A DNA stretch of 64,000 bases from Candidatus Parcubacteria bacterium (GTDB lineage Bacteria > Patescibacteriota > Microgenomatia > Levybacterales > GWA1-39-11). The notes under the pieces were generated by a model. The model was given only the letters and a program-made list of their open reading frames with translations. It had not been told where the DNA came from and did no database searches. Below are positions 1 through 64,000 of this stretch, in pieces; the first letter of the stretch is position 1; each line of letters starts with the position of its first letter. Location of the stretch: contig QZIP01000011.1 of assembly GCA_003599595.1 (NCBI GenBank), forward strand, positions 2,638 to 66,637, given 5' to 3'. Both the position numbers and the translations under genes were made by a program.

Positions 1-495
1 ATTCAAAAAGAAATTTTCTGTTACATCCGGTAAATACTGATCAAATCTGTCAAGCAAGAATACAACCGAAAGCTCTTTTTCTATAGCCAAAAAATCTATA
101 CTTTTTTTAAGTGCCTGAAAAAGTATCAGCTCGTCACTAAATCCTATTGCCTCCTTTAAAAATTTATTTACAGTATCTGCTTCTTGTTTTAAGTCCCGTT
201 CGGTCAAAGAGTAGGCTGTTGAAATTATCATAAATTTAATCACATCAAAAAGATTTCTTTTTTTAACCTCTGAAAAATCCATATAGACAAAATGAAACCA
301 TTTTTGATTTTCTCCCAGATGAATTTCCCGCACTCCCTTGTTATAGGAGAGTAGTCCAAGAAGTGTCCCCTTTCCACTTCCTGGCACGCCCACTACCTGA
401 GAAGACCTGCCGCTTTTGGCAAACTCAAGCATCCTTTTTATCTCCTCACTCCTGGTCTCAGGAGGATAAAGTGATTCAAAATGCTGTGGCTCCAT
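1..495 (-). CDS. P-loop NTPase, AAA/ORC-like ATP-binding protein; N-terminal 165 codons only, gene continues past the window start
   Basis: Minus-strand translation from ATG at 495 gives MEPQHFESLYPPETRSEEIKRMLEFAKSGRSSQVVGVPGSGKGTLLGLL... with Walker A GVPGSGKGT and a Walker B-like VVFLLDRFD. It is in frame to position 1 with no stop. It is absent from the ORF track because it runs off the window. A TATAAT-like box lies immediately upstream on the minus strand. Confidence 0.5.
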   Translation of the reverse strand, partial: MEPQHFESLYPPETRSEEIKRMLEFAKSGRSSQVVGVPGSGKGTLLGLLSYNKGVREIHLGENQKWFHFVYMDFSEVKKRNLFDVIKFMIISTAYSLTERDLKQEADTVNKFLKEAIGFSDELILFQALKKSIDFLAIEKELSVVFLLDRFDQYLPDVTENFFLN

Positions 496-703
496 ACTTG
501 TATTATAAGAGTTCAAGAATCAAAGATCAAAGATCAAAAACAACACAAGTGTAAGCCTAAAATTGATTAATGAATAAATATATAAAAGCCTCATTAATCA
601 TAAATCATTATTCATAATTCAGCTTGATTGTTAACCACCTGTTATCTCTTTGTAATCTCCTTATCAAGCACCTTATTCATCTAAAACATATACTACGGTC
701 AGT

Positions 704-3700
704 ATGAATCATACCGAGATGTTGACAACCGGGGAGCAAAAAAGTTACGCTAGAAGTAAAGAAACTTCTATGGATACAGACAGAGAAACAAGAGAATTAA
801 AAATCCCCTTAACCCAGGATGATGAAAGAAAGGTAAGAGCTCTTACAGACAGGATAAGTCAGCTTGAAGCAAGATACAAAAGCGGCCAAATTCCTGAAGC
901 GGACTATAAAGAGCAAAGAAGAAAAATTCAAAAAGAAACTCAAAACCAAGCCTCAGCAGGAGAATTAAGCCCAGAGGCGTTTTACGCGCTTGCCAAAAAA
1001 TTTTTTAGCCTTGAAGAATTATTAGGTGGAAGAGAAAAAACAGAAGAAGGCAAAGAAGTGCGTCCGGGAGAGAGACAAAAGGAAAAGGAGAAAGAGCTTT
1101 TAGATGATATGGCAGCCCAGGGTTACGAACGCAGAAGAGCAAAAAATGGAGAAGCTTATTGGGCAAAAAAAGAAAAATTTGATGAGGTCTCTCAGTTCCC
1201 TCCTAGCGTGATAGAGGCATACTTCAGGGCGCAAAACTCACAAAGATACAAAAAACTCCATGACGGTGATTTTCCAACAACAGATGAAGGCATAGAGCAG
1301 GCAACAAAACTCACCTCAGAACAGGAGTCTTGGGTGGCAAGGGGAAAGCTTCCTGGGCCAATTTCAGGAGGGGAAACCAGGGAAGGTGAAGGGGTAAAAA
1401 AAGAGTTGACACCCCGCGATCAATTAATAGGAATAAAAGAAAGATTTGGAGAACAAACAGATTCTCTAAAAATAGATGCAATGGTAAGCCATGAAATAAA
1501 ACCATTTATAAGATTATTAGGCCAGGAAATGGCAGAAGATGTACGCCATGAACTAGAAGAAACAATTCCTGATAAAATAATAGCGGCTTCCACCGTAGAG
1601 CAAAAAAGAATAATGGCTCAGCATCTGGTAGACAAGGTTTTGGAGTTTTATCCTAAAGACAGACCCAAAACAGAAAGGGGTTTAAAAGAAACACCTCTTT
1701 GTCTGGAAGATTTGGCAGAGCTTATTATGCACTCTGAATCTGATGAGTGGCAGCCCGGAGGAGCAAGAGAGATTATGAATAAAAAAGATGAATTGGTTCC
1801 AGAAAACTTTCTTGCCTGGGTTAGAAAGCAAATGCTTTACTGGCACGATTTTGACGCAACCGCAGAAACTGATTTTTTCAGCAAGATTTCAACAGCAGGT
1901 ACTTATAGGGTAGTGTCTTTAAATGAAATGCTTTATCACACCAGATATTTTAGAAAAAGAGAAAGAAGACAGGAGTATGTTCCTCTCTTTGATGAAAGAA
2001 TGGGAAAGCTCTTAAAAGATGAAAAAGGAAAACAGGAGTGGGGCCCAGACCTCGTGGAACACTATCATGAAGATGAAGTTTATAACGCTCTTAAAGAAGA
2101 AATTCTTCTGGAGTGCTGGCTCTTCAATACCTCCCGTAATATGGATATTAAATATAGGTTTGAAGTAATGGGAAGTGATGAAAATCTTCCCAAGCTCTTG
2201 GGACAGCTTTACGCGGCAAATGTCTTTACGAGGGCCAACAACCTTGAGAAAATCTTTACACTGCCAACAGTAACCAGAAGGTCAGAAGGTAAAAGTGAAA
2301 AAGAAAGAAAAGAGCTTTTTAAATCTGCAGAAAACCATAAGGTTGGAGACATCACAAGAAAGGCATTTCTTGCCTATTATTTTTTGCCTGACATAAGACA
2401 GCTAAGACAGATTTTGGGTCATGATTCAACGCTTTTTAGAAGAGAATATATTGAAGTTGTAGGAGAAACTCAATCCAGAGTCCCCAGAAGTGCCAAGTCA
2501 GAAAGCGGAATTGGATATAAAAGACTGATAGGAAGAGGAGAAAAGTGGAAAGAGAGTTGGTATGATGGAAACGGAGTTTTGAAAAATGATGATAAAACTC
2601 TGAGCGAGTTTTCAGGTTATATTAATTTTTTTGCAGAGGCCATGGAAGACCCGATTGTTAAAAAAGAAGTTAGAGACAGGATTGTCCAGTCCTTGATGCC
2701 TAGTCTGGTTGATGAGACAAGAAGTAGTTATGAGGCTGATTACAGGATAATTGCAAAAAGAAAAGTGATTACAGGTAGTATAGAGGAGGGTGAAAAGTTG
2801 TCAGATGAGGAGATTGACCAAAGAATAGAAGCAGAGCTTGATTCTATGATTAGACAGCGTGCTTATCAGGAGGCAAAGTATGCTGATGAATGGGCCTTTT
2901 CAATGATGCGCTGGACCCTGGCCGCTTCCAAAAATGATACCAATGGTATTGGTTTTGATGCGGCAACCAAAATTACCAGGACAGAGCAGTACAGGACCAG
3001 ACAGGCCGCGGCGCATCGGATGGGCGCTCTTGGCAATATGTACAATATCCCCATTTTTAAAAGTATAGGACTTGACATGTTTAATGCCATTCTTACTCTT
3101 CCCGTAAGAGATGAGAATGGGGATTTGATTAAGGACAAAAACGGCAAAGTTATAACAAGAACGCCTATTGAAATTCTTCTGGCCGCACAAAATGCAGGCT
3201 CAGACAAAGAAGCAATGGCTGCCATGAATCAGCTTAGATTTCTTGAAAGGACAATGACCCAGTATCATGCAGATCACGTAGGCCGCTCTTTTGAGGTTTT
3301 TCACTCTCTGATTGGAGCAAAAGAAATAAAGCTTGAGGAGCTTGCAAAAATAGATCCTTTCAGGGGTGTTACTTTTGATCAGGCCAAGTTTCAGGAAACT
3401 GTAATTGATGGCTTTTTAAAATCAATGCGATATGCCTACTCTACCTGGAGAGGTGTAGATTTCAGTAAAAAAATTAGATACTTTGTGAGAAAAGATGAAG
3501 AAACCGGAGAAATGATTTTTGAAGACCGGCCGCTTGTAAATGTTTTGTTCAGCAAGGAGGTTGTTGAAGGATTTGTAGAAAAATTCAAAAGAGAAATCAG
3601 TAGAGAGGATTACGACTTATTTAAAGGGCAAGGCGTGATCTCAGATAACATACTAAGGCTTATCCAGTTTGGACATAGAGATGAGCTGTGGAAAGAGGTG

Positions 3701-4030
3701 GCAAAGCTCAGGCTTGCAGCAGAAATTTATTCCCACCGTGACCTGACAGGACCAAATCCTTGGCTCACAACATCGCAGATTGAAACTATCTATGCCGCTC
3801 TGCAAAAAATCCCTGGAAATTTATTGGTAGACAAAGATGAAAAAGACTTTAAAAAGACTATGGTTACAAAACTTGCCTTTGACAACAAGGATATTAATTG
3901 GATGAGAAAAAAATCAAGGACAGAGGTGGGTAGAATGGTAGGGATGGATACGGCAGATGCTTTAACCAAGGGTAGTTTTGTAGGTTTTTGGGAGGCCGCT
4001 AAAGTCTTCTTTGCTGACATCACCAAATAA
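704..4030 (+). CDS. Large hypothetical protein (1108 aa), highly charged, no recognisable domain
   Basis: Single uninterrupted 3.3 kb ORF with composition like neighbouring genes. No signal peptide or TM segments. Only short antisense ORFs overlap it. Confidence 0.6.
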   Translation: MNHTEMLTTGEQKSYARSKETSMDTDRETRELKIPLTQDDERKVRALTDRISQLEARYKSGQIPEADYKEQRRKIQKETQNQASAGELSPEAFYALAKKFFSLEELLGGREKTEEGKEVRPGERQKEKEKELLDDMAAQGYERRRAKNGEAYWAKKEKFDEVSQFPPSVIEAYFRAQNSQRYKKLHDGDFPTTDEGIEQATKLTSEQESWVARGKLPGPISGGETREGEGVKKELTPRDQLIGIKERFGEQTDSLKIDAMVSHEIKPFIRLLGQEMAEDVRHELEETIPDKIIAASTVEQKRIMAQHLVDKVLEFYPKDRPKTERGLKETPLCLEDLAELIMHSESDEWQPGGAREIMNKKDELVPENFLAWVRKQMLYWHDFDATAETDFFSKISTAGTYRVVSLNEMLYHTRYFRKRERRQEYVPLFDERMGKLLKDEKGKQEWGPDLVEHYHEDEVYNALKEEILLECWLFNTSRNMDIKYRFEVMGSDENLPKLLGQLYAANVFTRANNLEKIFTLPTVTRRSEGKSEKERKELFKSAENHKVGDITRKAFLAYYFLPDIRQLRQILGHDSTLFRREYIEVVGETQSRVPRSAKSESGIGYKRLIGRGEKWKESWYDGNGVLKNDDKTLSEFSGYINFFAEAMEDPIVKKEVRDRIVQSLMPSLVDETRSSYEADYRIIAKRKVITGSIEEGEKLSDEEIDQRIEAELDSMIRQRAYQEAKYADEWAFSMMRWTLAASKNDTNGIGFDAATKITRTEQYRTRQAAAHRMGALGNMYNIPIFKSIGLDMFNAILTLPVRDENGDLIKDKNGKVITRTPIEILLAAQNAGSDKEAMAAMNQLRFLERTMTQYHADHVGRSFEVFHSLIGAKEIKLEELAKIDPFRGVTFDQAKFQETVIDGFLKSMRYAYSTWRGVDFSKKIRYFVRKDEETGEMIFEDRPLVNVLFSKEVVEGFVEKFKREISREDYDLFKGQGVISDNILRLIQFGHRDELWKEVAKLRLAAEIYSHRDLTGPNPWLTTSQIETIYAALQKIPGNLLVDKDEKDFKKTMVTKLAFDNKDINWMRKKSRTEVGRMVGMDTADALTKGSFVGFWEAAKVFFADITK

Positions 4031-4150
4031 CAGCTAAGATTCTCACAGAGTTATATCAGATTTTCACAGATATTTCTTAGTATTAGACGGTAGATGATAG
4101 AAGATAGAAGGTAATGCTTTGAGGATATGTGTTGCCTGTTTAGGCTTAGT

Positions 4151-6190
4151 CTATGTATTAGTATTTCCCCCTTGGTTTTGCTGGTTTCTAGCTATTTGCT
4201 GCTGAGCTCTTTCATGTCTACTTAGGGTTTGCTGGTTTTGTGCAGGTTGACTTCCTGTTGCTTGAGTTGTTGGAGGTTGGCCTGTCCGCGGTTGGGGTTG
4301 ATTTCGTTTTATTGGGAAGACTCTACCTAAAAGACCACCAGATTCACCTGGATCCTCTCTCCAGCCTCCAAGTACATTCCCAAAGAGTGTTCCAAGCATA
4401 GTTTTGCCCTTAAATCTTGAATAAAGATATGTATTCAACATTCCTTTTGGATTACCCATATTGTCAGTTCTCCAGAATTGTTTTCCAACCCCACCGGTAA
4501 ACGCACTGCTTGCTCCCTGTCCTACACCAATTGCCTTGCCAATAATTGCAGGATATTTCATCTCAGGGGACTTAAACGCATCCCGCGTCATATTTACCAC
4601 CTCAGGTGTTAACAGAATTATTCCAAGCCCTACAATGTTTGCAAACAAGGCTGGATCTCCCGGGTTTCCTATAAGAGGGGGTAGGAAGGGGTCTTGATGT
4701 TTGACAGCAAAAACTTCCATAAACGCCTTTCCAAGCATAAACATTATAATTGCAGTTGGAAAAGCAGAGAGATGTGCCAAAAGATCCCGGATCCAGGAAC
4801 CAAAACCTGTGCTTACACCAGGTATAAGCCCAGCACCTATCCAAAATGGAGCAAAGATAACATCCATTAATATAAAAACATAAGATTTTAAAAGCTGGAA
4901 CCAAAGCCTGAAAAGCGCCCAAAGAATAGCCACAAAAACTATAAGAAATGTAATTAGGTAAGGTATAAGCCATCTGAGTGAGGTCTCAAGCGCGGCATAG
5001 GTAGCATATCCTGTAATAAATCCTGTCAGTGGGCCCGCATTCACAAATCCTAAATCAGACATCGTTGCAACTTTTGCTCCAACGCCAAATCCCGCAAATA
5101 AACTAATTGTGTCTATCATCCAATTTGCAAAACTAAAATTATTCCAGTCAAAAGCGAATTGACCTGAGCTTATAAATTCATTAAAAGGAATAATAGCTTG
5201 TAGAGGGTCTGTGTTTATATTCATAATATTTCCAATAATTTCCTTCACAGAAAGAGCTACGTTGCTTGCCATTCCATGGATTCCTCCAAAGCTGTTATTA
5301 ACCACTTCAAAAGTTGTCCTGCCATAAGCATCCGCAGGATTTAAATTCATTACATTTATGCCCGTACCTTGCACAAGCAAAAAGAAAAAATACATAACAA
5401 GCCACATAAGATCAATCAAAATCCCTACAATAGCATAGGAAAATGTGATCAAAATCAAAGTTACTATAATTTTGGGAATCTGGTTTTGAATAGACATAAC
5501 AGTCCTGGCATCAATTTGAATCCGGAACATAATCCCAAGCCCCACAAGCACAAAAATAATTACAAATAAAAGATATACAACATCACGGAACACCTTCCAC
5601 AACTCCATGACTGGTTCAAGCCCTTTAAATCCTACTCCTTGCGCATAAGCAGGTTTTACAATTCCAAATCTACTCCCAAGATCTGCAAAATACTGGTTTG
5701 AAGATATGGGAATTTTATAGGTCATTCCTATTAGATTTGCCGCAAACCCCACCATGCCGCCACTGTTTTCAACAAATCCTATTTTTTTTGCCTCAGGATC
5801 TATTCCTAGACACTTGCCTTCTGGATTAACAGGATCAAATCCAGCAATCTGACAGACAAAAGCAGACATTACCTCAATCATCACATTCTGCGTTCTGTAA
5901 TGAAGATCAGGCGGGGGAGTGTATTCAGGCAAAGGGGTAGGAGCTTGTACTACATTATTATAATTATATATAGGCACTGTTTGCTGATTTACTTCTTGTT
6001 CATTGTCTATTTGCGGGAGTGCAGGTGTGATAGTATTTGTGGAGTTAATAATGTTATCTACGGGGTAGTTTTGTACGCTCTGAGCATAAACAGGCTGTAG
6101 TTTTAAAAAGAAGAACGTTATCAATAGAAAAATAACAGGGCAGATTTTCCTCATTAATTTTAGTATGAATACTCTACAAATAAATGTCAA
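4151..6190 (-). CDS. Polytopic membrane protein with VirB6/TrbL-like architecture
   Basis: N-terminal signal-peptide-like segment (MRKICPVIFLLITFFFLKLQPVYAQS), an extracytoplasmic domain of about 170 aa, then multiple hydrophobic helices and a Gln/Pro-rich hydrophilic C-terminal tail (PRTGQPPTTQATGSQPAQNQQ...). This topology is typical of TrbL/VirB6 proteins. The true start is probably the internal Met (MRKIC). Confidence 0.4.
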   Translation of the reverse strand: MTFICRVFILKLMRKICPVIFLLITFFFLKLQPVYAQSVQNYPVDNIINSTNTITPALPQIDNEQEVNQQTVPIYNYNNVVQAPTPLPEYTPPPDLHYRTQNVMIEVMSAFVCQIAGFDPVNPEGKCLGIDPEAKKIGFVENSGGMVGFAANLIGMTYKIPISSNQYFADLGSRFGIVKPAYAQGVGFKGLEPVMELWKVFRDVVYLLFVIIFVLVGLGIMFRIQIDARTVMSIQNQIPKIIVTLILITFSYAIVGILIDLMWLVMYFFFLLVQGTGINVMNLNPADAYGRTTFEVVNNSFGGIHGMASNVALSVKEIIGNIMNINTDPLQAIIPFNEFISSGQFAFDWNNFSFANWMIDTISLFAGFGVGAKVATMSDLGFVNAGPLTGFITGYATYAALETSLRWLIPYLITFLIVFVAILWALFRLWFQLLKSYVFILMDVIFAPFWIGAGLIPGVSTGFGSWIRDLLAHLSAFPTAIIMFMLGKAFMEVFAVKHQDPFLPPLIGNPGDPALFANIVGLGIILLTPEVVNMTRDAFKSPEMKYPAIIGKAIGVGQGASSAFTGGVGKQFWRTDNMGNPKGMLNTYLYSRFKGKTMLGTLFGNVLGGWREDPGESGGLLGRVFPIKRNQPQPRTGQPPTTQATGSQPAQNQQTLSRHERAQQQIARNQQNQGGNTNT

Positions 6191-6280
6191 GAAAAATTTA
6201 ATTAACCCAATTAAACTCCAATTTAATCGGAGTTACTTTAAACAAACCCCAACACCTTAAATCAAATATCAAAACCCAAA

Positions 6281-6400
6281 TGACAAATGAGGCTCAAATG
6301 CTTAAATGTTATAAAATTTAGATTTTAAATTTTGGATTTCATTTGATATTTGAAATTTGGATTTTGGATTTTTAAGGGTTTGTTGCTTGTTTAGAGATTG
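6281..6400. repeat. AT-rich short-unit repeat cluster (CAAATGnCAAA / TTTGAAATTTGGATTTTGGATTT)
   Basis: Degenerate tandem units of about 10 bp. The same family occurs at 7249-7350, 10694-10870, 15590-15700, 22925-22990, 31770-31830, 50990-51100 and 52780-53085. Confidence 0.55.
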
Positions 6401-6475
6401 GAATAATTAGGTGAATTAGGTCAATTATTAACGATTGTAAAATAAGTTCCAGACCTGTATAATACCCTCAAAAGG

Positions 6476-7012
6476 ATGATAAAACATATAGCCTTAGTTT
6501 TTGTCCTCATAACATTCTTGTTTTTTTCAAGAGAATCAACTCTTGCGCAATCTTCCCCCTCTGCTGTGCCCAAGGTAGAATATCAGCTTCCTTATCCGGG
6601 TGTTTTACCGGACAATCCTTTGTATTTTTTAAAAGCCGCAAGGGACCGGCTTGTTAGTATTCTTATAAACGATCCTCTAAAAAAATCAGAATTCAATCTG
6701 CTTAATTCAGATAAGAGAATTGGTGCAGGAATCGCTCTTGTTGAAAAAGATAAAGATGCGCTTGCTGTTTCTGTTATTTCAAAAAGCAACAACTATTTAT
6801 TTGACGCTGTAATTGCGGCAGAGGAGTCAAAAAAATTAGGAAAAGACACAAAATCATTGTCAGAAAACATTAGAAATTCAATACTAAAACACAAAGAGAA
6901 GATTGAAGAATTGGAAAAATTAATTGACAAAAAATATGTCAAAGAGCTGAAGTCAGAGTATAAAAGATTAGAAATAATGCAGGAATCTGTGAAACAAAAC
7001 CTCCTCAAATAA
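6476..7012 (+). CDS. Secreted hypothetical protein, possibly DUF5667-like
   Basis: Signal peptide followed by YQLPYPGVLPDNPLYFLK, resembling the N-terminal motif of DUF5667 proteins common in CPR. The rest is a Lys/Glu-rich coiled-coil-like region. Confidence 0.4.
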   Translation: MIKHIALVFVLITFLFFSRESTLAQSSPSAVPKVEYQLPYPGVLPDNPLYFLKAARDRLVSILINDPLKKSEFNLLNSDKRIGAGIALVEKDKDALAVSVISKSNNYLFDAVIAAEESKKLGKDTKSLSENIRNSILKHKEKIEELEKLIDKKYVKELKSEYKRLEIMQESVKQNLLK

Positions 7013-7354
7013 TATAATTAAATGCTTTTGTGATCAATAAAATTGATCAAACTTAATTACTTATAAATAAGCAATTTACATACCCTTAACATAGTTTTCT
7101 CCAATTATTTGTTCCACAAAAAAAACATATTTTTTATTAAAATTTGAAGCTAAATTTTAAACTGCTATATTTTGATATCATTGTTAATAGTTGACTGTAT
7201 AGGGCTAGTGTTTTACTATATATCCTGGCACTAGATATAGTTTAGAATTTCAAATCTTAGATCGCAAATGTCAAATCTTAAGAAATTTATAATAATTGTC
7301 GCGAAGTGACACCTTAGTTTTGAGATTTGAGCTTTGACATTTGAGATTTAATTT

Positions 7355-7804
7355 ATGTTCTGTCCTTATTGTACAAGCGCTGAAACAGAAGTAGTTGAAA
7401 CAAGAGTGAGTGAAGATGGTGGGAGTATTAGAAGAAGAAGAAATTGTGTTTCTTGTACAAAGCGCTTTACAACCTATGAAAGAATAGAAAACGTTACGTT
7501 GGTAGTAATTAAGAAGGATGGAAAAAGAGAACAATTTAACAGGGAAAAGCTCAAAAATGGAATTTTAAAGTCTTGCGAAAAAACAAGCGTAACACTGGAG
7601 CAGATAAACAATATTTTAGATGAAATAGGAAGAGAATTAAAAAATAAAGATTCTGTTGAAATAGAAAGTAAAAAAATAGGTCAAATAGTTGCAGCAAAGC
7701 TTAAAGAGATTGATAAAGTTGCCTATATTAGATTTGCAAGTGTTTTTGAAAGATTTTTAGACCTTGAAGACTTTGAAAAAGAACTGAAGAGGTTAATAAA
7801 ATAG
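7355..7804 (+). CDS. nrdR: Transcriptional repressor NrdR (zinc ribbon plus ATP-cone)
   Basis: MFCPYCTSAETEVVETR...NCVSCTKRFTTYERIE zinc ribbon followed by an ATP-cone (VIKKDGKREQFNREKL...). It lies immediately upstream of an RNR gene. Confidence 0.9.
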   Translation: MFCPYCTSAETEVVETRVSEDGGSIRRRRNCVSCTKRFTTYERIENVTLVVIKKDGKREQFNREKLKNGILKSCEKTSVTLEQINNILDEIGRELKNKDSVEIESKKIGQIVAAKLKEIDKVAYIRFASVFERFLDLEDFEKELKRLIK

Positions 7805-8234
7805 AAGTTACTTGATCTAATTGCTCTAATTAATCTAATTTCTAAATAAGCACCAAACCTTTAAAAATAAACAAATAAAACTAATATCAAATGACAAATA
7901 AATAAATGATAAAAATTCAAAAGTTATAAGTTATTAGTTTATTAAAATATTTGATAATTGATTTGTTTATTGGGTTATTTGTTTATTGGTAGTATTTTGT
8001 GGGGATTACAGGTTTGTTACAAAAAGACCCGTTGAAAATTAACAATAAGAGATTATAATAGAACAGTTCGGTTTTAAAAACATGCGTGTAGTCATTTAGC
8101 GTCAGGTTAAAATTATCAGTGTAATCAGGGCGCGTCAGAAATAACAACACAAAACAGAACAATACGAATAGCGCCATAAATCCGTGAAAATCAAAATCAT
8201 TAGGATGCAATTAACATTTTAAATATTTGAACTT

Positions 8235-10676
8235 ATGAAAAAATTAGAAGGCCTATCTCAAAAAGTTTTTATTGATAGATATTCCCTAAAAGATAAAAAA
8301 GGTAATCCTCTTGAAAAAACGCCAGTTGAAATGTGGCGCCGCGTAGCAAAAGCAGTTGCCCAAAATGAGAAAAAAGAAAATCAAAAGTTTTGGGAAAAAG
8401 AATTTTACTATGCCTTCAAAGACTTTAAATATATCCCTGGGGGAAGGATTTTAGCAGGTGCCGGAACAGGCTTTTCTGTTACTTACTACAATTGTTTTGT
8501 TATCCCCAGTCCCAAAGATTCCCGTGATGGTATTTTGGAAACCCTAAAGCAAATGGTTGAAATTATGGCAAGGGGTGGAGGAGTAGGGATTAATATGTCT
8601 TCTCTTAGGCCGCGTGGCTCAAGGGTTAAAAAAGTCAATGGTTTTTCCTCAGGTCCCTGTAATTGGGCAGAGCTTTTCTCAGTTGCTACAAAAGATATTA
8701 TCCAGCAGGGAGGAACCAGGCGCGGTGCTTTAATGTTAATGCTTTGGGACTGGCACCCAGACATTGAAGAATTTATTACCGTCAAACAGGATCTAACCCG
8801 TATCAATGGTGCCAATCTCTCAGTTTGTGTATCGGACAAATTTATGGAAGCTGTTGAAAAAGATGGAGATTGGGAACTTGCTTTTCCTGACACTTCTGAC
8901 CCTGAGTATGATGCAAAATGGGATGGAGACCTTGAAGTTTGGCGCAGTCTGGGTAAAAAGGTTGAGGTTGTAAAAACCGTAAAAGCCAGAAAGATATGGG
9001 ACCTAATAGCTGATGCCGCCTGGCGGTCAGCAGAACCAGGTGTTGTCTTTATGGAGCGTTATAACAAGATGAACAATAATTGGTACTGGAATAGGATAAA
9101 TTGTGTAAATCCTTGTGGAGAAGAGGGATTAGCTCCTTGGGGAGTTTGTAATCTTGGATCAATTAATCTCTCTGCTTTTGTAAAAGGCAAAGACATAGAC
9201 AAAAAGGCTACTTTTGATTTTGAACTCCTTAAAAGAGTGGTCAAGTCAGCTGTCCGTCTTCAGGACAATGTGGTAGATATGGATCCTTATGTTTTTCCCG
9301 GTATTAAAAAAACACAGCTTGAAGGAGAAAGAAGAATTGGCGTGGGGACAATGGGTCTTGGTGACACGCTCATTAGGCTTCATCTGCGCTACGGCTCTCC
9401 AGAATCTCTAGGCTTTATTGAAAAAGTATATAAGCTTATTAGGGATGAGGCTTATTTAGCTTCTATTGAGGCTGCCAAGGAAAAAGGTGTTTTCCCTAAA
9501 TTTGATAAGGAAAAATATCCTCAGGGTAAGTTTATCCAGACTTTACCCAAAAATATTGTTGCTAAAATTAAAGAATTTGGTATAAGAAATTCAATAATAT
9601 TAACTCAGGCTCCAACCGGTAGCACTTCTTTGATGGCAAACACCACGTCAGGTATAGAACCGGTTTTTGAGTTTGAATTTATCAGACGCGACAGACTTGG
9701 TGAACATGTTGTTAGACATTATCTGTATGAAGATTGGTATAAAAAACATGAGCAGGAAGTAAAAGACGGTAAGACTAAAAAGCCTGATTGGTTTGTTTCT
9801 GCCAATGAACTTTCTCCGGAGGATCATATTTTTGCTCAGGCAACCATTCAAAAATATGTTGATGCTTCTATTTCAAAAACAGTTAACGCTCCCAAGACTC
9901 ACACAGTAGAAGACGTGAAAAAAATATATAACCTTGCCTACAAACTCGGTCTTAAAGGTATAGCTTATATGAGAGAAGGATCCCGTGTGGGAGTTTTTGA
10001 GAGAAAGGAAGACAAAAAAGACGATAAAAAAGAAGAGCCAAAACAACTGCCCGTTATTAGTAAGAGACCTATGGTAATCCAGGGGCTCACTTATCAAACC
10101 CAAACTCCTTTAGGTGATGCGTTTATAACAATTAACAGTGATAAACAAGATAATCCTTTTGAATTATTTATCACAATCGGAAAATCAGGATCGGATGTGG
10201 CAGGTATGGCAGAAGCATTGGGTAGGGTGATCTCTTTAGTCCTGCGTTTACAAAGTCCGGTTGCTTCCCGTGAAAGAATAAGACAAATCATTGCTCAGCT
10301 TGCTGGTATTGGTGGTATGAGATCTGTAGGTTTTGGAGAAAATAGGGTAAAATCTCTTCCGGATGCAGTTGCTAAAGTGTTTGCAGAGCATTTTGGTTTC
10401 AAAATAAACGGTAAAATATTAGACGTTAAAAAAGATGGGGTTAAAAACGGGGAATATAAAAATGGTGAGGTAAAAGAAAAGCTTAATGGAGACCTTGTAC
10501 ACAATCAATCAAATGGAGACTTAAACAAGTCTATGGTACTGCAGCAGCTAACCTTATCAAGCGATCAATCTGTTCATGATGGTCTTTTTGATCTTTGCCC
10601 CAGTTGCGGCGGTGCCACCCTGGCCCATGAAGAAGGCTGCAAGAAGTGTTATTCCTGCGGCTACTCAGAGTGTTAA
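8235..10676 (+). CDS. nrdJ: Class II adenosylcobalamin-dependent ribonucleotide reductase
   Basis: 813 aa with typical class II RNR N-terminus (FIDRYSLKD...PVEMWRRVA...YIPGGRILAGAGT), catalytic-core motifs (NPCGEE, SCNLGSINL) and a C-terminal CxxC...CxxC zinc ribbon. Followed by a PduO-type adenosyltransferase. Confidence 0.9.
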   Translation: MKKLEGLSQKVFIDRYSLKDKKGNPLEKTPVEMWRRVAKAVAQNEKKENQKFWEKEFYYAFKDFKYIPGGRILAGAGTGFSVTYYNCFVIPSPKDSRDGILETLKQMVEIMARGGGVGINMSSLRPRGSRVKKVNGFSSGPCNWAELFSVATKDIIQQGGTRRGALMLMLWDWHPDIEEFITVKQDLTRINGANLSVCVSDKFMEAVEKDGDWELAFPDTSDPEYDAKWDGDLEVWRSLGKKVEVVKTVKARKIWDLIADAAWRSAEPGVVFMERYNKMNNNWYWNRINCVNPCGEEGLAPWGVCNLGSINLSAFVKGKDIDKKATFDFELLKRVVKSAVRLQDNVVDMDPYVFPGIKKTQLEGERRIGVGTMGLGDTLIRLHLRYGSPESLGFIEKVYKLIRDEAYLASIEAAKEKGVFPKFDKEKYPQGKFIQTLPKNIVAKIKEFGIRNSIILTQAPTGSTSLMANTTSGIEPVFEFEFIRRDRLGEHVVRHYLYEDWYKKHEQEVKDGKTKKPDWFVSANELSPEDHIFAQATIQKYVDASISKTVNAPKTHTVEDVKKIYNLAYKLGLKGIAYMREGSRVGVFERKEDKKDDKKEEPKQLPVISKRPMVIQGLTYQTQTPLGDAFITINSDKQDNPFELFITIGKSGSDVAGMAEALGRVISLVLRLQSPVASRERIRQIIAQLAGIGGMRSVGFGENRVKSLPDAVAKVFAEHFGFKINGKILDVKKDGVKNGEYKNGEVKEKLNGDLVHNQSNGDLNKSMVLQQLTLSSDQSVHDGLFDLCPSCGGATLAHEEGCKKCYSCGYSEC

Positions 10677-10693
10677 GCATAAAATCCGATAAA

Positions 10694-10870
10694 AAATTTC
10701 TAATTTCAAACAGCCATTTTAAAGTTCAAAGTGCACCCGCCGCGCGAAGCGGGAAGTTCAAAGTTGCAGTTTAAAGTTTATAGTTGTAAATAATTTTGAA
10801 CTATTAACTGCAATTTTGCATTTTTAATCCGATCGAATCGGATTTTAATTTTGAACTTTGAATTGAAACA
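10694..10870. repeat. Composite intergenic repeat: GC hairpin CCCGCTTCGCGCGGCGGGTGCACTTTGAAC, TTTGAACTTT units and palindrome AATCCGATCGAATCGGATT
   Basis: The reverse complement of 10730-10790 matches 53028-53080 (TCCCGCTTCGCG.GGCG.GTGCACTTTGA). The palindrome AATCCGAT-N3-AATCGGATT recurs at 51076-51096 and, in related form, at 52786-52810. Confidence 0.55.
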
Positions 10871-10872
10871 TT

Positions 10873-11430
10873 ATGCCAATTTACACCAAAAAAGGAGATC
10901 AAGGGCAAACATCACTTCTAAATAAACAAAAGGTCTGGAAAAATTCCCAAAGGACAACTGCTTATGGAACTATCGATGAATTAAATAGTCTACTCGGTGT
11001 CGTAGTTGCCGAAATTGAAAACTCAGAATTCATGATTCATGATTCAGAATTCAAAAATCGGATAATTAGTATCCAAAATGACCTATTTCACATTGGTTCG
11101 TCTCTTGCCAATCCAGACAGTGATAAGGTTGACATCAATCTTTTAGAAAAAGTAAAAGATTTTGAAAAAAATATTGATGAAATGACAGCTCAAATGCCGC
11201 CCCTAAGTGCGTTTATTCTTCCCGGAGGGGGAAGAGTAGGATCTCTTTTTCAGTTTGCCCGCGCCACGGCTCGTCGTGCCGAAAGAGAAGCAGTTGCACT
11301 TTTTCAAAAAGAAAAAATCCAAGAAAATATTCTTGTTTATCTAAACCGCCTTTCAGACTTGCTCTTTACTTTATCCCGCTTTGCAAATTATAAGGAAAAT
11401 AAAAAAGAAGTCATTTGGAAAAAATCCTAG
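10873..11430 (+). CDS. pduO: PduO-type ATP:cob(I)alamin adenosyltransferase
   Basis: MPIYTKKGDQGQTSLLNKQKVWKNSQRTTAYGTIDELNSLLG matches the PduO/MMAB-family N-terminus. Contains a short low-complexity insert (SEFMIHDSEF). Confidence 0.85.
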   Translation: MPIYTKKGDQGQTSLLNKQKVWKNSQRTTAYGTIDELNSLLGVVVAEIENSEFMIHDSEFKNRIISIQNDLFHIGSSLANPDSDKVDINLLEKVKDFEKNIDEMTAQMPPLSAFILPGGGRVGSLFQFARATARRAEREAVALFQKEKIQENILVYLNRLSDLLFTLSRFANYKENKKEVIWKKS

Positions 11431-11479
11431 ACACCTCAACAACTTAAATACTTAGTCGTTGCTAGTAAAGCGATAAAGT

Positions 11480-11529
11480 CACCTCGGATGGTGGCCAAGC
11501 AACGACTTGGACTCCTCCGGGGTGGAGGT
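11480..11529. repeat. GC-rich hairpin repeat, copy A (CACCTCGGATGGTGGCC...GGACTCCTCCGGGGTGGAGG)
   Basis: Shares its ends and core with copies at 13150-13198, 15162-15202, 36505-36650 and 62521-62577. Confidence 0.6.
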
Positions 11530-11604
11530 ATTGAGAATAAACGTTGAGGAAATAAATAACGTAAATTAAGTCTTGAATAAATACTAATATACTAGTATAT
11601 TAGT

Positions 11605-11745
11605 AGCACTGTTGGTTTAACCACTGCCCTGTTGAATAACGGGGTGGGAAGGTTGAAGATTTTGGGAATTAGGTGTAAATCCTAAACTGTGCCGCAGCGG
11701 TAATTTCGATCATCTCGAATAAGTCCGAAGACCGACCAACATTGA
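11605..11745 (+). promoter_or_regulatory. Candidate cobalamin (AdoCbl) riboswitch aptamer with non-canonical element order
   Basis: B12-box-like CCACTGCC...GGGTGGGAAGG (11621-11652). Then GGGAAttaGGTGtAAaTCC...CCGCAGCGGTAA (11664-11702), matching the GGGAA-N3-GGTG-N-AA-N-TCC / CCCGC core consensus with exact spacing. Then GAAGACCGACC (11726-11736). An intrinsic terminator follows. Context: directly downstream of nrdJ and pduO. Confidence 0.35.
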
Positions 11746-11783
11746 TCCCGAGCAGGAAACTGAAAATATATTTGAAGTTTAAC

Positions 11784-11807
11784 CTTCTCGAGAGAGAAGG
11801 TTTTTTT
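11784..11807 (+). terminator. Rho-independent terminator, possible riboswitch expression platform
   Basis: Perfect hairpin CCTTCTC-GAGA-GAGAAGG followed by TTTTTTT. Confidence 0.7.
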
Positions 11808-11955
11808 ATGGTCTAAAAAAAGCGGCGCCTAAATTTTGCTTGTCCCTCATAGCTTTAGCGAAGTGGGAAATTTTGAACTTTTTAAGGGTGTCTCCTTGAG
11901 GAGTATATTCAATTATGCTCAATGCGACGAAAGGTGACTCCCTTATAGAAATAAT

Positions 11956-13110
11956 ATGTCATTTAAAACAGAACAGTCTCATTATCAGACAATAGATGTT
12001 GCAAACAGAAATAGAGAAGTGGTTGGTTCAAGAGCCTGCAATCTAGAATATCTTTCCCATGTTACAGATGAGGAAATTAGAGACGATATTGTTTCTTATC
12101 TTGGGGAATATAGATTTAAACTCCAAAAATTTGATTACAAATTGGCTTTGGTAAAAGATAGTGATGGGAAAGTAGATCTTTGTGATCCACACCGTCTGGA
12201 GTCTATGTCTATTAAGTCAAAAAGAGCTATTGAGGAAAGAAAAGCAGCCGGTTTACCAACTCATAGGGAAGAAGCAGAAGAAACTGGAATAAGTCACTTA
12301 AAAGATCAGCTTAGATTTGCAAGAATAGGAGATAGGATATTTTGGGCAAGTCCTCCAGGGCCCAAAAGTGAAGGTTATGGAAACTATGGATTTTTATATT
12401 CAGGAAAAGTTTCGCAAATAAACTTTAACACTCAGGGAAAAGCTCAATATTTGGACATAGATATGACAGCAATAAGAGTAGAAAATCCTAGCATAGCAGA
12501 ATTTAACCAAGCAATGAGTGCTCTTACGGGAATAAAGTTTGATAACAGAGTTGCAGATGAATTTTTAGAACAGCCTGTGGTAACTAGAAGGTCAGTAAAA
12601 GATAGAGAAGTGGATAGTGTTATTTGTCAAAATTTTGACTTATCAGCTGATCAAAGAGAAAAATTTGATCAGGTTATTGCAGGTCTCGAGTCACAATTGT
12701 TAATAGATGACCTTATAAAAATTATCAGAACAGGATCAAGAGAAGAAAGAATTAAGGCCTTTTACACTCTTGAAAATTATGCCTTAAAGCTTAAGTCAGA
12801 AACAGCTCTCAATGAAAAAGTATTATACTTGAATGATTATAAAAAGAGAAAGTCTTTACAGGAGTTAGCAGTTTACTACAGCTATAGGCCTCCCATAGCT
12901 TTTGGCAGTTGCGGCTCAACAGACTCTAGCAATAGCTTAATTGGCTTAGGTTCTCCAAATGTCTTAAGTACTTTAGTCTTTGGCCCATCAAGCGAAAGAA
13001 AGATTCTTGCTTGTAAATGTCCTTCTTGTGAAAGACAAGTAAACGCTGTAATTGAGAACGGAAAAATAACCTGTCCCAAATGCAGCGCCTCAGCAGACTA
13101 CAATTGCTAA
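11956..13110 (+). CDS. Hypothetical protein with C-terminal double zinc ribbon (CKCPSC...CPKC)
   Basis: 384 aa ORF with no recognisable catalytic domain. Sits downstream of the riboswitch-like element and terminator. Confidence 0.55.
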   Translation: MSFKTEQSHYQTIDVANRNREVVGSRACNLEYLSHVTDEEIRDDIVSYLGEYRFKLQKFDYKLALVKDSDGKVDLCDPHRLESMSIKSKRAIEERKAAGLPTHREEAEETGISHLKDQLRFARIGDRIFWASPPGPKSEGYGNYGFLYSGKVSQINFNTQGKAQYLDIDMTAIRVENPSIAEFNQAMSALTGIKFDNRVADEFLEQPVVTRRSVKDREVDSVICQNFDLSADQREKFDQVIAGLESQLLIDDLIKIIRTGSREERIKAFYTLENYALKLKSETALNEKVLYLNDYKKRKSLQELAVYYSYRPPIAFGSCGSTDSSNSLIGLGSPNVLSTLVFGPSSERKILACKCPSCERQVNAVIENGKITCPKCSASADYNC

Positions 13111-13149
13111 AATATCATCAAAAAGATGACTCCCTGAGGAAGAAGCGGG

Positions 13150-13198
13150 TCCTCCTGGAAGGTGGCCCCGCCCCAGACGGGACTCCTTCAAGGTGGAC
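13150..13198. repeat. GC-rich hairpin repeat, copy B
   Basis: CTCCTGGAAGGTGGCCCCGCCCCAGACGGGACTCCTTCAAGGTGGACG, with a related fragment GACTCCCTGAGG just upstream. Confidence 0.55.
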
Positions 13199-13262
13199 GA
13201 GAACGGAAGACACCTCCATACACATCTTGTTTTTTGTTTCATTTCAAAGCTAAAATGAAACT

Positions 13263-13967
13263 ATGTTTAACTTTTTTTTAAATTTTCTTTTTCCCAAAAA
13301 ATGTGTTGGCTGTAAAAAGCTTGGTACATATCTTTGTTCCAATTGTTTTAGTTTTATTTCTTTAAATACCGCATTTGTCTGCCCGGTCTGTACCAGACCC
13401 TCAATTGACGGTTTTACCCATCCCGTTTGCAGAACCAAATACTCTCTTGACGGTCTTATCTCTTGTTATGAGTACAAAGGGGTAGTAAAGAGCCTAATTT
13501 ATAAATTCAAATACAAGCCTTACCTTTCTAGTCTTAAAAATATTACAGGTAAACTTTTTTATGAAGCACTTATTCAGAATGAATTTTTTTATAATATTTT
13601 AAAAGAAAAACCAATCCTAATTCCTATTCCTCTTCATAAAAGCAAAGAACGCTCCCGTGGATATAACCATGCCCAGATTTTGTTAGAACGTATATCAAAA
13701 GATATCAGATTGCCAATTTATCCAAAAATCTTGTTTAGAACAAAAAACACCAAGCCTCAGTTTGGTCTAAAAAAAGAGGAGAGGATAAAAAATATAAGGG
13801 GAGCATTTGCTCTTAATTCAAATAATAAAATAGATCTTCGCGGCAAAACAGTTTTCTTGATAGATGATATTGCTACCACCTGTACCACCTTATCAGAATG
13901 TGCCAATGTCTTAAAAAGAAATGGTGCCAAAAAAGTCCTGGGCCTCACCTTTGCAAGGGAAAGGTAA
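13263..13967 (+). CDS. comFC: ComF-family protein (double zinc ribbon plus phosphoribosyltransferase domain)
   Basis: N-terminal CxxC...CxxC...CPVC and a C-terminal PRTase motif VFLIDDIATTCTTL. Confidence 0.8.
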   Translation: MFNFFLNFLFPKKCVGCKKLGTYLCSNCFSFISLNTAFVCPVCTRPSIDGFTHPVCRTKYSLDGLISCYEYKGVVKSLIYKFKYKPYLSSLKNITGKLFYEALIQNEFFYNILKEKPILIPIPLHKSKERSRGYNHAQILLERISKDIRLPIYPKILFRTKNTKPQFGLKKEERIKNIRGAFALNSNNKIDLRGKTVFLIDDIATTCTTLSECANVLKRNGAKKVLGLTFARER

Positions 13968-14583
13968 ATGCAAATATATTTGAATAGAAATAGTACATAA
14001 AATGTAGCACTTCGCTAAAGCTTCGCGCTACACACTTCTTACCCATTTTAAAAGCGTGGTAACCTGTTAATTGTGGCCTTCCACGCGTAGCTCTTTACAA
14101 AGTAAAGAGCGAAGTGTGGAGATGGCCGAGAATGACCCGGCGTCCAAAAACAGTACCTATAAAATATCTACAAGCGTAGTCAATCTTTAATTGTCGTTTT
14201 AGGCTTAACTGATTGACAAGGGTGTCCTAAAACCAAGGTTAAAAGATAATATAAGGTAACCAGCCTCATATCCTTTTCTCAACTTTGTTTATGCCCGTAC
14301 TGTCCCGTTGAGAAGGGTCAATACAGACAGAGCTTAGTTTACGTAAGCAAGATTGCGTTCGTAAGCTAGGTCACTAGAACTTGGTCTAGCATTTATGTTT
14401 TGAGACTGTTTTATCCGCCTGTTAAGGCGAGATCTCGCTTTCGCGGACGGCTGTGTCTCAAAGCCGGCTTGCAATTTTAAAAGTGCTATCTCTGTCGATG
14501 CAATGCATCCCCAAGACCAATATTATACCAAATTTTACCCTCAAAAGCAAAAAATTCAAGCTATAATTAGCTCAAACCACTCA

Positions 14584-15084
14584 TCAACGTATTATTTCTT
14601 TCAATTCTCTTTCAATATCTCTTTGAATATCTTTTTCTTTCAAAAGCTTTTTCTTTTCAAACTGTTTTTTACCCTTGGAAAGTCCTATCTCAAGCTTAAT
14701 CACACTGTTTGAAACATACATAGAGAGTGGGGTAAGGGTAAAATTTCCCTGACTTATTTTGGATTTTAGAGCAATTATTTCTCTTTTATGTAGAAGCAGC
14801 TTTCTGGTTCTGCTTTCATCATAGCCCTCAATCCTTGAAAATTTATAGGGAAATATCTTAGCATTCACCAGATACGCTTCAGACTCCATTATTTTTACAT
14901 AAGAACCTGTAAGATCTGCATGTCCACCTCTGACAGCCTTAACTTCCGATCCCAAAAGCACAATCCCAGCTTCAATCTTCTCAAATATCTTAAATGAGGC
15001 TGGGGCAGTCTTGTTATGTATCTGAACATTTTTTCTTTGGCTATGCTCATTTTTGTTATTTTCAGTAAAATTATTCATAAGCAT
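14584..15084 (-). CDS. smpB: SsrA-binding protein SmpB
   Basis: ...FEKIEAGIVLLGSEVKAVRGG...YLVNAKIFPY...RTRKLLLHKREI...KGKKQFEKK. The likely start is the internal Met (MLMNNF); the longest ORF extends to 15135. Confidence 0.85.
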   Translation of the reverse strand: MLMNNFTENNKNEHSQRKNVQIHNKTAPASFKIFEKIEAGIVLLGSEVKAVRGGHADLTGSYVKIMESEAYLVNAKIFPYKFSRIEGYDESRTRKLLLHKREIIALKSKISQGNFTLTPLSMYVSNSVIKLEIGLSKGKKQFEKKKLLKEKDIQRDIERELKEIIR

Positions 15085-15161
15085 ATTGTAGTGGGTGCAG
15101 GGAAAGCTTTCAAGTAGGACCCAATCTGTACCCAACTAACTCGAGTTTGAAGCGGTTTAAA

Positions 15162-15202
15162 CACCTGGAAGGTGGCCGCATGGACTCCTTCCAGGTGGAG
15201 GA
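15162..15202. repeat. GC-rich hairpin repeat, copy C
   Basis: CACCTGGAAGG-TGGCCGCATGGACT-CCTTCCAGGTGGAGG. A perfect 11-bp stem is formed by CACCTGGAAGG and CCTTCCAGGTG. Confidence 0.6.
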
Positions 15203-15713
15203 AGTTGCAAAGCTGTGGAAGATGAGTATATTTATTGATTGTCATTGCGTAGCGCGGAAATCTTTTGTCAGCGGGATTGTTTTATTGCTAACGCTCTCAG
15301 CAACCAAGTTATGAAGTTAGAGTAGGGCAGTTAAAAAAACCAAGATGAAGCTAAATACGGTAATAAACTATAAGACTAAGAATAAAAATAGTCAAAAATG
15401 TGGATAACTTGTTGATAACACAATATTATAGGTCATAAAATAAGATGATATAAGATGATGTAGTTTGATGTGATAAATGTTGAAAAATGAAAAAAACACG
15501 AAATCTTTTCACGGAATCGATTCGCGTCGCGTCAAGCGCGACTGCCACGTTTGACCTGGGGCGTAAAATTTCCCATGTTTCAGCGATCCTAATAATATAA
15601 TGTTTTGGATTTTGGAAATTTGGATTTGTTTTGCCGGCCTGCAACGCTTTGCGGAGCAATGCGGGCAGGGATTTCGGATTTTGTTATTCGGATTTATTTA
15701 GCAACACTATTCT

Positions 15714-17558
15714 TTATTGGAGGTCAAATGAATAAAGCTTATTATCTGCAACAACATATCCCTTTTTATTTGCCTCATCTATTGCAAATGAGTCCGCATC
15801 TTTTAGAGAATCCCATTTGTAGGAATTAACATAGTCTCCATCTTTGCCTATCGAAACAATTCTAGCGCTTTGCTTATCCAAGACATAGACGTTTGACATA
15901 TCTTTATCGGTATAAATAGAAAGACTGTTTCCAAAAGGGGTAACTAGGCCTTTAACTGAAAAACTCTCCTCTTTGCCCTTTGTAAATTTCCTTATTTTTC
16001 CATCTGCTTGTATAATCCAAATAGATGAATCTATAGAAAAGCTAACAGGTTCGCTTGAAAAATCAACCTCATTTGTGAAGTAGGAAGACTTGTTGAAGCC
16101 ACTGCTTACATATTTTTCAATATCATTTTCCTGGGAATTAAGAATATAAATATTTCCAAGAAAATTATCTATTGCAACTGCTCCACCGGAAACATTTTTA
16201 ATTATCCTCTCAGGTTTAGTTTTTTCTTTATCAAGTCTATAAATTCCATCTCCGCTTAAAAGATAAACATAGCTTTTATCAGAGCTTGCAATCTTTACAT
16301 CTTTTATTGCGCTTTGTAGCGTTTTTTGTAAAGACCCTTTTGTTGAAAAAAAGAGCACTGCCCCATTATTTTTATTGACAACAACCAGACTGTTTCCCTT
16401 AGTGCTTACCAAGTCTATGGTTTTAACTTTTTCATCTTTTTGGCTGTCAAACAGCACCTCTGTACTTATTTTTATTCCCTGGTCCAGGTCATCAATCTTA
16501 TTGTTTACTTCCGCTAAAAGATTTTCAATCTTTTTTCTTTCATTGCTCCCATTTTCAAATTTATTCTTTGCATCGTTTAACATTTTTTGTACTTCAGTCA
16601 ATTCACTTACAGCAAGGCTTTTGTTAAGATTTAGTATGGAAAGTGCTCCACTGTATTTTTGTTGAGCAGGATCAATAATTGCCTTAAATTCCTGTTCTTG
16701 TTGTTTTTGTTGTTGTCTGTTTTTTTCAATAACAATGCTTGCTCCAAGTGCACCTATCAAAACAATAATAAAAAATAAAATAATTGATTTTTTCCCTCCG
16801 ATAGCAGGTAGTTTTAACCATTCAAAAGAAAACCTTTTAAAGATGGTTTTAGAAGGTAAAATATTTTGTATTTTGTTTGCAATACTTTGCTTGTTTAATC
16901 TTCTTCCGGGATTATCGCTAATCACATCTTCTTCTTCCTTCTTTTCGGCTATTTCATTGCCATCATCCTCCATCTTGCCAGTTTTGTATTTCAATATTAT
17001 ACTTGCCTCTGTTCCTCTTGAATCTCTATGGATAGAAGGAGCAATATTCTCTGCAGCATCTAAAATATCCAAAGTATCCAGCAGTGAAGAAAGTTTATCA
17101 ACTGAGACCTTCTTGTAAAAATCAGCTGTCTCAATGATTATACTGTCATTATCTTTTAAAGGTCCTGAAAAACCATTTATTTCCCCTTCTTCACCTTCTG
17201 CCACAATTCCAATTTTGTCCTCTCTTTTGACTATTACATATCCCTGTCCAGCAATCACTATATAAAGAGTGTTTTGAATAATTGTGCTTAATATTATTGA
17301 ACAGTCTACATTTTCCTCAAGGCTTTTTATGGTATTTTCAACAGATGCTTTAATTGATTCCAAATTTTTTTCATCAAGTGCAAAAAATTCTCTTTGTAGT
17401 TTTTCAAGCACATCCTTCCCTAGAGTTGCTATGGTATTTTTTGCATGTTCCCTCTTAATACTTATAACCACATAAAGATTTAAGGTTGAATAGACCTGAG
17501 ACCAGCCTGTTTCAGTAGCATTTGCAACGATTTTAGATAAAAGAATATCTCCCTTCAT
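15714..17558 (-). CDS. Hypothetical membrane-anchored protein (614 aa) with a central TM segment and a beta-rich C-terminal domain
   Basis: Long ORF with one clear hydrophobic helix (SIILFFIIVLIGALGASIVI) and a Gln-rich linker. No confident domain call. Confidence 0.55.
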   Translation of the reverse strand: MKGDILLSKIVANATETGWSQVYSTLNLYVVISIKREHAKNTIATLGKDVLEKLQREFFALDEKNLESIKASVENTIKSLEENVDCSIILSTIIQNTLYIVIAGQGYVIVKREDKIGIVAEGEEGEINGFSGPLKDNDSIIIETADFYKKVSVDKLSSLLDTLDILDAAENIAPSIHRDSRGTEASIILKYKTGKMEDDGNEIAEKKEEEDVISDNPGRRLNKQSIANKIQNILPSKTIFKRFSFEWLKLPAIGGKKSIILFFIIVLIGALGASIVIEKNRQQQKQQEQEFKAIIDPAQQKYSGALSILNLNKSLAVSELTEVQKMLNDAKNKFENGSNERKKIENLLAEVNNKIDDLDQGIKISTEVLFDSQKDEKVKTIDLVSTKGNSLVVVNKNNGAVLFFSTKGSLQKTLQSAIKDVKIASSDKSYVYLLSGDGIYRLDKEKTKPERIIKNVSGGAVAIDNFLGNIYILNSQENDIEKYVSSGFNKSSYFTNEVDFSSEPVSFSIDSSIWIIQADGKIRKFTKGKEESFSVKGLVTPFGNSLSIYTDKDMSNVYVLDKQSARIVSIGKDGDYVNSYKWDSLKDADSFAIDEANKKGYVVADNKLYSFDLQ

Positions 17559-17815
17559 AGGAACAGTGCAACAAAGATTAATAGTGATAAAGACATAAGG
17601 ACATTTAAGAGAGAAAGAGTCTTAAAGATTGGGGAAAAAGTTATTTGATTTACTATTCCGTTTAAGATATTTATTTGCTTGGCAAAAACTATTGCAAACA
17701 AGATGTATAAAGAAACAAGAATAATCAAAATATATTTAGATATTATGTTCTGATCGCTAACAATAGAAGAAAAACTATTAAAGATATTAAATATGTCCAT
17801 GTTGTTTATTTCCAA
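17555..17815 (-). CDS. Small membrane protein (86 aa)
   Basis: Two hydrophobic helices. Overlaps the downstream gene start by 4 nt (ATGA coupling). Confidence 0.35.
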   Translation of the reverse strand: MEINNMDIFNIFNSFSSIVSDQNIISKYILIILVSLYILFAIVFAKQINILNGIVNQITFSPIFKTLSLLNVLMSLSLLIFVALFL

Positions 17816-18452
17816 TTAAATTACTGAGTATATTAATTATTTTTCCAGGATCTGGTACTCTATCAAACTCAAAATTTTTAAGCTCTCCGGCAGTCTGGAT
17901 TAAAACATCTCCATACCCCAAAATTGATCTCAACCCTCCAATCTGAGTGTAGCTGACATCCTCTATCAAGTCAAGTTTTGTTTGGGCAACATTTCTATGC
18001 AGCGTATTAATAATGTCTATATCAATTATTCTTTTGTTTGTTAATATTCCAATGTGAAAATACCAGGAAGAAAAATTAATCAAAAAGTAGCCAAAAATTA
18101 TTAAATAATAAAAAATAAATATAGAGGTTTTTGTAAGTATAGAAATATTGATAAACGGAAAAATAATTGTTAAAAACGGAGCAAGAATTATTGGGATAAT
18201 TACAAGAAATATGATGGCGGCAATCCAGGGAATATTGGTTGCAAAGTGTCTTCTAACCAGAAGTATAATTTCTTCATCGCTATCTTGATGCTCAAAAACC
18301 ACATTTTTAGGATAAACAAGCAAAGATGAATAAAAATGAGGAGAGCTTTTTTTGTGTCTTCCGTGTGTGTCTTGCTGTAATTTTTTGTTTTCTGGTTGAG
18401 GATGTTTAATAATAAATTCTCCTTCAATTGGTTTGTTTCTAGAAGCTTGCAT
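17787..18452 (-). CDS. Membrane protein with a PH-like (bPH_2/DUF304-type) C-terminal domain
   Basis: Two TM helices followed by a NKRIIDIDI...IGGLRSILGYGDVLIQTAG segment typical of membrane-flanked bacterial PH domains. Confidence 0.4.
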   Translation of the reverse strand: MQASRNKPIEGEFIIKHPQPENKKLQQDTHGRHKKSSPHFYSSLLVYPKNVVFEHQDSDEEIILLVRRHFATNIPWIAAIIFLVIIPIILAPFLTIIFPFINISILTKTSIFIFYYLIIFGYFLINFSSWYFHIGILTNKRIIDIDIINTLHRNVAQTKLDLIEDVSYTQIGGLRSILGYGDVLIQTAGELKNFEFDRVPDPGKIINILSNLIGNKQHGHI

Positions 18453-18505
18453 AGTCTTTAAATTATAGCTAAAATTGCTCTTGTTTGCTACCTTTTCACT
18501 TTTGC

Positions 18506-20236
18506 TTATCTCTTTTCCACATTATACAAAGGTCCAACAATTTGAATATTGGCAGGAGCTCTTAAGTTAAAGTAGTTTTTAAACTCTTGACCATCAAAGC
18601 TATTGTTTCCAGCATTACCTGATACAGTAATGGTGTTTGTTTTTCCAACATTTTTATCCCAGTCAACAGAAAAGTTAGAAACGCTGTTATAAGGAGTAAT
18701 ACCCTTACTGTTCAACTCTTTTTTAACCCGTTCCCTGTCCCATGTCTCAACTCCATCGGGGTTAGGCTTATCAGGTTGTGAGAGATGTGTTTGGGTTGAT
18801 GAGTCAGCTTTAGCAAGTAACAATACATTTATGATGTCAGCAGCTTCATCTTGTTTTAGCCAGGCAGATTTTGCATACTCATTTCTAAATCCTTGTGCCG
18901 AATACAAGCAGGGAGAGTCTTTATCATACGATTTATTTATAAGGTCTTCAAAGCTGTTGATTTCACCATCTGTGTCTCTCAGTCTTTTTGTCCAAGGTCT
19001 GTCATTCCAGCCAACATCTGCCGATGTGAACGTGTAGCCTCCGGCGGTTGACGCATACCAAGCAGTGATAGCCTGCCCTCCCGAAACCATCACTTTTCCA
19101 GCAGTTTCCCTCACTGCTTGTTCCCAAGCCCCTCCCTTATTTCCTCCTTTATATACCTGGCAGGCCTGAGTTGTGCAAATCTCCTTTTCTCCATTATTTG
19201 TATATGAAAGTGCATAAGACCGCGCCGCAATTACCTGGGCCTTTAAAGCCTCTATATGAAAACTGTTTGGCATCTCATAGATCCCAAGCATATATTCTTC
19301 CAGATCCATTTCTCCATAACCTTGTACTTTTATTCTTGCCGACCGTGTTTCAAAAGAAAAATTATCAAAATATGTTCTTAAAATATCCTCATGGTTCTGA
19401 TTCGCTCTCCTGGCTCTCCCATCTGCTCCATATTGATTCATCCCTACCCTATGTGGAATCCCAAAAGTATAAAATGCAAATGCAGGACTGAATCCTGGGT
19501 CAAGCTTTCTGTCATCTGTACAAAAGAGGGGACCTGCTCCCAAGCTTGTTGGTAAATTCAAGCTACCAAGTTTTTGGGCAAGTAATTGTTGTTGTTTTGC
19601 GCTAAGTTGTGCGATTTGATTTGTTAAAGTTGCTTGATACGCTTTTGCGCCACCCACAAGTTTCTCAATCTCTGCCTTTTCGCTGTCAAGTTTTGATTTT
19701 GTTGCGCTTAGTCTTGATTCTTCATCTTCAAGCGTTTTTTTCCTTCCTTCCAAGTCCACAATCTTTAATGCAATACTTGTAATGATGTCTTTATCTCTAT
19801 TTGCTTCTCTTTTTTGATATGCCAATACTCTGGTTATATTTGATGCGTCATCAGATGAAACAAAAACCACCAAAGGAGAAAAAAAGTAGGTTTTAATATA
19901 GTAGTTTCTTACCGTCTTGTTTAATAATTCTTTTTGTTTTTCAAGATTTTTATAGCCCTCATCAATAGTTTTTCTCTTTTCAGCAATATCTGACTCTAAA
20001 TATTTTACTCTCTGCTCAATTTGTGCCAGCTGATTTCTCATATTTATCAATTGGGATTCAAAGGGGGCAGTTGCGCGCTTGGACATGTCTAGTGCCGATT
20101 GAAGTTCGTTTATTTTTTTATTTAGATCATCCAGCTCATCCGAATAAGCTTTTTTAACAGGAAAAAATGCTTGAAAAATCAGAAAGAAAAACAGAAGAAA
20201 TATAAAAGAAAAAATAAAAGGCAGTACTCTCTTCAC
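18506..20236 (-). CDS. SpoIID/LytB-domain protein with N-terminal coiled coil
   Basis: Signal/TM segment and a long coiled coil. SpoIID/LytB signatures present: GIPHRVGMNQYGA, EALKAQVIAARSYAL, CTTQACQVY, WYASTAGGYT. Confidence 0.75.
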   Translation of the reverse strand: MKRVLPFIFSFIFLLFFFLIFQAFFPVKKAYSDELDDLNKKINELQSALDMSKRATAPFESQLINMRNQLAQIEQRVKYLESDIAEKRKTIDEGYKNLEKQKELLNKTVRNYYIKTYFFSPLVVFVSSDDASNITRVLAYQKREANRDKDIITSIALKIVDLEGRKKTLEDEESRLSATKSKLDSEKAEIEKLVGGAKAYQATLTNQIAQLSAKQQQLLAQKLGSLNLPTSLGAGPLFCTDDRKLDPGFSPAFAFYTFGIPHRVGMNQYGADGRARRANQNHEDILRTYFDNFSFETRSARIKVQGYGEMDLEEYMLGIYEMPNSFHIEALKAQVIAARSYALSYTNNGEKEICTTQACQVYKGGNKGGAWEQAVRETAGKVMVSGGQAITAWYASTAGGYTFTSADVGWNDRPWTKRLRDTDGEINSFEDLINKSYDKDSPCLYSAQGFRNEYAKSAWLKQDEAADIINVLLLAKADSSTQTHLSQPDKPNPDGVETWDRERVKKELNSKGITPYNSVSNFSVDWDKNVGKTNTITVSGNAGNNSFDGQEFKNYFNLRAPANIQIVGPLYNVEKR

Positions 20237-20333
20237 AGCCCATTCATTATATCAAATGAGCCTTCACATAAAAACCCAAAAGATTCTAAAATTTGACTTT
20301 AAATTCCAATCTGGTAAAATATAGGCTTAAATT

Positions 20334-20972
20334 ATGAGAAAAGGAGAATTCGTTCCAGAAGGAAGGCGCTCACCACTGCAAGTTATAAGACATGCAGTGC
20401 AAGAGGTAAGGCAAAAAGCAGCTGTAGAAGCTTTAGGTCATAAAGTTGCTGATGTTCAGGCCCTGCTTACAACACTGGGAAAAGTTTATGCAAATGAGGT
20501 TCCCAATTTTGTAAGTCCAGAGGGACAAGCTACGGAAAGAGAGTATCTATACACAATAGCCGATTATTTTATGCAGATTCTAAAAGTCGCAAGTCCAGCA
20601 ATCTTCAATATAGAGGGAAACCCTCCACGCATTCGTTTAGATTCTTTTAGAAGAGCAGGATTATGTGGAGGTGAAGAAAATTTGGAGTTAGTATTATTGA
20701 GATCGGGGGAATTAGGGTTCCAAAGCAGATGGGATGATGATTCAAGAGGTTACTCTTCTAATAAATTAAATCCTTCCAATTTTCATATGTTGCCGGACCT
20801 TGAATCTCATATATTTAGTTTACCAAGACTTGCTCAAGTTGTTACTTCCCAATTAGAAGGGGTTGTTAGGTCTTGTACGGAAGAGCAACCGGAATATATG
20901 GCAAGCCTAAGAAGCTTAGCAGAAGTTACAAGACAACACACGGAAGAGCTAGGCGCCATCAAAAGACCATAG
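20334..20972 (+). CDS. Hypothetical protein (212 aa); GC- and Arg-richer than its neighbours
   Basis: ORF with atypical composition relative to flanking genes. No recognisable motif. Confidence 0.4.
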   Translation: MRKGEFVPEGRRSPLQVIRHAVQEVRQKAAVEALGHKVADVQALLTTLGKVYANEVPNFVSPEGQATEREYLYTIADYFMQILKVASPAIFNIEGNPPRIRLDSFRRAGLCGGEENLELVLLRSGELGFQSRWDDDSRGYSSNKLNPSNFHMLPDLESHIFSLPRLAQVVTSQLEGVVRSCTEEQPEYMASLRSLAEVTRQHTEELGAIKRP

Positions 20973-21251
20973 CTTAAAATTTAAATTAATTCTCCATTAT
21001 TATAAAACTCTTCTTAATATTATTTTATTCAAATTTTTATAATATTTATTGACCACATTTATTAATAATCTCATTAACATCTTAAATCCTTATTGACTTT
21101 TACCTAAAATATTATCCACTATGTATAGTGTACTAGTGCACTATACATAATTACCTCAATAGTCTGTATAAAACTGACTAAGCAAACTTAATTCCCATAA
21201 AGAGATAAGGAGCAAAAGGTGCGCTAGATTGTCACTAGGTGATCTGTATTA

Positions 21252-21725
21252 TTAAACAACTATTGGTAGTGAGAATTGATTTTCTTTGTATTGAAGATAA
21301 AGCTTTATAGTTTGACTGTGGTCAAATGCAAATTCTTCAAAATCCGGTAAATCTTTTATTGGGAACCATCTTATTTCTTTAGATTCCTTGTCAGGCTCAC
21401 CGGTTTTTTCTTTTACTTTCACAATAAATTCCAATGCCACATTTTGCCTATTCTCTTCTTTTGGTCTGTTGGGATTAGAATTTATTCTAAAAAGCACTAT
21501 AACTTCTCCATCCCATCCGGTTTCCTCTTTTAATTCTCTCAAAATTCCTTGTTCTACCGTTTCATCTCTGTCCAAAAATCCTCCCGGCAGTCCCCATTTG
21601 CCACCTTCCGGTATGTGCTGGGCACGCTTCTCAAGCAGTAAGCATCCATCTTTTTCAACAATTGCGTGTAAAACAACGTGTCTAAAACTTGTTTTAGCAC
21701 CATTTTCCAATTCACAGGTAATCAT
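21252..21725 (-). CDS. NUDIX hydrolase
   Basis: Nudix box GGKWGLPGGFLDRDETVEQGILRELKEETG. Confidence 0.85.
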   Translation of the reverse strand: MITCELENGAKTSFRHVVLHAIVEKDGCLLLEKRAQHIPEGGKWGLPGGFLDRDETVEQGILRELKEETGWDGEVIVLFRINSNPNRPKEENRQNVALEFIVKVKEKTGEPDKESKEIRWFPIKDLPDFEEFAFDHSQTIKLYLQYKENQFSLPIVV

Positions 21726-21757
21726 ATATCAACCATTTTACCACTTTTTCGTAGAAA

Positions 21758-22150
21758 TTAATTTGAAGAAACTCTATCGGTGGGGGCAAAGTCTAATTGG
21801 TACTCAGGTATTCCAATAGATATTCCGTATTCTCTCGCTTCTTGGTAAAGTATCGGATTTTGTAAGTCTACCTTAAAAATTTTATTGGGGAAAATAATAT
21901 AATGGAAACTTTCATTTTTAAAATCTGCATACCAATCATTATGTTCTTTATCAAAAGATTTGCTCAATTTTTCCGTAACTTGATCTACATTTCCTTCCGG
22001 AATTTCAACAGTATGCAATGTCCATTGTTTTAAATAAGGGGTTTGGTGTGTGGGGGTAACCTCTTCAATTTTTGTACTTATAATTTTTACATCATCTAAA
22101 ACAGATTTATCACTCAGACTTTCTCCAATAATGACACCTTTATAATTCAT
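21758..22150 (-). CDS. Hypothetical protein (130 aa)
   Basis: ORF in an operon-like arrangement between def and the NUDIX gene. Confidence 0.45.
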   Translation of the reverse strand: MNYKGVIIGESLSDKSVLDDVKIISTKIEEVTPTHQTPYLKQWTLHTVEIPEGNVDQVTEKLSKSFDKEHNDWYADFKNESFHYIIFPNKIFKVDLQNPILYQEAREYGISIGIPEYQLDFAPTDRVSSN

Positions 22151-22188
22151 ATAAGATCGCCTCCTTCCCTATATTTTATGAGTGTTGA

Positions 22189-22776
22189 TCAAAAAATCTT
22201 AGAAAACTGTTTGACTGTTATTTTTGAAGCTTCAGTTTGCAAAGGAGAAGATGATATCTCCTTTACATAAAAATCCCAACTCATTAATTGTTTGTAATCC
22301 AATATCTTCTCCGTAAATTCTATTCCAGACAAATGGTCATACTCATGTTGTATAACACGTCCTAGGAGCCCATCGCAGACAAGACGAAACTTTGTTCCGT
22401 CTAAATCATAAGCTTCTATTGTAATCTGTTTGGGTCTTCTAACGGGCCCAAAAAGTTCTCCATATGCCACGCTGCCGCAACCTTCGTAAATAACAACTTC
22501 CTCATTAGAGAAATTAACAATCTGAGGATTAATGTAAGCTCGAAGCTCGTCAGCTTGATCTGCTTTTCTTGTTTTTGTTTTTCTTGGTTCCGTAACAATC
22601 AATCTGTAGTTTTCTCCAATTTGAGGCGCAGCAATACCTACCAGATCGTTTTTATGCATAGTATCAATAATATCTTTAATAACTCTTTTTATTCTGGGGC
22701 TATAGAGGTTTTTAACAGCCTTATTCTTTGCTTTTAATTTTGGATCTCCAATCTGAAGAATATCTCTTATTGCCAT
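22189..22776 (-). CDS. def: Peptide deformylase
   Basis: The three PDF motifs: GIAAPQIG, EGCGSV, HEYDHLSG. Confidence 0.9.
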   Translation of the reverse strand: MAIRDILQIGDPKLKAKNKAVKNLYSPRIKRVIKDIIDTMHKNDLVGIAAPQIGENYRLIVTEPRKTKTRKADQADELRAYINPQIVNFSNEEVVIYEGCGSVAYGELFGPVRRPKQITIEAYDLDGTKFRLVCDGLLGRVIQHEYDHLSGIEFTEKILDYKQLMSWDFYVKEISSSPLQTEASKITVKQFSKIF

Positions 22777-22802
22777 ACACTTTGTCGTCTACATTTATGT
22801 TG

Positions 22803-22874
22803 TGGGCCTGCTTGGGTTCGAACCAAGGACATCTAACTTATAAGGTTAGCGCTCTGCCACTGAGCTACAGGCCC
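22803..22874 (-). tRNA. tRNA-Ile with anticodon UAU
   Basis: Reverse complement is GGGCCTGTAGCTCAGTGGCAGAGCGCTAACCTTATAAGTTAGATGTCCTTGGTTCGAACCCAAGCAGGCCCA. It forms a cloverleaf. The anticodon stem is CTAAC/GTTAG and the loop CTTATAA gives anticodon TAT. The acceptor and D-arm are Ile-like. CCA is not encoded. Confidence 0.8.
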
Positions 22875-23095
22875 CGGCAAAATGAATTATAGCCTAAATT
22901 AGGCATAGGGGCAATAGAAGTCATTTTATAAAGAAGACACCTTTAAAAATTCAAAAGTCAAAATTCAAAAGTCAAAAGTTAGGTGTCGCAAGCGACTATT
23001 GATAAGCAGTTAAAGAAAACACCCTTTAAAGTTATAAATTATTACTACGTGCTACAAGCCACAAGCTAAAAGCTAGCTTTGAGCTGTGAACTTTT

Positions 23096-25519
23096 TTAGA
23101 TGTTCCCCTTAAATCCTCCACCTTCAGGTCCACCTCTTTCCAATTCCGGTTTTTCTCCAGTATCTGCAAAAACTTCAAAAAGCTTTGATCTTTTTGCAAT
23201 CTCTGCCTCTACCAGATCTTTTGGCCTTCCGCACTTCAGACGTGACAATTCTCTTATAAGTTCTGCTACTCTTGGATTTGCTTGCGAGGTTTCAGAAGAA
23301 ACATCCCGTGTCAAGTCCATAGAAAAGGGTAAAACTGGTTCGCCATTAACTTGTGTTTTGACATACGCATGGTATGCCTCTATGTTTATGAGATCTGCTT
23401 CTGAAAATACGGGTTGAAATTCATGTTGAAGGTAATTTGCATCAGTTACTCCAACCCTGAATGAAACAACTGTTCCCACATTTCCAAAAACCGCATTTTT
23501 AATATCTTCTTCCATCTGTCCAATAAATTGATTTGCAACCGTGAGATTAAGTCTATACTTTCTTGCTTCAGACAGAATTTGAGCAAAATCAGGTGTGGCA
23601 AAATTTTGGAACTCGTCAACATATAAGAAAAAGTCTTTTCTCTTATCTTCAGGAAGATCTTGCCTGGACATTGCTGCCACCAGAATCTTGGGTACTAAAA
23701 TCAATCCCAAGAAGGAAGAATTCTCCTCTCCAATTTTTCCTTTTGCCAAAGAAAAGAGAAGTATTTTCCCTTGGTCCATAACCTCACGCAGGTTAAATGA
23801 GCTTTGGCTCTGCCCAATAATATTTCTCATCATTTTATTTGTTACAAATCTCCCAAACTTAGAAACTATATAATCCATAACTTCAGATTTATGAAAATCA
23901 CTGGTTTGAGCTATCTGATCGGTCCAGTACCTTCTAATAAGGGGATCTTGCACTTTTGGTAAGAGTTCCTGTACAAAAGTTGGATCAGTTAATATTCTCA
24001 TTACTTCAACAAAGGTACTTCCCTCCTCAGACATAACCGTTAGCATAGCATTTCTTACCGCGTGCTCAAACCGTGGTCCTACAATTCCTGTTTGGTGTGG
24101 ATCAAACAATTTCTGCATAAGCCCAAGAATAGAGGCAACCACTAAGTGTTTTTGTTCTTCAGTATGGGCCTCAAGCATATTTAAAGCCATTGGTCTTTCA
24201 GTATCAGATGGGTCAAAAAGGATTACATCCTCAGCTCTTTCAGGAGGAATTAAAGGCAAAAGTTTGTCAATTAAATCATGCGGATCAATAACACATACCC
24301 CATGCCCGTTTTTTATGTCCTGTAAAATCATATCTTTTAAAAATTCTGATTTTCCAACACCGGTTTTTCCAATAATGTACATATGTCTTCTTCTATCTGA
24401 CAATCCTATATGGATAGGCTTACTGATTCCTCTATAAACACTTTTACCAATATAAAGTCCTGAAGTTGGAATATTGGCCGCCGCCGGAGCCGTCCTTGCT
24501 GTAAGCCAGTGGATGTGCGGTGTTTCAACGCTTTTATTAGGAAAATGGAACAACGTTGCAAGTTCTTCAGTGGTTAACAATGATCCCTTACTAAATAAAG
24601 GAATATATCTATATATAAAGTCCGTCATAAACATTCCCTTGAAAAATCTTATCTTCTCTTTTGTAAAAGAGTTATAAGAAGAAAACTGGGTAAATGCGCT
24701 TACCATGTTTGATAGATGGGCATCAGCAGATTCTTTACTGGAAGAAACAACAACAGCTCTCACCCAAGCCTTAAATCCGGGCTTTGTTAACTTCTGGTCA
24801 ATTGCTTCAAGTTCTTTTTGATCTATTGAATATTTTGCTGTTTCAGGATTTGCCTCACGTTTTTTAACCGTTGAAACATAGTTTCTGCCGGTCCCTTTCC
24901 AGTCATCTCCACAAGGTGCAATAAGAATCTGTAAGGCTCCAGCTTCTCCCTGCTGCATTTTTGCCAAAATACTGGTAATGGTAGACAAAGGATCAACAGG
25001 GAGATCTTTATATGTTTTTATTGGAATATAATCAGAAGATTTAAGTTTGAGCCCAGCAAACGCAACTTTGCCTTCTTCATTGAAAATGTTGTATTCTTCA
25101 ACCTCATTTATCTGAGCCCCGGGATAGGATCCGTTAATTTGCTTTTCCACCATATCTTTATATTTATTTGGCACTCCCACATAAAATTTTATATCTCCAG
25201 GTGTTCCTACTATTTCAAAAGAAAGGCTATCTGGCACTTTTAAAAATGAAAAGAACCCGCCTCCGCTTTTAAGAGACATAAGGCTGGTAAACATTTGCTC
25301 GGCTGCATCGATTTTGATTTCATTATCCCGCGGCAAGCTTATCTCAAGAAGGGAAGAGTCTAAAGATTTTATGTGGCGTGCGCGGGCCTTCATCCATAGA
25401 ACAAAAAGATAAAAAAGACCAATGCTTACAACAGCCAAAGCAGAGACAATTAATACTCCAGAAAGTATAACAAAAAGTAAATTTATTAAATTATCAGCAG
25501 AAAACATATTAAGCTGCAT
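23096..25519 (-). CDS. Membrane-anchored VirB4/TraC-family (or VirD4/HerA/FtsK-related) P-loop ATPase
   Basis: N-terminal TM segment (LINLLFVILSGVLIVSALAVVSIGLFYLFVLW), an N-terminal domain of about 300 aa, then a C-terminal ATPase with Walker A YIIGKTGVGKSEF, Walker B LYVDEFQNF and a downstream TVANQ motif. Confidence 0.5.
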   Translation of the reverse strand: MQLNMFSADNLINLLFVILSGVLIVSALAVVSIGLFYLFVLWMKARARHIKSLDSSLLEISLPRDNEIKIDAAEQMFTSLMSLKSGGGFFSFLKVPDSLSFEIVGTPGDIKFYVGVPNKYKDMVEKQINGSYPGAQINEVEEYNIFNEEGKVAFAGLKLKSSDYIPIKTYKDLPVDPLSTITSILAKMQQGEAGALQILIAPCGDDWKGTGRNYVSTVKKREANPETAKYSIDQKELEAIDQKLTKPGFKAWVRAVVVSSSKESADAHLSNMVSAFTQFSSYNSFTKEKIRFFKGMFMTDFIYRYIPLFSKGSLLTTEELATLFHFPNKSVETPHIHWLTARTAPAAANIPTSGLYIGKSVYRGISKPIHIGLSDRRRHMYIIGKTGVGKSEFLKDMILQDIKNGHGVCVIDPHDLIDKLLPLIPPERAEDVILFDPSDTERPMALNMLEAHTEEQKHLVVASILGLMQKLFDPHQTGIVGPRFEHAVRNAMLTVMSEEGSTFVEVMRILTDPTFVQELLPKVQDPLIRRYWTDQIAQTSDFHKSEVMDYIVSKFGRFVTNKMMRNIIGQSQSSFNLREVMDQGKILLFSLAKGKIGEENSSFLGLILVPKILVAAMSRQDLPEDKRKDFFLYVDEFQNFATPDFAQILSEARKYRLNLTVANQFIGQMEEDIKNAVFGNVGTVVSFRVGVTDANYLQHEFQPVFSEADLINIEAYHAYVKTQVNGEPVLPFSMDLTRDVSSETSQANPRVAELIRELSRLKCGRPKDLVEAEIAKRSKLFEVFADTGEKPELERGGPEGGGFKGNI

Positions 25520-25895
25520 GTTTAATCCCTCCTTGTCTTTCTTTTCTTTGTCTCAGCTTTGCAAGAAGAACTTCTTCTGCCCATCGTGAGTCATTCGGTG
25601 ATCCACCACCTCGAGCACTATTTATAGGAGAAATTTCAGGAGTTTCAGCTCCAGCTTTTTGACCTGGAAATTGAATTATGGAAGGAGTTTCATTTGGAAC
25701 AGTATGAGGGCCTGGGATTACCTCTGCTCCTGTTCCTGTCAGGTTATCGTGTGCTTTTTGAGCCTCTATTGCAGGATGCGCTATGCTTACATATCCTTCT
25801 GCTCCTTCCTGAACTGTTGGAACAACAGCTTCTCCTATTGGAGTTGCTGCATTAACTGCTTCAGTCAGTCTGTCCTTTTCTTTTTGTGCGTCCAT
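25509..25895 (-). CDS. Hypothetical protein (128 aa), no TM
   Basis: ORF whose stop overlaps the ATPase start by 11 nt, suggesting translational coupling. Somewhat GC-rich. Confidence 0.35.
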   Translation of the reverse strand: MDAQKEKDRLTEAVNAATPIGEAVVPTVQEGAEGYVSIAHPAIEAQKAHDNLTGTGAEVIPGPHTVPNETPSIIQFPGQKAGAETPEISPINSARGGGSPNDSRWAEEVLLAKLRQRKERQGGIKHAA

Positions 25896-26066
25896 AGATC
25901 AATAATAGCATATTAGAGTATGTCTAGCAATTAAATTTAGCCACAATTTCCTAACAACAAGATAACAAAATAAACAGCTGCAATCATCCGCAAGTAAGTC
26001 CTTGGGTTTTGTCATTGCGATCCCGGGCTAATGAAGTGAGTCGGGGGAGAAGCAATCTCTTTAAGA

Positions 26067-26603
26067 TTATGAAGATAAAAATTCTTTCAGTTTTTCAAGT
26101 GCAATTTTTCTCATGCTTATGTTGTTTTTTTCTTCCCGTGACATTTGCCCAAAGGTTTTTTCAAAACCATCCGGTTGAAAAATTGGATCCCAGCCAAACC
26201 CCAGATCTCCTTCGGGAGCAACTATTTTTCCAAAAATTGCGCCTTCAAAAAAATAAATTTCCTCTCTGTTTTTTGCATATCCTATCACGGTTTTTGCCTC
26301 TGCTTTATCATTTCCAAATTTTTGAGCAATATCGGCAAGCCCTTCACTTCCAATAGTCTTTAAAAACCATTTAATCAAAGGCCCCGGCAACCCATGAAGG
26401 CAGTCCAGATAAAGAGAAGTGTCTTCCACAATAAATTCACCCTTTTTGTGTTTTAAAGCCTCCAGAAGCTTCTCCCGGATAATATTTTTGGGATCTATAT
26501 CTTGAATTTCAGGCAAATCAATATCCAACTGCTCAATCTCCGATAATATCATCTGCCCTTCCTTAAATTTATTTTCATTTCCAGTGATGAAGTAGAGAGG
26601 CAT
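26067..26603 (-). CDS. rdgB: Non-canonical purine NTP pyrophosphatase (RdgB/Ham1 family)
   Basis: [10 protein letters not shown]...[22 protein letters not shown]...[12 protein letters not shown]...[18 protein letters not shown]. Confidence 0.85.
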
Positions 26604-26670
26604 AAAAAATAGTTATTAATTAGGTTTATATCAGATGCCCGCCTTCGTTAAAACTTCGGCGAGGTGAAAG

Positions 26671-26759
26671 CGGAGGAGACAGGATTCGAACCTGCGCGAG
26701 CTTTTGACAGCTCAGGGGATTAGCAATCCCCCGCAATGGACCAACTATGCGACTCCTCC
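26671..26759 (-). tRNA. tRNA-Ser with anticodon GCU
   Basis: Reverse complement is GGAGGAGTCGCATAGTTGGTCCATTGCGGGGGATTGCTAATCCCCTGAGCTGTCAAAAGCTCGCGCAGGTTCGAATCCTGTCTCCTCCG. Anticodon loop is TTGCTAA, with a long variable arm and T-loop TTCGAAT. Confidence 0.85.
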
Positions 26760-26923
26760 AAGGTTCACTTATTATATCAAATACCAAGTCCAGTAAAAAC
26801 CTTAGATGGATATTGCTTACAGAATAGTAAAAGGTCAAATTTTGCCATAAAATTGATCCAGTTTTTATCTAATGAGAATAAGTTTTCTAATAGAAAAAAA
26901 TGGAAAAAGATAAGTAGTTAAAA

Positions 26924-29900
26924 CTATCTACCAAAAAATCTTCCTAATCCTCTGCGTTTTGGTGGTTCTGCAACCATTGATCCCCTATATCCCTCCTGGG
27001 GTCTTGCTGCACCAGGTAAAGGAGGTCCTTCAACAAAAGGCATTTCTTCTGGAGGAACCATTTTTATTTCTCTAGGAATACTGGCCTGGACATTGTATGT
27101 TCTCTCCATAGGATGTTTTATTGGAGCGCCTACTTCAGCTAGATCTCTGTCAGGAGTCAGATCTGGTTTGCCCTCATCTTCAACATATTGAGTTGCCAAT
27201 GAGTGCACTCTTAAAGTTCCAGGTTCGCCATTATATCCTGCAAGCTCCGATGCTTTCAGGATATTTAAATTTTGATCTGCTATCAAAGCAGAAGATATAG
27301 TATTTATGCCTACAATTTCACCGCGGCTATTAATAAGTTCTTGTGGAAGATCTATATTGCCTTGCTCATTTGCTTCTACCATAATCTGTCTTCCATCTTT
27401 TAAGTCAACAACATAACTTAATTTATCCAGAGAAATATTTCCACCATTTATATCTTTCATTCGGTCCAATAATTCATCATTTAAATAGGGCACACCTTCT
27501 AGATGAGACGGAATTGGTTCTCCACCAAGTGTTCCACCATAACTTATACGTATTGTCCACTTACCGTCTGAGCTCATATGTTTATCAAAATAAAGAGTTA
27601 ATTCATTTCCTGCAGGGGCTTCGCTCCCATTATGATTCACCCAGCTTTTCATAACATCTGTAGTGTCTGTAATTTGTCTATCTAAAAGCACACTATGGTC
27701 CTGAGAGAGCAAATGATCAACCGTGCTTACTCCTTCTGTATGTGTTTGTGAAATGTAAAATCCTGCTTCTGCAAGGTCTTGTTTTAGGTTGGTAAATTCC
27801 GGACTTTGTGGGTTAATTCCTGTCTTGGACAAATCAAAAGAAAACATCCCATCATCCTTAATCTTTCCCTCAAGTTGCAGACCAGATTTAGAATCCACAA
27901 TCCCTACTTGGGAAACATCTGCATTGACAGTAACTGTTATGTTTTCCACATTGTAAGTTGCAGTTTCATGTCTTGCTATGGTTCCTTGAATTTTTTCTGC
28001 TAAAGAAGGAAGAGTTGTAGTTTTTTCTACTATTTCACCCACTTTAAAACCTTGGGAAGAGAGCTTTTCACTGGTTACAGCTACACTTGCGGAATCACCG
28101 CTTCGCAGATCAAAATTTCCTTTGGCATCAACTTGGCCTTCAACAATCCCACCATTAACACCTGTTATTTTTACTCCTGTACCGTCAATTATCATATTTA
28201 GATCTTGTAATTTTACCTCGTGAGCTCCTGGGGTATTAACTGCGGTTAAAACTTGACTTGCAGCAGGGTTTTCTGCAACAGTCCAATTAGTTGCAGACCG
28301 TATTTCTTCTGGTAAGTCTTCAAAATGGGGAGTTTCTCCATTTAAGCTAACTACTTTTATAGAACCGTCAGACTGAATTTGAATTTGGCGGCCATCAATA
28401 TCAATATTTCCTTGCCCATCATAAAATGTACCAAGATGACTTGGGGCATCTACAGACAGTATTAAGCCACTTTCAAATCTTAAGCTTCCTCCCGTATCAA
28501 AAATTTTCTGAAGATGCTCTTGTGTCATAAGCTCTGCACCTCTTACTCTATCAACCAAAAATCCAACCATCCTCTCTCCAGGAGTTTGCCCTTCTATTAC
28601 TCCCGCATGTTTTAATCCTTGAGCAACTACTTCACTTGATGCAAGTCCTACAATTGCAGCAGTTGCCCCACCTATTGCTCCCTGTCTATTTATCCAGGCG
28701 TCTTTTGCCTTATTTTGCAACCTATTATGGTCTTCCAATCTCTCCCGCCAAACTCTTCTCATTTCTCTTATGTTTTTATCATTTCTTGAAATCACAATAC
28801 CTTCTCTTTGAAGAATTTCCCTGATCCTGCTCATTGCCCTTGTAAGTTCTATTGTTTCTTTTGATCCTGATCTAATACTTTCAAAACTAACCAAGCCTCT
28901 AGCTCTATCTCCTTGAAACGCTGGGAAATTAAGTCTTACATCTATTTCTGCCCATCTCTCAAGCAAAGAGTTTACATTTCTTTCAACCTCTGCCAATTGT
29001 TCTTTTGTCTCTCCTCCCGTAGCTTTAATTTTTGCACTTAAAACATCTTCCATATTTTTTCTCCTCTCTCCGCTCACAAGAGACTTTCCTCCCCCAGAAA
29101 CAAGCTCCCTAGCGGTAGCCATACTTGGAATAAAATCTGTTGCATCTCTTCTTCTTTTTAATTCTTTTCCTTCTTCTCCTTCTGCTCTTAATTCTTGAGC
29201 TTTAACACCCGCAGCGCTGTGTTCCAGTTCTTTATTTGCTTCATGTGCTGCTCTTTCAGCACTAGACCTTCCCCTCAAGCCGCCCATAGTTGTTGACAGG
29301 GCCAAAGAAAGCTGTAAGGGATCTACTCCAAATTCCACTCCTGCCGTTCTCAATCCTTGAAGTCCAAGGTATGTACCTAATCCCGTTGCAAGAGGGGCGC
29401 CCGCAAAACCTCCTCTTCTCTGTTCAAGGGCAGAAAAGAATCTATCAATCAATCCTATGGGCATCTGAGTTTGCTCGGCAAGTCTTGCCCTAAAAACATT
29501 AACCGGAATTCTAAGTTTACCTGATTCAAGCCTAGGTAAATCTCCATTATGCAAAACCATCCAGGCATTGGTTAAAATATTTGTGGCAAAAAAGTTTGAA
29601 GTTTTTCCAAAATGCTCTTTATCAGCAAAAAATTCTTGTATTTGCGGATCTGAAATATGACCTTGCATATAATCTCCCAATTGGGCTTGAATAAATGCCC
29701 TAATCTCACCTTCATTTTCAGAAGTAATACCGCTTTCATTGTATTTTCTAATAATACGCAAAAGTATCTCTTCATTTACATATCGTGTTAATTCAGTATC
29801 TGCTGGAGTAAGTCCCTTTTCTCCGGCAAGCACCCCTTCTTTCCCCATCATCATTCTCTCAATCACGTGTTTCCCTGATTCTTCCATTGCTTCTGTTTCA

Positions 29901-30985
29901 CCTTTGATTTCTTGACTCTCTTCATCTAAATTTTCCCTTGCTATAATATTGACTTTTCTTAATTCACCAAAATATTTCAATTCATTCACTCTTCTCAAAA
30001 ATCCCTGTACATTTCTTCTAAGCATTTTTGGCCAATTAGCGGGATTCAATGTTGTTCCTACCCGGGCAGCAATTTCAACCGCCAATTTTTCTGGTATATC
30101 TGGATAAATTTCTTTGACTCTGTGTTCCATCTCTTTTTGCTTGGCATAGGCCTCCGCACGCATTCCTGCCTCTTCATCCATAGAACCTATAGTCACTCCG
30201 TAGCGCTTCTCAGCAAAAATTGGTTCAGGATTAGGCTCAGTAATAGTTGACGGTTCAGGAGTTGAAACAGTTTCTGCTGGCTTTTTCATCCCGGGAACAA
30301 CATTGACTGCTTCGCCCACTTGGGGTGGCACCAATACATAATTAGGGCTATATTTAAAAGCTTTTATCCTGCCTTCTGCTGGGTCAAAACTTGTAATTCC
30401 AAGCGTTATGTTGTCACTTATTTTTAACAAAAATGCCTTGTCTTCAAGATCTTGTTGGGTAAAGGGGCCAAGCTGTTCTTTGTCTCCAACGGTTATATAA
30501 AGTCTATCTCCTCTCTGTTGTAAAACCCCTGCCCCAAAAGCTTCTGGATCCATAATGTCTGGTAGGATAGTTACCTTCTCAGGGTCCTTTGGGTCGGCTT
30601 TAAAAGCAAGAGTCTCTGCTTGTTTTCCAAGTCTTAATTTCAAAGGAACAGTCACATGATCTGACCCGTTTAGTTCTTCCCAATTTAAGCTCTCGCCCTT
30701 GCCAGTCCTTCTTTTTGGCTCCGGAGGAATTTTATCAGCACCAACAAACATGTCAGGACTTGTTTTGGAGGGGCGGCTTTCAAGTAATGTCATTAGCCTT
30801 ACCTCGTCTCCCTTATCATGTCCTGCTTGATTTATAGGATCTGATTCTAATTTGCGGAAATCTCCCTCAGAAGTTAAACTTGTATCAGGACCTTTTGAAA
30901 TAATTCTTGAAGACTTAAAGGCGTCTTGTCTTTCAGTCATGCCTTCAGCTTCCGCTTCACTTGTTTCAATTGCTTCATCTACCAT
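26924..30985 (-). CDS. Giant hypothetical protein (1353 aa), charged N-terminus, no signal peptide or TM
   Basis: Uninterrupted 4.06 kb ORF in the same operon as the small acidic protein and the VirB4-family ATPase. Confidence 0.65.
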   Translation of the reverse strand: MVDEAIETSEAEAEGMTERQDAFKSSRIISKGPDTSLTSEGDFRKLESDPINQAGHDKGDEVRLMTLLESRPSKTSPDMFVGADKIPPEPKRRTGKGESLNWEELNGSDHVTVPLKLRLGKQAETLAFKADPKDPEKVTILPDIMDPEAFGAGVLQQRGDRLYITVGDKEQLGPFTQQDLEDKAFLLKISDNITLGITSFDPAEGRIKAFKYSPNYVLVPPQVGEAVNVVPGMKKPAETVSTPEPSTITEPNPEPIFAEKRYGVTIGSMDEEAGMRAEAYAKQKEMEHRVKEIYPDIPEKLAVEIAARVGTTLNPANWPKMLRRNVQGFLRRVNELKYFGELRKVNIIARENLDEESQEIKGETEAMEESGKHVIERMMMGKEGVLAGEKGLTPADTELTRYVNEEILLRIIRKYNESGITSENEGEIRAFIQAQLGDYMQGHISDPQIQEFFADKEHFGKTSNFFATNILTNAWMVLHNGDLPRLESGKLRIPVNVFRARLAEQTQMPIGLIDRFFSALEQRRGGFAGAPLATGLGTYLGLQGLRTAGVEFGVDPLQLSLALSTTMGGLRGRSSAERAAHEANKELEHSAAGVKAQELRAEGEEGKELKRRRDATDFIPSMATARELVSGGGKSLVSGERRKNMEDVLSAKIKATGGETKEQLAEVERNVNSLLERWAEIDVRLNFPAFQGDRARGLVSFESIRSGSKETIELTRAMSRIREILQREGIVISRNDKNIREMRRVWRERLEDHNRLQNKAKDAWINRQGAIGGATAAIVGLASSEVVAQGLKHAGVIEGQTPGERMVGFLVDRVRGAELMTQEHLQKIFDTGGSLRFESGLILSVDAPSHLGTFYDGQGNIDIDGRQIQIQSDGSIKVVSLNGETPHFEDLPEEIRSATNWTVAENPAASQVLTAVNTPGAHEVKLQDLNMIIDGTGVKITGVNGGIVEGQVDAKGNFDLRSGDSASVAVTSEKLSSQGFKVGEIVEKTTTLPSLAEKIQGTIARHETATYNVENITVTVNADVSQVGIVDSKSGLQLEGKIKDDGMFSFDLSKTGINPQSPEFTNLKQDLAEAGFYISQTHTEGVSTVDHLLSQDHSVLLDRQITDTTDVMKSWVNHNGSEAPAGNELTLYFDKHMSSDGKWTIRISYGGTLGGEPIPSHLEGVPYLNDELLDRMKDINGGNISLDKLSYVVDLKDGRQIMVEANEQGNIDLPQELINSRGEIVGINTISSALIADQNLNILKASELAGYNGEPGTLRVHSLATQYVEDEGKPDLTPDRDLAEVGAPIKHPMERTYNVQASIPREIKMVPPEEMPFVEGPPLPGAARPQEGYRGSMVAEPPKRRGLGRFFGR

Positions 30986-30994
30986 AATATATTT

Positions 30995-31357
30995 TTATAA
31001 TGGATTTTGAGTTTCTACTTTATTGTTTTCTTCCATTATTTTCTCTCCTAAGTACAAGCTTCTAAAATCAAGCATTGACTGGGCAAAAATAGCCTCAGCA
31101 TCAGGAATATTTGCTTTTAAATAGGAATTCAACTCTTCCATATTTTTATTTTCTTCAGCCATTTTTGTAAATTCCTCAAGTTTTTCCTGTGGAAGACTTT
31201 CAACAATTTTACTAAGCATATATTTATCAAATCTTTCATAAAGCTCTTGAAGAACCGTTTCTTTCATCAGATCCGTATTGTTCATAAGCCCAGCATCCTC
31301 TATCAAAGACTCAAGAAATAATTTAATATCTACTGGAATTTCTAATTGTTTATCCAT
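30995..31357 (-). CDS. Small acidic hypothetical protein (120 aa)
   Basis: First ORF of the minus-strand operon, separated by 9 nt from the giant gene. An AT-rich promoter-like region lies upstream at 31380-31450. Confidence 0.5.
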   Translation of the reverse strand: MDKQLEIPVDIKLFLESLIEDAGLMNNTDLMKETVLQELYERFDKYMLSKIVESLPQEKLEEFTKMAEENKNMEELNSYLKANIPDAEAIFAQSMLDFRSLYLGEKIMEENNKVETQNPL

Positions 31358-31619
31358 AATTCACCTCCTTAATTTTTAATATATATAAGCATTACATAAG
31401 ATAATGACTATTGTCAATATTAGTAATTTATAAAATTTTCTAATTGATCACAGATTCTCTCTTTAGTATAATCTAGTTTTAAGAAGGAAGAGAGATATTG
31501 CGCTTGCTTACAATACTCACTCTTTCTTTTTTTACAACTCAAAAAGGAGAGAAGCAGAAAATTGCTGTCTGCTTTTACTCTTTTAAAGGTTTTATTCTTG
31601 CACTTTGACAAATCAGGAA

Positions 31620-32925
31620 ATCCAGAAAATATACAGATTTTATTTGTGTATGTCTTCTCACAGTTAGCCTTAAGATAACACGGATGAAACTGATCCGTGA
31701 AATCTTATTTTGTAGGACAGATGTAAGGTCCGCATTACCGTAAAGCATTTAGGCCGCGGGAAGAGAAGGAGTAAATAAATTTGACATTTGAAATTTAAAA
31801 TTTGAAATTGGAAATTTATTTCCTCTCTCCCCGTTGTCTTTTTGCTTACGGTCAATGATGATCTGATTCAGTCCCGCAGGCTGGATGAGGGTGAGAGCAA
31901 AGAGAGCGGAGACGGTGATGCTGATGAGAGGGAGGAAAAATGAAAAGGAAGTCGTTACGCGGCAGTAGACAAAGAAGAGAAAGTAAGCCAACAGTCCAAG
32001 TGAAAGATCCTAACAGGATGGGACATTTGCAAACTGAAGGGCGCACATTTGTTGTCTCTCGGGTGTCTCCAGCCTCCGGGCTGTCCGAACCCTTCAGGGC
32101 ATCACCAGCGTGGGTAATACCGGCTCGTTGATATAGTACCAATAGAGATAAAGGGAGCCCACCCCCTCCCTTGATCCACTCTCGTAAAATCTGGAAGGAG
32201 TTAAGGAGTTGCTCAAAGGTGATATTGTGATAGGACTACAGAGGCTTTTCGAGGGTGTAAAAATAACTCCCGGACAAAGCCAGACTCTATACATGGATCC
32301 ATTCGGAGCATTCATTGATCCTCCTTCAGATCCCACACTTAATCCGCTCAGAGGATTCCAAGTCACCCTTGCTCCTGGTCCCAATCTTCCTCTTGAAGCA
32401 GTAGTGGGCATTCTGCTCGGCCTATGGTCGACGGGGAAGGAGTCAGAAGGTATGCAACCGGTCTGCGTCGATAAAGCAGAGGTAGGAAAGGACGGGCGAG
32501 CTCTTCTTGCGGCTTCAGGATCCACTGGGATCTATTTCATTTATCCCGCGTAATCGTTCAGAAGGAGGATGTGATGACAATCGGCACAAAGATCGGACCA
32601 GGAAGACGAGCTCGGACAGGACCACAATCCCGTCAAGGTCTTCAGATGGAAACAACTGGCGGCCCAGACAAGGTTGACCCCAAAGAATGGCAAAAAGGTT
32701 GCTGGGCTTGCCCGGAGTATCCTTGCAACTTCACCGTGCACAAGTGTCCCCATAGAGGTTGCGTGTTCGGATAGTTCGACAATTTGGAATCTGGATTTCC
32801 ATCATCAAGGCAAGAGGAGCGCTTGGGTTTGTGCGGAGGTCCTATTTGACCTCCAACCTTACTCAAGCGCTTTTCTTTTGGCAAAAAAGTTGCCCCAAAG
32901 CCTAATTTAGGTTAAAATTAAGGGT
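31620..32925. other. GC-rich ORF-free region of about 1.3 kb; candidate large structured RNA or foreign-DNA remnant
   Basis: About 50% GC against about 35% in flanks. Only short overlapping ORFs on both strands. Internal hairpins such as GGAGGTCCTATTTGACCTCC. Lies directly 5' of tRNA-Ser(UGA). Confidence 0.3.
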
Positions 32926-32931
32926 GAAAAT

Positions 32932-33016
32932 GGAGGAATTGAGCAATGGTGGCTCACCAGTCTTGAAAACTGGGGTCCGAAAGGACATGTGGGTTCGAGC
33001 CCCACTTCCTCCGCCA
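32932..33016 (+). tRNA. tRNA-Ser with anticodon UGA
   Basis: GGAGGAATTGAGCAATGGTGGCTCACCAGTCTTGAAAACTGGGGTCCGAAAGGACATGTGGGTTCGAGCCCCACTTCCTCCGCCA. Acceptor GGAGGAA/TTCCTCC, anticodon loop CTTGAAA, long variable arm, and CCA is encoded. Confidence 0.85.
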
Positions 33017-33267
33017 CGTAAAAAATTATTGGTATAATTAATCTATGGATACTCAACAACTTAAACTCGCCTTTTTGTTTTTCCTCAATATTCTTTTTGT
33101 GGGTTTTATCTGGCACTTGGACATCAGTCACAATCTTGACAGGCTAAATATTAACAAAACCCGCGGCATCTTGAAAATCTCTCCGGAAACAGGCTACCGT
33201 ATTTCTCAATATGGATTAATCATCATCTTGTTTTTAATAGATTTGCTAGTAATTTTATTATAGTTTT

Positions 33268-33795
33268 ATGATTATCGTTGTTGGTTCCACCAATCCTGCA
33301 AAATTAAATTCTGTTAGAAAGATCTTTAAAAAATATTTTAGAAATGTGATTGTTAAGGGTGTAAAAGTTGAATCAGGAGTTGCCGAACAACCTTTAAGTG
33401 AAGAAGAAATGTTTGAGGGCGCTCTGTCTCGGGCAAAAAACGCTTTAGAAAAAAATAAAATTGCAGATTTTGGAATTGGAATAGAAGGAGGAGTGCATAG
33501 GTTTGGTTATGGCCTGATGGAAAGAGCCCTAGTGGTTATTGTTGATAGAAAGGGAAATATTGGCATCGGTTCATCTGGTGGAGTGGTCTTGCCTGAAAAG
33601 GTATCCAAAAGAATTGAAAAAGGTGAAAATCTCTCTGTGGTTATAGATGATCTTTTTGGGACAAAAGATATAGGTAAAAGCATTGGCATGTTTGGTTTGT
33701 TTACAAAAGAAGTGGTGACCAGGACAAAGGCCTATGAACACGGTGTTGCCTTTGCTCTCTCAAGATTCCTACACCAAAACTTGTTTGAAAAATAA
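33268..33795 (+). CDS. Inosine/xanthosine triphosphatase (YjjX/DUF84 family)
   Basis: MIIVVGSTNPAKLNSVRKIF...VESGVAEQPLSEEEMFEGALSRAKNA...DFGIGIEGGV resembles YjjX-family NTP phosphatases. Confidence 0.65.
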   Translation: MIIVVGSTNPAKLNSVRKIFKKYFRNVIVKGVKVESGVAEQPLSEEEMFEGALSRAKNALEKNKIADFGIGIEGGVHRFGYGLMERALVVIVDRKGNIGIGSSGGVVLPEKVSKRIEKGENLSVVIDDLFGTKDIGKSIGMFGLFTKEVVTRTKAYEHGVAFALSRFLHQNLFEK

Positions 33796-33799
33796 AATT

Positions 33800-34354
33800 A
33801 TGGAGAAAAGATTTGTTTCGCGGGCTGGAGAAAAGCTTCAATTTGCCCTGGAAAAGTTTGAAATCAGCGTTAAAGACAAAATCTGTGCAGATCTTGGCTC
33901 AAGCACAGGTGGATTTGTTGAATGTTTGCTTCAACACGGCGCCCAAAAAGTTTATGCAGTAGAAGTGGGCTATGGAACACTCGCCTGGAAACTTAGGCAA
34001 GACCCTAGAGTTATAGTTCTAGAAAAAACAAATGCTTTACATGTTGAACTGCCGGAACAAGTTGACTTCGTATCTATTGATGTGGGCTGGACTCCTCAAA
34101 AACTCATCATTCGCAAAGCCTTAGAGCTCGTTAAACAAGGAGGAGATATTATCTCACTACTAAAACCTCACTATGAAGCAGATAGAAGGTGGCTCAGACG
34201 CGGAAAGCTCTTAGAAGAATATCTGGATAAAACAGTTGAAAAGGTAAAATCAGAACTCTTAAGCCTTGAAATTACCATAAATGAAATAATCGAATCACCA
34301 ATTATTGGCACCAAAGGTGGCAACAAAGAATACTTAATCTGGATTAAAAAATAA
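33800..34354 (+). CDS. tlyA: TlyA-like (FtsJ-fold) RNA 2'-O-methyltransferase
   Basis: MEKRFVSRAGEKLQFALEKF...CADLGSSTGGFVECLLQHGAQKVYAVEVGYGTLAWKLRQDPRV...DFVSIDVGW. The start was trimmed to the ATG at 33800; the longer ORF from 33734 overlaps the preceding gene. Confidence 0.75.
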   Translation: MEKRFVSRAGEKLQFALEKFEISVKDKICADLGSSTGGFVECLLQHGAQKVYAVEVGYGTLAWKLRQDPRVIVLEKTNALHVELPEQVDFVSIDVGWTPQKLIIRKALELVKQGGDIISLLKPHYEADRRWLRRGKLLEEYLDKTVEKVKSELLSLEITINEIIESPIIGTKGGNKEYLIWIKK

Positions 34355-34356
34355 TT

Positions 34357-34650
34357 ATGATGAGTTTATTGTTTGGATTAATATTTGGAATAATTGTTAC
34401 TTGGATTTTTGAAACTATAATGGTGAACAATAGAAAATTAAGAAAAAATTTTTGGGAAAATAATTTATTAATTTTCGGTTATCACTTTCATCACAGTTTT
34501 TTTAGGATTAGTGCTTATATTAATCGGTTTATTAAAAATTAATTTATTATTGATAGGGTTAGCTTTGGGAATAATAATAGTCCACACTATAACTGACAGA
34601 TTTGTCTTTGTAGAAAAAAATAAAATAATAACTTGCAAATAGATTAGTTT
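34357..34650 (+). CDS. Small membrane protein, apparently frameshifted at a T7 run
   Basis: MMSLLFGLIFGIIVTWIF... continues as ...GLVLILIGLLKINLLLIGLALGIIIVHTI in the +1 frame after the homopolymer at about 34495. Confidence 0.25.
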
Positions 34651-34775
34651 TGAATTAAATTAATAGAGAGTGTAATATATCAGTGTAAATCCTAAAGTTA
34701 AACCTTTATTAATTAATGCGTATAAAAACCGGTGTAATCTAAAGACAATAAGAATATTTCAATTACTGAACTTGT

Positions 34776-35603
34776 ATGCAAGAGATTTTTGTTACTAAAA
34801 GTTCGGGGGAAAAAGAGCCGTTTTCAGAAGAAAAAGTTCTTCTTGCTATGGGGAAAGTTGGGGTGCCGGATTCTCTTAGGCCACAGGTCTTGTCTCACGT
34901 AAAGCAAGGGCTTCACCCAAACATAAAAACCTCTGATATTTTTAATCACATTACAGAGTATTTAAGAGCGCAAGACATTAGGGCCTCAACCAGATTTAAT
35001 CTTAAAAAAGCTATTTTTGATCTTGGTCCTACAGGTTTTCCTTTTGAAAAATATGTCGCTAGAATCTTTGAAAGCTTAGGTTATAAAACGCAGGTAGATA
35101 CTATCCTGGAAGGGGAGTGTGTCAGTCATGAGGTAGACCTAATAATTGAAAAAGAAAATAATAAAGAAATTGCTGAGGTAAAATTTCATAATCATCACGG
35201 TAGCAAGACCGATGTTCAGGTAGCACTTTATTCCTATGCCCGTTTTCTTGATCTCTCAAAAATACACAAAATAAGCGGTCTTTGGATTGTGACAAATACA
35301 AAGCTCTCTCAGGATGCAATAACTTATGCAAAATGTAAGAATGTAAAAGTTATTGCCTGGAATTATCCTCAAAACAATAATCTTCAGCAATTAATAGAAA
35401 AACCTTGTCTTTATCCAATTACTATTTTAAGCTCTTTATCTTCCAAGGAAAAACAAGAATTGCTTGACGCTGGTATTGTTCTTTGCTCAGATTTGTTATC
35501 AAACCCATTGGTAAGACAAATCATTCCGGATCATAATCATTGGCAAAATGTCCAGCAGGAAGCCCAGGTTGTCTGGCCCCTGTCATCCAACAGGGCCATA
35601 TGA
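34776..35603 (+). CDS. ATP-cone domain fused to a PD-(D/E)xK (Mrr-like) nuclease domain
   Basis: N-terminal ATP-cone-like segment (TKSSGEKEPFSEEKVLLAMGKVGVPDSL...). Then GFPFEKYVARIFESLGY...HEVDLIIEKENNKEIAEVKF with a D...E.K catalytic pattern. Confidence 0.5.
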   Translation: MQEIFVTKSSGEKEPFSEEKVLLAMGKVGVPDSLRPQVLSHVKQGLHPNIKTSDIFNHITEYLRAQDIRASTRFNLKKAIFDLGPTGFPFEKYVARIFESLGYKTQVDTILEGECVSHEVDLIIEKENNKEIAEVKFHNHHGSKTDVQVALYSYARFLDLSKIHKISGLWIVTNTKLSQDAITYAKCKNVKVIAWNYPQNNNLQQLIEKPCLYPITILSSLSSKEKQELLDAGIVLCSDLLSNPLVRQIIPDHNHWQNVQQEAQVVWPLSSNRAI

Positions 35604-35617
35604 AATGACGTGGCAAA

Positions 35618-36487
35618 CTAAACCACAAGTAAAATTGTCCCCAGTATCATAATGCTTGCTCCAACTAATCTTTCTTTAATATTCGTTTCTTTAAAAATTA
35701 TTGCCCCCAAAAGAATTGTAAAAATTGGAGAAATTTTAAATACAGCCGTGGCATATCCTACATTTGTTAAAGAAAAAGCTGTAAAAGACAGCCATCTCCC
35801 CAAAACTGCAAAAAACGCAATAATTAAAAACCAGCCAAATTCATCTCTTACAACTCTATTTTCCCTCCTTAAGATTGGAAGCGCAAAAGGGATAATTAAA
35901 AGTGTAATAATTAAATCGCCAAAGAAAGCAACAAAAAGAGGCATAGAAGGATTGATAAGTGACATCGATTTTTTTTGAAAAATTGGCGTGATTGCCCATA
36001 TAAGATTTGCCAGTAAATATAGTTGAACTCCTCTATGTGAGAGGATATTTTTAAAAGGTGCAAAAATCCCCTTTTTAACCTCGCTTATATCCAAAAGATA
36101 TAATCCCAAAACTATTACCAATACTCCCAGTCCTCTTATGGGTGTAGGAATTTCTCCCAATGCAAAAGCGGCAATACCCATTGTAAATACAGGATTAAAG
36201 GCAGAAAATGGCGTAACTAAAGAAATAGGGGAGGTTTTAATTGACTTTAATACTGCTAAGAAAGCAGCAATATCAAGCACCGCAGAAATTGTCATAAACA
36301 AATAAAAAGTAGGTTCAATTTGAGGAACCCCTCCCAAAAACAAAACAATAACTGCAACTATTGGTACAACAAGAAGATTTACTAAAAGAAAAAAGGAGAG
36401 AGGACTAATGTTTTTTATTGCCTTTTTGGTAACAATTCCGGAAACTGATGTTCCAAGGGCAAAAAAGAGAGATAACCAAAACCACAT
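35618..36487 (-). CDS. EamA/DMT-family transporter
   Basis: 289 aa with 10 predicted TM helices and a duplicated 5-TM architecture typical of the DMT superfamily. Confidence 0.75.
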   Translation of the reverse strand: MWFWLSLFFALGTSVSGIVTKKAIKNISPLSFFLLVNLLVVPIVAVIVLFLGGVPQIEPTFYLFMTISAVLDIAAFLAVLKSIKTSPISLVTPFSAFNPVFTMGIAAFALGEIPTPIRGLGVLVIVLGLYLLDISEVKKGIFAPFKNILSHRGVQLYLLANLIWAITPIFQKKSMSLINPSMPLFVAFFGDLIITLLIIPFALPILRRENRVVRDEFGWFLIIAFFAVLGRWLSFTAFSLTNVGYATAVFKISPIFTILLGAIIFKETNIKERLVGASIMILGTILLVV

Positions 36488-36504
36488 AAAAATATTTTAA
36501 CATT

Positions 36505-36650
36505 TACACCTTGGAGGAATCCATTCCTTCGGCTTCGCTCAGGACAAGTCAGCCACAGAGGTGGGGAAACAACGACTTCGGCTCCTCAGATGTCTTCGGC
36601 CGTGAGATCCTCGACTCTGAGGTTCGGACTCGAAGAGCTCAGACCGAACT
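36505..36650. repeat. GC-rich repeat-related intergenic element, copy D (partial or degenerate)
   Basis: GAGGTGGGGAAACAACGACTTCGGCTCCTCAG shares CAACGACTT-GG-CTCCTC with copy A. Additional hairpins are present, for example CTCTGAGGTTCGGACTCGAAGAGCTCAG. Confidence 0.4.
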
Positions 36651-36690
36651 GGGTGAAGTTATATTAACAGCGTGATAAAATGTTTTAGTT

Positions 36691-37215
36691 ATGACTATTT
36701 TTATTTTTAACATTTTTTTGATTGTAGCCGCAATCTTTTTATTAATTCTTCTTTCTATGATTTGGCCCCCAGATAGTCCTTGGTCTCCCTGGTGGAGGAC
36801 AAATAAAAATATTGCCCGTGCCGCCTGCCGCCTCGCCAAAATAAAAGAAGGGGACACAGTTTATGAATTGGGGTGTGGTGATGCAAGTTTTCTTTTAACA
36901 GCCAACAAAGAATACAAAGCCAAAACAGTAGGGATAGAAATCGATCCGGTAAGATTTTTTATCGCCAAATTAAGGTTTGCTTTAAACAAATGTAATCAAT
37001 CAAAATTATTAAAAAAAGATTTCTTTGAGGTTAGTCTTTCTGATGCTGATGTAGTTTTTGTTTACCTTGTCCCAAAAGCCTTAGAAAAATTAATACCAAA
37101 ATTTAAAAAAGAATTAAAACCTAAAGCAAAAATCGTGAGCTTAAGATATAAAATAAATTTACCGCTTCTTGAAGAAGACAAAAAATCAAAACTATATCTT
37201 TACAAAATCTCTTAA
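36691..37215 (+). CDS. Class I SAM-dependent methyltransferase
   Basis: N-terminal TM segment and motif I VYELGCGDASFLL. Confidence 0.7.
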   Translation: MTIFIFNIFLIVAAIFLLILLSMIWPPDSPWSPWWRTNKNIARAACRLAKIKEGDTVYELGCGDASFLLTANKEYKAKTVGIEIDPVRFFIAKLRFALNKCNQSKLLKKDFFEVSLSDADVVFVYLVPKALEKLIPKFKKELKPKAKIVSLRYKINLPLLEEDKKSKLYLYKIS

Positions 37216-37311
37216 CTTTGTCTAGTTTGCCTGCGACGTTAGTTATTTCCAGATGAGCAAATATAATAGTTTACAATCAGAGAAAATTAAAATAAAATTA
37301 AGTAAATTTAT

Positions 37312-38136
37312 ATGGATACAGGATTTGATAATCCAAAACCAGAACCCACTCCAGAACCACTAAGCGGTCAGGAAACTGCAAAAGGAATATCAGAAATGTA
37401 TGAAATAATAGGACCAGTTAATGGATGTCAGTTGGTAGAGCCTACTGCAGTATTGGCTGTTGCTGGATTAAAAGGTTATACATTTTTAGTAGATGCTATC
37501 GTAAACCAAGAAGAAAAAGATAATGCAAGTAAATTAAATTCCCAATTAGAACAAAAAGGTCTTCATGTAGGTTATTCAGACAAATTAAATCAAATGACCA
37601 TAAGTAATTTAAGAGGCTTGGAATATAAAACTAAAAGAACAAAATTGCCAGGATTTTTTCCTTATTCAAGCAATTCAGGATTTTCAGGAAAAAATAGGTG
37701 GCATTGGGAAGTAGATAAGAGAATAGAACTTGTAAAACAACAAGGAGTTTTAAGTTCCGATGTTGAAACAAGAATTTATGAAGAAGCCGTTATGTTTGGC
37801 TATCCAGATCAGGCTGCAATAGATTTTGAAGAATGTTTGCGAACAGGAGATATTAATAAAGATTTAATTTCTTCCGATATTGAGCTGGCTCATCCCGACG
37901 CAAAAAAATATAAAGGTCCATCTTCTGATTTTGATTATTATCCTTCTTCTGCAAAGGATCCTGAAATCATTGAATATATTTCAAAAGCAAAGCAAATAAT
38001 TCAAGATTTTTACAATAGTGAATGGTTTGTTAAAATATCTCAAGACCCCAATTTTATAGCTGCAAGAGAGGCTCAAAACTTAAGACACAAAATGAGAATT
38101 GACCAATTACTCTCAAGACGAAAACAAAAAAGCTAA
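37312..38136 (+). CDS. Hypothetical protein (274 aa)
   Basis: ORF only. Confidence 0.45.
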   Translation: MDTGFDNPKPEPTPEPLSGQETAKGISEMYEIIGPVNGCQLVEPTAVLAVAGLKGYTFLVDAIVNQEEKDNASKLNSQLEQKGLHVGYSDKLNQMTISNLRGLEYKTKRTKLPGFFPYSSNSGFSGKNRWHWEVDKRIELVKQQGVLSSDVETRIYEEAVMFGYPDQAAIDFEECLRTGDINKDLISSDIELAHPDAKKYKGPSSDFDYYPSSAKDPEIIEYISKAKQIIQDFYNSEWFVKISQDPNFIAAREAQNLRHKMRIDQLLSRRKQKS

Positions 38137-38177
38137 AACTCATTGACTTTAATAAGATATTATATTATAAACAAACC

Positions 38178-38579
38178 ATGGAACAGCAAGTCCCTCCTCA
38201 GGAAGCATCAGAAGGACAAAGAACTGAAAACTTAACTCAAAGTTTACAAACTGTATTAAAAGACGCTGAAACAAAAGATCCAGAGATGGTCCATTTGGTT
38301 AATCAAGCTTTAGCAGGAATGATAGAATATATAGTAAATGCAGAACCAGGAACTCAAACAGAAGAAGTTAAAGGCACAATGGAAGGAATGGGTATGGTGT
38401 TTAATAGAAATGATTTAGATGTATCTCAGGGAACAGCAAAAGATGCAAGACGTATAGCAATGTTTTTGCAAAGAGTAAAAAATAAAGCTGGAACAATAAA
38501 CGATCAAGGAGAAGCAGAGGTAAAAGTTAGTTTAAGTCCAACTTCAAGATCTACAAAAGTAAATCTTCCAAAACAATAA
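38178..38579 (+). CDS. Hypothetical protein (133 aa)
   Basis: ORF only. Confidence 0.4.
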   Translation: MEQQVPPQEASEGQRTENLTQSLQTVLKDAETKDPEMVHLVNQALAGMIEYIVNAEPGTQTEEVKGTMEGMGMVFNRNDLDVSQGTAKDARRIAMFLQRVKNKAGTINDQGEAEVKVSLSPTSRSTKVNLPKQ

Positions 38580-38592
38580 CTTAAAAATAATT

Positions 38593-39369
38593 TTAAATAG
38601 ACTCTGTGTATTTATCCACTAATTGCAATAATATACTTCCTTTTTTGACTAACTCGTCACTTTCAAGATTATGAACTTCATATAAATTTACGAATTGAGG
38701 ATATAACTCAGGTAGTTTTAACATTTCAACAAATTGTTTTTTAATCCATTTGTCATATGCAATTGGATAAGTTTTTTTCGCAATAAACAAAGCTTGCATA
38801 AATTCTCTCGTAGCATCATAAAATCTTTTAAAAGCCTGAAAGTATAATTCTCTTTTTACATAAGGTTTAATATGCCAGACGTTATTGCTGCAATAGGTAA
38901 GTACCTCATTCAGCCGAGTTTTTCTTAGATTTTCATCATAATATGGCCAGTATCTTTCCTTTGCTTTTGTAAATGAATCTTCCCTTTCAAATATTAGACA
39001 TGAATAGATAAAAGTATTTCCAATTTCAAGTTCAAAACTATCAGGTCCACTTGTCCAGTCTCTATCAGGCACATCTATAACAAATTTTCTTGAATGAAGA
39101 TCAACACCAAAGTATATGCCGATATCATCTTTTGGTTTAGAATATATTTCTTCTTTTAACAATTTTTCTGCCCCTGATATTACTTGATCTTTATTTGCTC
39201 CTTCTTTAAAAAAGATGTCAAAGTCTAAATCAGAATCAAACGATCCTTCATTTCTTGCCGCAGAACCAGTTAAACTCAAAGCAAGTACACGTTCTTCTTT
39301 CTCAAAGTATTTCTTAACTAAATCAAAAGCTTTCTGATGTGTTGCAGTAGCCAGTTTTAAATTATTCAT
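38593..39369 (-). CDS. Nucleotidyltransferase-domain protein (pol-beta-like NTase, ANT/KNTase-like size)
   Basis: LTGSAARNEGSFDSDLDFDIFF matches the GS...D.D NTase motif. Confidence 0.6.
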   Translation of the reverse strand: MNNLKLATATHQKAFDLVKKYFEKEERVLALSLTGSAARNEGSFDSDLDFDIFFKEGANKDQVISGAEKLLKEEIYSKPKDDIGIYFGVDLHSRKFVIDVPDRDWTSGPDSFELEIGNTFIYSCLIFEREDSFTKAKERYWPYYDENLRKTRLNEVLTYCSNNVWHIKPYVKRELYFQAFKRFYDATREFMQALFIAKKTYPIAYDKWIKKQFVEMLKLPELYPQFVNLYEVHNLESDELVKKGSILLQLVDKYTESI

Positions 39370-39395
39370 AGGATTACTATATTCAAAAGAATAAG

Positions 39396-39926
39396 CTATT
39401 TTTTGTATATTCTATATTCAACTTCGTCTAAAATTTGACCTGCTTGGTTGGGTTTTTTGTATTCATCCTCAATAATTCCTCCTAAGGATTCGGGAATTTT
39501 TCTACTAGGAATATTTTTTCTATCAACAGGATATTTTAAATATTTATAATCAAGATTTTGTTCTGCCCATTCTTTTAGGGTGGCAATTGCTTCTTGTCCA
39601 AAACCCTGTCCGTGCGCACTCTTTTTAATCCAAATACCTAATTCAGGTGTTTTAGTATCTAAGCTATGGAGACCTGCACACCCTAAAAACTCGTTGTTGT
39701 CATTTTTTATTATCACAGTTTGCAAATCTTGTCCTTTTCTCACTTTTTCTGTAGCGCTACTGATCCACTTTTCTATATCTGAAATATCATTAGGAGACTT
39801 AGGATACATAAAAGTAGTTATTTCAGGAGTAAATTCCTGAAAAATTTGCTCTGCAAAATCAAATGAAATTGGTACTAATCTTATTCTTTTACCAACAAGT
39901 ACAACTTCTCTTAAATCTATTTTCAT
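39396..39926 (-). CDS. GNAT-family N-acetyltransferase (RimJ/RimL-like)
   Basis: GCAGLHSLDTKTPELGIWIKKSAHGQGFGQEAIATLKEWA matches the acetyl-CoA-binding motif of the RimL-like subfamily. Confidence 0.7.
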   Translation of the reverse strand: MKIDLREVVLVGKRIRLVPISFDFAEQIFQEFTPEITTFMYPKSPNDISDIEKWISSATEKVRKGQDLQTVIIKNDNNEFLGCAGLHSLDTKTPELGIWIKKSAHGQGFGQEAIATLKEWAEQNLDYKYLKYPVDRKNIPSRKIPESLGGIIEDEYKKPNQAGQILDEVEYRIYKK

Positions 39927-39957
39927 ACCTATGCTATCAACTTCCAGGTAGACATTT

Positions 39958-41061
39958 TTAACGGCCCCTTAGTTTATTCAGTTTCAAAAGAGCCCAGCGT
40001 GTTTTATCTGCTCCTTTATAAAAATTATAAAGAACCGGGTTGATTATTAAATCATAACTTCCAATAAATTCAGTTAATTCTCCTCCATATCCCTGTTTAA
40101 ATCTATGAAATCCATACCAGGGATCACGGGTGTCAGGCTCTGGTCCCATTGCTCCCCACATGTCAAATTTTTTAAGTCCTAAGCGTTTTCCAAGTTTTAT
40201 TGCCTCCCAAGCTATTAAATTTGAGGCCATAACCTCTTTAAATTTACTGCTTGATGCGCCATAAGGGTAGTAAAGCGTATCTTGAAAAGTAAAAAGCACC
40301 CAGGAAACAAGAGTATGTATACTACCATTGTCTGCTTTATGTTTTGCATTCAATAAATGATAGGCTAGCCTATTTTTGTCTATTTTTTCAATTTCTTCTT
40401 TTGCCCCTTTAGTCTTAGGAGATGAATTTGGGTTAGGGTTCAAACAAATCGTCTCCCAAAGCAGTTTATGATAGTCTGGGGTGTGGGCATAAAACCTTTG
40501 TCTTGTTGTTGTTTCTTGGGTCAAGTTCAAATAGTTATTAAAAGCCTCTTTTGAATTGTCTTTTTCTATAAATACACCTTTTTTCTGAGCAAGCCGTACA
40601 TTGTAGCGGGTTTTAGATTGCATTTGGGCTAAAAGTTCTTCCTCACTTCTTGTTAAATCCAGCACAAAAGTATATTTAGTAAACAACGGATGAAAAGCAA
40701 CTCTCAATCTTTCATCAACTTTGAACTTTGAACTTTGAACTTTGAACTTAATTATGTTCGGTTCCAACTGTATAAAAATACACTTTTCTTCCTTGCCAAT
40801 TCTTTGGATCTCATCAAGAATTTCTTTTTTGGGAAAATTTCCTTTTGGAAGATATCCCACAAAATAAGGTAAATAAGGGATTTTATGTATTGTTAAAGTA
40901 AAACCATCTATTATTTTGTTGTTTTCAACCAAGGCTCGTCTTATAACCTTAATCCCAGTTACTTTTCTAAATTCTCCCCACTCAAAACTCTGCAAAGGAT
41001 GTGTAGCAACTTTGTTGTAATCTTTTCTTTTTTTATTATCCACATCTATAAATTTTTTCAT
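39958..41061 (-). CDS. FemAB-family peptidoglycan bridge aminoacyltransferase, carrying an in-frame tandem-repeat insert
   Basis: HPLQSFEWGEFRK near the N-terminus resembles the FemX/MurM HFLQSWEWGE motif. CDS positions 40717-40750 contain a TTTGAACTT x5 array encoding FKVQSSKFKV. Confidence 0.6.
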   Translation of the reverse strand: MKKFIDVDNKKRKDYNKVATHPLQSFEWGEFRKVTGIKVIRRALVENNKIIDGFTLTIHKIPYLPYFVGYLPKGNFPKKEILDEIQRIGKEEKCIFIQLEPNIIKFKVQSSKFKVDERLRVAFHPLFTKYTFVLDLTRSEEELLAQMQSKTRYNVRLAQKKGVFIEKDNSKEAFNNYLNLTQETTTRQRFYAHTPDYHKLLWETICLNPNPNSSPKTKGAKEEIEKIDKNRLAYHLLNAKHKADNGSIHTLVSWVLFTFQDTLYYPYGASSSKFKEVMASNLIAWEAIKLGKRLGLKKFDMWGAMGPEPDTRDPWYGFHRFKQGYGGELTEFIGSYDLIINPVLYNFYKGADKTRWALLKLNKLRGR

Positions 41062-41063
41062 AA

Positions 41064-42947
41064 TTAAAAGTTTATATTGTCAAATTGATCAACAAGATTA
41101 TATTCCCGTACTTCTTCCGGTAGCTCAAATATAAATCTTGAAGGCATATTTGAATTCCTCTGCCCAAAAAACAATCTATTTTTGGCATACGTTAAAAATA
41201 GCTTTTCTTTTGCCCTGGTAATTCCAACATAACAAAGTCTTCTTTCTTCTTCAAGCTCACTTTTGTCAAAAAACGATTGACTATGCGGAAATAGTCCTTC
41301 TTCCATTCCTACCATAAATACCATTTTAAACTCAAGTCCTTTTGCCGCATGTAGAGTCATAAACGTCACTGCCTCAATCTCTTCACCGATCACTTTATTT
41401 TTTGAAGAATTTAGTTTACGGTCAGGTAAGTATTCTTGTTCTACCAATGCCACATTTTCTAAAAATTGGATTAGATTTGTAAATTCTATTGCAACAGACC
41501 TAAGTTCTTTTAAATTTTCCAACCTTGCTTTGTCTTCCGCAATGCTCTCATCATACAGTGAAAGATAAGAAGTTTTTTTCATCACCTCATCTAGAATTTC
41601 TATTGTTGCCTTGTTTGTAATATAGCCATTTTTATTAAATTCTTCAACATATTTTATAAATTCCATCATTCTTCTTTTCCCTAATTTTTCAATTCTTTTT
41701 AAGGCAACTGAATCTTTCTGGTTGGCAAGAAATGAGAGGTATGATAAGGCATCTTTAACCTCTTTTCTTTCATAAAACCTTGTTCCCCCAATCAAGATAT
41801 AGGGAAGGCTATTGTGTAAAAATACTTCTTCAAGAGCACGGGACTGAGCATTCATTCTGTATAAAACTGCCACATCTCTTAAAGAAAAATGTGGATTCCG
41901 GCTTTTTTGTTCAAGGATTTTACTGATAATTAACTCTCCCTCATCGTGTTCGTTTTGAACCTCAAAAATACTTATTTCTTCACCTTCCGGGTTTTCTGTC
42001 CAAAGAGAGAGAATAGGGTGTGATTCATTTTTTGAAATCACAGAATAAGCCGCGTCAAGTATTTTTTGGGTTGATCTATAATTTTGTGATAAAGAGAAAG
42101 TTTTGGCTTCAGGAAAATCCTTTTTAAATTTATCAAGATTTCTAAAGTCGGCACCTCTAAAGCTATAAATACTTTGAGAAAAATCTCCAACCACACAAAC
42201 ATTCCTATTTTTTGCAGATAAAAATTTTGTCAGTTGATATTGCGCCACGTTAGTATCTTGATACTCATCAACTAAAATATATAAAAACTTATCTTGATAT
42301 TTTTCAAGAACAAAAGGATCTGTCTTAAAGAGCCTTATTGTTTCAAGCAGTAAATCATCAAAATCCAAAGCATCATTTTCCTTGAGTTTTTCTTGATAAA
42401 CAAGATAAATCCTTGCCGCATTTTCCTGAAAGTAGCCGTGAGCAACAGATGCATAAAGCTGAGGCGTTATCATCTCATTTTTTGCTCCTGAAATTGCATT
42501 TAAAATAGAGCGTGCTTTTACCTCTTTGGCAGACATGTCCAAAAAATTTATTGACTGCTTAACCAAGTCCAGTTGATCTTGTTGGTCATATATTAAAAAG
42601 CTATTTGGAATTCCTATATTTTTCCCGTCTCTTCTTAAAATCCTGGCACAAAGACTATGAAATGTCCCTACAGTAGGCATCTGGTTTTTTGAAAGCAGGA
42701 TATTTTCATTTTTTAATAGCTTAATGATTCTCTCAAGCATTTCCCCCGCCGCTTTGTTGGTAAAAGTTGACATAAGAATATTGGAGGGATCCACTTTTTT
42801 TTCCAAAATAAGATAAAGAACCTTATAAACTAAAACTCTAGTTTTTCCTGACCCAGCTCCGGCCAGTACTATGCTTGGCCCATCGGCAGAGGCTACTGCT
42901 GCTCTTTGTTCGGCATTTAATTTGTTGAGAATATTTGAAGAAGGCAT
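41064..42947 (-). CDS. pcrA: UvrD/PcrA-family ATP-dependent DNA helicase
   Basis: LNAEQRAAVASADGPSIVLAGAGSGKTRVLVYKVLYLI with Walker A, DEYQDTN, and conserved C-terminal helicase motifs. Confidence 0.9.
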   Translation of the reverse strand: MPSSNILNKLNAEQRAAVASADGPSIVLAGAGSGKTRVLVYKVLYLILEKKVDPSNILMSTFTNKAAGEMLERIIKLLKNENILLSKNQMPTVGTFHSLCARILRRDGKNIGIPNSFLIYDQQDQLDLVKQSINFLDMSAKEVKARSILNAISGAKNEMITPQLYASVAHGYFQENAARIYLVYQEKLKENDALDFDDLLLETIRLFKTDPFVLEKYQDKFLYILVDEYQDTNVAQYQLTKFLSAKNRNVCVVGDFSQSIYSFRGADFRNLDKFKKDFPEAKTFSLSQNYRSTQKILDAAYSVISKNESHPILSLWTENPEGEEISIFEVQNEHDEGELIISKILEQKSRNPHFSLRDVAVLYRMNAQSRALEEVFLHNSLPYILIGGTRFYERKEVKDALSYLSFLANQKDSVALKRIEKLGKRRMMEFIKYVEEFNKNGYITNKATIEILDEVMKKTSYLSLYDESIAEDKARLENLKELRSVAIEFTNLIQFLENVALVEQEYLPDRKLNSSKNKVIGEEIEAVTFMTLHAAKGLEFKMVFMVGMEEGLFPHSQSFFDKSELEEERRLCYVGITRAKEKLFLTYAKNRLFFGQRNSNMPSRFIFELPEEVREYNLVDQFDNINF

Positions 42948-43000
42948 TATAATGTATTAATTATATCACTTTTATTAACTCTTTGGCCTCAAAATGAGTT

Positions 43001-43663
43001 ATGGACAATAAAAAACTATTTATAGCTAATTGGAAATCTAATAAAACTTCCCAGGAGGCAGTTGAGTGGTTAAAAATCTTCAAAGATAACTTAGTAAAAA
43101 TCAATCTTGAAGACAAAGAAATTATTGTTTGCCCTTCTTTTATCGCATTATCTTCCTGTTATTCATTTATAAAAGAAAATAATTTACCAATAAAATTGGG
43201 AGTACAAAACATTTCAAAGTTTGGAGACGGTCCGTATACGGGAGAAGTGAATGTAAGACAAGCAAAAGAATATGTTGAATACGTTTTGATTGGCCATTCT
43301 GAAAGGAGAAAATATTTTTTTGAAACAGATCAGGATATTGAAGAAAAGACAAGGCTTGCAAAAGAAATTGGTTTGAAAACAATTATTTGTGTCCAAAATG
43401 AAAATACAAATATCCCACAGTTATCAGAAATTGTTGCTTATGAACCGGAATCGGCAATTGGAACAGGAAATCCGGAGGATCCTCAAAACGTTGCAGACAT
43501 AGTTTCAAATATACATAGTAGAACAGGGAAAGACATTTTTCTTTATGGCGGTAGTGTAAATGAAGAAAATGCACAATCTTTTCTTGAAGCCCCAATGATT
43601 TCAGGTCTACTTGTAGGAACAGCAAGTCTTGACCCATATACATACATAAAACTTCTCTTATAA
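43001..43663 (+). CDS. tpiA: Triosephosphate isomerase
   Basis: NWKSN, IGHSERR, AYEPESAIGTG, YGGSV motifs. Confidence 0.85.
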   Translation: MDNKKLFIANWKSNKTSQEAVEWLKIFKDNLVKINLEDKEIIVCPSFIALSSCYSFIKENNLPIKLGVQNISKFGDGPYTGEVNVRQAKEYVEYVLIGHSERRKYFFETDQDIEEKTRLAKEIGLKTIICVQNENTNIPQLSEIVAYEPESAIGTGNPEDPQNVADIVSNIHSRTGKDIFLYGGSVNEENAQSFLEAPMISGLLVGTASLDPYTYIKLLL

Positions 43664-43664
43664 A

Positions 43665-44801
43665 ATGCTAAAAAGAAAAAAAACTCAACTTATTATTATT
43701 GTTTTAATATTGATATTATTTGCCGGAATTTTTATATATTTTCAAAAATTTCAGGGAGGAGTTTCATTTCTTTTTGGAATGACTGTCAATAAAAGTATTG
43801 AACTAAAAAAAGATAATAGTATTAATATCTTATTTTTAGGCATAGCGGGAGGAAAACACGATGGAGCAAATCTATCAGACACAATTATTTTTGCAAATCT
43901 AAATCCATCCAACAACAGTATAAACCTTGTATCTATTCCCCGTGATCTCTGGATTCCCTCACTCGCGGCAAAAATTAATACTCCCTATGCAATTGGGCAA
44001 ATGCAGGAAAAACAAGGAATTGACTCAGCCCGTAAAGGTTTAGAATTAATATTAGGAGAAAAAGTAGATTATGTATTGGTTGTTAATTTTAAGGGCTTTG
44101 AAGACTTTATAGATATGTTGGGAGGGGTAGACGTAGAGGTGCAAAAAACCCTAGATGATTACGAATATCCAATAGAGGGGAAAGAGAATGAGCTTTGCGG
44201 CCATAAAGAAGAGGATATTCCTTTTCTTGCGACTTCTTCAGCTGCTCTAGAGGCCTTTCCTTGCAGATATCAGCATCTTCACATAGAAAAAGGAGTTCAG
44301 CATATGGATGGAAAAACTGCTCTTGCATTTGCCCGTTCAAGACATGCACAAGGCGCAGAGGGAACAGATTTTGCAAGAAGCACAAGACAGCACCAGGTAA
44401 TAACAGCTACAAAAAGCAAGTTCCTTTCTCTTGGAACACTTTTTAATCCAATAAAGACTCTTGGTATCTACAATGTCCTTAAAAATAACATTGACACAGA
44501 TATTTCAGCAGACGAAATCGACGACTTTATAAAACTTGCTCAAAAAATGAGAAGTGCAAGAATAAATAATGATGTACTAGATATGGGCGATGCCAAGCAA
44601 AATAGATATGGGCTTTTAGCAAATCCTTTTCCATCAGAAGAGTATAAAAACCAATGGGTTCTTATTCCAAGAATTGGCAACGGGGATTTTTCAGAAATCC
44701 AAGAATACATAAAATGCGTAATAGAAGGGAAAATTTGCACAATTGCAAAAGACGATATTATAATCCTTGATCCTCAGGAATTAAAGAAAAAAGACAGCTA
44801 G
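43665..44801 (+). CDS. LCP-family (LytR-CpsA-Psr) protein
   Basis: N-terminal TM segment, then ILFLGIAGGKHDGANLSDTIIFANLNP...LVSIPRDLWIP. Confidence 0.85.
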   Translation: MLKRKKTQLIIIVLILILFAGIFIYFQKFQGGVSFLFGMTVNKSIELKKDNSINILFLGIAGGKHDGANLSDTIIFANLNPSNNSINLVSIPRDLWIPSLAAKINTPYAIGQMQEKQGIDSARKGLELILGEKVDYVLVVNFKGFEDFIDMLGGVDVEVQKTLDDYEYPIEGKENELCGHKEEDIPFLATSSAALEAFPCRYQHLHIEKGVQHMDGKTALAFARSRHAQGAEGTDFARSTRQHQVITATKSKFLSLGTLFNPIKTLGIYNVLKNNIDTDISADEIDDFIKLAQKMRSARINNDVLDMGDAKQNRYGLLANPFPSEEYKNQWVLIPRIGNGDFSEIQEYIKCVIEGKICTIAKDDIIILDPQELKKKDS

Positions 44802-44803
44802 CT

Positions 44804-45190
44804 TTATCTTAATAATTCTTTCATTTCTTCCTCAAATAGCTTACTGAAATCATTCTCGTACTCTTTAAGATGAGTTAATTTAATAGGATTTATTAAAGAA
44901 GAAAGCACAATATCTTTATCAAGATTTGGAGCTTCTGAAACCCAAGGAATTTTATCAATATATTTTTTTACCGGAATCATGTAATATATTTCCTTAAGCC
45001 CTGCCCAGCTGCAAGCACTAATGCACATAAGACAAGGTTCAGTAACTGTAACAATAGTGAGCCCAGTATTAAAAGCACTATTTTTTATATTGCAAGATTC
45101 TTGCATTGCCAGTCTTTCAGCATGGGCTGTTGCATCTTTATTGGTGTTTATACCCTCGCCGTTATGAAATAGCTAGTCCCCTTGGGGGAA
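44804..45190 (-). pseudogene. CDA-fold deaminase (cytidine/dCMP/TadA-like), 5'-truncated
   Basis: The 100-aa ORF has PCLMCISACSWAG (PCxxC). Upstream in frame is HNGEGINTNKDATAHAERLA (HAE motif). An in-frame TAG lies 8 codons before that with no start codon, so the expected N-terminal 40 or so residues are missing. Confidence 0.5.
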
Positions 45191-45228
45191 CACATTTTCA
45201 AGTGTGAAGGGTATACTCTAATATTCAC

Positions 45229-47439
45229 CTACAAATTATATATTTGATAAATTTTAACATCTCCATTTTGATACACAACTTTCCCAATTTGGTCAAATTT
45301 TTTCTCAAACAAATCTTTGTATTTTTCCCGCTCTAAACCACCTATGTAAACATATTTGACGTTATACTTTCTAAGTATTTTTGTTGTTTTATTAGTGTCC
45401 GTATTTTCGTAAATTATTTGTATGTCTGTAATTCTTGGTGCTGGAACATCATAGCTTCCTCTCCACAACCATTCATGTACAGTCCAGCCAAGCACAGTCG
45501 GTATCCCTGTATTTGCTGAGATTCTTGCATAATCCGTATAAGAATCTCCCTGAGCTTCAAGCATAACAGGTTGTCCCTTTATATTTTTATTAATCCATAG
45601 AATCGCTTCATAATCATAAGGCCGTAGTGTTTTTAAATATTTTGTTCCATCAAGTCCTTTATAGTTAATAAATTTATTATAGTAAGAAGGTATGGCAAAA
45701 TAAGGATAAGCAAGAACTATTCCAATAAAAATCATTGATGACAAGAAAAAGGGAAAGCTTTTTGTAGTCCTTGTTATTTTAACCAAAATATAAGCACTTG
45801 AGATTGATAAAAGAATAAAAGATTGATAGACCAACTTAAACATAGTATTTGCCCGGTAATGATTTGGATAAATATCTTTTACATAAACAAACTCCGGTAC
45901 TATTATTAAGAGTGTGGATAAAAAGATCAATAGAATAACAAAATAATCTTGCACTTTCACCTGATATCTTCTTATTTTTAAAATAAATATTGAATATGAA
46001 AAAACAAAAAAGTAAAAAAATCCATAAAGAATAAAAAGTTGCCAAAGAGTAGATTTTTGGCAATGATTTGCTTCAAAAAGAAAAGGTCCAATTTTGCCGA
46101 TTTGAGTTAAAAAATGAGGGGAGCATAATACTCCAATACCGGAAACAAAAGGCTTGAAATTTAAATTAAAAGGTAAAGTAAAAACAAAATATCCAACAAC
46201 CAATACTCCAATATATTTTAAAGAGCTATAAATTTGATATTTGATATTTGATATTTGATATTTGATATTATCGTTCGAATTAGACATTTCTTTTTTAACA
46301 GTAAGCGCAATAATTACCAGCGACGATAATAGCATATAAATGGCTCCATCCCACGCATTTGTCATATACATTACTGCTAACACAAGTGCTAGCAAAGTAA
46401 AAATTAAAAACTCTCGATTATAAAAAAAACTTTTAAGTTTTAAGTTTTGGTTTTGACTTTTGACTTTTGACTTTTGAGTTTGCTTGTTTTCGGAAGATCT
46501 CAAAAAAATCGCAAGCAGTAATGCAATTGTCAACAACACAAACGGAATATCTGAAACGTGTCCGTGTAGATCTGAAACTACAAAAGAATACAGTGGAAAT
46601 TCGTGGATTGTAAAAGGAATAAACCTTGTAGCATTAGGATACCAATAGCTGTTTGGAAAAGAGCTGGCAGAAAAAAATAAAGACCAAAAAGGAATAGGAT
46701 TGTCTGTAGTGTAAGGCTTAAAAAGAGAATAAATGGTATGTAAATTGCCGGCAAATGACACAAATAATCCTGCAAAAATTCCTGTTATTACACTATTTCT
46801 TGATATTTTTCTAAAATCAAAAAGATTTAAAGCAATAGAAAAGGAAGAAGCAAATGTGAAAGAGAAAATAGTAGCAATCATTAAGTTGTAGGAAATATTT
46901 GAGGGTATTTGCGTAAATTTGGTCATAAGAGCTGCTACAAAATGACCATAATAATAGTAATTAATAGAATGGGGAGCAAACCACATATCAGCCGCCGGTA
47001 GATAATCGCTTCTAAGTATTGAATTCATAAATCCGAAATCCATATATTTTTCCAATCCGTAAATATCAGGCCCAAAACCTTTTATAAAAGACCAAAAAAG
47101 AATACCTATAAAAAACAATATCTCAAAAGCGCTATATGTTAAAAATTTTTCTTTAAAATATTTAATTGCAGATCTTTGTTTAATCAAAATTAAAATATTT
47201 ACAAATAATACAATTAATATTGAAAAATAAATTGTTTCAAGAGAAAATTGTGCAATTCTAAGAATTGAAAGCAGAAAAACAATATATGAAACAAAAATTA
47301 GACCAATTGTTTTTGCGAAGATATAGCCTTTGTCTGAAAAATCTTTAAAAATAAGTGAGGTGATCGGTAGAGATGAAGATCCAATTATCCAAAAAGCCAT
47401 CCACCACTGAATTACTAAAATCAACTCTTGTGTAGACAT
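45229..47439 (-). CDS. Large polytopic membrane protein (736 aa), possibly DUF2298/GT-C-like; carries two in-frame repeat inserts
   Basis: More than 12 hydrophobic helices plus a C-terminal soluble domain. In-frame arrays at 46233-46269 (ATTTGAT repeats encoding NIKYQISNIKYQI) and 46430-46483 (TTTTGAC repeats encoding KSKVKSQNQNLKLKS). Confidence 0.4.
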   Translation of the reverse strand: MSTQELILVIQWWMAFWIIGSSSLPITSLIFKDFSDKGYIFAKTIGLIFVSYIVFLLSILRIAQFSLETIYFSILIVLFVNILILIKQRSAIKYFKEKFLTYSAFEILFFIGILFWSFIKGFGPDIYGLEKYMDFGFMNSILRSDYLPAADMWFAPHSINYYYYGHFVAALMTKFTQIPSNISYNLMIATIFSFTFASSFSIALNLFDFRKISRNSVITGIFAGLFVSFAGNLHTIYSLFKPYTTDNPIPFWSLFFSASSFPNSYWYPNATRFIPFTIHEFPLYSFVVSDLHGHVSDIPFVLLTIALLLAIFLRSSENKQTQKSKVKSQNQNLKLKSFFYNREFLIFTLLALVLAVMYMTNAWDGAIYMLLSSLVIIALTVKKEMSNSNDNIKYQISNIKYQIYSSLKYIGVLVVGYFVFTLPFNLNFKPFVSGIGVLCSPHFLTQIGKIGPFLFEANHCQKSTLWQLFILYGFFYFFVFSYSIFILKIRRYQVKVQDYFVILLIFLSTLLIIVPEFVYVKDIYPNHYRANTMFKLVYQSFILLSISSAYILVKITRTTKSFPFFLSSMIFIGIVLAYPYFAIPSYYNKFINYKGLDGTKYLKTLRPYDYEAILWINKNIKGQPVMLEAQGDSYTDYARISANTGIPTVLGWTVHEWLWRGSYDVPAPRITDIQIIYENTDTNKTTKILRKYNVKYVYIGGLEREKYKDLFEKKFDQIGKVVYQNGDVKIYQIYNL

Positions 47440-47595
47440 ATAAATATTCTATGACTAAAAAAATTCTTAAAGACTTGGGATGCCGCGGATTCTTTAATCT
47501 GCGGAATCGTAAAGTTTTTACATTGGATTACACGGATACGTAAAGAATCTGTGTTATCCTCTTGTTGTGGTCTAATGATTGTGATAATGTTCCAA

Positions 47596-48165
47596 TCATA
47601 TGTATTTATTACAGAATTCTTCAAGATCTTTAATAGGAATAATAGTAGAAGGTAAATCAAATTTGTCTTTATCGAAATTATTTTCTATCCAGTAGAAATC
47701 AATTTCAGGATGTTTTTGGGCAAGATACATCAATAGATGTAAATCATCATCAATATACTTTTTAATTTTTAACTTATTGATAATATCATCTTTAAAAAGA
47801 TGAGGCTGCTGATTTTCAAAGTTAAAGTAAAGCTCTTTAAAGTACTTTTTAAAATTATTTTTATTTAACCACTTTTCTGTCCTTTCTTTTAAAAATTGAA
47901 ACCTACTTGATATTAGAAAAATCTCAAGATCTTTTTCTTTAGTAATTTTTTTTAGAGCCTCAATGTTTCTCTTTATTGGTGGTCTAAAAAAAGTATGATG
48001 TGATAATACTCTAATTTTCTGTTCAAATCTTCCCGGAATCCTATAGGAAAGTTTATGATTGTGTTTTTTATATAAATAATTAATAACCTTGCTAGGGATC
48101 AAGGGTGGATAGTCTGCAAATACCTTATCAAAGTCAAAACCAATACGGATAGAAGCTTTATTCAT
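47596..48165 (-). CDS. Hypothetical protein, possibly HAD-like hydrolase
   Basis: N-terminal FDFDKVF resembles HAD motif I. Otherwise unassigned. Confidence 0.35.
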   Translation of the reverse strand: MNKASIRIGFDFDKVFADYPPLIPSKVINYLYKKHNHKLSYRIPGRFEQKIRVLSHHTFFRPPIKRNIEALKKITKEKDLEIFLISSRFQFLKERTEKWLNKNNFKKYFKELYFNFENQQPHLFKDDIINKLKIKKYIDDDLHLLMYLAQKHPEIDFYWIENNFDKDKFDLPSTIIPIKDLEEFCNKYI

Positions 48166-49221
48166 TTAATATGTTTTAAATAGTTTTCCCCAACTTGTTT
48201 TTAAAAATCTTCTAATTCTTTTTCTTCCAATAAAATTATACCAATAATAATCATGATATGCGCTTGATGCTAGGTAAGACCAGGGGGCAATAATAGATTG
48301 TAAAAGAAACTTTTCTACTCTTTCAGGCAACTTATGGTAAATAAATTTTTGTCCCCGTGATGCAAAGGTATCTGCTCTTTTAAACCCCCATGTTTTTGAA
48401 ATTTTTATATTAACTTCTGGATCTGTTGGTCCTAGTTTTAAGTCTCTTGCAAGTTTTAAATATTTTAAATTTTCTGGACTAAAGCCCATTGTTTTAGCCA
48501 CTATAGCATCAACTGCCACAAGGTTACCAGATCCAAAAATATAATTTTTTTCTTCCCAATCCATTGCTCTAGGGCCTGATCCCTTTCCTACAACTGCGCC
48601 GTCAATTAATCCCAAAATTCCGGGATGTATTTCCTTTTGAATAGTCAAAAGATCAACAATTGTTTCGTGAATATAGCGGTGCGCAAAATGTCTAATCTCT
48701 CTAAGCATCCCAAAATAGTTCTTAATGGTTCCAGTGGTTGTGGTAAAAACATGCATTTTTGCCGTTGCCAAATGGATGATGTTTTTATCAAAAATAATAT
48801 TTGGGAGCATTATTCCTCTTGGGAAAATTTTATCCAAAATTAGCATTTTACCTTTTGGCTTGTATTTTATATATTTTTCATTTGTTAAATAATGCATCTT
48901 AACATTATATTTATCCAGGATTTTTTTCCATTTATTATTGACAGAACCCTCATAAACATTTGTGACAACAGTCTTGTTTTCAACCGGAATGATCTTTTTT
49001 GGGTCTATCCCATCTTCAATTAAGGTTTTTAAAACTCCTTCAAGCATCCAGGGAGGAGTTGAGCAAGCGGGGTAAAACTTTGTCCAGGAAAGATTAAGTT
49101 TTAAAACAATTTCCTTTTTAGGATCAAAAATATTTTTATAATTAATATCATTTAATAGTTTTTTATAATCATCCAGTATTGTTTGGGGAGAAGTATTAGC
49201 AATAAAGACTTTTGAATTCAT
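48166..49221 (-). CDS. Hypothetical protein (351 aa), possibly DUF362-like
   Basis: ORF abutting the previous gene. Weak resemblance to DUF362 proteins only. Confidence 0.3.
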   Translation of the reverse strand: MNSKVFIANTSPQTILDDYKKLLNDINYKNIFDPKKEIVLKLNLSWTKFYPACSTPPWMLEGVLKTLIEDGIDPKKIIPVENKTVVTNVYEGSVNNKWKKILDKYNVKMHYLTNEKYIKYKPKGKMLILDKIFPRGIMLPNIIFDKNIIHLATAKMHVFTTTTGTIKNYFGMLREIRHFAHRYIHETIVDLLTIQKEIHPGILGLIDGAVVGKGSGPRAMDWEEKNYIFGSGNLVAVDAIVAKTMGFSPENLKYLKLARDLKLGPTDPEVNIKISKTWGFKRADTFASRGQKFIYHKLPERVEKFLLQSIIAPWSYLASSAYHDYYWYNFIGRKRIRRFLKTSWGKLFKTY

Positions 49222-49263
49222 GGTTACTTATTGTATCACCTAAAGATTTAATAAAACAAGAAT

Positions 49264-50985
49264 TTATTTATGTCTTTTAAAGATCATTACTTTAGGATGG
49301 TCATACACCGTAAATGATTCGTCTGCCTCCTGATCGTTTATTGGAATATTGACAATTGGGATTGTTGGGTAAGACGCAAATTCTGCTACCTTTTCAAAAT
49401 TTAATCTTCCAGAGAAAAGGTCTTGATAATATTTTGCAGTTTGTCTATAACAAGAGCTTGGTGGAAGATTTGCACAGTCAGTTAGTTTTTGCAGAGGAGC
49501 ATATAATCTATTGGATGCAATAATTATGTAATCTGCTTGACTAATTTGCTGATTTATCCCCATCCATTTAAGTGGAGTATCCTGATTATAAAGCTCAAGA
49601 GTTATCATATAATAATTTTGTTGACCAAGTAAGGGAAGAGTGTCATCCCAATGTTCAATAGCAATAGATTTCCCAAGAGGAATATTTTTGTTGATCCAGT
49701 TGGTAGCTGAGGTACGGGTATTAGGTTTTGTATAAACTTGCAGAAAAGAAATTGGCCAGACTAGAAACAGAATGAAAAACAGTAAGTAAATGACAGAGAG
49801 CATTGGAGGTTTAAATCTTTTGGTAAGAAATTGAATTAGCTGAAAAAATAACATTGCTGCAAAAAGACAAAGAAGCGGATAGATAGGAAGAAGATATCTC
49901 ATAAAACCTATTGCAAATTTTCCGACAACTAAAAAATAAACCCAAAAAAAGACAGCTAGTATTGTTTCTTTTGCCCATTTTTCTTCCCTACTTCTTTTAA
50001 AAGCTAAAAAGGTAAAATAAAAAGCACCCATTATGGAAAAAAGAGAAAGAAAAGGACCTTGTCCCCAAAGAAAAAGATTCTTTACTTCATATAAGTATGG
50101 AATTTTTCCTACATACTGAAGGGTATAAGGAAAAATAAAGGGATTATATGTCATTATTCTTTGTTGAAGAGTTTGTTTAAAAAATTCAGGAAAGCTAATT
50201 AGTGCGTATGGCTCTGCGGCAAAAAAAACAACAGTAGCTGTGCAAGAGATGAGCAGGCCAAAAACAAATAATTTTTTTAATACTTTTGGAAGGTGGGGGA
50301 GCCAATTTTTTGGCTTATGGGGTGACCTAAAAAAAATTAAGAGAAAGTCAGCAAAAAGCGCAGTCCCAATTGAAACAGTAAGAAGTGAAGCACTTGTTTT
50401 AGTAGCAATAGAAAGACCAAAAGTAAAACCAATCAAGATTGCTTTTTGCAGAGTTGGTTTTTCATAAAAACAAATAAGAATGTAAAGCGTTAAAAGAGTA
50501 AAAAAGGTCAAGGGAATGTCAACAATATAAAAATGAGAGCTTTGAATGGGTAATACGCTTATTGAATAAAAAAAGGCGGAAAGTAAGCCCACTTGTTTGT
50601 TAAGCACCCTTTTTCCTAGAAAATATATTAAAATAATTGTTGAAATATCAAATAATGCAGATATATATCTTCCTAGAATATTTATATTCGCGTACTGGGA
50701 AAAAGAAGAGTCAAAAAATCCTCCCAGAACACCCGCTCCTTTAAGAAGATAAAGAGGAAAGCTTCCATAGGCAAAAAAGTGGGGATTGAGTGGGCTATTG
50801 ACTGAAAAGAATTCTGTGAAGCTGTTAGGAAAAGAGAGGGTAAGACTGTACATCGTAATCGCTCTCTCATCTGGATGAAGATGAAATCCCTGATCCCAGT
50901 TTAGGCCATAAAATCGAAATACTCCACTAATTAGGATTATGAAAAACAAAATTTTAATCGGGTAAAAACGCTGATTCATAAACAT
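49264..50985 (-). CDS. GT-C fold membrane glycosyltransferase (GT39/ArnT/PMT-like)
   Basis: Polytopic. First loop has NWDQGFHLHPDERAITMY (DE motif). Paralogous to the next gene. Confidence 0.65.
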   Translation of the reverse strand: MFMNQRFYPIKILFFIILISGVFRFYGLNWDQGFHLHPDERAITMYSLTLSFPNSFTEFFSVNSPLNPHFFAYGSFPLYLLKGAGVLGGFFDSSFSQYANINILGRYISALFDISTIILIYFLGKRVLNKQVGLLSAFFYSISVLPIQSSHFYIVDIPLTFFTLLTLYILICFYEKPTLQKAILIGFTFGLSIATKTSASLLTVSIGTALFADFLLIFFRSPHKPKNWLPHLPKVLKKLFVFGLLISCTATVVFFAAEPYALISFPEFFKQTLQQRIMTYNPFIFPYTLQYVGKIPYLYEVKNLFLWGQGPFLSLFSIMGAFYFTFLAFKRSREEKWAKETILAVFFWVYFLVVGKFAIGFMRYLLPIYPLLCLFAAMLFFQLIQFLTKRFKPPMLSVIYLLFFILFLVWPISFLQVYTKPNTRTSATNWINKNIPLGKSIAIEHWDDTLPLLGQQNYYMITLELYNQDTPLKWMGINQQISQADYIIIASNRLYAPLQKLTDCANLPPSSCYRQTAKYYQDLFSGRLNFEKVAEFASYPTIPIVNIPINDQEADESFTVYDHPKVMIFKRHK

Positions 50986-50989
50986 TAAA

Positions 50990-51100
50990 AACGTAAAGCG
51001 AAAAGTGCAAAGCGCAAAACTAAAGTTTAAAACTTAAAACTTTGACTTTTGAGTTTTGGTTTTGAGCTTTTAATCCGATTAAATCGGATTTGAGCTTTTA
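50990..51100. repeat. Same composite repeat family between the two GT39 paralogues
   Basis: AAAGTGCAAAGCGCAAAACTAAAGTTTAAAACTTAAAACTTTGACTTTTGAGTTTTGG followed by AATCCGATTAAATCGGATTTGAGC. Confidence 0.5.
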
Positions 51101-52783
51101 CTTTTTAGCTTTCTGAAAGATAAACAGTGTTGGTCTATCAAAAACATTCACCGTTTCTTCAAATCTAAAAACAGGATCTCCTAAATAAGTTGTTTTACAA
51201 AAAAAATCACAAGGAGTTTCATAAATCTTATTATATCCAAGTTTGCCTGAAAAAAGATTTCTATAAAATGTACTGCTAATGGGAAATCTTTTAGGATTCA
51301 CAAGTCTTGTTCTGGTTACTCTTGGACTTGCAAGAATAATATAGTCACTTTCCCCCACCTCTGTCAAGAAATTACTATTGTGTGGATTATGGTCTATATT
51401 GTAAAAATTATAAAGTTTAATATTGTTAAAATACTGGTTAAAAGGAAGAATTCCCAAGTCATAAACCTCACTTAAAATTCTTGCATCTGGGCTAATTTCC
51501 CCTTTTGCAACAATACTGGCAGAAGCCCTAGTATCACCTTTTAAATAAACTGTTGTAAAGAAAGAAAAAGCAAAAAACAAATTACTTAAAATTATAATTA
51601 CTAAAAAAATAATATTAATTTTTTTTAAACTATTTATGGCACTTTTTTTATTCAGTTGTTCAGCTAACGAAATTAAAAAAAGTGAAATTATTAGGTATGC
51701 AAATGGTAGACTTGGAACAATATACCTTGTCCACTTTACAAAAAGAAAAGATTGAGAGAAAAATATAATTACAAAAAACATAATTAAAAACATACTCTTT
51801 TTACCGCCCCTTTTTAAAGAGACAAAAGACAAATAAAGCAGTGCAAAAATAAAAGTCACAGAAAGTAGTGGATTAAGTAAAAAAGGAAGCGTATTTATAG
51901 ACTGGTAAAGTACAGGAGTAGTGTCATAAAATCCCTGTGTGTAAAAAACCGGTAGAGCTCCTATAGCAACTGAGGATTCATATTTAAAACTGTTTTGGAA
52001 AGAAGAGAAGTCTAAAAAAACAAAAGGAGAAAATATTGAAAAGGTTGTTAAAGAAAGAAATAGAATCCCAAAAATTTGTTTTAGTTTCAACATTAATCTT
52101 TGTTTGTGATTTACCAATAAAAAAACAATTACAGGAACCGGAAGAAATATAAGAGAGGATATTTTAATAGAAATTAGTGTTCCCACAACAACAGAAGAAT
52201 AAAGTAGATACTTATATTTTTGCTTTATAATGTAGCTTAACAAACAATAAAACAAAAGAAGAGAAAAAAATGTAAGCCACATTTCAAAAGTTCCAAAATG
52301 TGAATATTGAATAAATCCGGGGCTTGCTGATGCAAGGATTAGAGCAAGAAAACCCGTCCTTTTATCTTTAATTAATTTACCCGTATTATATAAAAGAAAG
52401 AGAATAAGAAAGGAAAAAATTAAAGAGTAAATCCTACTAATGATTATTGTTTGGCCAAATGAAATTATAAAGTTATCAATAACCGGATTGTTAAATAGGG
52501 AATTTGCCAAATTCCAGACAAGACCCTGAAAATAAATTGCATAAATTGGCAGGCTGCCATAGGCAAAAAAATGCGGATTCATTTGTTGGGGAAATCTTAA
52601 TTGTGTAACAGCAGAAGCAATATTTCTTTCATCAGGATGAAAATAAAATGGAGAGCCCCAGTTGAGATTATAAACTCTAAAAAATACTCCTAGTAGTATT
52701 ATTATTAATAAAAGTATGTTTGTAAAACTTAATTTTATTCTAATTAAATCCATAATGCTAATCTCTAAAAGATCAAATCTCAA
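51098..52783 (-). CDS. GT-C fold membrane glycosyltransferase (GT39/ArnT/PMT-like), paralogue
   Basis: NWGSPFYFHPDERNIASAV at the equivalent position. About 15 TM helices. Confidence 0.65.
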   Translation of the reverse strand: MRFDLLEISIMDLIRIKLSFTNILLLIIILLGVFFRVYNLNWGSPFYFHPDERNIASAVTQLRFPQQMNPHFFAYGSLPIYAIYFQGLVWNLANSLFNNPVIDNFIISFGQTIIISRIYSLIFSFLILFLLYNTGKLIKDKRTGFLALILASASPGFIQYSHFGTFEMWLTFFSLLLFYCLLSYIIKQKYKYLLYSSVVVGTLISIKISSLIFLPVPVIVFLLVNHKQRLMLKLKQIFGILFLSLTTFSIFSPFVFLDFSSFQNSFKYESSVAIGALPVFYTQGFYDTTPVLYQSINTLPFLLNPLLSVTFIFALLYLSFVSLKRGGKKSMFLIMFFVIIFFSQSFLFVKWTRYIVPSLPFAYLIISLFLISLAEQLNKKSAINSLKKINIIFLVIIILSNLFFAFSFFTTVYLKGDTRASASIVAKGEISPDARILSEVYDLGILPFNQYFNNIKLYNFYNIDHNPHNSNFLTEVGESDYIILASPRVTRTRLVNPKRFPISSTFYRNLFSGKLGYNKIYETPCDFFCKTTYLGDPVFRFEETVNVFDRPTLFIFQKAKK

Positions 52784-53085
52784 ATCTCCCCCCCGATTAA
52801 ACCGGGGTCAAATATCAAAAACAAGTTTCGTCCAGAGGACGATCTAGTCCAAAGGACTATTGGCCTGTGGTCAAAGCCTTTGGCTGACAAAGATGATTAA
52901 AGAATAAAGAACAATGATTAACGAATAATGATTGATGAATAATGAATACAAAAACAAAATCATCAATCATCAATCATCAATCATTAATCAAAGTAATTGG
53001 TTTTTAGCTTTGAATTAGGTTTTGATTTTCCCGCTTCGCGAGGCGAGTGCACTTTGATCTTTGCACTTTAAAGTAATCAGATCAA
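52780..53085. repeat. Same composite repeat family
   Basis: TCAAATCTCAAATCTCCCCCCCGATTAAACCGGGGTCAAAT and TTTCCCGCTTCGCGAGGCGAGTGCACTTTGATCTTTGCACTTTAAAG. Confidence 0.5.
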
Positions 53086-54381
53086 TTATTTATCTCTTTC
53101 AGTTATCATTTCCGCCACTTTCTCTCCCATCTCCACAGCATAATTTGTTCCTCTATCCCAAGGATAAACCTGTTGGATATTTGCAAGATAAACATTATTA
53201 AGAGGAGTAGTAAAGCTTGGTATAATTTTTGAGTAATTAATTGGAATTAGGGGTTGAGCAAAAGGAGCCCTAAAAACCTTATAGTCAATAATCTCTTTTT
53301 TATAGTTTTCGTTCATCTTTCTTAAATAAGGATCATAAGTCTTTAAAATTTCTTCATCGCTTTTTTGAAAATAGGAATGATTAAACGGCAAATATTTCCC
53401 TACATATATTATATGCTCGTTATTATAAAAAGATTTATCCATAAAATTGGTATGTTCAACAACTGCCATTGCAGGAGAATTTTTGTCACAAACACTGAGC
53501 CAATAAATATCTTTAGGAAAAAAAGGTTTTTTAAGTCTTATGACAACATTGATTGCACCAAGTCCTTTTAAAAGACTTAATTTTTTTTGATAATTAGAAG
53601 GTAAACCGCGGGCAATCTTTAAGAATGTAAAAGATGGTAAGGTTACAATGACCTTGTCAAACTCGAATTCTTTTGTTCTAATGTTCTTAGATTTGATTTT
53701 CAGTTTGATCTTATTTTTACTTTCTATTTCATTTACCTGAGTTTCAAAATGTATTTTTCCGCCTTTTTTTTCAATCTCCTGTACTAAGTTTTTTGCAAAT
53801 TCCAAAAAACCTTTTTCAGGATAAGCAAGTTTTGTTGTCCTCTTTTTTATTCTGGCCCAGAACCACGCAAGAGATATTTCATCTGCGTTTTTTCCAAACT
53901 TTCCTACAAGTTGCGGTTCCCAAATCATTTTATATGCCTTCTTTCCCATAAGCTTTGGCAGGGTTCTAGTTGTTTTGAGTTTTTCCAAAGGTTTCCAAAA
54001 AGGATTGTATCTGAAGATTGCTAGTACAAGAGACATCCTTAGCCGTTGCAATAGAGAAAGTTTTGGGAAAGTAAGCGCTTTTAAAGGAGAATCAAGTTGA
54101 AGAATCTCATTATCAACAAAAACAGAGGTATTGGGTCTTTCAATTATTATTTTATGACCAATCTCTTTTGCAAGATCTAGTACTTTATTATCATTTGTAA
54201 AAAAATGGTGATAGTGTTTCTCTAATGTCCAATTCCAGGAAGGATCTTTAAAGCCATCTGCAAGCCCTCCAGGCCATCTTTCTTTTTCAAAGATAGTAAC
54301 CTTATACCCAAGCTTGAGTAGTTGTAGACCTGCTGCAAGACCAGTAAATCCTGCTCCGCAAATTGCTATAGATTTACTCAT
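53086..54381 (-). CDS. FAD-dependent oxidoreductase (amine-oxidase/protoporphyrinogen-oxidase-like fold)
   Basis: N-terminal dinucleotide-binding motif IAICGAGFTGLAAGLQLLKLGYKVTIFEK. Confidence 0.65.
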   Translation of the reverse strand: MSKSIAICGAGFTGLAAGLQLLKLGYKVTIFEKERWPGGLADGFKDPSWNWTLEKHYHHFFTNDNKVLDLAKEIGHKIIIERPNTSVFVDNEILQLDSPLKALTFPKLSLLQRLRMSLVLAIFRYNPFWKPLEKLKTTRTLPKLMGKKAYKMIWEPQLVGKFGKNADEISLAWFWARIKKRTTKLAYPEKGFLEFAKNLVQEIEKKGGKIHFETQVNEIESKNKIKLKIKSKNIRTKEFEFDKVIVTLPSFTFLKIARGLPSNYQKKLSLLKGLGAINVVIRLKKPFFPKDIYWLSVCDKNSPAMAVVEHTNFMDKSFYNNEHIIYVGKYLPFNHSYFQKSDEEILKTYDPYLRKMNENYKKEIIDYKVFRAPFAQPLIPINYSKIIPSFTTPLNNVYLANIQQVYPWDRGTNYAVEMGEKVAEMITERDK

Positions 54382-54386
54382 TTAGA

Positions 54387-55847
54387 TTAAAAAACTAAGA
54401 AAAGTGCTGCGCCTGCAAGTATAAAGAGTGTAGAGATAAATGTCAAAGTTGCGGGTGTGACAGTGTCTCCCGGACTGGCAATGGTAGTGGTCAGGTTTTT
54501 AATTGGTACAGTTGGTTTTGTTGTGGGTTCTATAGAAATAGTTTCAATAGAAGTGGGAGATATTTCTTGTATAGCAGAAACATCTTCAGTTGGTCTTATG
54601 GTTGGTGAGACAACAGAAGGCTTATCTGTAGGGGTTAAAGTAGGACTAGTTGTGGGTTTTGTTGTGGGTGTAGGAGCAGAAGTTGGTGTTGGTGTTAAAG
54701 TGATTGTTGGCTTCACGGTAGGGGTTGCAGAAGGTGTTGCAGACTCTGTTACTTGAGTACCTGACGCATGGACAATAAATGATTGAGTAATTTTTTTAAT
54801 TATTCCAAATTCATCTATTGTTTCAATTGTGATGGTGTGTTCTCCCGGAGCAAGTCCTGCAATTGGCCTAAAAGACCAAAAGCCCTTACTGTCAGTTTTT
54901 ACTTCTGTGGTAATAGGATCTTCTGATCTTATGGTAATCTTAACTTTTTCATTTGGCAATGCATATCCCTTAAACGTAGGTTTTTGATCAATAAAGGCTT
55001 CATCTTCTTTGGGTGTTAAGATCTTAACCTCTTTAGAGCTTATGACAGCAGATGGAGCCTTTAATGCAGAAGAAATTGTTGATTCAATTTCAGGTGCTAA
55101 ATCCTCATTTTCAAAATTATAATCCTTAGATAGAGTAACCAGCGGCACGGACTTTGCGTTTTTGTATAATACGCTTACTGTTGATTTAGAGCTTCCTTTA
55201 TAAAATTCTATGTCAATATTAGTATCAGGACTAAATTCATAATATGCACCTAGATCTTGTTTTCTTGCGGAATTTAAAGGAATAATATACTCCCCATTTT
55301 TTTTGGTTAGGGTTGAAACTGTTTGTACATCTTTGGCCTTCATTATTACCAAAACGTCTTCTGCTTCTGTTCCATCTGAAAAAATAACTTTCCCAAATAT
55401 TGGATAATTTTCAAAAGGAGGAGATGAAGCTTCTAACCCGGTTTGGATTTCAAATGGCTCATTATTGTTCAGGATAATATTACCATCAACAATAATTGAA
55501 AAATAATATTTAATTCCAGGCTTCAAATTTGAAGCTGTAATATTATGAGAATAATAAGGATTTTGTTCTCCCGACTTATCTCTATTATCATATGCCAAGG
55601 TTCCCAATTCTTTATTTTCTCCATAATTTACTATTGCCTTTGTTTTGCCAGTCGTAAAAAATGAAACGGTAAAAGACGTGTCATTAACATCTGATATTGT
55701 AATGTTTTGGGGATTACTGTCAGGACCGGCACGGGTGACATAATCCAAGCTTTTTTGAATAAGAGAAGAAGATGCCCAAATTCCCACAATAACTAGAGTG
55801 AGGCCTATTATTGTTGGTATCCTTCTTTGCCAAATGTTCTTTTTCAT
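54387..55847 (-). CDS. Cell-surface protein with Thr/Pro-rich linker and C-terminal hydrophobic anchor
   Basis: N-terminal TM/signal segment, Ig/FN3-like beta-rich domains, a PTPTSAPTPTTKPTTSPTLTPT linker and a C-terminal TM (LTFISTLFILAGAALFLVF). Confidence 0.5.
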   Translation of the reverse strand: MKKNIWQRRIPTIIGLTLVIVGIWASSSLIQKSLDYVTRAGPDSNPQNITISDVNDTSFTVSFFTTGKTKAIVNYGENKELGTLAYDNRDKSGEQNPYYSHNITASNLKPGIKYYFSIIVDGNIILNNNEPFEIQTGLEASSPPFENYPIFGKVIFSDGTEAEDVLVIMKAKDVQTVSTLTKKNGEYIIPLNSARKQDLGAYYEFSPDTNIDIEFYKGSSKSTVSVLYKNAKSVPLVTLSKDYNFENEDLAPEIESTISSALKAPSAVISSKEVKILTPKEDEAFIDQKPTFKGYALPNEKVKITIRSEDPITTEVKTDSKGFWSFRPIAGLAPGEHTITIETIDEFGIIKKITQSFIVHASGTQVTESATPSATPTVKPTITLTPTPTSAPTPTTKPTTSPTLTPTDKPSVVSPTIRPTEDVSAIQEISPTSIETISIEPTTKPTVPIKNLTTTIASPGDTVTPATLTFISTLFILAGAALFLVF

Positions 55848-55850
55848 AAT

Positions 55851-56222
55851 TTATAAAATATTTTCTATGTCTCCTGAAGAAGATGCAGGTATTTCCTGAT
55901 TTTCCTGTCCTGCTGACTCACTTGTTTCATTATTCTCAAGGCTTGGGGTCTCAGCTGGAATGTCTGTTGGCATGATTGTGGGGAGGGTGGTGGGGGAAGG
56001 AGTAGATATTTTTAACACTTCTTTTAAATCTATTGATATGCTTTTTCTTGATTTTAAACTATCTATAGTTTTAGTATCAAAAGAAGCTGTGATTGGATTA
56101 ATCCTTATGCTTGTTGGCTCTTCAATGGTAGAGGTGGTATTACTGTGGTGGAGATTAAAACCAATCCATACAAATACCGATATCATTGTAAGTACTCCAA
56201 TATATAATATATTTTTTAACAT
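55851..56222 (-). CDS. Small membrane-anchored protein with Pro/Thr-rich tail (PilP-like position)
   Basis: N-terminal TM helix plus a TPSPTTLPTIMPTDIPAETP segment. Lies downstream of the PilN/PilO-like genes. Confidence 0.3.
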   Translation of the reverse strand: MLKNILYIGVLTMISVFVWIGFNLHHSNTTSTIEEPTSIRINPITASFDTKTIDSLKSRKSISIDLKEVLKISTPSPTTLPTIMPTDIPAETPSLENNETSESAGQENQEIPASSSGDIENIL

Positions 56223-56226
56223 ACTT

Positions 56227-56868
56227 TTATTGTTTATTAAAATATGCCCTACCGGTAATAGATAAGTTGACTTCTCCTGTAGAGGTTTTATTTATGTTTA
56301 TTGTTGATAAAGTTATAATCCTATCAAAATTAATGATGGAAGAAATAAAAGCAATAGCCTTTTTTTCATCTCCTTCTAGGCTTATATTAAAATTATAAGA
56401 ATAAATTGAAGAAGGTTTATTTGTTGCAGGATAAAGCTCTGTTCCTCCAAAATCAAGTCTTATGATTTTTAAATCATTTACTTGTGCAAGATTTTGTATT
56501 TGTCTTGTTAAATATGGCATCATAGGAGATGTTGGAATTGCAAGATAAACAATATTAAGATCGGACTTTATTGTTTGAAATTGTATATCTAATTGTCTCA
56601 ATGCATTTTTCTTTTTAACAAGAGATTCCTTGACATATTTACTATCTTCATACTGCTTCTGCAGGTTCGTAATCGTATTGAGAGTTGGGTTTATGGCAAA
56701 TACCGCAAAAAATGATACTGTGAAAAAAGTTAAAATGCCATAAACATACATTAAGATCTTCTTTTTCTCAGGCTCTTTTAAACTGCTATATCTTTTTTCT
56801 AATTCCTTATATATTTTTTTAAAATTAAGCTTCAAATTATCCACTTTTAGCCTCCATTTCAATAACAA
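56227..56868 (-). CDS. pilO: PilO-like type IV pilus assembly protein
   Basis: Short cytoplasmic N-terminus, single TM helix, coiled coil, then an alpha/beta domain. Sits immediately after the PilN-like gene with an overlap. Confidence 0.45.
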   Translation of the reverse strand: MLLKWRLKVDNLKLNFKKIYKELEKRYSSLKEPEKKKILMYVYGILTFFTVSFFAVFAINPTLNTITNLQKQYEDSKYVKESLVKKKNALRQLDIQFQTIKSDLNIVYLAIPTSPMMPYLTRQIQNLAQVNDLKIIRLDFGGTELYPATNKPSSIYSYNFNISLEGDEKKAIAFISSIINFDRIITLSTININKTSTGEVNLSITGRAYFNKQ

Positions 56869-57412
56869 CTTTAAAATCTATCCCTGATTTTCTGTTTGTT
56901 ATTTGATCAATGTTAATAGATTTAATATCAGGAGTTTTCTTTAGATTTTCTATAAAATCATTTAGTACAAATATGGAAAAAGTTTGTCCCTCAATAGCTA
57001 TTGAACTCTGACTCATCAGAAATGAGTCCACAGTCAGATTTTGAGACTCAATAGAAGAAATTAAAGTATTAAGAGTGTTTACTCTGGAAGATGCTTCCTT
57101 TGAAAGTCCATCAACATTTGTAAGTCTTTCTTGAATGCTTCTGTATCCCATTTCTTTTTGTTCCTGAGCTTTGACTATAGATTCTTCAATTTTTATTTGA
57201 TCATGTAGGTCAACTATCTGTCCGTCTATTACAAATCTATAGAACAAAGCCCCCAAGGTAATAAGCTCTGTAAGTACAATAATAATTCTTCCTCCATTAA
57301 TAACCCATTTAAAAAGCAGATCAGCCAATCTATTCCTTGAAATAGTACTTAGGTTTATTCTTGTTTTCGCTGGATTTTGCCCAGCCGATCTTTTAATTAC
57401 CCCTTTTTCCAT
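56837..57412 (-). CDS. pilN: PilN-like type IV pilus assembly protein
   Basis: N-terminal RINLSTISRNRL resembles the conserved PilN INLLP.R motif. Followed by a TM helix and a periplasmic coiled-coil domain. Confidence 0.5.
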   Translation of the reverse strand: MEKGVIKRSAGQNPAKTRINLSTISRNRLADLLFKWVINGGRIIIVLTELITLGALFYRFVIDGQIVDLHDQIKIEESIVKAQEQKEMGYRSIQERLTNVDGLSKEASSRVNTLNTLISSIESQNLTVDSFLMSQSSIAIEGQTFSIFVLNDFIENLKKTPDIKSINIDQITNRKSGIDFKVVIEMEAKSG

Positions 57413-57680
57413 AACAAATACCCTACAGTCTCACTGCAGGAGTAATAATTTAAAAATAACTACCAATTTTAGTTTATACCACTCCGCTTTGATTTTGCAA
57501 ATTGTGATTTATGCCTACAGGAGCTTTCAAAATGATAAGGGGTATAGCTAGTTATAATCGTTATAAAAATCAAAGCTTCATTGGGTTTTATTGAATTACG
57601 TAATTCCTTAGCTTCGTTTTTCAAGAGGGAAAGCAAAAATTCTAATTTAAAAGTTAACTAAAGATTTGGGGAATTAAAAT

Positions 57681-58043
57681 TTATTTATGATTTTTAGACT
57701 TTGTAGTTTTTATTTTTGGGGATTTGGCTTTTGAAGACTTGGCCTTTGACGTCTTTGCTTGTGCAACTATTTTTTGCTTTGGTATTTCCTTTTTAGCCTC
57801 ACTGGCAGTTGGTTTAGCCAATTTTGAAAGACCAGACTTAATTCTTGCGCCTTTATTTTTGTGGATTATATTCTTCTTAACAGCTTTATCTACAAGAGAA
57901 ATGGCCTTTTTTACAAGGTCTGCCTTTTTTTCTTTATTTGCTTTTTTAACTGACTTATCCAATTCCTTCCTGAATTGGTCTCTGATCTTCTCTTTTTTTC
58001 TGTCCTGTCTTAATTTCTTAATTGCAGATTTTATTAGTGGCAT
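57681..58043 (-). CDS. rpsT: 30S ribosomal protein S20 with Lys-rich C-terminal extension
   Basis: MPLIKSAIKKLRQDRKK...IIHKNKGARIKSGLSKL matches the S20 pattern. Confidence 0.85.
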   Translation of the reverse strand: MPLIKSAIKKLRQDRKKEKIRDQFRKELDKSVKKANKEKKADLVKKAISLVDKAVKKNIIHKNKGARIKSGLSKLAKPTASEAKKEIPKQKIVAQAKTSKAKSSKAKSPKIKTTKSKNHK

Positions 58044-58231
58044 AAGGCCATTTTAACATGCTATACTTTAAAAAACAACAGAACCCTATGACGAATAGGC
58101 ACAGGGCTTATTATTGTTTTTAGATCTCACAGATTTTATCCGTCTAAATCCATATCTGCCCTGCTTGCGTCAGCAAGGCGGTATGTAGGCTTAAAGGTCA
58201 ACTTTTTGGATGGAACGGATGTCTTAAATCC

Positions 58232-59923
58232 GTGAAGTCAAAACCTTTAGGAGCAATCTTAATTCTAAGCAAACATATGGTCAATAGTATTGTGAGGAAG
58301 AGCTTAAATGCAATCGCCTCCAAACAAACAAACATTTTTTCAGCGGCCTTTTTTATAATCCTTACCACAATTTTTTCTCAGCTATTAGGAGTATTTAAAT
58401 ATAGGCTTCTTGTTTCTTACTTTGGTGCATCAAGTGATCTAGGAGTATTTCTGGCTTCTTTTAGGATTCCGGACTTTTTATTCCAGGTTCTTATTGCAGG
58501 AGCCTTATTTTCTTCTTTTATTCCTATTTTCTCTGAGTATTTATCAAAAGGCAAAAAAGAAGAGGCTTTTTCTATGACTTCCTCGCTTATCACTATAGGG
58601 ATTATTATTTATTCCCTCATTTCAATAGTTGTAATCCTTTTTTCATACCAGCTTGCCTCAATTATAACCCCGGGTTTTTCAAAAGAAGAGCTTTCTCTTA
58701 TGGCCAACCTCATAAGAATAATTCAGCTTTCTCAGCTCTTTTTTATTCTTGGTACTGTTGCAACAGTTGTTCTCCAGTCTTACCAGCATTTTTTAATCCC
58801 GGGGATTGCTACTTCTTTATATAATCTTGGAATAATACTTGGTCTTATTCTTTTTGCTTCAACTTTTGGAATATATGGAGCAACAATTGGGGTTTTGATT
58901 GGTAGTTTACTTTTTTTTCTTGTCCAAACACCTCTTCTTAAAAAAACCGGATTTGTATTCCGGCCCACTTTAAATCTTCAAAATGGAGTCACTAAAATAT
59001 TTGATCTTATGATCCCCAGATCCATCACTATTATTATTGTTCAGCTTTCAATAACAGCTAACGTTTTCTTTGCCTCCTTTCTTTCGGCAAGAAGTTTGGT
59101 TGTTTTTGATCTTGCCCAGACTTTGGTTATGGCCCCGGTTCTTTTATTTGGTCAATCAATTGCTCAAGCAAGCTTTCCCTCTCTTGCTTTAAAAAAAGAA
59201 AACAAACAAGAATTTTTATCTATATTTCTTTCTTCTTTTAATCAAATTCTTTATTTGACTCTTCCAGTTAGTGTTCTTCTGATAGTTTTGCGTATTCCGC
59301 TTGTAAGGCTTTTTTATGGAACACAAAGATTTGATTGGCAGGCAACAATTGATACAGGCCTAACCCTTGCTCTTTTCTCTATCTCAGTTTTTGCCCAAGC
59401 TCTCATCTATTTACTTTCAAGGGCATTTTACGCTTTTAAAGACACAAAAACTCCTCTTTACATAACCTTAATATCTGTAATTTTTAATGTAACGCTTTCT
59501 TATCTCTTTATTCTTATTTACAAGCTGCCCATTTATTACCTTGCTCTTTCTTATTCTTTTGCAACTATTTTAAGTTTTATCCTAATGACATTTTTTGTAA
59601 ACAAAAAAGTATCACTTCCCAAGGTGAAAATTCTTTTAAACGTTATTAAAATATCTGTTGCAAGCCTGATTATGGGATTCTCTCTATACGTACCTATAAA
59701 GCTTTTAGATCAGCTTGTTTTTGACACAACAAGAACCATAAATCTAATTATGCTCACCGGAATTGCATCATTTTTGGGTTTTTCCACCTATATCTTCTTT
59801 ACCTGGCTCCTCAATATCAAAGAAGCATATTATATAATTGCGGCCATCAAAAGATTCGGCAACTGGCAAAAAGTCCTAAAACAAGTAGAAGAACCAATAG
59901 ACGGTCCCAAATTCAACCCATAA
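58232..59923 (+). CDS. murJ: Lipid II flippase MurJ (MviN)
   Basis: 14-TM protein with FGASSDLGVFLASFRIPDFLFQVLIAGALFSSFIPIF, matching the MurJ N-terminal signature. Confidence 0.85.
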   Translation: MKSKPLGAILILSKHMVNSIVRKSLNAIASKQTNIFSAAFFIILTTIFSQLLGVFKYRLLVSYFGASSDLGVFLASFRIPDFLFQVLIAGALFSSFIPIFSEYLSKGKKEEAFSMTSSLITIGIIIYSLISIVVILFSYQLASIITPGFSKEELSLMANLIRIIQLSQLFFILGTVATVVLQSYQHFLIPGIATSLYNLGIILGLILFASTFGIYGATIGVLIGSLLFFLVQTPLLKKTGFVFRPTLNLQNGVTKIFDLMIPRSITIIIVQLSITANVFFASFLSARSLVVFDLAQTLVMAPVLLFGQSIAQASFPSLALKKENKQEFLSIFLSSFNQILYLTLPVSVLLIVLRIPLVRLFYGTQRFDWQATIDTGLTLALFSISVFAQALIYLLSRAFYAFKDTKTPLYITLISVIFNVTLSYLFILIYKLPIYYLALSYSFATILSFILMTFFVNKKVSLPKVKILLNVIKISVASLIMGFSLYVPIKLLDQLVFDTTRTINLIMLTGIASFLGFSTYIFFTWLLNIKEAYYIIAAIKRFGNWQKVLKQVEEPIDGPKFNP

Positions 59924-59930
59924 AAGAAAG

Positions 59931-60638
59931 ATGGTAGTAAAAACAGAAATTTTAGAAAACGGAGCCGGGCAAGAAGAAAGATCGGGAATAACCCATCTTG
60001 CTTTTCTTGTATCAAAAAAAAGCACGGGATCAAACCTTCAGGCAGCAGTAGATGCAATAAATAACCAGATAATAAATTGTCAGGTAGACCTTGTTATTGG
60101 TGAAGAATTAGATATCAAAGCAAGTGATGTTGTAAGAAGAAATAATTTACCTTTGGAAGTAAAATCACTTTTGGACCGTAAATCTCAAACAGAAAGAAAA
60201 GCCTATGGAAAAGAACTTGCAGAACTCTTAAACAGCAGAGGAATTCAAATAGCAATCCTGGAAGGCTTCTCAATTATCTTGTCTCGGGAATATTTTGAAA
60301 CTTTTAAGGGAGCTACATTAAACATCCATCCAGGATTAATTCCAGATGAAGATGGTAAACCTATTCTTTTTCCAGACGGTACAGAAGCTCCATGGAACAA
60401 GGGTCTTATGACAGATAAGGCAGTTGCAAATTTTCTCCCCCTAAAGTATGCCGGATCCACCTGGCACATAGTAACGGAAGAAGCAGATTTCGGACCCGTG
60501 CTGAAAAGAGTAATAGTAGACGTTTTGCCGGAAGACACAGTTGAAACACTTTATCCTCGTCTAAAAAGAGCAGAACACCAAGGCCTTATCGGAATCCTAA
60601 AAAACCCACAAGAAATAATTGAATACAATCAAAAGTGA
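59931..60638 (+). CDS. purN: Formyltransferase-domain protein (PurN-like GAR transformylase)
   Basis: FSIILSREYFETFKGATLNIHPGLIP matches the formyl_trans_N motif. Located immediately upstream of purD. Confidence 0.6.
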   Translation: MVVKTEILENGAGQEERSGITHLAFLVSKKSTGSNLQAAVDAINNQIINCQVDLVIGEELDIKASDVVRRNNLPLEVKSLLDRKSQTERKAYGKELAELLNSRGIQIAILEGFSIILSREYFETFKGATLNIHPGLIPDEDGKPILFPDGTEAPWNKGLMTDKAVANFLPLKYAGSTWHIVTEEADFGPVLKRVIVDVLPEDTVETLYPRLKRAEHQGLIGILKNPQEIIEYNQK

Positions 60639-60735
60639 ATACTTAAGAATCATTAGTCCCTTAATAGATATCGTTTTTAGAAATTGTGAGATGTCGTAGA
60701 ATTATAAAAGTTTGTTATTTTATGTATAAAATAAT

Positions 60736-62100
60736 ATGTCAAAAAAAAGAAGTGTAGGTAATACTGTGGTGGTAGTTGACGGGGGAGGAAGGGGATCAGT
60801 TCTTGTAGATAAATATGCAGAGAGCCAACACGTAGAAAGAATAATCGCAATTCCTGGAAATGATTTAATGCAGATCAATACTGATAAGCCGGTTGAAATT
60901 CATCCCCAAATAAAAACTACAAGTACTACAGATATTTTAGATATTTGCAAACAAGAGGATGTAGCTTTGGTAGATGTTGCTCAGGACAACGCTGTAGAAG
61001 CAGGCCTTGTAGATATTCTTACTCAAAAGGGAATCCTCGTTACCGGACCTACCAGAAATGCCGGACAAATTGAATGGGATAAAGCTTGGGCAAGAGAATT
61101 TGGAAAAATAGAGGGACTCCCTCAACCTTTTTTCAAGATTTGTCTCTCAACAGAAGAAGGGTTGGAATTTTTAAAAAACCAACCTGACCAGAGGTGGTTT
61201 ATAAAAGCAGCATTGCTGGCAGAAGGAAAAGGTGTATTGCCCGCAAAAAACAATGAAGAGGCGGCGCAAAGAGTATTAGAAATGAGAAAATTTGGAGATG
61301 CAGGAAAAGTATTTCTTATAGAAAAATGGCTGCAGGGAGATGACGGGTCGGTAGGTGAGGAATTTTCAACCTACATCCTTACCGATGGTCAGCATTATAA
61401 AATTATAGGCAGCGCCCAGGATCATAAAAGGGTTAATGATTTTGATGAAGGAGAAAATACAGGAGGAATGGGGTGTAGTGCTCCACCTCTAGTTTTGACG
61501 GAGGAATTATTAAAAGAAGTAGAAGCGAAGATTTTGTGCAAAGCAGTTCTGGGATTAAATAAAGAAGGAAGACCTTATAAAGGAGTTTTGTATTTGGGAG
61601 GAATGGTTGTAAAACAAAAAGGAAAACTTCATCCTTACGTTATAGAATTTAATGCTAGATGGGGAGATCCAGAAGCACAAGTCATTGTCCCTAGTCTAGT
61701 AAATGATCTATATGAAGTGGGTTTGGCAGTTGCACACGGAGACATCAGTAAAATTGATTTTAAGACAGATGGAAAAGCCCGCGTTGTTGTTGCAGGAGCA
61801 TCAAGGGGATATCCTGGTGATTACTCACAGGCTATCGGAAAAGAAATTTATGGTCTTGAAGATGCAAAAAAAGTAGATGGAGTAAAAATATATGGAGCAG
61901 GAGTTAAAAAAATAAATGGAAGATATTACGTTTCTGGAGGAAGATTGTTTTACGTTGTAGGCGAAGGTAAAACGGTTGTTGAGGCAAGACAAAAAGCATA
62001 TGAGGCAATGTCTGTAATAAGCATAGATGGAAACAATTTACATTTTAGAACAGATATTGGTTGGCGTGATGTTGAAAGACTTAGAAAAGGAAAATATTAA
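60736..62100 (+). CDS. purD: Phosphoribosylamine-glycine ligase
   Basis: VVVVDGGGRGSVLVDKYAESQHVERIIAIPGNDLM N-terminus and an ATP-grasp core. Confidence 0.9.
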   Translation: MSKKRSVGNTVVVVDGGGRGSVLVDKYAESQHVERIIAIPGNDLMQINTDKPVEIHPQIKTTSTTDILDICKQEDVALVDVAQDNAVEAGLVDILTQKGILVTGPTRNAGQIEWDKAWAREFGKIEGLPQPFFKICLSTEEGLEFLKNQPDQRWFIKAALLAEGKGVLPAKNNEEAAQRVLEMRKFGDAGKVFLIEKWLQGDDGSVGEEFSTYILTDGQHYKIIGSAQDHKRVNDFDEGENTGGMGCSAPPLVLTEELLKEVEAKILCKAVLGLNKEGRPYKGVLYLGGMVVKQKGKLHPYVIEFNARWGDPEAQVIVPSLVNDLYEVGLAVAHGDISKIDFKTDGKARVVVAGASRGYPGDYSQAIGKEIYGLEDAKKVDGVKIYGAGVKKINGRYYVSGGRLFYVVGEGKTVVEARQKAYEAMSVISIDGNNLHFRTDIGWRDVERLRKGKY

Positions 62101-62285
62101 TTAATACCTTTTATTCTAGTGTCCTAGTACACCGGCAAAATTTACCTTCAGGAATTCAATTAAAATAATTTAATTTAAATCAGCTGTCGCCTTTTTGGTT
62201 TAAATTGGTTTTACTTAAATACATCTTTGCTCGGTCTCTAGTGTTTTACAAAACATTTTAGCCTCATATTCTGGTATAATTTCAA

Positions 62286-64000
62286 TATGGAGCCAAATAT
62301 CAAGGAAAACCAATCAAATATAAGAAATTTTGCAATTATTGCTCATGTTGACCATGGTAAATCAACTTTAGCAGATAGGCTGCTGGTAATGACAGGGACT
62401 GTATCAAAAGAAAAAATTGGAGAACAATTTTTGGACTCCAATCCTATCGCCCGTGAGCACGGAATAACCATCAAACTCGCACCAGTAAGAATGGAATATA
62501 AATTATCAGATTTAAACCATTCCACCTCGGAGGAGTCATGGCCTCGCAAACTCGGCCTGCCACCGTCCGAGGTGAAGTACATTCTAAATCTTATAGACAC
62601 ACCAGGACATGTCGACTTTTCCTATGAAGTTGTTAGAACCCTACAAGCCTGTGAAGGAGCAGTATTGCTCGTAGACGCTACTAAAGGAATTCAGGCCCAA
62701 ACTGTTGCAAACTATAATTTTGCCAAAAAACTGGGACTCGTAATAATTCCTGTAATCAACAAGATTGATCTTGACAGTGCACAGGTTGAAAAAGCAGAAG
62801 AAGACTTAGTTCTAAGTTTTGGGTTTGACAAACATGAAATCTTGAAAATTTCAGCCAAAAGTGGAGAGAATGTAGAAAATCTGCTTCTTGAGATTATTAA
62901 GAGAATCCCACCACCAACAGGAGACAAAAATGATCCAGCTCAGGCCTTAATCTTTGACTCAATTTATGATGAGCATAAAGGAATTGTGATTTATACAAGA
63001 TTAAAAAACGGCAAGATAAAAAAAGGAGATGAGATAAAATTTATATCAGACAATAGTACTGCAATGGTTCTTGGTACCGGCTATATGCAGCCAATCTACT
63101 CGTTCTCAGAAGAAATCTCAAGCGGAGAAGTGGGTTTTGTTATAACAAATATAAAAGATATTTCAAAAGCAAAAGTTGGGGATACAATAACAACTCTTAA
63201 AGATCCCGGTCCAGCTCTTCCAGGATATATGCCGGTTAAGCCATACGTCTATCTATCTCTCTTTCCTTATTCTGCCTCTGAATTTAACAATTTAAGAAAT
63301 GCCTTCTTAAAGCTGAAGCTTATTGATGCATCCCTATCTTTTACTCCTGAACATTCAGTAATCCTTGGCCCAGGTCTAAGATGTGGTTTTTTAGGACTTT
63401 TACATGCTCAAATTACAATTGAGAGAATAGAAAAGGAATTTGGAATAGATGTTTTTATAGCCCCTCCAAGCATAGAATACATCGTAGACGGTAAAACCAT
63501 TTCCAAACCTCAAGAGTTTGATATGTCAAAAAAGGAAATTTTAGAACCTTATATTAAAGGAGAAATATATACCCCCCATGAATACTTGGGAAATTTATTA
63601 GAACTAATCTATAAAAAAAGAGCAATCCAGAAAGAAATTGTTTATTTTGGATCACAGGTTAAAATTGTTTTTGAAATACCACTATCAGAAGTTGTATTTA
63701 ATTTCTACGACAAAATAAAATCTGCATCTTCAGGTTTTGCATCTTTTGATTATGAATTTTTAGAATACAGAAGAGGAGATCTGGTAAGAGTAGACATTGC
63801 CCTAAATGATAAAGTGGTAGATGAATTATCTTTTATAATTCACAAGTCTGAAACTGAATATTTTGCCCGTGATATTTTATATAAATTAAAAGAAGCAATA
63901 CCAAAACATCAATTTGTGGTGTCTTTGCAGGCAAGGATCGGTGGTAGAGTAATTGCAGGTGAAAAAATAGCCGCTCTTCACAAGAATGTAATTGAAAAAC
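62286..64000 (+). CDS. lepA: Elongation factor 4 (LepA), 3'-partial, with an in-frame repeat insertion in the G domain
   Basis: IRNFAIIAHVDHGKSTLADRLL, REHGITIKLAPVRMEY, LIDTPGHVDFSYEV, VINKIDL. The ORF continues to the window end and is absent from the ORF track for that reason. An extra NHSTSEESWPRKLGLPPSEV segment is encoded by the GC-rich repeat at 62521-62577. Confidence 0.9.
62521..62577. repeat. GC-rich hairpin repeat, copy E, inverted and inserted in-frame in lepA
   Basis: The reverse complement is CACCTCGGACGGTGGCAGGCCGAGTTTGCGAGGCCATGACTCCTCCGAGGTGGA. It aligns with copy A at both arms (CACCTCGGA.GGTGGC ... GACTCCTCC..GGTGGAGG). Confidence 0.6.

What the first reader, a model, noticed from the sequence alone, without database searches (positions are those of the whole stretch)
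11480..15202. Dispersed family of GC-rich hairpin elements of about 45-50 bp (CACCTSGGAWGGTGGCC...GGACTCCTYC..GGTGGAGG)
At least four copies lie in this window besides the lepA insert. They are at 11480-11529 (after pduO), 13150-13198 (after the Zn-ribbon gene), 15162-15202 (upstream of smpB) and a degenerate one at 36558-36589. The ends form a stem (CACCTGGAAGG / CCTTCCAGGTG is perfect in copy C). The loop keeps the conserved blocks GGTGGCC and GGACTCCT. Sequence conservation in the loop argues for a repeat element rather than independent terminators. They lie 3' of genes, so they may double as transcript-end structures.
Basis: seen in the sequence. Interest (0 to 1): 0.6.

Follow-up and report, generated by a model that had tools for sequence, protein, structure and literature searches.

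The report
REP-like hairpin repeats that invade genes
The GC-rich hairpins are real copies of a small repeated DNA element, built like the REP/REPIN repeats of other bacteria and probably moved by a REP-type transposase, and across related uncultured bacteria most copies sit in frame inside ordinary protein-coding genes.

Summary
The window carries four intact copies: 11480-11524 (+), 13152-13195 (+), 15162-15197 (+) and 62523-62574 (-). The last lies in frame inside lepA. A decayed inverted pair lies at 36507-36592.

The elements are not terminators and match no Rfam family. Each is an inverted doublet of a 13-nt unit: [CACCT-NNN-AGGTG]-spacer-[CTCCT-N'N'N'-AGGTG]. It folds into a long hairpin with fixed T.T and G.A mismatches and a swappable tip.

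A strict pattern found over 117 loci, mostly in Microgenomates and other Patescibacteria. The free stem positions covary (98.4% paired, 85 compensatory cells).

Of 132 copies, 77 lie inside long open reading frames. They occur in all three frames and both orientations, within genes from 123 Pfam families. Orthologous genes about 60% identical keep a copy at the same codon, with compensatory stem changes.

A conserved 225-aa Y1 (HUH) transposase family is flanked by the same unit in 24 of 69 loci. Its best NCBIfam hit is REP-associated tyrosine transposase and its best fold match is 4ER8. Two contigs carry both this gene and a matching element.

Best reading: a REPIN/RAYT-type element that is unusually tolerant of coding sequence. 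The transposase link is inferred, not shown for this genome.

The parts
11480..11524 (+). Copy A, intact and intergenic. It lies 50 nt after the PduO-type adenosyltransferase gene and 72 nt before the cobalamin riboswitch. Sequence: CACCTCGGATGGTGGCCAAGCAACGACTTGGACTCCTCCGGGGTG. Tip module AAGCAACGACTT. It carries the extended flanks AAAGCGATAAAGT / GAGGT.
   Evidence: 54.4 bits
13152..13195 (+). Copy B, intergenic, between a 384-aa ORF with no Pfam hit and the ComF-like gene. The 5' foot is CTCCT and the stem has two mismatches, so the copy is slightly decayed.
   Evidence: 48.1 bits
15162..15197 (+). Copy C, the minimal 36-nt form with a perfect 11-bp stem: CACCTGGAAGGTGGCCGCATGGACTCCTTCCAGGTG. 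It lies between the 614-aa ORF (-) and smpB (-), antisense to both.
   Evidence: 61.2 bits
62523..62574 (-). Copy D, inside the lepA coding sequence and antisense to the gene. It is in frame with no stop codon and adds about 20 codons to a G-domain loop. Tip module AGGCCGAGTTTGCGAGGCCAT.
   Evidence: 52.8 bits
62287..64000 (+). lepA (EF4), the host gene of copy D, cut by the window end. It is identical to P0001 (613 aa). The closest homologues (71-74% identity) lack the insert.
36507..36566 (-). Decayed copy with the long tip module ACTTGTCCTGAGCGAAGCCGAAGG (same type as L106 and L036). It has a 3-nt deletion in the 5' arm, GGTGGC changed to TGTGGC, and GACTCC changed to GATTCC.
   Evidence: (9.5 bits)
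36553..36592 (+). Decayed copy with tip module GAAACAACGACTTC (same type as L004, L055 and copy A). It overlaps the previous copy head to head.

Best explanation
The hairpins are copies of a non-autonomous repeated DNA element of the REP/REPIN kind.

Anatomy. The basic unit is a 13-nt palindrome, CACCT-NNN-AGGTG. The dispersed element is two such units in inverted orientation around a spacer: [CACCT-NNN(N)-(A)GGTG]-GC..tip..GA-[CTCCT-N'N'N'-AGGTG]. One DNA strand (or its transcript) therefore folds into a long hairpin with fixed T.T and G.A mismatches and a swappable distal module.

Mobilisation (inferred). Copies are made in trans by a single-copy Y1/HUH transposase of the RAYT type. The enzyme would recognise the hairpin foot on single-stranded DNA. 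This would explain the invariant foot, the covarying middle of the stem, the strand-specific mismatches and the absence of target-site duplications.

Tolerance of coding sequence. The element is GC-rich in an AT-rich genome and has no stop codon in any of its six frames. In-frame copies in tolerant protein loops are therefore read through and kept. The lepA copy in this window is one such case.

What is shown: the anatomy, the family, the covariation, the intragenic in-frame location, and the flanking of RAYT-like genes by the same unit. What is inferred: that this enzyme moves these copies, and that intragenic copies are translated.
For: Copies and fold. There are four strong copies in the window. 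All fold to the same hairpin, with z-scores of -3.3 to -4.5 for three of them.

Family.

Covariation. In 107 distinct copies, 98.4% of cells are paired. There are 85 compensatory cells at the three positions the search pattern left free, and 0 of 500 shuffles reach this.

Intragenic location. 77 of 132 copies lie in ORFs open for at least 60 codons on both sides, 51 in sense and 26 in antisense orientation, in all three frames. The host ORFs hit 123 Pfam families. One PheT gene holds three copies in two different frames.

Absence from homologues. Copies are missing at the same sites in homologues.

Orthologous sites. Orthologue pairs keep a copy at the same codon with compensatory changes. Identity is 85% in the element against 43% at third codon positions.

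Transposase gene.
- A RAYT-like gene lies about 520 nt from a copy in L020.
- Pfam Y1_Tnp scores 1.7e-10. NCBIfam REP-associated tyrosine transposase is the only hit, at 4.5e-13.
- The HUH histidines and the tyrosine are invariant in the family alignment.
- The best fold match is 4ER8, E 5e-4.
- The family has 4539 homologues, some named Microgenomates or Shapirobacteria.

Shared unit. The gene is flanked by CACCT-NNN-AGGTG in 5 of 6 distinct loci first examined; the sixth, L126, carries a CAACCT variant. It is so flanked in 24 of 69 metagenome loci, 20 of them on both sides. The loop triplets there (GGA, CGA, CCG, CTA, GAA, TCG) match those of the dispersed copies.

Matching foot. In L140 both the RAYT flanks and the dispersed copy have the variant foot CACCC/GGGTG.

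Other REP-like traits. Symmetric doublets and overlapping head-to-head arrays resembling BIMEs occur. No target-site duplication is detectable.
Against: - No RAYT gene is present in the 64-kb window, and the rest of this genome could not be read.
- In 569 kb around 80 RAYT genes, only 2 full-type copies were found. Many RAYT-bearing genomes therefore lack a dense population near the gene.
- One element-bearing genome (L168, the same contig as L039) has a RAYT flanked by a different hairpin.
- The RAYT score is below NCBIfam's curated cut-off, and the structure model has only moderate confidence (pLDDT 62).
- REPs are by definition extragenic and carry a GTAG or CGTC tag. Neither holds here.
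- Retention at orthologous sites with compensatory changes could instead mean host-level selection or site-specific re-insertion.
- The search pattern fixed 22 bases, so sequence conservation is partly due to how the copies were selected.
Confidence: 0.65

Rival explanations
1. Selfish palindromic element of the Rickettsia RPE type, unrelated to the RAYT-like gene. It would spread or be homogenised by recombination, gene conversion or an unknown enzyme. The shared CACCT/AGGTG foot would be a coincidence or the result of convergence.
For: Copies lie in frame inside many housekeeping genes. No RAYT is present in the window. Few full-type copies lie near RAYT genes. The hairpin types do not match in L168.
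Against: The 13-nt unit with the same foot, length and loop repertoire flanks RAYT genes far above chance. About 6e-4 matches are expected per 160-nt flank (my estimate), yet 44 of 138 flanks carry one. The variant foot matches between RAYT flanks and dispersed copy in L140. RAYT and a copy are adjacent in L020.
Confidence: 0.15
2. A host-selected structural signal. The hairpin, as RNA or single-stranded DNA, would be kept at particular sites because it does something useful there. Examples are protection of transcript 3' ends, translation pausing, or a binding site for a domesticated RAYT. Mobility would then be secondary.
For: The element sits at the same codon in orthologues about 60% identical, with compensatory stem changes and much higher identity than synonymous sites. 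A copy occupies the same site in the DnaK tail of three Daviesbacteria. Orientation is 2:1 in favour of the gene strand. Copies A and B lie just after genes.
Against: Both orientations and all three frames occur. Hosts span 123 unrelated families, so there is no link to a gene class. No U-tract follows any copy. No Rfam family matches. Decayed copies exist. The conservation estimate is inflated by pattern ascertainment.
Confidence: 0.15
3. Intrinsic terminators or independent GC-rich hairpins that arose separately at gene ends.
For: They are stable hairpins, at -24 to -31 kcal/mol. A and B lie 3' of co-oriented genes.
Against: None is called terminator-like and none has a T-run. Blocks and tip modules are shared across phylum-level lineages. 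Most copies are intragenic.
Confidence: 0.03
4. Sequences removed from the message or bypassed by the ribosome, such as mini-introns or gene-60/byp-like hops, so that the protein is unaffected.
For: They are GC-rich hairpins of 35-64 nt inside genes of an AT-rich genome, which resembles the mitochondrial byp elements (recalled from memory).
Against: The reading frame is continuous through 77 of 132 copies, including 37 whose core length is not a multiple of three. No stop codon occurs in any frame. Indels between orthologous copies are whole codons.
Confidence: 0.02

Closest known systems
REP / REPIN elements with their RAYT (TnpA-REP) transposase, as in Pseudomonas and E. coli (PMC3116915, PMC2817692, PMC8266576)
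   Same: A short GC-rich palindromic unit. Inverted doublets around a spacer that fold into a long hairpin. Compensatory changes that keep the hairpin. BIME-like alternating arrays. A conserved Y1/HUH gene flanked by the same units. Hairpin type that co-varies with the RAYT lineage. No target-site duplication.
   Different: There is no GTAG or CGTC tag. The unit is only 13 nt. The doublet is asymmetric, with fixed CTCCT giving a T.T mismatch. The tip modules are interchangeable. The hosts are Patescibacteria with genomes of about 1 Mb. Above all, the majority of copies are intragenic and in frame, whereas REPs are extragenic by definition.
Rickettsia palindromic elements (RPE; mentioned in PMC1779305; details recalled from memory)
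   Same: Palindromic repeats found in frame inside many unrelated protein-coding genes of a small genome, apparently translated and tolerated in loops.
   Different: RPEs are about 100-150 bp, restricted to Rickettsia and relatives, and have no known transposase. Here the elements are 35-64 nt and have a candidate RAYT partner. Sequence similarity to RPEs was not tested.
IS200/IS605-derived hairpin elements and their TnpA (ISDra2, IS608)
   Same: The same transposase superfamily (fold matches to 2XM3, 2A6M and 2VJU). Recognition of imperfect hairpins on single-stranded DNA. No duplication at the target.
   Different: There are no distinct left and right ends with cleavage-site guides and no tnpB. 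The protein's best matches are RAYT rather than IS200 TnpA.
Classical MITEs (Correia, ERIC, RU-1/2; PMC10969869, PMC2759123)
   Same: Small and non-autonomous, with inverted ends. They are occasionally intragenic and can supply coding sequence.
   Different: MITEs derive from DDE transposons and leave target-site duplications. None is detectable here, and the intragenic share here is far higher.

Membership tests
REP/REPIN-RAYT system | Short GC-rich (imperfect) palindromic unit able to form a hairpin | tested here: met
   The 13-nt unit CACCT-NNN-AGGTG occurs alone beside RAYT genes and as the 5' half of the elements. The folds are consistent.
REP/REPIN-RAYT system | REPIN: two units in inverted orientation around a spacer, forming a long hairpin kept by compensatory change | tested here: met
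   [CACCT-NNN-AGGTG]..[CTCCT-N'N'N'-AGGTG]. 98.4% of cells are paired, with 85 compensatory cells and 0 of 500 shuffles reaching this. Symmetric doublets occur in L128 and L151.
REP/REPIN-RAYT system | Many dispersed copies per genome | tested here: inconclusive
   The window holds 4 intact and 2 decayed copies in 64 kb. There are roughly 50 extra copies in 678 kb of other loci. This extrapolates to tens per Mb, but no whole genome could be scanned.
REP/REPIN-RAYT system | A RAYT gene in the same genome, flanked by the same units | tested here: inconclusive
   Met in L020 and L140, where the gene, matching flanks and a dispersed copy share one contig. 24 of 69 RAYT loci carry the unit. Not met in L168. 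No RAYT is present in the window, and the rest of the genome is unavailable.
REP/REPIN-RAYT system | RAYT protein: Y1/HUH fold with the HUH motif and catalytic tyrosine | tested here: met
   PF01797 at 1.7e-10. NF047646 at 4.5e-13, which is below the curated cut-off. H89, H91 and Y149 are invariant. The best fold match is 4ER8.
REP/REPIN-RAYT system | Extragenic location | tested here: not met
   77 of 132 copies lie inside long ORFs; 36 are clearly non-coding.
REP/REPIN-RAYT system | Conserved GTAG or CGTC tetranucleotide at the 5' foot (PMC3733652) | tested here: not met
   The flank profile shows only A at -1 and R-A at +1/+2. The foot itself is CACCT.
Rickettsia palindromic elements | In-frame copies inside unrelated protein-coding genes | tested here: met
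Rickettsia palindromic elements | Length of about 100-150 bp and sequence similarity to the RPE families | not tested
   The length here is 35-64 nt, which differs. No RPE sequence was available for comparison.
Intrinsic terminator | GC-rich hairpin followed directly by a U-tract, at the 3' end of a gene | tested here: not met
   None of the copies is called by the scan, and the tails are GAGGTATT, GACGAGAA and GAGGAAGT.
DDE-type MITE | Target-site duplication flanking the terminal inverted repeats | tested here: not met
   Direct repeats of 4-8 nt across the element are no more frequent than in shuffled flank pairs.
Any Rfam RNA family | Match to a curated covariance model | tested here: not met
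   There is no match at gathering score in the window, and none up to E = 10 in 11400-15400.
Translational bypass / byp elements | Reading frame interrupted at the element (stop or frame change), with matching take-off and landing codons | tested here: not met
   The frame is continuous and stop-free through the copies.

The most novel reading that the evidence does not exclude
The hairpin may be more than a tolerated parasite. It could be kept by selection at specific codons of housekeeping genes across Microgenomates. Evidence for this is a copy at the same site in orthologues with saturated synonymous positions, with compensatory stem changes and swapped tip modules. If so, a domesticated RAYT-hairpin pair performs a host function on single-stranded DNA or mRNA from inside coding sequence. 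That would be a REPIN-RAYT partnership that has moved into genes.
Probability: 0.15. Interest if true: 0.85.

Novelty: new variant of a known kind. Interest (0 to 1): 0.6.

Why it matters
REP/REPIN elements are regarded as extragenic passengers of large proteobacterial genomes. Here the same architecture, with a likely RAYT partner, appears in the tiny, gene-dense genomes of Patescibacteria. It survives mainly by sitting in frame inside essential genes such as LepA, PheT, DnaK, CarB and ArgS.

This has four consequences:
- It offers one source for some of the odd insertions seen in proteins of these organisms.
- It gives a natural experiment on which protein loops tolerate 12-20 extra residues.
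- It warns annotators and assemblers about a repeat that may break contigs; many of the RAYT contigs are only 1-3 kb.
- It makes testable the question of whether long-lived REPIN-RAYT systems are parasites or partners, because the orthologous intragenic copies can be dated against their host genes.

Tried and rejected
- Rfam, at gathering score and at E <= 10: nothing at the elements.
- Terminator scan: none of the copies is called.
- Viral contigs: only 4 matches, all in one conserved gene of high-GC phages without stem pairing, so chance.
- Exact-protein look-ups meant to recover the rest of the window's contig: not on record.
- GC skew as a proxy for replication strand: no significant link with element orientation (48:65, p = 0.11). 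Orientation follows the gene strand instead, 78:35. The window's own skew simply follows gene orientation.
- Target-site duplications: none above shuffled controls.
- G.T versus A.C mismatches as a test for which strand folds: 8 versus 2, too few to decide.
- PDB sequence search with the RAYT profile: only weak ISDra2 hits at E of about 0.01. The fold search was needed.
- A second RAYT-like gene in L059 has no flanking hairpins.
- Archaeal-type bulge-helix-bulge splicing motif: considered and dropped because the internal loop is symmetric (3x3) and frames are continuous.
- K-turn and SRP-like loops: considered from memory only and not supported by the pairing pattern.
- Literature searches for such an element in candidate-phyla bacteria found nothing.
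Full report
**Observation.** The two-block pattern GGTGGCC..GGACTCCT occurs three times against none in 100 shuffles. A looser search found a fourth copy on the minus strand at 62523-62574. A profile HMM and a covariance model built later both return exactly these four as strong matches, at 48-61 bits with E from 9e-11 to 3e-14.

The minus-strand copy is the 'lepA insert'. lepA starts at 62287 on the + strand and runs off the window. The copy lies antisense to the gene, in frame and without a stop codon, and reads LNHSTSEESWPRKLGLPPSEV between VRMEYK and YILNLIDTPGH. The three closest LepA homologues (71-74% identical) have only four to six residues at that position.

Alignment shows it to be one half of a decayed, overlapping head-to-head pair spanning 36507-36592. 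Each half carries a tip module shared with intact copies elsewhere.

**Anatomy.** All copies fold the same way.
- An 11-bp stem pairs CACCU-NNNN-GG with CC-NNNN-AGGUG. Some copies have a bulged U or C.
- Next comes a fixed U.U, then G-C, then a fixed G.A, then C-G.
- The distal stem-loop varies from 4 to 33 nt.

The 5' half of the element (CACCT-NNN-AGGTG) is itself a 13-nt palindrome. The 3' half (CTCCT-N'N'N'-AGGTG) is its inverted copy with one fixed change, which creates the T.T mismatch. The element is thus an inverted doublet of a 13-nt unit around a spacer. The consensus has no stop codon in any of its six frames (read directly from the sequence). No Rfam family matches. No copy has a T-run or is called terminator-like.

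- Most are Gottesman-, Levy-, Davies-, Curtiss-, Shapiro- and Beckwithbacteria, Berkelbacteria and 'Patescibacteria group'.
- Many are MAGs labelled 'uncultured Gammaproteobacteria' with 35-45% GC. That label looks doubtful.
- A few are Omnitrophota or Planctomycetota bins.
- Five high-GC hits lack stem pairing and are chance matches.

In 107 distinct copies, 98.4% of stem cells pair. The three positions that the pattern left free on both sides carry 85 compensatory cells, and none of 500 shuffles reaches this.

The tips fall into recurrent modules found in distant genomes: CGAATG, GARGCAACGACYTC, AGGCTGAGC..GAAGCCAT and GCTTGTCCYGAGCGAAGTCGAGGG. A subfamily, to which window copies A and C belong, has extended flanks AAGCGnTAAAGA and GAGGAAnCA. 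Viral contigs hold only chance matches.

**The unexpected part: most copies are inside genes.** Of 132 copies, 77 lie in reading frames open for at least 60 codons on both sides. Of these, 51 are in sense and 26 in antisense orientation, and all three frames are used. Another 36 copies are clearly non-coding.

The 71 host ORFs hit 123 Pfam families. These include carbamoyl-phosphate synthase, PheT, FemAB, TsaD/TsaE, TatD, glycosyltransferases and class I tRNA synthetases. One PheT gene carries three copies in two different frames. Alignment with homologues shows the copies as clean insertions.

Continuity of the frame holds even for the 37 intragenic copies whose core length is not a multiple of three. 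This argues that the copies are read through rather than spliced out or bypassed.

**Persistence.** Several host genes are orthologous pairs about 60% identical that carry a copy at the same codon. The stems differ by compensatory changes: CCGA/TCGG versus GAAA/TTTC, CCCA/TGGG versus TCCA/TGGA, and C-G versus G-C. In one pair the tips differ by a whole-codon indel. Three Daviesbacteria share a copy at one site in the DnaK tail.

Across five such pairs the element is 85% identical, against 64% for the rest of the gene and 43% at third codon positions. This figure is inflated because both copies had to match the search pattern, but the coincidence of site is not.

**Link to a transposase.** A motif scan of all loci found one RAYT-like ORF, at L020:1807-2484, about 520 nt from a full copy.
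- It hits Pfam Y1_Tnp at 1.7e-10.
- Its only NCBIfam hit is REP-associated tyrosine transposase, at 4.5e-13 and below the curated cut-off.
- It has 4539 homologues at E <= 1e-10. These are typically 225 aa and 60-72% identical, and some are named Microgenomates or Shapirobacteria.
- The HUH histidines and the tyrosine are invariant.
- A moderate-confidence model (pLDDT 62) matches 4ER8 best (the E. coli RAYT bound to a REP hairpin), followed by the ISDra2 and IS608 transposases.

In L020, L122, L124 and L128 the gene is framed by CACCTCTAAGGTG on both sides; its close duplicate L123 has no room for the upstream hairpin. It is also framed by a gene-proximal inverted repeat, TTGACACCTyTGGTA..TACCsAGGTG. 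L126 has a CAACCT variant.

Among 69 metagenome loci with usable flanks, 24 carry CACCT-N(2-5)-AGGTG next to the gene, 20 of them on both sides. I estimate a chance expectation of about 6e-4 per flank. The loop triplets seen there (GGA, CGA, CCG, CTA, GAA, TCG) are the same as in the dispersed copies. Other RAYT lineages carry other hairpins, as expected if enzyme and hairpin co-evolve.

In L140 both the RAYT flanks and the one dispersed copy have the variant foot CACCC/GGGTG. Symmetric doublets and overlapping alternating arrays complete the resemblance to REPINs and BIMEs. No target-site duplication is detectable, which fits HUH enzymes and not DDE-type MITEs.

**Limits of that link.**
- No RAYT is present in the window, and the rest of this genome was not retrievable.
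- Only two full-type copies occur in 569 kb around 80 RAYT genes.
- In one element-bearing genome the RAYT seen is flanked by a different hairpin (L168).

The enzyme-element pairing is therefore inferred, not shown.

**Mechanism proposed.** A RAYT-type enzyme binds the hairpin foot on single-stranded DNA and copies the doublet. The mismatches mark the active strand. Copies that land in frame in tolerant loops persist because they carry no stop codons. Copies in intergenic DNA, such as A, B and C here, persist freely and may incidentally affect transcript ends.

Orientation follows the gene strand about 2:1 and shows no clear link to GC skew.

**Comparison and novelty.** The closest known system is REP/REPIN-RAYT (PMC3116915, PMC2817692, PMC8266576). 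The elements here fail two of its defining features: extragenic location and the GTAG/CGTC tag. The closest known behaviour is that of the Rickettsia palindromic elements. The RAYT/REPIN literature I searched does not mention candidate-phyla bacteria or intragenic copies. I therefore rate this a new variant of a known kind and of moderate-to-high interest.

Noticed in passing
window 11596-11754 (+) and 11956-13110 (+): A cobalamin riboswitch (60 bits) precedes a 384-aa ORF with no Pfam hit. It lies just downstream of a class II ribonucleotide reductase and a PduO-type adenosyltransferase. The ORF is a candidate B12 uptake or binding gene.
   Followed up: no
LepA homologues P0006, P0007, P0008, P0024, P0044, P0062, P0090 (loop equivalent to window 62500-62580): The same LepA G-domain loop holds unrelated inserts of 10-45 residues in many Levybacteria-like sequences. 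P0090 reads PRPHPGPLLKGEGE, which looks like the translation of a different GC-rich repeat.
   Followed up: partly
L020, L122-L138 and others, directly flanking the RAYT-like gene: A gene-proximal inverted repeat, TTGACACCTnGGTA ... TACCnAGGTG, is conserved even where the outer hairpin differs. The gene therefore sits inside a large version of the same stem. TTGACA may also serve as the -35 box.
   Followed up: partly
L130-L209 flanks: The outer hairpins co-vary with RAYT lineage. Examples are CAACCT..AGGTTG, CCCACTTCGGGAGTGG, ACACCCCCGGGGTGT, CCACCCTCCAGGTGG and CCACTTCGTAGGTGG. This suggests several hairpin-enzyme pairs in these phyla.
   Followed up: partly
L008 879-2408 (-): About six copies are packed into and around a single gene (618-2021).
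   Followed up: no
L003, L031, L042, L046, L072, L080, L083, L086, L101, L104; L005/L079: Head-to-head copies overlap by about 20 nt and share one 13-nt unit. These alternating arrays resemble BIMEs, and some lie inside ORFs.
   Followed up: partly
L001, L003, L005, L007 ... (records titled 'uncultured Gammaproteobacteria', binchicken MAGs): The taxonomic label looks wrong. GC is 35-45%, and for L020 the RAYT homologues are named Microgenomates or Shapirobacteria. Gene content was not checked further.
   Followed up: no
L051, L053, L068, L071, L076, L090: A subfamily with ACGA/TCGT in the stem occurs in bins labelled Planctomycetota and Omnitrophota. This is either transfer beyond Patescibacteria or mis-binning.
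   Followed up: no
window 36590-36660: Another GC-rich inverted repeat, GTTCGGACTCGAAGAGCTCAGACCGAAC, lies next to the decayed pair. It may be a different repeat type.
   Followed up: no
L197 9472 and 10202: A second pair of CACCT-TTA-AGGTG hairpins lies 730 nt apart, 3 kb from the RAYT gene. This may mark a second RAYT copy.
   Followed up: no
window 23096-25519 (-): An 807-aa ORF has weak VirD4/TraG/HerA-type matches, suggesting a type IV secretion or DNA-transfer ATPase.
   Followed up: no

Follow-up and report, generated by a model that had tools for sequence, protein, structure and literature searches.

The segment at positions 11596-11807 of the window (the whole 64-kb stretch of DNA analysed here, to which all positions refer) is in all likelihood a complete, conventionally ordered cobalamin riboswitch, which would repress the downstream gene, here called X, via transcription termination; we put the probability of this reading, made from the nucleotide sequence, at about 0.85. 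In CPR lineages, comparison of related loci marks X as a well-supported member of the B12 regulon. The features on which these proposals rest are listed in Table 1.

Table 1. Features of the riboswitch region and of the neighbouring genes
Feature	Position	Strand	Basis
NrdR repressor	7355-7804	+	PF22811, PF03477
NrdJ, adenosylcobalamin-dependent ribonucleotide reductase	8235-10676	+	TIGR02504, PF02867
PduO-type ATP:cob(I)alamin adenosyltransferase	10873-11430	+	PF01923, TIGR00636
Promoter-like site TTGAAT-17 nt-TATATT	11573-11601	+	consensus scan, 9/12 matches
Cobalamin aptamer	11596-11754	+	RF00174; MFE fold; clade-specific model R1
P1	11607-11616 with 11735-11744	+	RNAfold MFE
P2	11617-11622 with 11651-11656	+	RNAfold MFE
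P2 extension CUGCCCUGUU-GAAU-AACGGGGUGG	11624-11647	+	RF00174 insertion and fold
Conserved core GGGAAUUAGGUGUAAAUCC	11664-11682	+	within RF00174 match
P5 stem CUG/CAG; loop L5 UGCCG	11687-11697; L5 11690-11694	+	covariance-model alignment
True B12 box AAGUCCGAAGACCGACC	11721-11737	+	RF00174 alignment
P13/L13 hairpin, stem UCC/GGA, loop CGAGCA	11746-11757; loop 11749-11754	+	motif conservation
Predicted antiterminator, CGAGCAGG with CCUUCUCG, 7/8 bp	11749-11756 with 11783-11790	+	MFE of nascent transcripts
Intrinsic terminator AACCUUCUC-GAGA-GAGAAGGUU, 9 bp	11781-11807	+	terminator search, fold
Mini-ORF AUG GUC UAA (M-V-stop), where relatives start the regulated gene	11808-11816	+	
Gene X, 384 aa, uncharacterised	11956-13110	+	ORF list

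Identity, block order and fold of the aptamer

Both strands of the whole window were scanned with the covariance models of 4227 Rfam families, and the sole riboswitch found was a match to RF00174 (Cobalamin) on the + strand, with 60.4 bits (gathering score 31.5) and an E-value of 1.8e-12. Its score lies above the curated gathering score, placing the element among the cobalamin riboswitches (RF00174 / clan CL00101). Positions 1-189 of the 189-position model were all aligned, as one collinear match in canonical 5' to 3' order and with high posteriors. An earlier reading of this DNA, made without database searches (the sequence-only reading), had proposed a cobalamin-riboswitch-like element here and had named as checks a covariance-model scan, a fold of the region and a search upstream of orthologues of X; the first of these bore the proposal out with a significant match over the full model. 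That reading had also allowed for a chance juxtaposition of motifs, which is excluded by an E-value so far beyond chance.

The same reading had described three hallmark blocks in a permuted order, with the B12 box before the GGUG/GCCGC core, and had suggested a circularly permuted aptamer or one of a new variant class. Every string that it quoted was found where it had been placed: CCACTGCC...GGGTGGGAAGG at 11621-11652, GGGAATTAGGTGTAAATCC...GCCGCAGCGGTAA at 11664-11703 and GAAGACCGACC at 11727-11737. The blocks are all present, and the first one, CCACUGCC...GGGUGGGAAGG (11621-11652), superficially resembles a B12 box or an L5 loop, for instance in GCCACUG. However, the covariance-model alignment placed this early block in a P2-loop insertion of 22 nt relative to the RF00174 consensus, and in the MFE fold its two halves formed the strands of a 10-bp stem (CUGCCCUGUU, 11624-11633, with AACGGGGUGG, 11638-11647). 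The permuted reading arose because the two strands of this extended P2 stem were taken for a B12 box. One relative (L026) bears a like P2 extension alongside a normal B12 box.

The B12 box of the window was aligned to the RF00174 consensus AGCCAGGAGACCuGCC with posterior '*', and the 3' block noticed earlier at 11727-11737 is part of it; the consensus of this box is reportedly rAGYCMGgAgaCCkGCc. The box lies 3' of the GGUG/GCCGC core at 11664-11703, as it does in every cobalamin riboswitch. With the standard model matching over its full length and not piecewise, and with a canonical B12 box in the canonical place, the order of the blocks cannot be called permuted, and we regard a circularly permuted or variant-class aptamer as almost inconceivable.

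The predicted fold agreed with this assignment. Helices closed by P1 were present in the structure line of the covariance model, the MFE fold gave P1, P2, P5 and P6, and the fold was more stable than those of shuffled sequences (z -2.63), with P1, P2 and the terminator recovered in the MFE. A clade-specific model (R1, described below) also matched the core of the window element, at 11649-11741, with 43.4 bits. The element shares with the RF00174 family the GGGAA/GGUG..AA.UCC/GCCGC core (last block CUGUAA / GGUAA), the B12 box in the 3' half, the helices P1-P6 and the B12 context. It differs in its P2, which is longer by about 22 nt and forms a long hairpin, and in the periphery of P6, which has 9 nt compared with 61 in the consensus. 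The lengths of P2 and of the P6 periphery vary within the family.

Expression platform and predicted direction of regulation

The platform was compared across the window and 36 related loci. The motif YYCC-CGAGCA-GGRR, with a stem of 3-4 bp, was found 3' of the aptamer in most of the related loci, for example as UUCC-CGAGCA-GGAA or CUUC-CGAGCA-GAAG, and the L5 sequence UGCCG was also kept in most relatives. L5 and the L13 loop CGAGCA are complementary in silico over 5 bp with one bulged A. In two relatives (L007 and L019a) L5 is AGCCG and is paired with an L13 of CGAGCU, a compensatory change from U-A to A-U. These sequences together indicate that L5 and L13 form a predicted kissing loop, through which the aptamer would be connected with the expression platform; in the proposed register, G11691 is paired with C11753.

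The terminator was found independently where the sequence-only reading had noticed one, as a hairpin (AACCTTCTC-GAGA-GAGAAGGTT, 11781-11802) followed by T7; the last two U of GAGAAGGUU open the seven-U run (11801-11807), and the 3' arm contains an SD-like GAAGG. In the antiterminator given in Table 1, L13 and the 3' strand of P13 (CGAGCAGG) are paired with the 5' arm of the terminator (CCUUCUCG). For nascent transcripts with 3' ends at 11790-11796, this pairing was the MFE prediction. When the platform was folded alone (11738-11812), the terminator state had -16.7 kcal/mol and the best terminator-free fold, with a similar antiterminator-type pairing, -13.5 kcal/mol. The window antiterminator has one C-U mismatch, and the terminator state was favoured by 3.2 kcal/mol over the fold that carries it. 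As an isolated 8-mer pairing it did no better than shuffled sequences, with -5.3 kcal/mol equalled by 136 of 300 shuffles. Complementarity between the downstream hairpin and the 5' half of P13 was seen in about 15 relatives, with -9 to -13 kcal/mol, and for 14 of them no more than 15 of 300 mononucleotide shuffles did as well. The antiterminator pairings covaried among relatives, being UUCCCGAG with CUUGGGAA in one case and CUUCCGAG with CUCGGAAG in another.

Another candidate antiterminator was the 3' strand of P2, GGGAAGGUU (11647-11655), which on paper is a perfect 9-bp match to the 5' arm of the terminator. Forcing this pairing cost about 20 kcal/mol (-40.6 compared with -61.2), and the P2 motif is also found in L026, which has no terminator; the candidate was rejected in favour of the L13/P13 antiterminator.

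A terminator and a mutually exclusive antiterminator were both found in silico, as in riboswitches of the repressing type, and we infer that the choice between them depends on the ligand, which may be AdoCbl, MeCbl or OHCbl. On binding of the corrinoid, the L5-L13 kissing loop would lock P13; the antiterminator would then be blocked, the terminator would fold and RNA polymerase would stop near 11805. When no ligand is bound, the antiterminator would form first on the emerging RNA and allow read-through into X, whose expression would be limited to times of cofactor shortage. The repressing (OFF) sign is proposed because P13 and the terminator are compatible with each other, while the alternative to P13 excludes the terminator.

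This layout resembles that of the Priestia megaterium metE riboswitch, an experimentally dissected repressing switch in which the L5-L13 kissing loop stabilises P13 (Kennedy et al., PMC10327014). P13 and the terminator are compatible in both, and the window, as judged in silico, would likewise be an OFF switch. The two differ in L5, which is UGCCG in the window and UCCCG in the consensus, in the P13 of the window, of only 3-4 bp, and in the terminator 3' arm, which in relatives also acts as a putative SD sequestor. A kissing loop with a bulged A in L13, as predicted here, is shared with env8HyCbl. An activating (ON) corrinoid riboswitch, in which the ligand promotes read-through, is also known, from A. 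halodurans cobT (PMC10327014), and the same sign could be considered for the window. The activating type, however, has a P13 and a terminator that share bases, whereas those of the window (11746-11757 and 11781-11802) have no base in common, and the terminator competes instead with the alternative to P13, making an ON switch highly improbable here.

Genomic context and conservation of the element

The B12 gene module that the sequence-only reading had recognised upstream (NrdR, NrdJ and a cobalamin adenosyltransferase) agreed with the family matches. NrdJ scored 575.3 bits against TIGR02504 (cut-off 399.95), as a class II RNR, and has a Cys-rich zinc finger at its C-terminus. PduO scored 186 bits against PF01923 (E 7.6e-55, cut-off 24) and 184.7 bits against TIGR00636 (cut-off 108.45), being thus a member of that family. 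The riboswitch of this genome does not control pduO, which precedes it. The 384-aa ORF noticed downstream was found as well, and is X.

A promoter-like site, recognised by its consensus match alone, sits directly 5' of the riboswitch. A 24-bp palindrome at 11582-11605, unique in the window, was considered as an NrdR box and rejected, the spacing of its half-sites being unfit; an NrdR box has 16 bp.

Many relatives have a second hairpin, with the SD in its 3' arm, then U7 and immediately after it the start codon of pduO or X; in three of them (L006, L007 and L012) a nearly identical hairpin-U7-AUG starts pduO. In the window this arrangement opens only the M-V-stop mini-ORF, and X starts 148 nt beyond the position of the mini-ORF AUG, behind a poorly spaced SD. 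Termination would therefore be the only route for the switch to act on X, since the start codon is displaced from the U-run. The 139-nt spacer at 11817-11955 was not similar to the other loci, its fold was not significant (z -0.53) and its Rfam matches did not rise above noise; for these reasons it was rejected as a second RNA element or as a remnant of the sequence of a relative. The start of X is overlapped by a uORF of 26 codons (11915-11995), which has an SD to itself. The mini-ORF and the spacer may be the scar of a rearrangement.

Such a rearrangement raises the question of whether the switch still serves X. It could be a decoupled relic, in which the riboswitch and the terminator are intact, the gene once served has been lost and X is transcribed from a promoter of its own in the spacer; the truncated reading frame behind the U-run, the spacer that has no counterpart elsewhere and the uORF over the start of X would all be in keeping with this. 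Against it, the consensus scan detected no promoter-like site on the + strand between the one at 11573-11601 and X, and so none in the spacer, where CPR promoters may deviate from the consensus used. Moreover, the switch has kept its aptamer, L5/L13 complementarity, antiterminator and terminator, all of them intact, as would be expected under continued selection, and X is the target of the riboswitch in nearly every relative. We consider a decoupled relic to be quite improbable, and keep to repression of X by termination as the preferred reading.

The conservation of the element was examined in 35 X loci from a scan of species-representative genomes and in 80 further X loci from metagenomes. 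The genome loci were labelled as Levybacteria, Roizmanbacteria, Microgenomates or Patescibacteria, and the X family was seen here only in loci of Patescibacteria/CPR type. Several genome loci carried the label 'uncultured Gammaproteobacteria' and are evidently mislabelled bins. A cobalamin aptamer on the same strand was located upstream of X or of pduO-X in 31/35 genome loci and in 69/80 metagenome loci, so that the search upstream of orthologues, named as a check by the sequence-only reading, bore the proposal out. The loci lacking an aptamer had little upstream DNA, the exception being L030, with a weak match only, and an aptamer was present in every metagenome locus whose upstream DNA reached 1 kb or more.

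Aptamers above the gathering score were found on the strand of X in 16 genome loci (RF01689 in 13 and RF00174 in 3), and sub-gathering Rfam matches in the expected place in 14 more. The clade-specific model R1, for which 20 of these aptamers were used, matched all genome loci but four that were cut off at the 5' side, the match in L030 being weak. Among the 80 metagenome loci, the aptamer was directly before X in 50 and one gene (about 550 nt) further upstream in 19; ten gave no R1 match and had at most 930 nt of upstream DNA each, and one had only a spurious match inside the gene. All of the 97 R1 matches with E <= 1e-5 were on the strand of X. In 86 distinct related aptamers, 97.4% of the cells were paired and 278 cells had double changes; the covariation score over four helices was 0.591, compared with no more than 0.139 for controls with slid partners, in an alignment that was fitted to the model itself.

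Most orthologous loci have, before X or pduO-X, an aptamer of the compact class RF01689 (AdoCbl-II / class II, e.g. env8HyCbl), and R1, built from aptamers of orthologous loci, matched the window core too. The window differs from these copies in matching RF00174 best and in having the P2 extension and the P6 hairpin, which are absent from copies of the RF01689 type.

The gene pduO was directly upstream of X in 28/35 genome loci, usually with nrdJ before it. X appeared to be co-transcribed with pduO behind one riboswitch in 19/80 metagenome loci and in about half of the genome loci, the two genes often overlapping, for example in L014. Six loci (L001, L019, L020, L077, L087 and L094) had two aptamers, usually one before pduO and one before X. 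Even a very distant homologue of X (profile E 1e-26) had the same aptamer, the P13 and the hairpin-U7-AUG; its contig is short, extending only about 350 nt upstream, and shows no adjacent pduO. Next downstream of one distant homologue there is a gene for an HD-domain phosphohydrolase. As judged from these loci, X is the constant predicted target of the riboswitch, and pduO would be co-regulated in some genomes only, this one not being among them.

Genes for DUF4430 and DUF6580 proteins lie between nrdJ and pduO in three loci (L004, L005 and L009), and two others (L030 and L031) have DUF4430-DUF6580-X and no pduO. In B12 binders of the transcobalamin type, DUF4430 forms the C-terminal domain (PMC4350170). 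The DUF6580 proteins have about 180 aa and multiple membrane spans; a relationship to the solved B12 transporters was considered and dropped, no PDB sequence match being obtained.

Protein X and its possible role

Protein X has an alpha/beta domain at its N-terminus, followed by a helical domain and by a flexible linker in which a GSCG is invariant, and at its C-terminus a Cys4 knuckle of the zinc-ribbon or rubredoxin-like type. Its sequence is identical to that of a hypothetical protein from a Candidatus Parcubacteria MAG. The family comprised 126 word-indexed matches and 252 representatives at E <= 1e-10; the members listed had 130-510 aa, most of them 330-470 aa, and none was long enough for an added domain. 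The motifs SYLGEYR, HREEAE, WASPPGPxxxGYGxYGF, MTAIRVENP, LENYA and GSCG were invariant, as were the four zinc-ribbon cysteines, and a C-terminal cysteine was frequent. In the N-terminus no hydrophobic stretch fit for a signal peptide or a membrane segment was found.

Comparisons of X with known proteins gave no Pfam or NCBIfam match and no PDB sequence match beyond the zinc ribbon. Few of 40 aligned members matched zinc-ribbon models, and weakly, and the profile of the family against PDB sequences recovered Cys4 knuckles only, e.g. the rubredoxin-like domain of rubrerythrin (E 0.12). No fold relative of X was found, nor any P-loop or likeness to the RNR barrel, and its sequence had none of the motifs that mark known domains for binding cobalamin or redox cofactors. 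X and NrdJ both end in a Cys-rich stretch; kinship of the two stretches was also considered and rejected, the CPSC knuckle alone being common to both (E 0.3). Our literature searches found no earlier description of the X family and nothing relevant on cobalamin riboswitches in CPR/Patescibacteria or on DUF6580.

Repressing cobalamin switches typically control genes for corrinoid supply or B12-independent substitutes, and the regulon context of the orthologues makes X a credible B12-related candidate, as the sequence-only reading had supposed. One possibility, to which we give a little less than even odds, is that X helps to supply or recycle adenosylcobalamin for NrdJ. This role is favoured because X is often co-transcribed and overlapping with pduO, because it is linked to the candidate uptake genes DUF4430/DUF6580 and because it combines a Cys4 module with a flexible arm that bears an invariant cysteine. 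Its activity might be the removal of the upper ligand, the reduction of cobalt or the escort of the corrinoid to PduO or NrdJ. No B12-dependent enzyme other than NrdJ was seen in these loci.

MMACHC/CblC, MMADHC/CblD and PduS offer an analogy, in that X is clustered and apparently co-regulated with PduO and an AdoCbl enzyme and has an invariant cysteine in its linker; X has no sequence or fold similarity to these proteins and is not a member of their families. Co-S ligation by cysteine occurs in CblD and BtuM. We tentatively propose, with somewhat less than even confidence, that X represents a new cobalamin-handling family, a cytosolic partner of PduO and NrdJ for scavenged corrinoid, which may act via the linker cysteine and the Cys4 module.

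The alternative is that X is no cobalamin helper and instead a B12-independent backup for NrdJ in deoxynucleotide supply, repressed when B12 is present. That X is the constant target of the riboswitch and adjoins nrdJ fits this idea too, as does the HD-domain phosphohydrolase gene after one distant homologue, and the theme is a known one, this riboswitch class being said to repress B12-independent isozymes such as metE and nrdAB/nrdDG. The pduO-X arrangement behind one riboswitch, often with overlapping genes, is nevertheless better suited to cobalamin handling, and X, at 330-510 aa, does not resemble the RNR barrel, lacks a P-loop and has no fold relative, so that a backup role seems unlikely.

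For RNA biology the riboswitch brings nothing new, being a textbook cobalamin OFF switch. The need for expression tools in Patescibacteria has been raised before (PMC11665869), and these compact, conserved switches are candidates for ligand-controlled expression there. The interest lies rather in X, which in these CPR lineages is linked to nrdJ and pduO and is the most constant of the predicted targets of cobalamin riboswitches. Membership of this regulon has earlier led to B12 transporters and enzymes, and X is a testable candidate for the supply or recycling of adenosylcobalamin in minimal genomes. If the proposed role is true, X would fill the place of CblC/CblD or PduS with an unrelated fold, and, together with the candidate uptake pair DUF4430/DUF6580, it would make up a minimal B12 salvage island for DNA precursor synthesis in ultrasmall bacteria.

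Neighbours of the B12 locus in relatives

Among the related loci carrying homologues of X, the uncharacterised 384-aa protein gene, two cobalamin aptamers each were found in L001, L019, L020, L077, L087 and L094, the usual layout being one aptamer ahead of the adenosyltransferase gene pduO and a second one between pduO and X. Downstream of X, several loci encoded a conserved protein of ~145 aa without a Pfam family (see table); a 131-aa ORF in L014 (4069-4464) resembled this protein by eye and gave no tblastn match to it. A syntenic comF-tmRNA-smpB block followed X both in the window (13263-15135) and in three relatives, L003, L008 and L023.

A gene pair encoding DUF4430 and DUF6580 proteins was located within the B12 island of relatives, and no such pair was found in the 64-kb window. 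DUF4430 is the C-terminal domain of transcobalamin-type binders (PMC4350170). The DUF4430 proteins of these relatives had an N-terminal signal or anchor, DUF6580 is a multi-span membrane protein of ~180 aa, and we consider the pair a candidate corrinoid uptake system.

Coordinates of features at the X locus and in related loci
Feature	Locus	Coordinates	Strand	Score
~145-aa conserved protein	L025	4060-4497		
~145-aa conserved protein	L026	about 4377-4715		
~145-aa conserved protein	L028	1446-1859		
~145-aa conserved protein	L030	4150-4590		
~145-aa conserved protein	L031	4164-4598		
~145-aa conserved protein	L033	about 4066-4380		
tmRNA	window	14114-14512	minus	94.5 bits
DUF4430 + DUF6580 pair	L004	1334-2139		
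DUF4430 + DUF6580 pair	L005	1570-2319		
DUF4430 + DUF6580 pair	L009	1623-2365		
DUF4430 + DUF6580 pair	L030	1798-2738		
DUF4430 + DUF6580 pair	L031	1840-2765		

Many public MAG records bearing the CPR-type nrdJ-pduO-X locus were titled 'uncultured Gammaproteobacteria bacterium' (L004, L005, L007, L011, L014, L017, L020, L021, L023, L025, L030, L032 and L033), a label that looks taxonomically wrong for these bins.

Upstream and spacer regions

Two sites upstream of nrdR, TTTTACTATATATCCT and GCACTAGATATAGTTT (~7211-7243), which we take by eye to resemble the NrdR-box consensus, were adjoined by a -35-like hexamer, TTGACT. Within the 430-nt intergenic region ahead of nrdJ (7805-8234), the sequence TTGAAA-17-TATAAT near 8033-8061 implied a leader of roughly 170 nt, which had no Rfam match.

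The DNA separating pduO from the riboswitch (11425-11600) folded far more stably than its shuffled versions (z -3.94; none of 200 equally stable) and contained a long hairpin at ~11480-11525, with no U-tract and no Rfam match. Directly 3' of the terminator U-run, an AUG opened only a mini-ORF, M-V-stop (11808-11816), in the window, whereas in relatives this AUG is the start codon of pduO or of X. The mini-ORF was followed by a 139-nt spacer present in this genome only. A 26-codon uORF (11915-11995), with GGAG ~11 nt upstream, overlapped the start of X, whose own SD-like AAAGGUGA lay ~18 nt from its AUG.

A palindrome at the promoter-like site of the riboswitch

A perfect 24-bp palindrome, TACTAATATACT-AGTATATTAGTA (11582-11605), overlapped the promoter-like -10 (11596-11601) immediately 5' of P1, the closing helix of the aptamer, and occurred once in the window, where 0 matches were expected by chance. 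Its spacing did not match that of an NrdR box. An unknown DNA-binding protein may use the palindrome as its operator; control by the riboswitch would then be joined by a second regulatory layer.

Follow-up and report, generated by a model that had tools for sequence, protein, structure and literature searches.

Do the genes between 22.8 and 33 kb of this Patescibacteria contig form one tRNA-bracketed secretion operon, possibly an integrated element, as an earlier note had proposed, or do they belong to separate units? Our analyses of the window (the whole 64,000-nucleotide stretch of DNA) indicate that these 10 kb likely hold two independent gene pairs related to type IV secretion systems (T4SS) together with housekeeping genes, and that they constitute neither an operon nor a mobile element.

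The ORFs, tRNA genes and ATPase motifs of the earlier note were all found where it had placed them. On the minus strand, a 120-aa protein (30995-31357) is indeed acidic, with 26 D+E against 13 K+R, and matches Pfam DUF5663 (2.1e-7). The stop codon of its ORF lies 9 nt from the 1353-aa ORF (26924-30985), here called the giant protein, for which sequence prediction showed neither a signal peptide nor a convincing transmembrane segment. There follow, on the same strand, tRNA-Ser(GCU) (26670-26759), a 178-aa ORF (26067-26603) that is the non-canonical NTP pyrophosphatase RdgB/Ham1 (Pfam Ham1p_like, 9.5e-45), a 128-aa ORF, orf128 (25509-25895), which overlaps the next start by 11 nt, and the 807-aa ATPase (23096-25519), with tRNA-Ile(UAU) (22802-22874) as a landmark directly downstream. 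A GC-rich block (31850-32900) and tRNA-Ser(UGA) (32932-33016), both on the plus strand, lie at the other end; the three tRNA genes were called by ARAGORN and Rfam. These genes do not make up one tight operon, because the unit is broken up by a tRNA gene and by gaps of 164, 66, 171 and 221 nt, and orf128 and the ATPase have their own promoter-like site (25930-25902). Nor do the giant, DUF5663 and rdgB genes lie beside the ATPase in any of 80 related loci. RdgB, which is missing from the corresponding position in all 80, is an unrelated housekeeping gene outside both modules.

The ATPase had been read as a VirB4/TraC-family protein. Its place in the T4SS ATPase superfamily and its membrane anchor stand; the VirB4/TraC identity does not, since the profiles lead to TraD, VirD4, TrwB and DotL. 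The motifs GKTGVGKS (residues 384-391), DEFQNF (635-640) and ANQ (662-664) lie in a protein that scores above the Pfam cut-offs for T4SS-DNA_transf (24.3 bits; cut-off 20.1), TrwB_AAD_bind, TraG-D_C and DUF87. The best NCBIfam models are TraD and the CD1115 VirD4-like family, whereas the NCBIfam VirB4 models cover the P-loop alone. The VirB4-specific Pfam models P-loop_TraG, AAA_10 and CagE, which match real Patescibacteria VirB4 at 4.9e-31, gave no match to the ATPase. In the AF2 model a transmembrane helix (8-53), which VirB4 does not have, precedes an N-terminal domain (55-325), identified as DUF8128 (PF26449), and a P-loop domain into which an all-alpha segment (454-582) is inserted. A family profile searched against the PDB matched DotL and TrwB. 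Both share the anchor and the all-alpha insertion with the ATPase, as do monoderm plasmid coupling proteins, although TrwB and DotL do not have the N-domain of about 270 aa; target-normalised Foldseek TM-scores to TrwB and DotL were 0.46-0.57, against 0.27 to VirB4. The ATPase is thus of the coupling-protein type (VirD4/TraD-like), with one N-terminal membrane helix.

It is quite improbable that the protein is instead a motor of the VirB4 or the HerA/FtsK type. Such an assignment could draw on the lowest Foldseek E-values (3e-12), which were to full-length TrwK/VirB4 over about 840-910 aligned columns, so that the N-domain may to some extent be laid out like that of VirB4; on an identity of 24.6% across 338 aa to a Patescibacteria VirB4; and on DUF87/HerA as the top Pfam match, with HerA at about 1e-5 in Foldseek. 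The FtsK Pfam model, however, stayed under its cut-off, and the N-domain, aligned with VirB4-N and TrsD by hhalign, gave probabilities below 1%. Gene position also speaks against VirB4. On Bacillus plasmids (NZ_OX419581, NZ_CP154917) a "DUF87 domain-containing protein" is homologous over its full length, N-domain included (80-87% coverage, 24-25% identity), and the gene next downstream of its own belongs to the replication-relaxation family and is a candidate relaxase. The homologue occupies the coupling-protein position, and a separate ATPase of about 850 aa stands in the VirB4 position downstream, after TcpD/TcpE. Unlike its counterparts on monoderm conjugative plasmids, the ATPase studied here is chromosomal, not plasmid cargo, and has no adjacent relaxase or conjugation genes.

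More than 6,400 homologues of the ATPase were found, the best 120 at 68-79% identity, and the gene is present in 80 of 80 related genome loci (66-79% identity). By sequence and gene order we identify it as a conserved chromosomal gene, the putative orphan coupling protein of the lineage. Patescibacteria often have orphan coupling proteins, and a catalogue of orphan VirD4-type proteins holds 5,713 hits (PMC12102498). The ATPase resembles them as a VirD4/TraD-like P-loop ATPase that is chromosomal, widespread and conserved, and whose gene is distant from virB4 and has no relaxase gene close by; the DUF8128 N-domain, the overlapping small ORF and the tRNA framing seen here are not part of that account. 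As cited there, the coupling-protein homologue of S. epibionticum is not essential for epibiotic growth, an observation that counts against the explanation favored below.

The ATPase gene has a small partner. An ORF of about 150 aa with a 4-bp overlap precedes the ATPase in 50 loci, a profile HMM of these small ORFs adds 13 further ATPase loci, and an HMM built from those of close relatives matches orf128 (E 6.6e-9). From these matches orf128 can be assigned as the local member of the small-ORF family. The ATPase Shine-Dalgarno sequence, AAGGAGGG, is located within the 3' end of orf128, and the two genes are predicted to be translationally coupled.

The tRNA genes belong to this same conserved setting. 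In all 13 close relatives scanned, the ATPase stands between an upstream tRNA-Ser(UGA) and a downstream tRNA-Ile(UAU), and in 12 of the 13 tRNA-Ser(GCU) is upstream of it as well; all three tRNAs are conserved landmarks of the ATPase locus and not attachment sites. The region between the two tRNA-Ser genes is a hypervariable slot. The DUF5663/giant pair sits inside it, 1.4 kb from the coupling protein, and relatives lack the 6.2-kb part that carries the GC-rich block, DUF5663 and giant genes. The locus is thus not perfectly conserved; perfect conservation was what the earlier note had held would argue against mobility.

That absence, together with the common strand of the genes, their flanking tRNAs and a genome-specific 30-nt inverted repeat just inside both of these tRNAs, is what could still recommend a tRNA-bracketed integrated element, or a self-contained operon, from DUF5663 to the ATPase, for T4SS-like effector delivery. 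We regard either as very improbable. The ATPase and tRNAs are kept together in relatives that do not have the other genes, no integrase, relaxase or transposase was found among the ORFs of 22.8-33 kb, and no direct repeats of tRNA 3' ends, the att sites for which the note had suggested a search, were found in the segment. The composition of the ATPase and giant genes is within the normal range of the window. Each arm of the repeat coincides with a promoter-like site of an outward-facing tRNA, and the separate promoter-like site of orf128 and the ATPase also opposes a single transcription unit. By synteny, the element or operon model is already largely refuted.

The GC-rich block is real: its GC content is 48-55% against a background of 35%, and it is the sole such block in the 64 kb and the sole outlier in composition. 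It is not an empty spacer, since it holds three small tandem ORFs, each preceded by a Shine-Dalgarno sequence (31940-32131, 63 aa; 32209-32553, 114 aa; 32574-32774, 66 aa and Cys-rich), as well as a hairpin resembling a terminator at about 32809-32880. The block had no Rfam match, its core had a folding z of about 0, its ORFs had no Pfam match, and no homologues were found in 159 loci, plasmids, phages and viral contigs. A repeat search located the arms of the inverted repeat at 22885-22914, where it includes the palindrome GCCTAA-T-TTAGGC, and at 32890-32919 (2 matches within the window against 0.03 expected). The left arm overlaps the promoter-like TTGCCC-17-TATAAT of tRNA-Ile and the right arm the promoter-like TTGCCC-17-TAAAAT of tRNA-Ser(UGA); in 9 relatives the regions upstream of the orthologous tRNAs lack the repeat.

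The giant protein belongs to a rare, fast-evolving Patescibacteria family: 1.84 billion representatives yielded 46 homologues, at 21-43% identity, of which 39 have 1,000 aa or more. It had no Pfam or NCBIfam match, and the structure check that the earlier note had proposed gave an AF2 model (pLDDT 73.7) with no significant fold match in the PDB or among viral structures. Its C-terminal tail is basic; the homologues carry variable C-terminal enzyme domains (GT9, GT2, PP2C, ATP-grasp). In 9 of 10 contexts just 1-6 nt separate the giant homologue from a small ORF upstream. Eight of these nine small ORFs match Pfam DUF5663, and the one in L082 does not, yet is 57% identical to the DUF5663 protein of the window; in L088 the DUF5663 gene lies 5.7 kb upstream. 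The partner proteins share 26-56% identity, and in the window a strong Shine-Dalgarno sequence, AAGGAGGTG, precedes the ATG of the DUF5663 gene. DUF5663 and giant are a conserved pair, separate from the ATPase pair, and no description of this module was found in the literature. In a second genome the module lies 3 kb from a DUF8128 ATPase; since the giant is near a coupling protein in just 2 of about 13 giant contexts, and the pair occurs in 0 of 80 coupling-protein loci, the adjacency seen here may be accidental.

Elsewhere the module keeps different company. It is found in the T4SS clusters of eight contigs: L081, L082, L085, L087 and L090, and also L094, L130 and L154, which are loci anchored on a Trans_reg_C-family gene and not selected for the module. 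These Patescibacteria clusters are MPF-FATA-like, with a VirB2-like pilin array, PrgI/VirB3, TrsD, VirB4 and a peptidoglycan hydrolase. Seven of the 8 contigs have the giant module right after the pilin array, and all 5 that extend that far have it upstream of PrgI-TrsD-VirB4. Gene calls, which exist for 5 of the 8 contigs, show a small DUF5663-type ORF immediately ahead of the giant in each of them; in the remaining 3, tblastn detected DUF5663 similarity just upstream of it. Upstream of the module in other Patescibacteria there is usually a divergently transcribed gene of about 190-240 aa; in the three copies examined it has an HExxH motif and its product seems to be embedded in the membrane.

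The window itself bears a trace of such a cluster. At its left edge lie the N-terminal 165 codons of a Trans_reg_C-family gene (1-495, minus strand, running out of the window), 54% identical to the L081 cluster gene. This gene has 67 related loci. Of these, 30 have a length of at least 9 kb, and in 22 of those 30 a pilin array comes next; from this synteny, the family seems to mark where T4SS clusters of Patescibacteria begin. The adjoining 1108-aa (704-4030, plus) and 679-aa (4151-6190, minus) ORFs, which have no Pfam match, form the conserved left flank of the cluster, and such genes flank Trans_reg_C in mirrored order in 28-29 of the 30 loci. No PrgI, TrsD, VirB4 or pilin gene is found within the window. 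Going by relatives only, a T4SS cluster probably starts at the left edge. The module, about 26 kb away, is here detached from it.

Past the pilin array, 11 Trans_reg_C-anchored loci continue into PrgI-TrsD-VirB4 without the module and 3 with it, so the module is optional in T4SS clusters. This optional presence would suit a reading of the module, and of the divergent HExxH gene that accompanies it elsewhere, as a scaffold for the cell's own envelope or for signaling, with no mechanistic tie to the T4SS and often placed in the cluster because that is a permissive, origin-proximal hotspot. The clusters adjoin dnaN/dnaA, as described for Patescibacteria (PMC12102498); the module is not near VirB4 in L088, L089 and the P0133 contig; and giant homologues are fused to or stand beside GT9/GT2 glycosyltransferases, LytR_cpsA_psr, PP2C phosphatases, ATP-grasp domains and kinases. 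The GT9, LytR_cpsA_psr, PP2C and kinase neighbors and fusions fit an envelope or signaling role as well as they fit a T4SS link. Still, the position of the module within the clusters is not scattered, an envelope role needs export although the giant has no signal peptide or transmembrane segment, and two genomes, the one studied here and one other, have the module beside a coupling protein. We consider the scaffold unlikely, and a functional tie of the module to the T4SS somewhat better than an even bet.

Small acidic chaperones or adaptors paired with T4SS substrates include VirE1-VirE2 of Agrobacterium, the IcmS/IcmW adaptors and CagF-CagA. The giant pair resembles these, as seen from the genes alone, in a small acidic protein encoded directly upstream of a large, signal-less, T4SS-linked protein with a basic C-terminal tail. 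We found no sequence or fold similarity to them, and the giant, unlike the substrates of such pairs, has a large conserved core and not a short delivery signal with a variable body. Absence of signal peptide and transmembrane segments, the acidic partner, the basic tail and the variable C-terminal enzyme domains of homologues are cargo-like traits. The earlier suggestion that the giant is a substrate, effector or surface component stays live, because the giant and its acidic partner are T4SS-linked in other Patescibacteria; that it is a translocated substrate we put forward only tentatively, as doubtful.

No adhesin has been found in Patescibacteria, and the substrate of their T4SS is unknown (PMC12102498, PMC12857230). 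Taken as a whole, the explanation that we moderately favor is a composite one. Orf128 and the ATPase would provide an orphan coupling protein of the monoderm VirD4/TraD type, and DUF5663 and the giant an accessory module that elsewhere lies between the pilin array and PrgI-TrsD-VirB4; in this genome the GC-rich block stands where the HExxH gene would be. The giant, made without a Sec signal, would be produced together with the acidic DUF5663 protein as its chaperone or adaptor, and their complex may be taken up by the T4SS, possibly via the coupling protein. The giant would then be an exported cargo, or a surface-exposed accessory for contact with the host.

The interval between tRNA-Ser(UGA) (32932-33016) and tRNA-Ile(UAU) (22802-22874), the latter directly following the ATPase gene, holds two independent conserved gene pairs, each consisting of a small ORF followed by a larger one on the minus strand. 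The first is a 120-aa protein matching Pfam DUF5663 (30995-31357) and a 1353-aa protein that we term the giant (26924-30985); together these are referred to as the module. The second is a 128-aa ORF, orf128 (25509-25895), and an 807-aa ATPase (23096-25519). Between the pairs lie tRNA-Ser(GCU) (26670-26759) and an ORF of 178 aa assigned by family match to RdgB/Ham1 (26067-26603, minus strand). The earlier note described these genes as a T4SS-like operon bracketed by tRNAs, and every ORF, tRNA and ATPase motif that it named was found in its place; Walker A (GKTGVGKS), Walker B (DEFQNF) and ANQ motifs all fall within the 807-aa protein. The flanking genes are ordinary, with def and NUDIX on one side and NTPase_I-T and FtsJ on the other. 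A 72-aa ORF (33045-33263) with two predicted transmembrane segments and no family match separates tRNA-Ser(UGA) from NTPase_I-T. The window also encodes a cobalamin riboswitch, described below, and a tmRNA (14114-14512, minus strand), which adjoins SmpB (14584-15135, minus strand) in the ordinary order kept in close relatives such as loci L012, L017 and L019.

The ATPase gene belongs to the conserved core. Over 6,400 homologues were identified, the best 120 having 68-79% identity and a length of about 800 aa, and the gene is present in all of 80 species-level genome loci, drawn mostly from Levybacteria and Gottesmanbacteria. The giant, DUF5663, rdgB and def were found beside it in none of these 80 loci. 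SpoIID follows the ATPase in 21 loci, nearly all among the closest 22, and does so in the window as well. At the 5' side, an ORF of ~150 aa overlaps the ATPase gene by 4 bp in about 50 loci, with DUF5667, NrdR, class II RNR and cobalamin adenosyltransferase genes farther 5'. A profile HMM joins this small ORF across lineages, and the HMM built from close relatives matches orf128 (E 6.6e-9). The Shine-Dalgarno sequence of the ATPase sits inside orf128, which has a promoter-like site of its own; orf128 is the translationally coupled small partner of the ATPase. Its start codon lies ~7 nt past a TG-extended -10 element (TTGCTA-17-TATTAT; 25895-25930), a spacing that points to a transcript of the pair with little or no leader.

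The gene block that stands directly 5' of the small-ORF/ATPase pair in ~50 relatives is shifted 10-16 kb away, onto the opposite strand, in the lineage of the window. There it occupies 6476-13110, in the order DUF5667, NrdR, class II (B12-dependent) ribonucleotide reductase, PduO-type cobalamin adenosyltransferase, cobalamin riboswitch (11596-11754) and a 384-aa ORF of unknown function.

In the earlier note the ATPase was assigned to the VirB4 family. Our comparisons instead place it in the coupling-protein type (VirD4/TraD-like). It is a P-loop NTPase with Walker A and B motifs, and its Pfam matches above cut-off, none of them to a VirB4 family, are DUF87, T4SS-DNA_transf (24.3 vs 20.1), TrwB_AAD_bind (23.8 vs 20.5) and TraG-D_C (23.4 vs 22). 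The best NCBIfam matches are to TraD models and the CD1115 VirD4-like model; the TraD match reaches 3.7e-14 but is far under the equivalog cut-off. When a 33-sequence profile of the ATPase family was compared with PDB sequences, DotL and TrwB were the sole matches. Conversely, the VirB4-specific Pfam models CagE_TrbE_VirB, AAA_10, P-loop_TraG and TraC-F gave no match at E <= 0.01, and NCBIfam VirB4 models touch only the P-loop (residues about 376-417, E 1e-4 to 0.08); the real Patescibacteria VirB4 matches P-loop_TraG at 4.9e-31. VirB4 proteins are soluble or peripheral and are encoded beside VirB3, whereas this ATPase has a transmembrane helix and no PrgI/VirB3 gene near it, its upstream partner being an unrelated small ORF.

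Structure comparison had been proposed in the earlier note as a means of classification. In the AF2 model (pLDDT 72.6) a single long helix at the N-terminus (8-53) coincides with hydrophobic residues 5-46 (KD 2.81) that would anchor the protein in the membrane. An alpha/beta N-domain (55-325) comes next, and then a P-loop domain interrupted by an all-alpha insertion (454-582), a TrwB-like fold. Foldseek returned full-length TrwK/VirB4 with the best E-values, yet with a TM of 0.27; TrwB (E about 3e-6, TM 0.46-0.57 normalised to the target) and DotL (1e-8, TM 0.51) superpose better on the ATPase half. By hhalign the ATPase half is homologous to that of Patescibacteria VirB4 (92% probability). 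For the N-domain, which is Pfam PF26449 (DUF8128), hhalign gave a probability below 1% with both VirB4-N and TrsD; in view of the full-length Foldseek matches it may still have some VirB4-like layout. A HerA/FtsK assignment is not supported: the DUF87 match covers residues 368-415 only, FtsK_SpoIIIE scores 15.9 bits against a cut-off of 24, and HerA structures rank under VirB4, DotL and TrwB in Foldseek.

The gene context expected of a coupling protein, with a relaxase or VirB4 beside it, was not found within the window. Full-length relatives do occur on plasmids of Bacillus and haloarchaea in PLSDB (all plasmids searched), with further matches in Streptomyces, Clostridium and Sulfolobus, and these are annotated as DUF87, TraM-recognition or conjugative DNA transfer proteins. 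On two Bacillus plasmids the gene directly 3' of the homologue belongs to the replication-relaxation family and is a candidate relaxase; TcpD/TcpE are followed by another, separate ATPase of ~850 aa, so that the homologue holds the coupling-protein position. In Patescibacteria orphan coupling proteins are the rule: of 5,713 VirD4-type homologues on record just 148 are near virB4, and exaptation to other functions has been suggested for them (PMC12102498).

Three nucleotide-pool sanitising enzymes are encoded within 12 kb around the ATPase, namely NUDIX (21252-21725), RdgB/Ham1 and NTPase_I-T (33268-33795); a ComFC-like gene (13263-13967) and the RNR genes lie nearby too. These are adjacencies only. 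A role for the ATPase in DNA uptake or nucleotide salvage, prompted by nrdJ/nrdR, rdgB, NTPase_I-T, NUDIX and comFC, was rejected as a matter of adjacency; in S. epibionticum, comEC loss has no effect on viability (PMC12857230).

The proposal that the tRNA-bracketed unit is an integrated element did not hold for the ATPase. In all 13 close relatives scanned, tRNA-Ser(UGA) lies 5' of the ATPase and tRNA-Ile(UAU) just 3' of it, and tRNA-Ser(GCU) is also 5' in 12 of them. The same tRNAs thus frame the ATPase in its relatives and are landmarks rather than attachment sites. A tRNA-Ile with a UAU anticodon is uncommon in bacteria; in the 13 scanned relatives, which fall within L001-L022, it stands at about 12.4-12.7 kb, directly after the ATPase. 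No integrase or recombinase domain was found in the scanned ORFs of 22.8-33 kb, a search for att sites revealed no direct repeats from tRNA 3' ends, and a XerC-like gene found near the ATPase in relatives (46 ORFs, 45 relatives) is absent from the window. Presence/absence polymorphism among relatives was, however, seen for the inner 6.2 kb between tRNA-Ser(UGA) and tRNA-Ser(GCU). In six relatives this slot measures just 1-128 nt from one tRNA-Ser gene to the other, in six others it carries unrelated cargo of 0.9-2.2 kb, and in the window it carries a GC-rich block together with the DUF5663 and giant genes. These inner 6.2 kb are variable cargo. Another local insertion is rdgB, which lies between tRNA-Ser(GCU) and orf128.

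The sole notable repeat is a 30-nt inverted pair (22885-22914 and 32890-32919) just inside both flanking tRNAs, with the core TTGCCCC-N3-GCCTAATTTAGG and containing the palindrome GCCTAA-T-TTAGGC. In the promoter-like site of each outward-facing tRNA, one copy lies between the -35 and the -10 hexamer; the two copies are the only matches in the window, against 0.03 expected. The repeat is specific to this genome, being found upstream of the orthologous tRNAs in none of nine relatives, which rules out a lineage-wide tRNA promoter. Candidate explanations are duplication of a promoter or operator and a site of recombination.

The GC-rich block (31850-32900; 48-55% vs 35% GC) is unique in the window. 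It holds a terminator-like hairpin and three tandem small ORFs of 63, 114 and 66 aa, each preceded by a Shine-Dalgarno sequence; the 66-aa ORF is Cys-rich. The block fills the place taken in relatives by a divergent gene with an HExxH motif. No relative of the block was found among 159 loci. A large structured RNA was rejected, though not firmly: there was no Rfam match at the gathering threshold or at E <= 1, and folding z of the core ranges from about -0.2 to +1.3 on either strand, where a tmRNA control reaches -5 to -6.6. There was no tblastn similarity to suggest a decayed HExxH gene or slot cargo of relatives, and plasmid, phage or viral DNA was dismissed by the lack of blastn/tblastn matches and of viral-contig relatives. 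Loci L092 and L093 also have a GC-rich island in the corresponding T4SS slot, but it proved to be an unrelated low-complexity protein gene. Next to the block is a ~90-nt AT-rich hairpin (31749-31841) of GAAATTT-like repeats, with a weak, sub-threshold Rfam match to MIR774 (E 0.028); L048, L049, L058 and L061 have comparable low-complexity repeats.

Indexed protein searches returned no match to the giant with the single sequence and one protein with a 22-sequence profile. An exhaustive HMMER search of 1.84 billion representatives identified 46 homologues (21-43% identity), 39 of which reach 1,000 aa or more, up to a maximum of 2,370 aa. All those with a name or source are from Patescibacteria, and some end in C-terminal GT9, GT2, PP2C or ATP-grasp domains. 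The giant has no signal peptide and no transmembrane segment (maximum Kyte-Doolittle 1.54). Its N-terminus is acidic and disordered, and the AF2 model (pLDDT 73.7; 364 residues >=90) predicts a confident helical core followed by a confident, beta-rich C-terminal region that is Pro-rich and has a basic tail. The fold had no significant match in PDB or BFVD, nor did the profile match PDB sequences. The DUF5663 protein is acidic and better conserved than the giant (26-56% vs 21-31% identity). Since the giant begins 9 nt past the DUF5663 stop and lacks a Shine-Dalgarno sequence, the arrangement suggests that it is translationally coupled to DUF5663.

A small ORF lies 1-6 nt 5' of the giant homologue in 9 of 10 contexts. 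It matches Pfam DUF5663 in 8; that of locus L082 has no match but is 57% identical to the protein in the window. In L088 the DUF5663 gene is 5.7 kb 5' of the giant homologue. A gene of ~190-240 aa is usually divergent from the pair; three copies that were read have an HExxH motif and appear membrane-embedded. In five loci (L081, L082, L085, L087 and L090) the module lies inside the chromosomal T4SS cluster already known. Gene order there is Trans_reg_C, VirB2-like pilins (L082 has none called), [HExxH gene], DUF5663, giant, ..., PrgI. Where the contig reaches, TraC-like/TrsD, VirB4 and an M23 peptidase follow PrgI, and dnaN closes the cluster in L081, L085 and L087 (with dnaA in L087). Among 30 Trans_reg_C-anchored loci picked independently of the giant, the pilins run straight into PrgI-TrsD-VirB4 in 11 and the module stands there in 3, so the module is an optional accessory. 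It lies away from VirB4 in L088, L089 and the P0133 contig, from another genome, where it is 3 kb from a DUF8128 ATPase and its small ORF; in two genomes it is beside an orphan coupling protein.

Genes for small four-helix proteins resembling 23S_rRNA_IVP/bAvd were also seen in T4SS clusters, between pilin genes in L085 (3828-7112) and L087 (7195-7578) and flanking Trans_reg_C 5' of the pilin array in L081 (4159-6398) and L090 (5627-7782). IVP-like tblastn matches occur in 13 of the 30 Trans_reg_C loci. Diversity-generating retroelements have bAvd as their accessory protein, but the T4SS loci carrying these genes showed no reverse transcriptase.

Searches of the window by tblastn with the genes of three clusters found no VirB4, PrgI/VirB3, TrsD or VirB2-like pilin array. 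Of the cluster it has only the flank genes, at positions 1-6190, namely Trans_reg_C (495-1), a 1108-aa ORF and a 679-aa ORF. This left end mirrors the conserved left flank of Patescibacteria T4SS clusters, and the T4SS of this genome probably begins just past it.

Both the ATPase class and the Patescibacteria T4SS have been described before. In the one genetically tractable member, epibiotic life requires the T4SS, for which the literature names no substrate, adhesin or effector (PMC12102498, PMC12857230). A 2025 survey found no adhesins and mentions neither DUF5663 nor a giant protein, and our full-text literature search found no paper on DUF5663 or DUF8128. As judged from gene neighbourhood in 8 contigs, the DUF5663/giant module appears to be an undescribed T4SS accessory. 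It resembles a T4SS substrate/chaperone pair, with a small acidic partner directly 5' of a large, T4SS-linked protein lacking a Sec signal. DUF5663 may be a chaperone or adaptor of the giant, and the giant T4SS cargo or a surface accessory, possibly recruited via the coupling protein. Alternatively, the module may act in the cell's own envelope or in signalling, as its GT9, LytR_cpsA_psr, PP2C and kinase neighbours would favour. Returning to secretion, the full joint reading is a speculative one that we consider rather improbable as a whole: DUF5663 and the giant, usually with the divergent HExxH gene, would form an undescribed T4SS accessory module. In it the giant, which lacks a Sec signal and whose fold has no solved relative, would be the first cargo or surface component proposed for this system. 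DUF5663 would escort it, the DUF8128 coupling protein next to it in the window would recruit it, and its variable C-terminal domains in other lineages (glycosyltransferase, PP2C, ATP-grasp) would be interchangeable payloads acting on the host cell.

If the module is unrelated to secretion, the locus is ordinary. A recurrent giant protein with a small acidic partner and without a signal peptide, set between the pilin array and PrgI-VirB4, provides a testable candidate for a cargo or host-contact component in Microgenomatia. The finding that a coupling-protein-type ATPase with a coupled partner is a core gene bears on the role of the thousands of orphan coupling proteins.

Follow-up and report, generated by a model that had tools for sequence, protein, structure and literature searches.

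The question raised by this locus is what occupies the most GC-rich kilobase of the window (the whole stretch of 64 000 nt of DNA that was analysed), directly beside a tRNA gene. In the initial annotation, positions 31620–32925 were described as an ORF-free stretch abutting tRNA-Ser(UGA), with a jump from about 35 to about 50% GC, and were read either as a large ornate RNA of the GOLLD or ROOL type or as a decayed fragment of horizontally acquired DNA at the tRNA. The jump in composition is real: the GC content of the window is 35.4% (1 kb windows have a mean of 35.4% and an s.d. of 3.9), whereas 31850–32850 reaches 50.8% and is the top 1 kb stretch, with the runner-up 8 points lower at 42.8%. 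The tRNA gene also lies directly to the right of the block, as described. The interval itself held only in part; the GC-rich part is approximately 31850–32880, and the left-hand 230 nt (31620–31850) are AT-rich, with a GC content of ∼31–38%. The coordinates of the features are given in Table 1.

Table 1. Features of the GC-rich block and its flanks (positions in the window; a full point marks features to which no strand applies).
Feature	Position	Strand	Description	Basis or identifier
DUF5663 gene	30995–31357	−	Divergent from the cassette	
Promoter-like site (putative)	31444–31472	+	TTGATC-17-TATAAT (10/12); between the DUF5663 gene and the cassette	Consensus scan
Hairpin 1	31481–31531	+	T7 follows; resembles a terminator or attenuator (+ strand)	MFE structure
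Hairpin 2	31543–31584	+	17 nt arms, then a T-rich tail	Inverted-repeat search and MFE structure
Inverted repeat, left arm	31616–31626	.	GGAAATCCAGA; 11 nt, perfect; partner 32790–32800	
Hairpin 3	31671–31707	+	15 nt arms (87% complementary); like a terminator on either strand	MFE structure
Hairpin 4	31733–31857	+	∼120 nt; T-run 31838–31844 after the inner stem	MFE; 200 nt window z = −4.8, both strands
GC-rich core	31850–32880	.	50.6% GC; folding z ∼0	
ORF63	31940–32131	+	63 aa, basic, R/S/P-rich; GGGAGG 4 nt before ATG	C4577_01280 / RJQ27444
ORF114	32209–32553	+	114 aa; GGAAGGAG 8 nt before TTG	C4577_01285 / RJQ27445
ORF67	32571–32774	+	67 aa; GTG 32571 or ATG 32574; AAGGAGG 5 nt before ATG	
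Inverted repeat, right arm	32790–32800	.	TCTGGATTTCC; 11 nt; partner 31616–31626	
Terminator-like hairpin	32812–32877	+	30 nt arms, tip GGAGGTC-CTATTT-GACCTCC, then TTTTCTTTT	Window z = −4.0
tRNA-Ser own promoter block	32890–32919	+	TTGCCC-17-TAAAAT	Consensus scan
tRNA-Ser(UGA)	32932–33016	+		ARAGORN; Rfam tRNA 53.9 bits

The proposal of a structured RNA was examined by covariance-model searches and by folding statistics. A cmscan search against all 4227 families of Rfam 15, among them large RNAs such as GOLLD, ROOL, OLE, HEARO and raiA, returned the tRNA as the sole match at gathering score. Matches with E values of up to 10 on 31300–33100 (1.8 kb) consisted of chance-level miRNA and snoRNA matches on the AT-rich hairpin and included no credible family, be it RNase P RNA, tmRNA, SRP RNA, rRNA fragments or group I and II introns, signatures of which had also been sought by eye in the initial annotation without a match. 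A match to the permuted tmRNA model (16.1 bits compared with a gathering score of 47, antisense on the AT-rich hairpin) was dismissed as chance. The genome's own tmRNA is found at 14114–14512 on the − strand.

Compared with dinucleotide shuffles, the core (31860–32800, 940 nt) has no excess stability on either strand (z = −0.15 on the + strand and +0.58 on the − strand). Its sub-windows of 200 and 400 nt give z values between −0.8 and +1.75 (0.04 to 1.75 for those of 400 nt), and the tmRNA of the same window, used as a positive control, gives z = −6.1. The whole interval 31700–32880 folds with z = −3.8, which was rejected as a sign of a large RNA, the flanking hairpins accounting for all of it. 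Significant structure is confined to the AT-rich segment 31480–31850 and to the terminator hairpin; for 31475–31860 the z value is −5.98 and none of 100 shuffles was as stable. Nothing here marks the GC-rich block as a large structured RNA.

Several details of the flanking structures were noted. The hairpin quoted in the initial annotation, GGAGGTCCTATTTGACCTCC, is present, and forms the tip of the 66 nt terminator-like hairpin, with a T-run after it. The AT-rich tip of hairpin 4 (31780–31819) is a run of the heptad repeats TTTGACA/TTTGAAA, a motif that occurs 11 times in the window compared with 0.34 expected. A 30 nt degenerate consensus is common to the tRNA-Ser promoter block and to a second one, at 22885–22914 (− strand), that lies upstream of tRNA-Ile(UAU), with two matches compared with none expected.

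The description of the block as free of ORFs proved to be wrong. Stops do break both strands, the longest ORF on either strand having 143 codons, but the + strand carries three consecutive, non-overlapping ORFs (63, 114 and 67 codons), no two of them in the same frame. Every one of them is preceded by GGAGG or AAGGAG, a strong Shine–Dalgarno motif placed 3–8 nt before the start; such a motif is found for three of three block ORFs compared with three of 49 host genes. In layout the block is like a small-gene operon, with ORFs that follow one another on the same strand, a ribosome-binding site for each and a terminator; the sequence itself shows both the spacing of stop, Shine–Dalgarno motif and start between ORF114 and ORF67 and the terminator that comes after ORF67. 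ORF63 and ORF114 are NCBI gene calls deposited in GenBank as hypothetical proteins of a 'Candidatus Parcubacteria bacterium' MAG. ORF114 is also held in the IMG collection, and ORF67 is annotated in neither.

Shuffled sequences were used to judge the layout. Three non-overlapping Shine–Dalgarno-led ORFs of 60 codons or more on the same strand were obtained in none of 3000 shuffles if first starts alone were considered. With any start allowed, three such same-strand ORFs appeared in one of 5000 shuffles, and of the 337 shuffles that had no fewer Shine–Dalgarno motifs than the block, one showed the layout, so that p for the three-ORF layout is ∼2e-4 to 3e-3. For the same-strand ORF coverage of 244 codons, p = 0.018. 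The − strand is also fairly open, with ORFs of 143, 96 and 70 codons, and a perfect Shine–Dalgarno motif precedes one nested ORF there.

Compared with shuffle-derived ORFs, ORF114 shows a codon-position bias (chi-square p = 0.006) and a protein-like amino-acid composition (p = 0.002). Its GC1/2/3 values are 0.63/0.44/0.42, with G1 = 0.37, so that GC1 exceeds GC2 and GC3, which are similar, as in the real genes of the window. The codon-position and amino-acid compositions of ORF63 and ORF67 are no different from those of random ORFs (p = 0.6–0.9, with low power at such lengths). Of the three, ORF114 alone carries an intrinsic coding signature; ORF63 and ORF67 are candidate genes by their Shine–Dalgarno motifs and the operon layout. 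The C-terminus of ORF67 is rich in Cys and His (CWAC...C...HKCPHRGC), and this CxxC...CPHxxC tail hints at a small protein that binds metal. AlphaFold single-sequence models were uninformative and of low confidence (pLDDT 45.5 for ORF114 and 50.8 for ORF67).

These ORFs bear on the RNA question as well. A lineage-restricted large noncoding RNA on the + strand, ending at the 32812–32877 terminator and with a fold or function missed by MFE statistics and Rfam, would fit the highest GC content of an AT-rich genome, the + strand terminator after the block and the z value of the whole interval, and the 11 nt perfect long-range complement 31616–31626/32790–32800 could close a domain. It is nevertheless quite improbable: that z value comes from the flanking hairpins, no Rfam family matches the block, the core is richer in GC (51%) than the tmRNA (43%) and the cobalamin riboswitch (45%) of the same genome, ORF114 has a coding signature within a Shine–Dalgarno-led layout of p ∼2e-4, and no homologues by which covariation might be judged turned up among 11 related loci or the phage and plasmid collections. 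The GOLLD- or ROOL-type reading is likewise unsupported, given the Rfam result, the lack of excess folding in the core and the lack of anything similar in the 11 loci.

Homologues were sought in several collections. In a full HMMER search of 1.84 billion representatives, the sole real match of ORF114 was itself. Three long repeat proteins were also returned (best E = 2.7e-10) and were rejected as homologues because their scores are sums of weak matches to tandem repeats (∼24 bits each). The six largest ORFs had no match in Pfam, PHROGs, NCBIfam, PADLOC or the PDB. Metagenome scans with ORF67 and the neighbouring 1353 aa protein, viral scans with all three ORFs, the 1353 aa protein and the DUF5663 protein, and phage and plasmid BLAST searches were all empty. 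Homologue searches with the 143 aa − strand ORF and the 1353 aa protein gave no match, and there were no paralogues within the 64 kb window. Apart from the match of ORF114 to itself, no homologue of the three ORFs, and hence none under purifying selection, came from the 1.84 billion representatives, the family libraries, the PDB or the scans of metagenome, viral, plasmid and phage sequences.

In composition the block looks most like foreign DNA. The GC3 of its ORFs is 0.42–0.50, compared with a host mean of 0.257 ± 0.043 and a maximum of 0.35 (47 host genes), and the G-over-C skew is weak, unlike that of host genes. Relatives were sampled through synteny of the neighbouring NTPase gene, which gave 11 loci. 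The block or a similar sequence was present in none of the 11, and the upstream context varies widely; in two of the loci tRNA-Ser(GCU), tRNA-Ser(UGA) and the NTPase gene are contiguous and the block is absent. The nearest relatives share 55–66% identity in the NTPase, and because this is so low their lack of the block says little about a recent insertion.

The suggestion of horizontally acquired DNA at a tRNA gene is half right: the composition is foreign-like and the block is absent from these rather distant relatives, but the marks of integration were not found. An island targeted to a tRNA gene is expected 3′ of that gene, with a direct repeat of the tRNA 3′ end (attL/attR), unlike this block, which lies 5′ of the tRNA gene. 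Pfam scans covering the ORFs between 15.7 and 34.4 kb showed no integrase or recombinase, and a search for att sites between 20 and 36 kb gave no partial tRNA-Ser(UGA) or tRNA-Ser(GCU) copy of more than 10 nt.

Sharp composition shifts at ∼31850 and ∼32880 could also arise if ∼1 kb of another organism of higher GC content had been joined into the MAG contig during assembly. GC3, G-over-C skew and Shine–Dalgarno use are all unlike those of the host, and no other record has the block, the protein clusters all being singletons from one 81 991 bp contig. Such an artefact is improbable, however, as it needs two chimeric joins 1 kb apart within an 82 kb contig, and on either side the sequence is host-like and in synteny with relatives (through the T4SS-like genes to the left and tRNA-Ser and the NTPase gene to the right). 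Chimeras usually form in the conserved tRNA, whereas the right boundary falls in unique sequence upstream of the tRNA promoter.

An insertion by a mobile element was considered on account of the inverted repeat. A MITE-like non-autonomous element of 1185 bp with 11 bp terminal inverted repeats would be delimited by the two perfect arms in Table 1, and ATCA flanks both arms on their outer sides. About 0.2 such 11 nt pairs are expected by chance in 1.3 kb (an estimate), the 64 kb window contains no second copy, and the 11 nt motif is not enriched in the window (five matches with at most one mismatch, compared with 2.0 expected). The inverted repeat does not bound the compositional block, because its left arm is 230 nt outside the GC-rich part. 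We regard an element of this kind as hardly credible.

A non-functional, decaying remnant of foreign DNA of higher GC content is a more serious alternative, although still an unlikely one. The ORFs and Shine–Dalgarno motifs would then be leftovers from the donor that are not expressed, with ORF114 perhaps the last intact piece. The GC and GC3 values, the use of three different frames, the resemblance of ORF114 alone to coding sequence and the absence of the block from both the relatives and all searches agree with such an origin. A decayed ordinary gene ought however to match some family in translation, and no protein or family match supports one. Reading TGA, TAG or TAA as sense, one at a time, yields no long ORF, and the clean separation of the ORFs, each with a well spaced Shine–Dalgarno motif and start, and the final terminator are unlike frameshift debris.

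The reading that we favour, and to which we give about an even chance, is that the GC-rich core (∼31850–32880) is no RNA gene but consists of three small orphan + strand ORFs in a compact cassette between hairpins. Transcription would run rightwards, starting inside the AT-rich, hairpin-rich segment 31444–31857 or upstream of it, and this segment may be a leader or a transcriptional insulator. Translation of the three ORFs would begin by Shine–Dalgarno-dependent initiation. The set of ORFs closes with the long hairpin and its T-run, shortly ahead of the separate promoter of tRNA-Ser(UGA). The DNA was presumably acquired from an unsampled donor of higher GC content. We lend little credence to a more far-reaching proposal, in which the block encodes a large RNA restricted to this CPR lineage whose function needs no thermodynamically conspicuous fold or relies on long-range or protein-assisted structure, the ORFs and Shine–Dalgarno motifs being incidental. 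In a milder form of it, the block would be a new operon of three micro-proteins, acquired or newly arisen, in a host of mostly leaderless genes.

The block is a modest curiosity. Should the three ORFs prove real, a CPR genome would have additional orphan micro-proteins, in a Shine–Dalgarno-dependent cassette within a host whose genes mostly lack such motifs. They would be relevant to gene gain in ultra-small bacteria, although they open no new question. The locus also counsels caution: a GC-rich stretch that looks gene-free flags structured RNAs in AT-rich genomes, but also small or unannotated ORFs and foreign DNA. Simple controls tell RNA from ORFs here, namely shuffle z-scores with a tmRNA control from the same genome and Shine–Dalgarno and ORF statistics.

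Among known systems, the block resembles GOLLD, ROOL, OLE and HEARO in its length of ∼1 kb, its elevated GC content in an AT-rich genome, its position beside a tRNA gene and the terminator at its end. It differs from them in having no covariance-model match, no excess stability of the core and no homologues, and in carrying Shine–Dalgarno-led ORFs, one of them with a coding signature. In GC-IGR screens a large share of the long GC-rich 'intergenic' candidates overlapped ORFs (Stav et al., 2019; PMC6429828), and the block is like the 'unnamed' class of that study, being a long, GC-rich apparent IGR that overlaps ORFs and has no homologues; this likeness to the false positives of that study concerns how the region was flagged and is silent on function. 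Unlike ORFan small-gene islets, the block has no integrase, att duplication or mobility genes, lies 5′ and not 3′ of the tRNA gene, is just ∼1 kb in length and has intrinsic coding support for one of its three ORFs. Like those islets, it holds genes without homologues, is absent from relatives, occupies a variable spot beside tRNA genes and stands out by a sharply bounded deviation in GC and GC3.

The jump in composition reported in the initial annotation was borne out as the strongest in the window: positions 31850–32850 have a GC content of 50.8%, against 42.8% for the runner-up stretch and 35.4% for the window overall (1 kb windows: mean 35.4%, s.d. 3.9%). The interval assigned to it (31620–32925) is GC-rich for approximately 31850–32880, but its first 230 nt are AT-rich. 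The hairpin quoted there is present as the tip of a 66 nt hairpin (32812–32877) that is followed by TTTTCTTTT. The description of the region as ORF-free was refuted, as consecutive, non-overlapping ORFs of 63, 114 and 67 residues (ORF63, ORF114 and ORF67) lie on the + strand, two of which are annotated by NCBI as hypothetical proteins; the − strand holds ORFs of 143, 96 and 70 codons. Exact protein look-up identified the window-encoded proteins in GenBank as RJQ27442–RJQ27447 (locus tags C4577_01270–01295), from an 81,991 bp contig of a 'Candidatus Parcubacteria bacterium' MAG. The best-supported reading, to which we give evenly balanced confidence, is a cassette of foreign-like composition that holds three small orphan ORFs, with hairpins on either side and a terminator before the tRNA's own promoter.

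Features of the GC-rich block, its surroundings and the reference elements used
Feature	Position	Strand	Remarks
ORF63	31940–32131	+	63 aa; NCBI hypothetical protein
ORF114	32209–32553	+	114 aa; NCBI hypothetical protein
ORF67	32571–32774	+	67 aa
VirD4/TraG-like ATPase	23096–25519	−	farther left of block
Orphan protein RJQ27442	26924–30985	−	1353 aa; left of block
DUF5663 gene	30995–31357	−	left of block
Promoter-like site	31444–31472		
Hairpin	31481–31531		then T-rich tail on + strand
Hairpin	31543–31584		then T-rich tail on + strand
Hairpin	31671–31707		then T-rich tail on + strand
Hairpin, ~120 nt	31733–31857		then T-rich tail on + strand
tRNA-Ser(UGA)	32932–33016	+	right of block
72-aa ORF			right of block
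Inosine/xanthosine triphosphatase gene	33268–33795		right of block
FtsJ-like methyltransferase gene			right of block
Cobalamin riboswitch	11596–11754	+	60.4 bits
tmRNA	14114–14512	−	94.5 bits
Heptad repeat	6342–6360		
Heptad repeat	7257–7275	−	
Heptad repeat	7333–7351		
Heptad repeat	22944–22976	−	
Heptad repeat	31780–31819		
Heptad repeat	46233–46265		

The ATG of ORF63 is preceded by GGGAGG at 4 nt and the TTG start of ORF114 by GGAAGGAG at 8 nt. For ORF67, AAGGAGG stands 5 nt before the ATG (3 nt before an alternative GTG) and 8 nt downstream of the TAA stop of ORF114; 38 nt separate the ORF67 stop from the terminator hairpin. Three such same-strand ORFs were obtained in none of 3000 dinucleotide shuffles of the core using first starts only and in one of 5000 with any start permitted; within the 337 shuffles that equalled or exceeded the core in Shine–Dalgarno motifs, the layout occurred once. 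The 143-residue ORF antisense to ORF114 holds one nested start with a perfect Shine–Dalgarno motif, so Shine–Dalgarno evidence can be cited for either strand. Intrinsic coding signal was found in ORF114 only. Its GC1/2/3 (0.63/0.44/0.42) and G1 (0.37) resemble those of the window's real genes, and comparison with similar-length ORFs from shuffles gave p = 0.006 for codon position (chi-square) and p = 0.002 for amino-acid composition. Against shuffle ORFs, no coding signal was found in ORF63, ORF67 or the − strand ORFs (amino-acid p-values 0.46–0.90); of these, only the 143-residue ORF had a low codon-position value (p = 0.046), and its third codon positions coincide with those of ORF114, a frequent side effect of a genuine gene lying opposite. 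The Shine–Dalgarno region of ORF67 (32558–32570; TCAGAAGGAGGAT) is complementary at 12 of 13 positions to 32318–32330 within ORF114, a segment that could sequester this ribosome-binding site (estimated chance probability ~0.25).

A search of 1.84 billion representatives with ORF114 returned itself alone and three long repeat proteins; the latter were rejected as homologs because their E-values are sums of ~24-bit matches to 5–11 tandem repeats. Homolog searches with the 143-residue antisense ORF and RJQ27442 gave no match; RJQ27442 also had no match in Pfam, PHROGs or PADLOC and no relative in metagenome and viral scans. None of the block ORFs matched Pfam, PHROGs, NCBIfam, PADLOC or the PDB, and back-translated scans of a metagenome collection (ORF67) and a viral collection (all three ORFs) were empty, as were blastn/tblastn searches against phages and plasmids and a paralog search within the window. 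Single-sequence AlphaFold models (pLDDT 45.5 for ORF114 and 50.8 for ORF67) were uninformative in either direction. Stop-codon reassignment was rejected, as reading any single stop as sense leaves the ORFs unmerged. The 90% cluster of RJQ27442 has one additional member, a 56-residue ENA fragment from a 692 bp contig. An inert remnant of foreign DNA is considered rather unlikely.

A large structured RNA of the GOLLD or ROOL type, as initially proposed, was not borne out. The tRNA was the sole match to Rfam 15 at gathering thresholds, and at E values up to 10 the region 31300–33100 yielded just chance-level miRNA and snoRNA models on an AT-rich hairpin. The whole interval 31700–32880 folds more stably than its shuffles (z = −3.8 and −3.3 for the + and − strands, respectively). 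In a 200 nt sliding analysis this excess came from two places only, the long hairpin at ~31700–31900 (z = −4.8) and the terminator at ~32700–32900 (z ~ −4); the mean z for 31800–32700 was −0.06 (+) and 0.00 (−), equal to the flanking genes. The isolated core (31860–32800) gave z = −0.15 (+) and +0.58 (−) and its three 400 nt sub-windows +0.04 to +1.75, compared with −6.1 for the window's own tmRNA (positive control) and −1.6 to +0.8 for three coding controls of equal length, MFE z-scores being no absolute test of RNA structure. With no stretch of excess stability, no Rfam match and no homolog, a 1 kb ornate RNA is unlikely. At 51%, the GC content of the core also exceeds that of the tmRNA (43%) and the cobalamin riboswitch (45%). 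We regard a lineage-restricted RNA invisible to the tests used as improbable.

GC3 is 0.42–0.50 in the three ORFs versus 0.257 ± 0.043 (maximum 0.35) in host genes. A strong Shine–Dalgarno motif precedes only three of 49 presumed host genes; in many, the ATG follows a TATAAT-like box at a distance of a few bases, suggesting that leaderless translation is widespread in this CPR genome. G-over-C skew is weak in the block (−0.07 to +0.13 across the ORF-bearing core; +0.30 at the left edge) and ~0.25–0.45 on the sense strand of host genes. The GC3 of RJQ27442 is host-like (0.258), confining the anomaly to the 1 kb block. The suggestion of horizontally acquired DNA at the tRNA is favoured by GC3 and Shine–Dalgarno use, but Pfam scans found no integrase near the block, a search for partial tRNA copies found no duplicated tRNA end, and the block lies 5′ of tRNA-Ser(UGA). 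The proposed synteny comparison placed the block in none of 11 related loci, the closest available relatives having just 55–66% triphosphatase identity; nhmmer and tblastn found nothing resembling 31358–32931, and GC excursions were at most +10.8 points, versus +16 in the window. Two of these loci, L007 (835 kb contig) and L001, have tRNA-Ser(GCU), tRNA-Ser(UGA) and the triphosphatase gene contiguous with nothing between, and in L007 a T4SS-like operon stands immediately left of the tRNA-Ser pair; in the window this tRNA-Ser pair lies 6.2 kb apart on opposite strands. We think a MAG assembly chimera improbable, if marginally less so than a hidden RNA. At 7620–7800, L007 carries two additional 5′ fragments of tRNA-Ser(GCU) (GGAGGAGTCGCAT...) upstream of the intact gene; they resemble a scar left by recombination, or a duplication of tRNA fragments, at this same locus. 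The longest FtsJ-like ORF overlaps the end of the triphosphatase gene by 62 nt (33734–33795), and translation of the methyltransferase probably begins at an ATG farther downstream.

The AT-rich segment 31475–31860 (34.5% GC) has the divergent DUF5663 operon on one side and the GC-rich cassette on the other. It is strongly structured (none of 100 shuffles was as stable on the + strand, z = −5.98; z = −4.2 on the − strand) and matches no Rfam family; it may be a leader, insulator or protein-binding region between divergent units. The tip of its ~120 nt hairpin is a heptad repeat, TTTGACA/TTTGAAA. This motif (TTTGAYA/TTTGAAA) has 11 matches in the window versus 0.34 expected, mostly intergenic or promoter-proximal and one directly upstream of the tRNA-Ile promoter, and may serve as a binding site for a protein or as a UP-like element. 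The tRNA-Ser(UGA) promoter block (32890–32919, +) is identical to that of tRNA-Ile(UAU) (22885–22914, −) at 26 of 30 bases, with the degenerate consensus TTGCCCC-N3-GCCTAATTTAGG-N-TA-N-AATT. An 11 nt inverted repeat at 31616 and 32790 could bound a MITE-like element, a reading that is very unlikely.

The feature, preferably read as a foreign-like cassette of small ORFs, is real yet ordinary in kind and makes no open question testable. Published screens of GC-rich intergenic regions had the same kind of outcome, in which GC-rich 'intergenic' candidates overlap ORFs: this was so for 29 of 78, 23 of 38 and six of 16 long candidates in three genomes, and homologs were lacking for many of the other candidates (PMC6429828).
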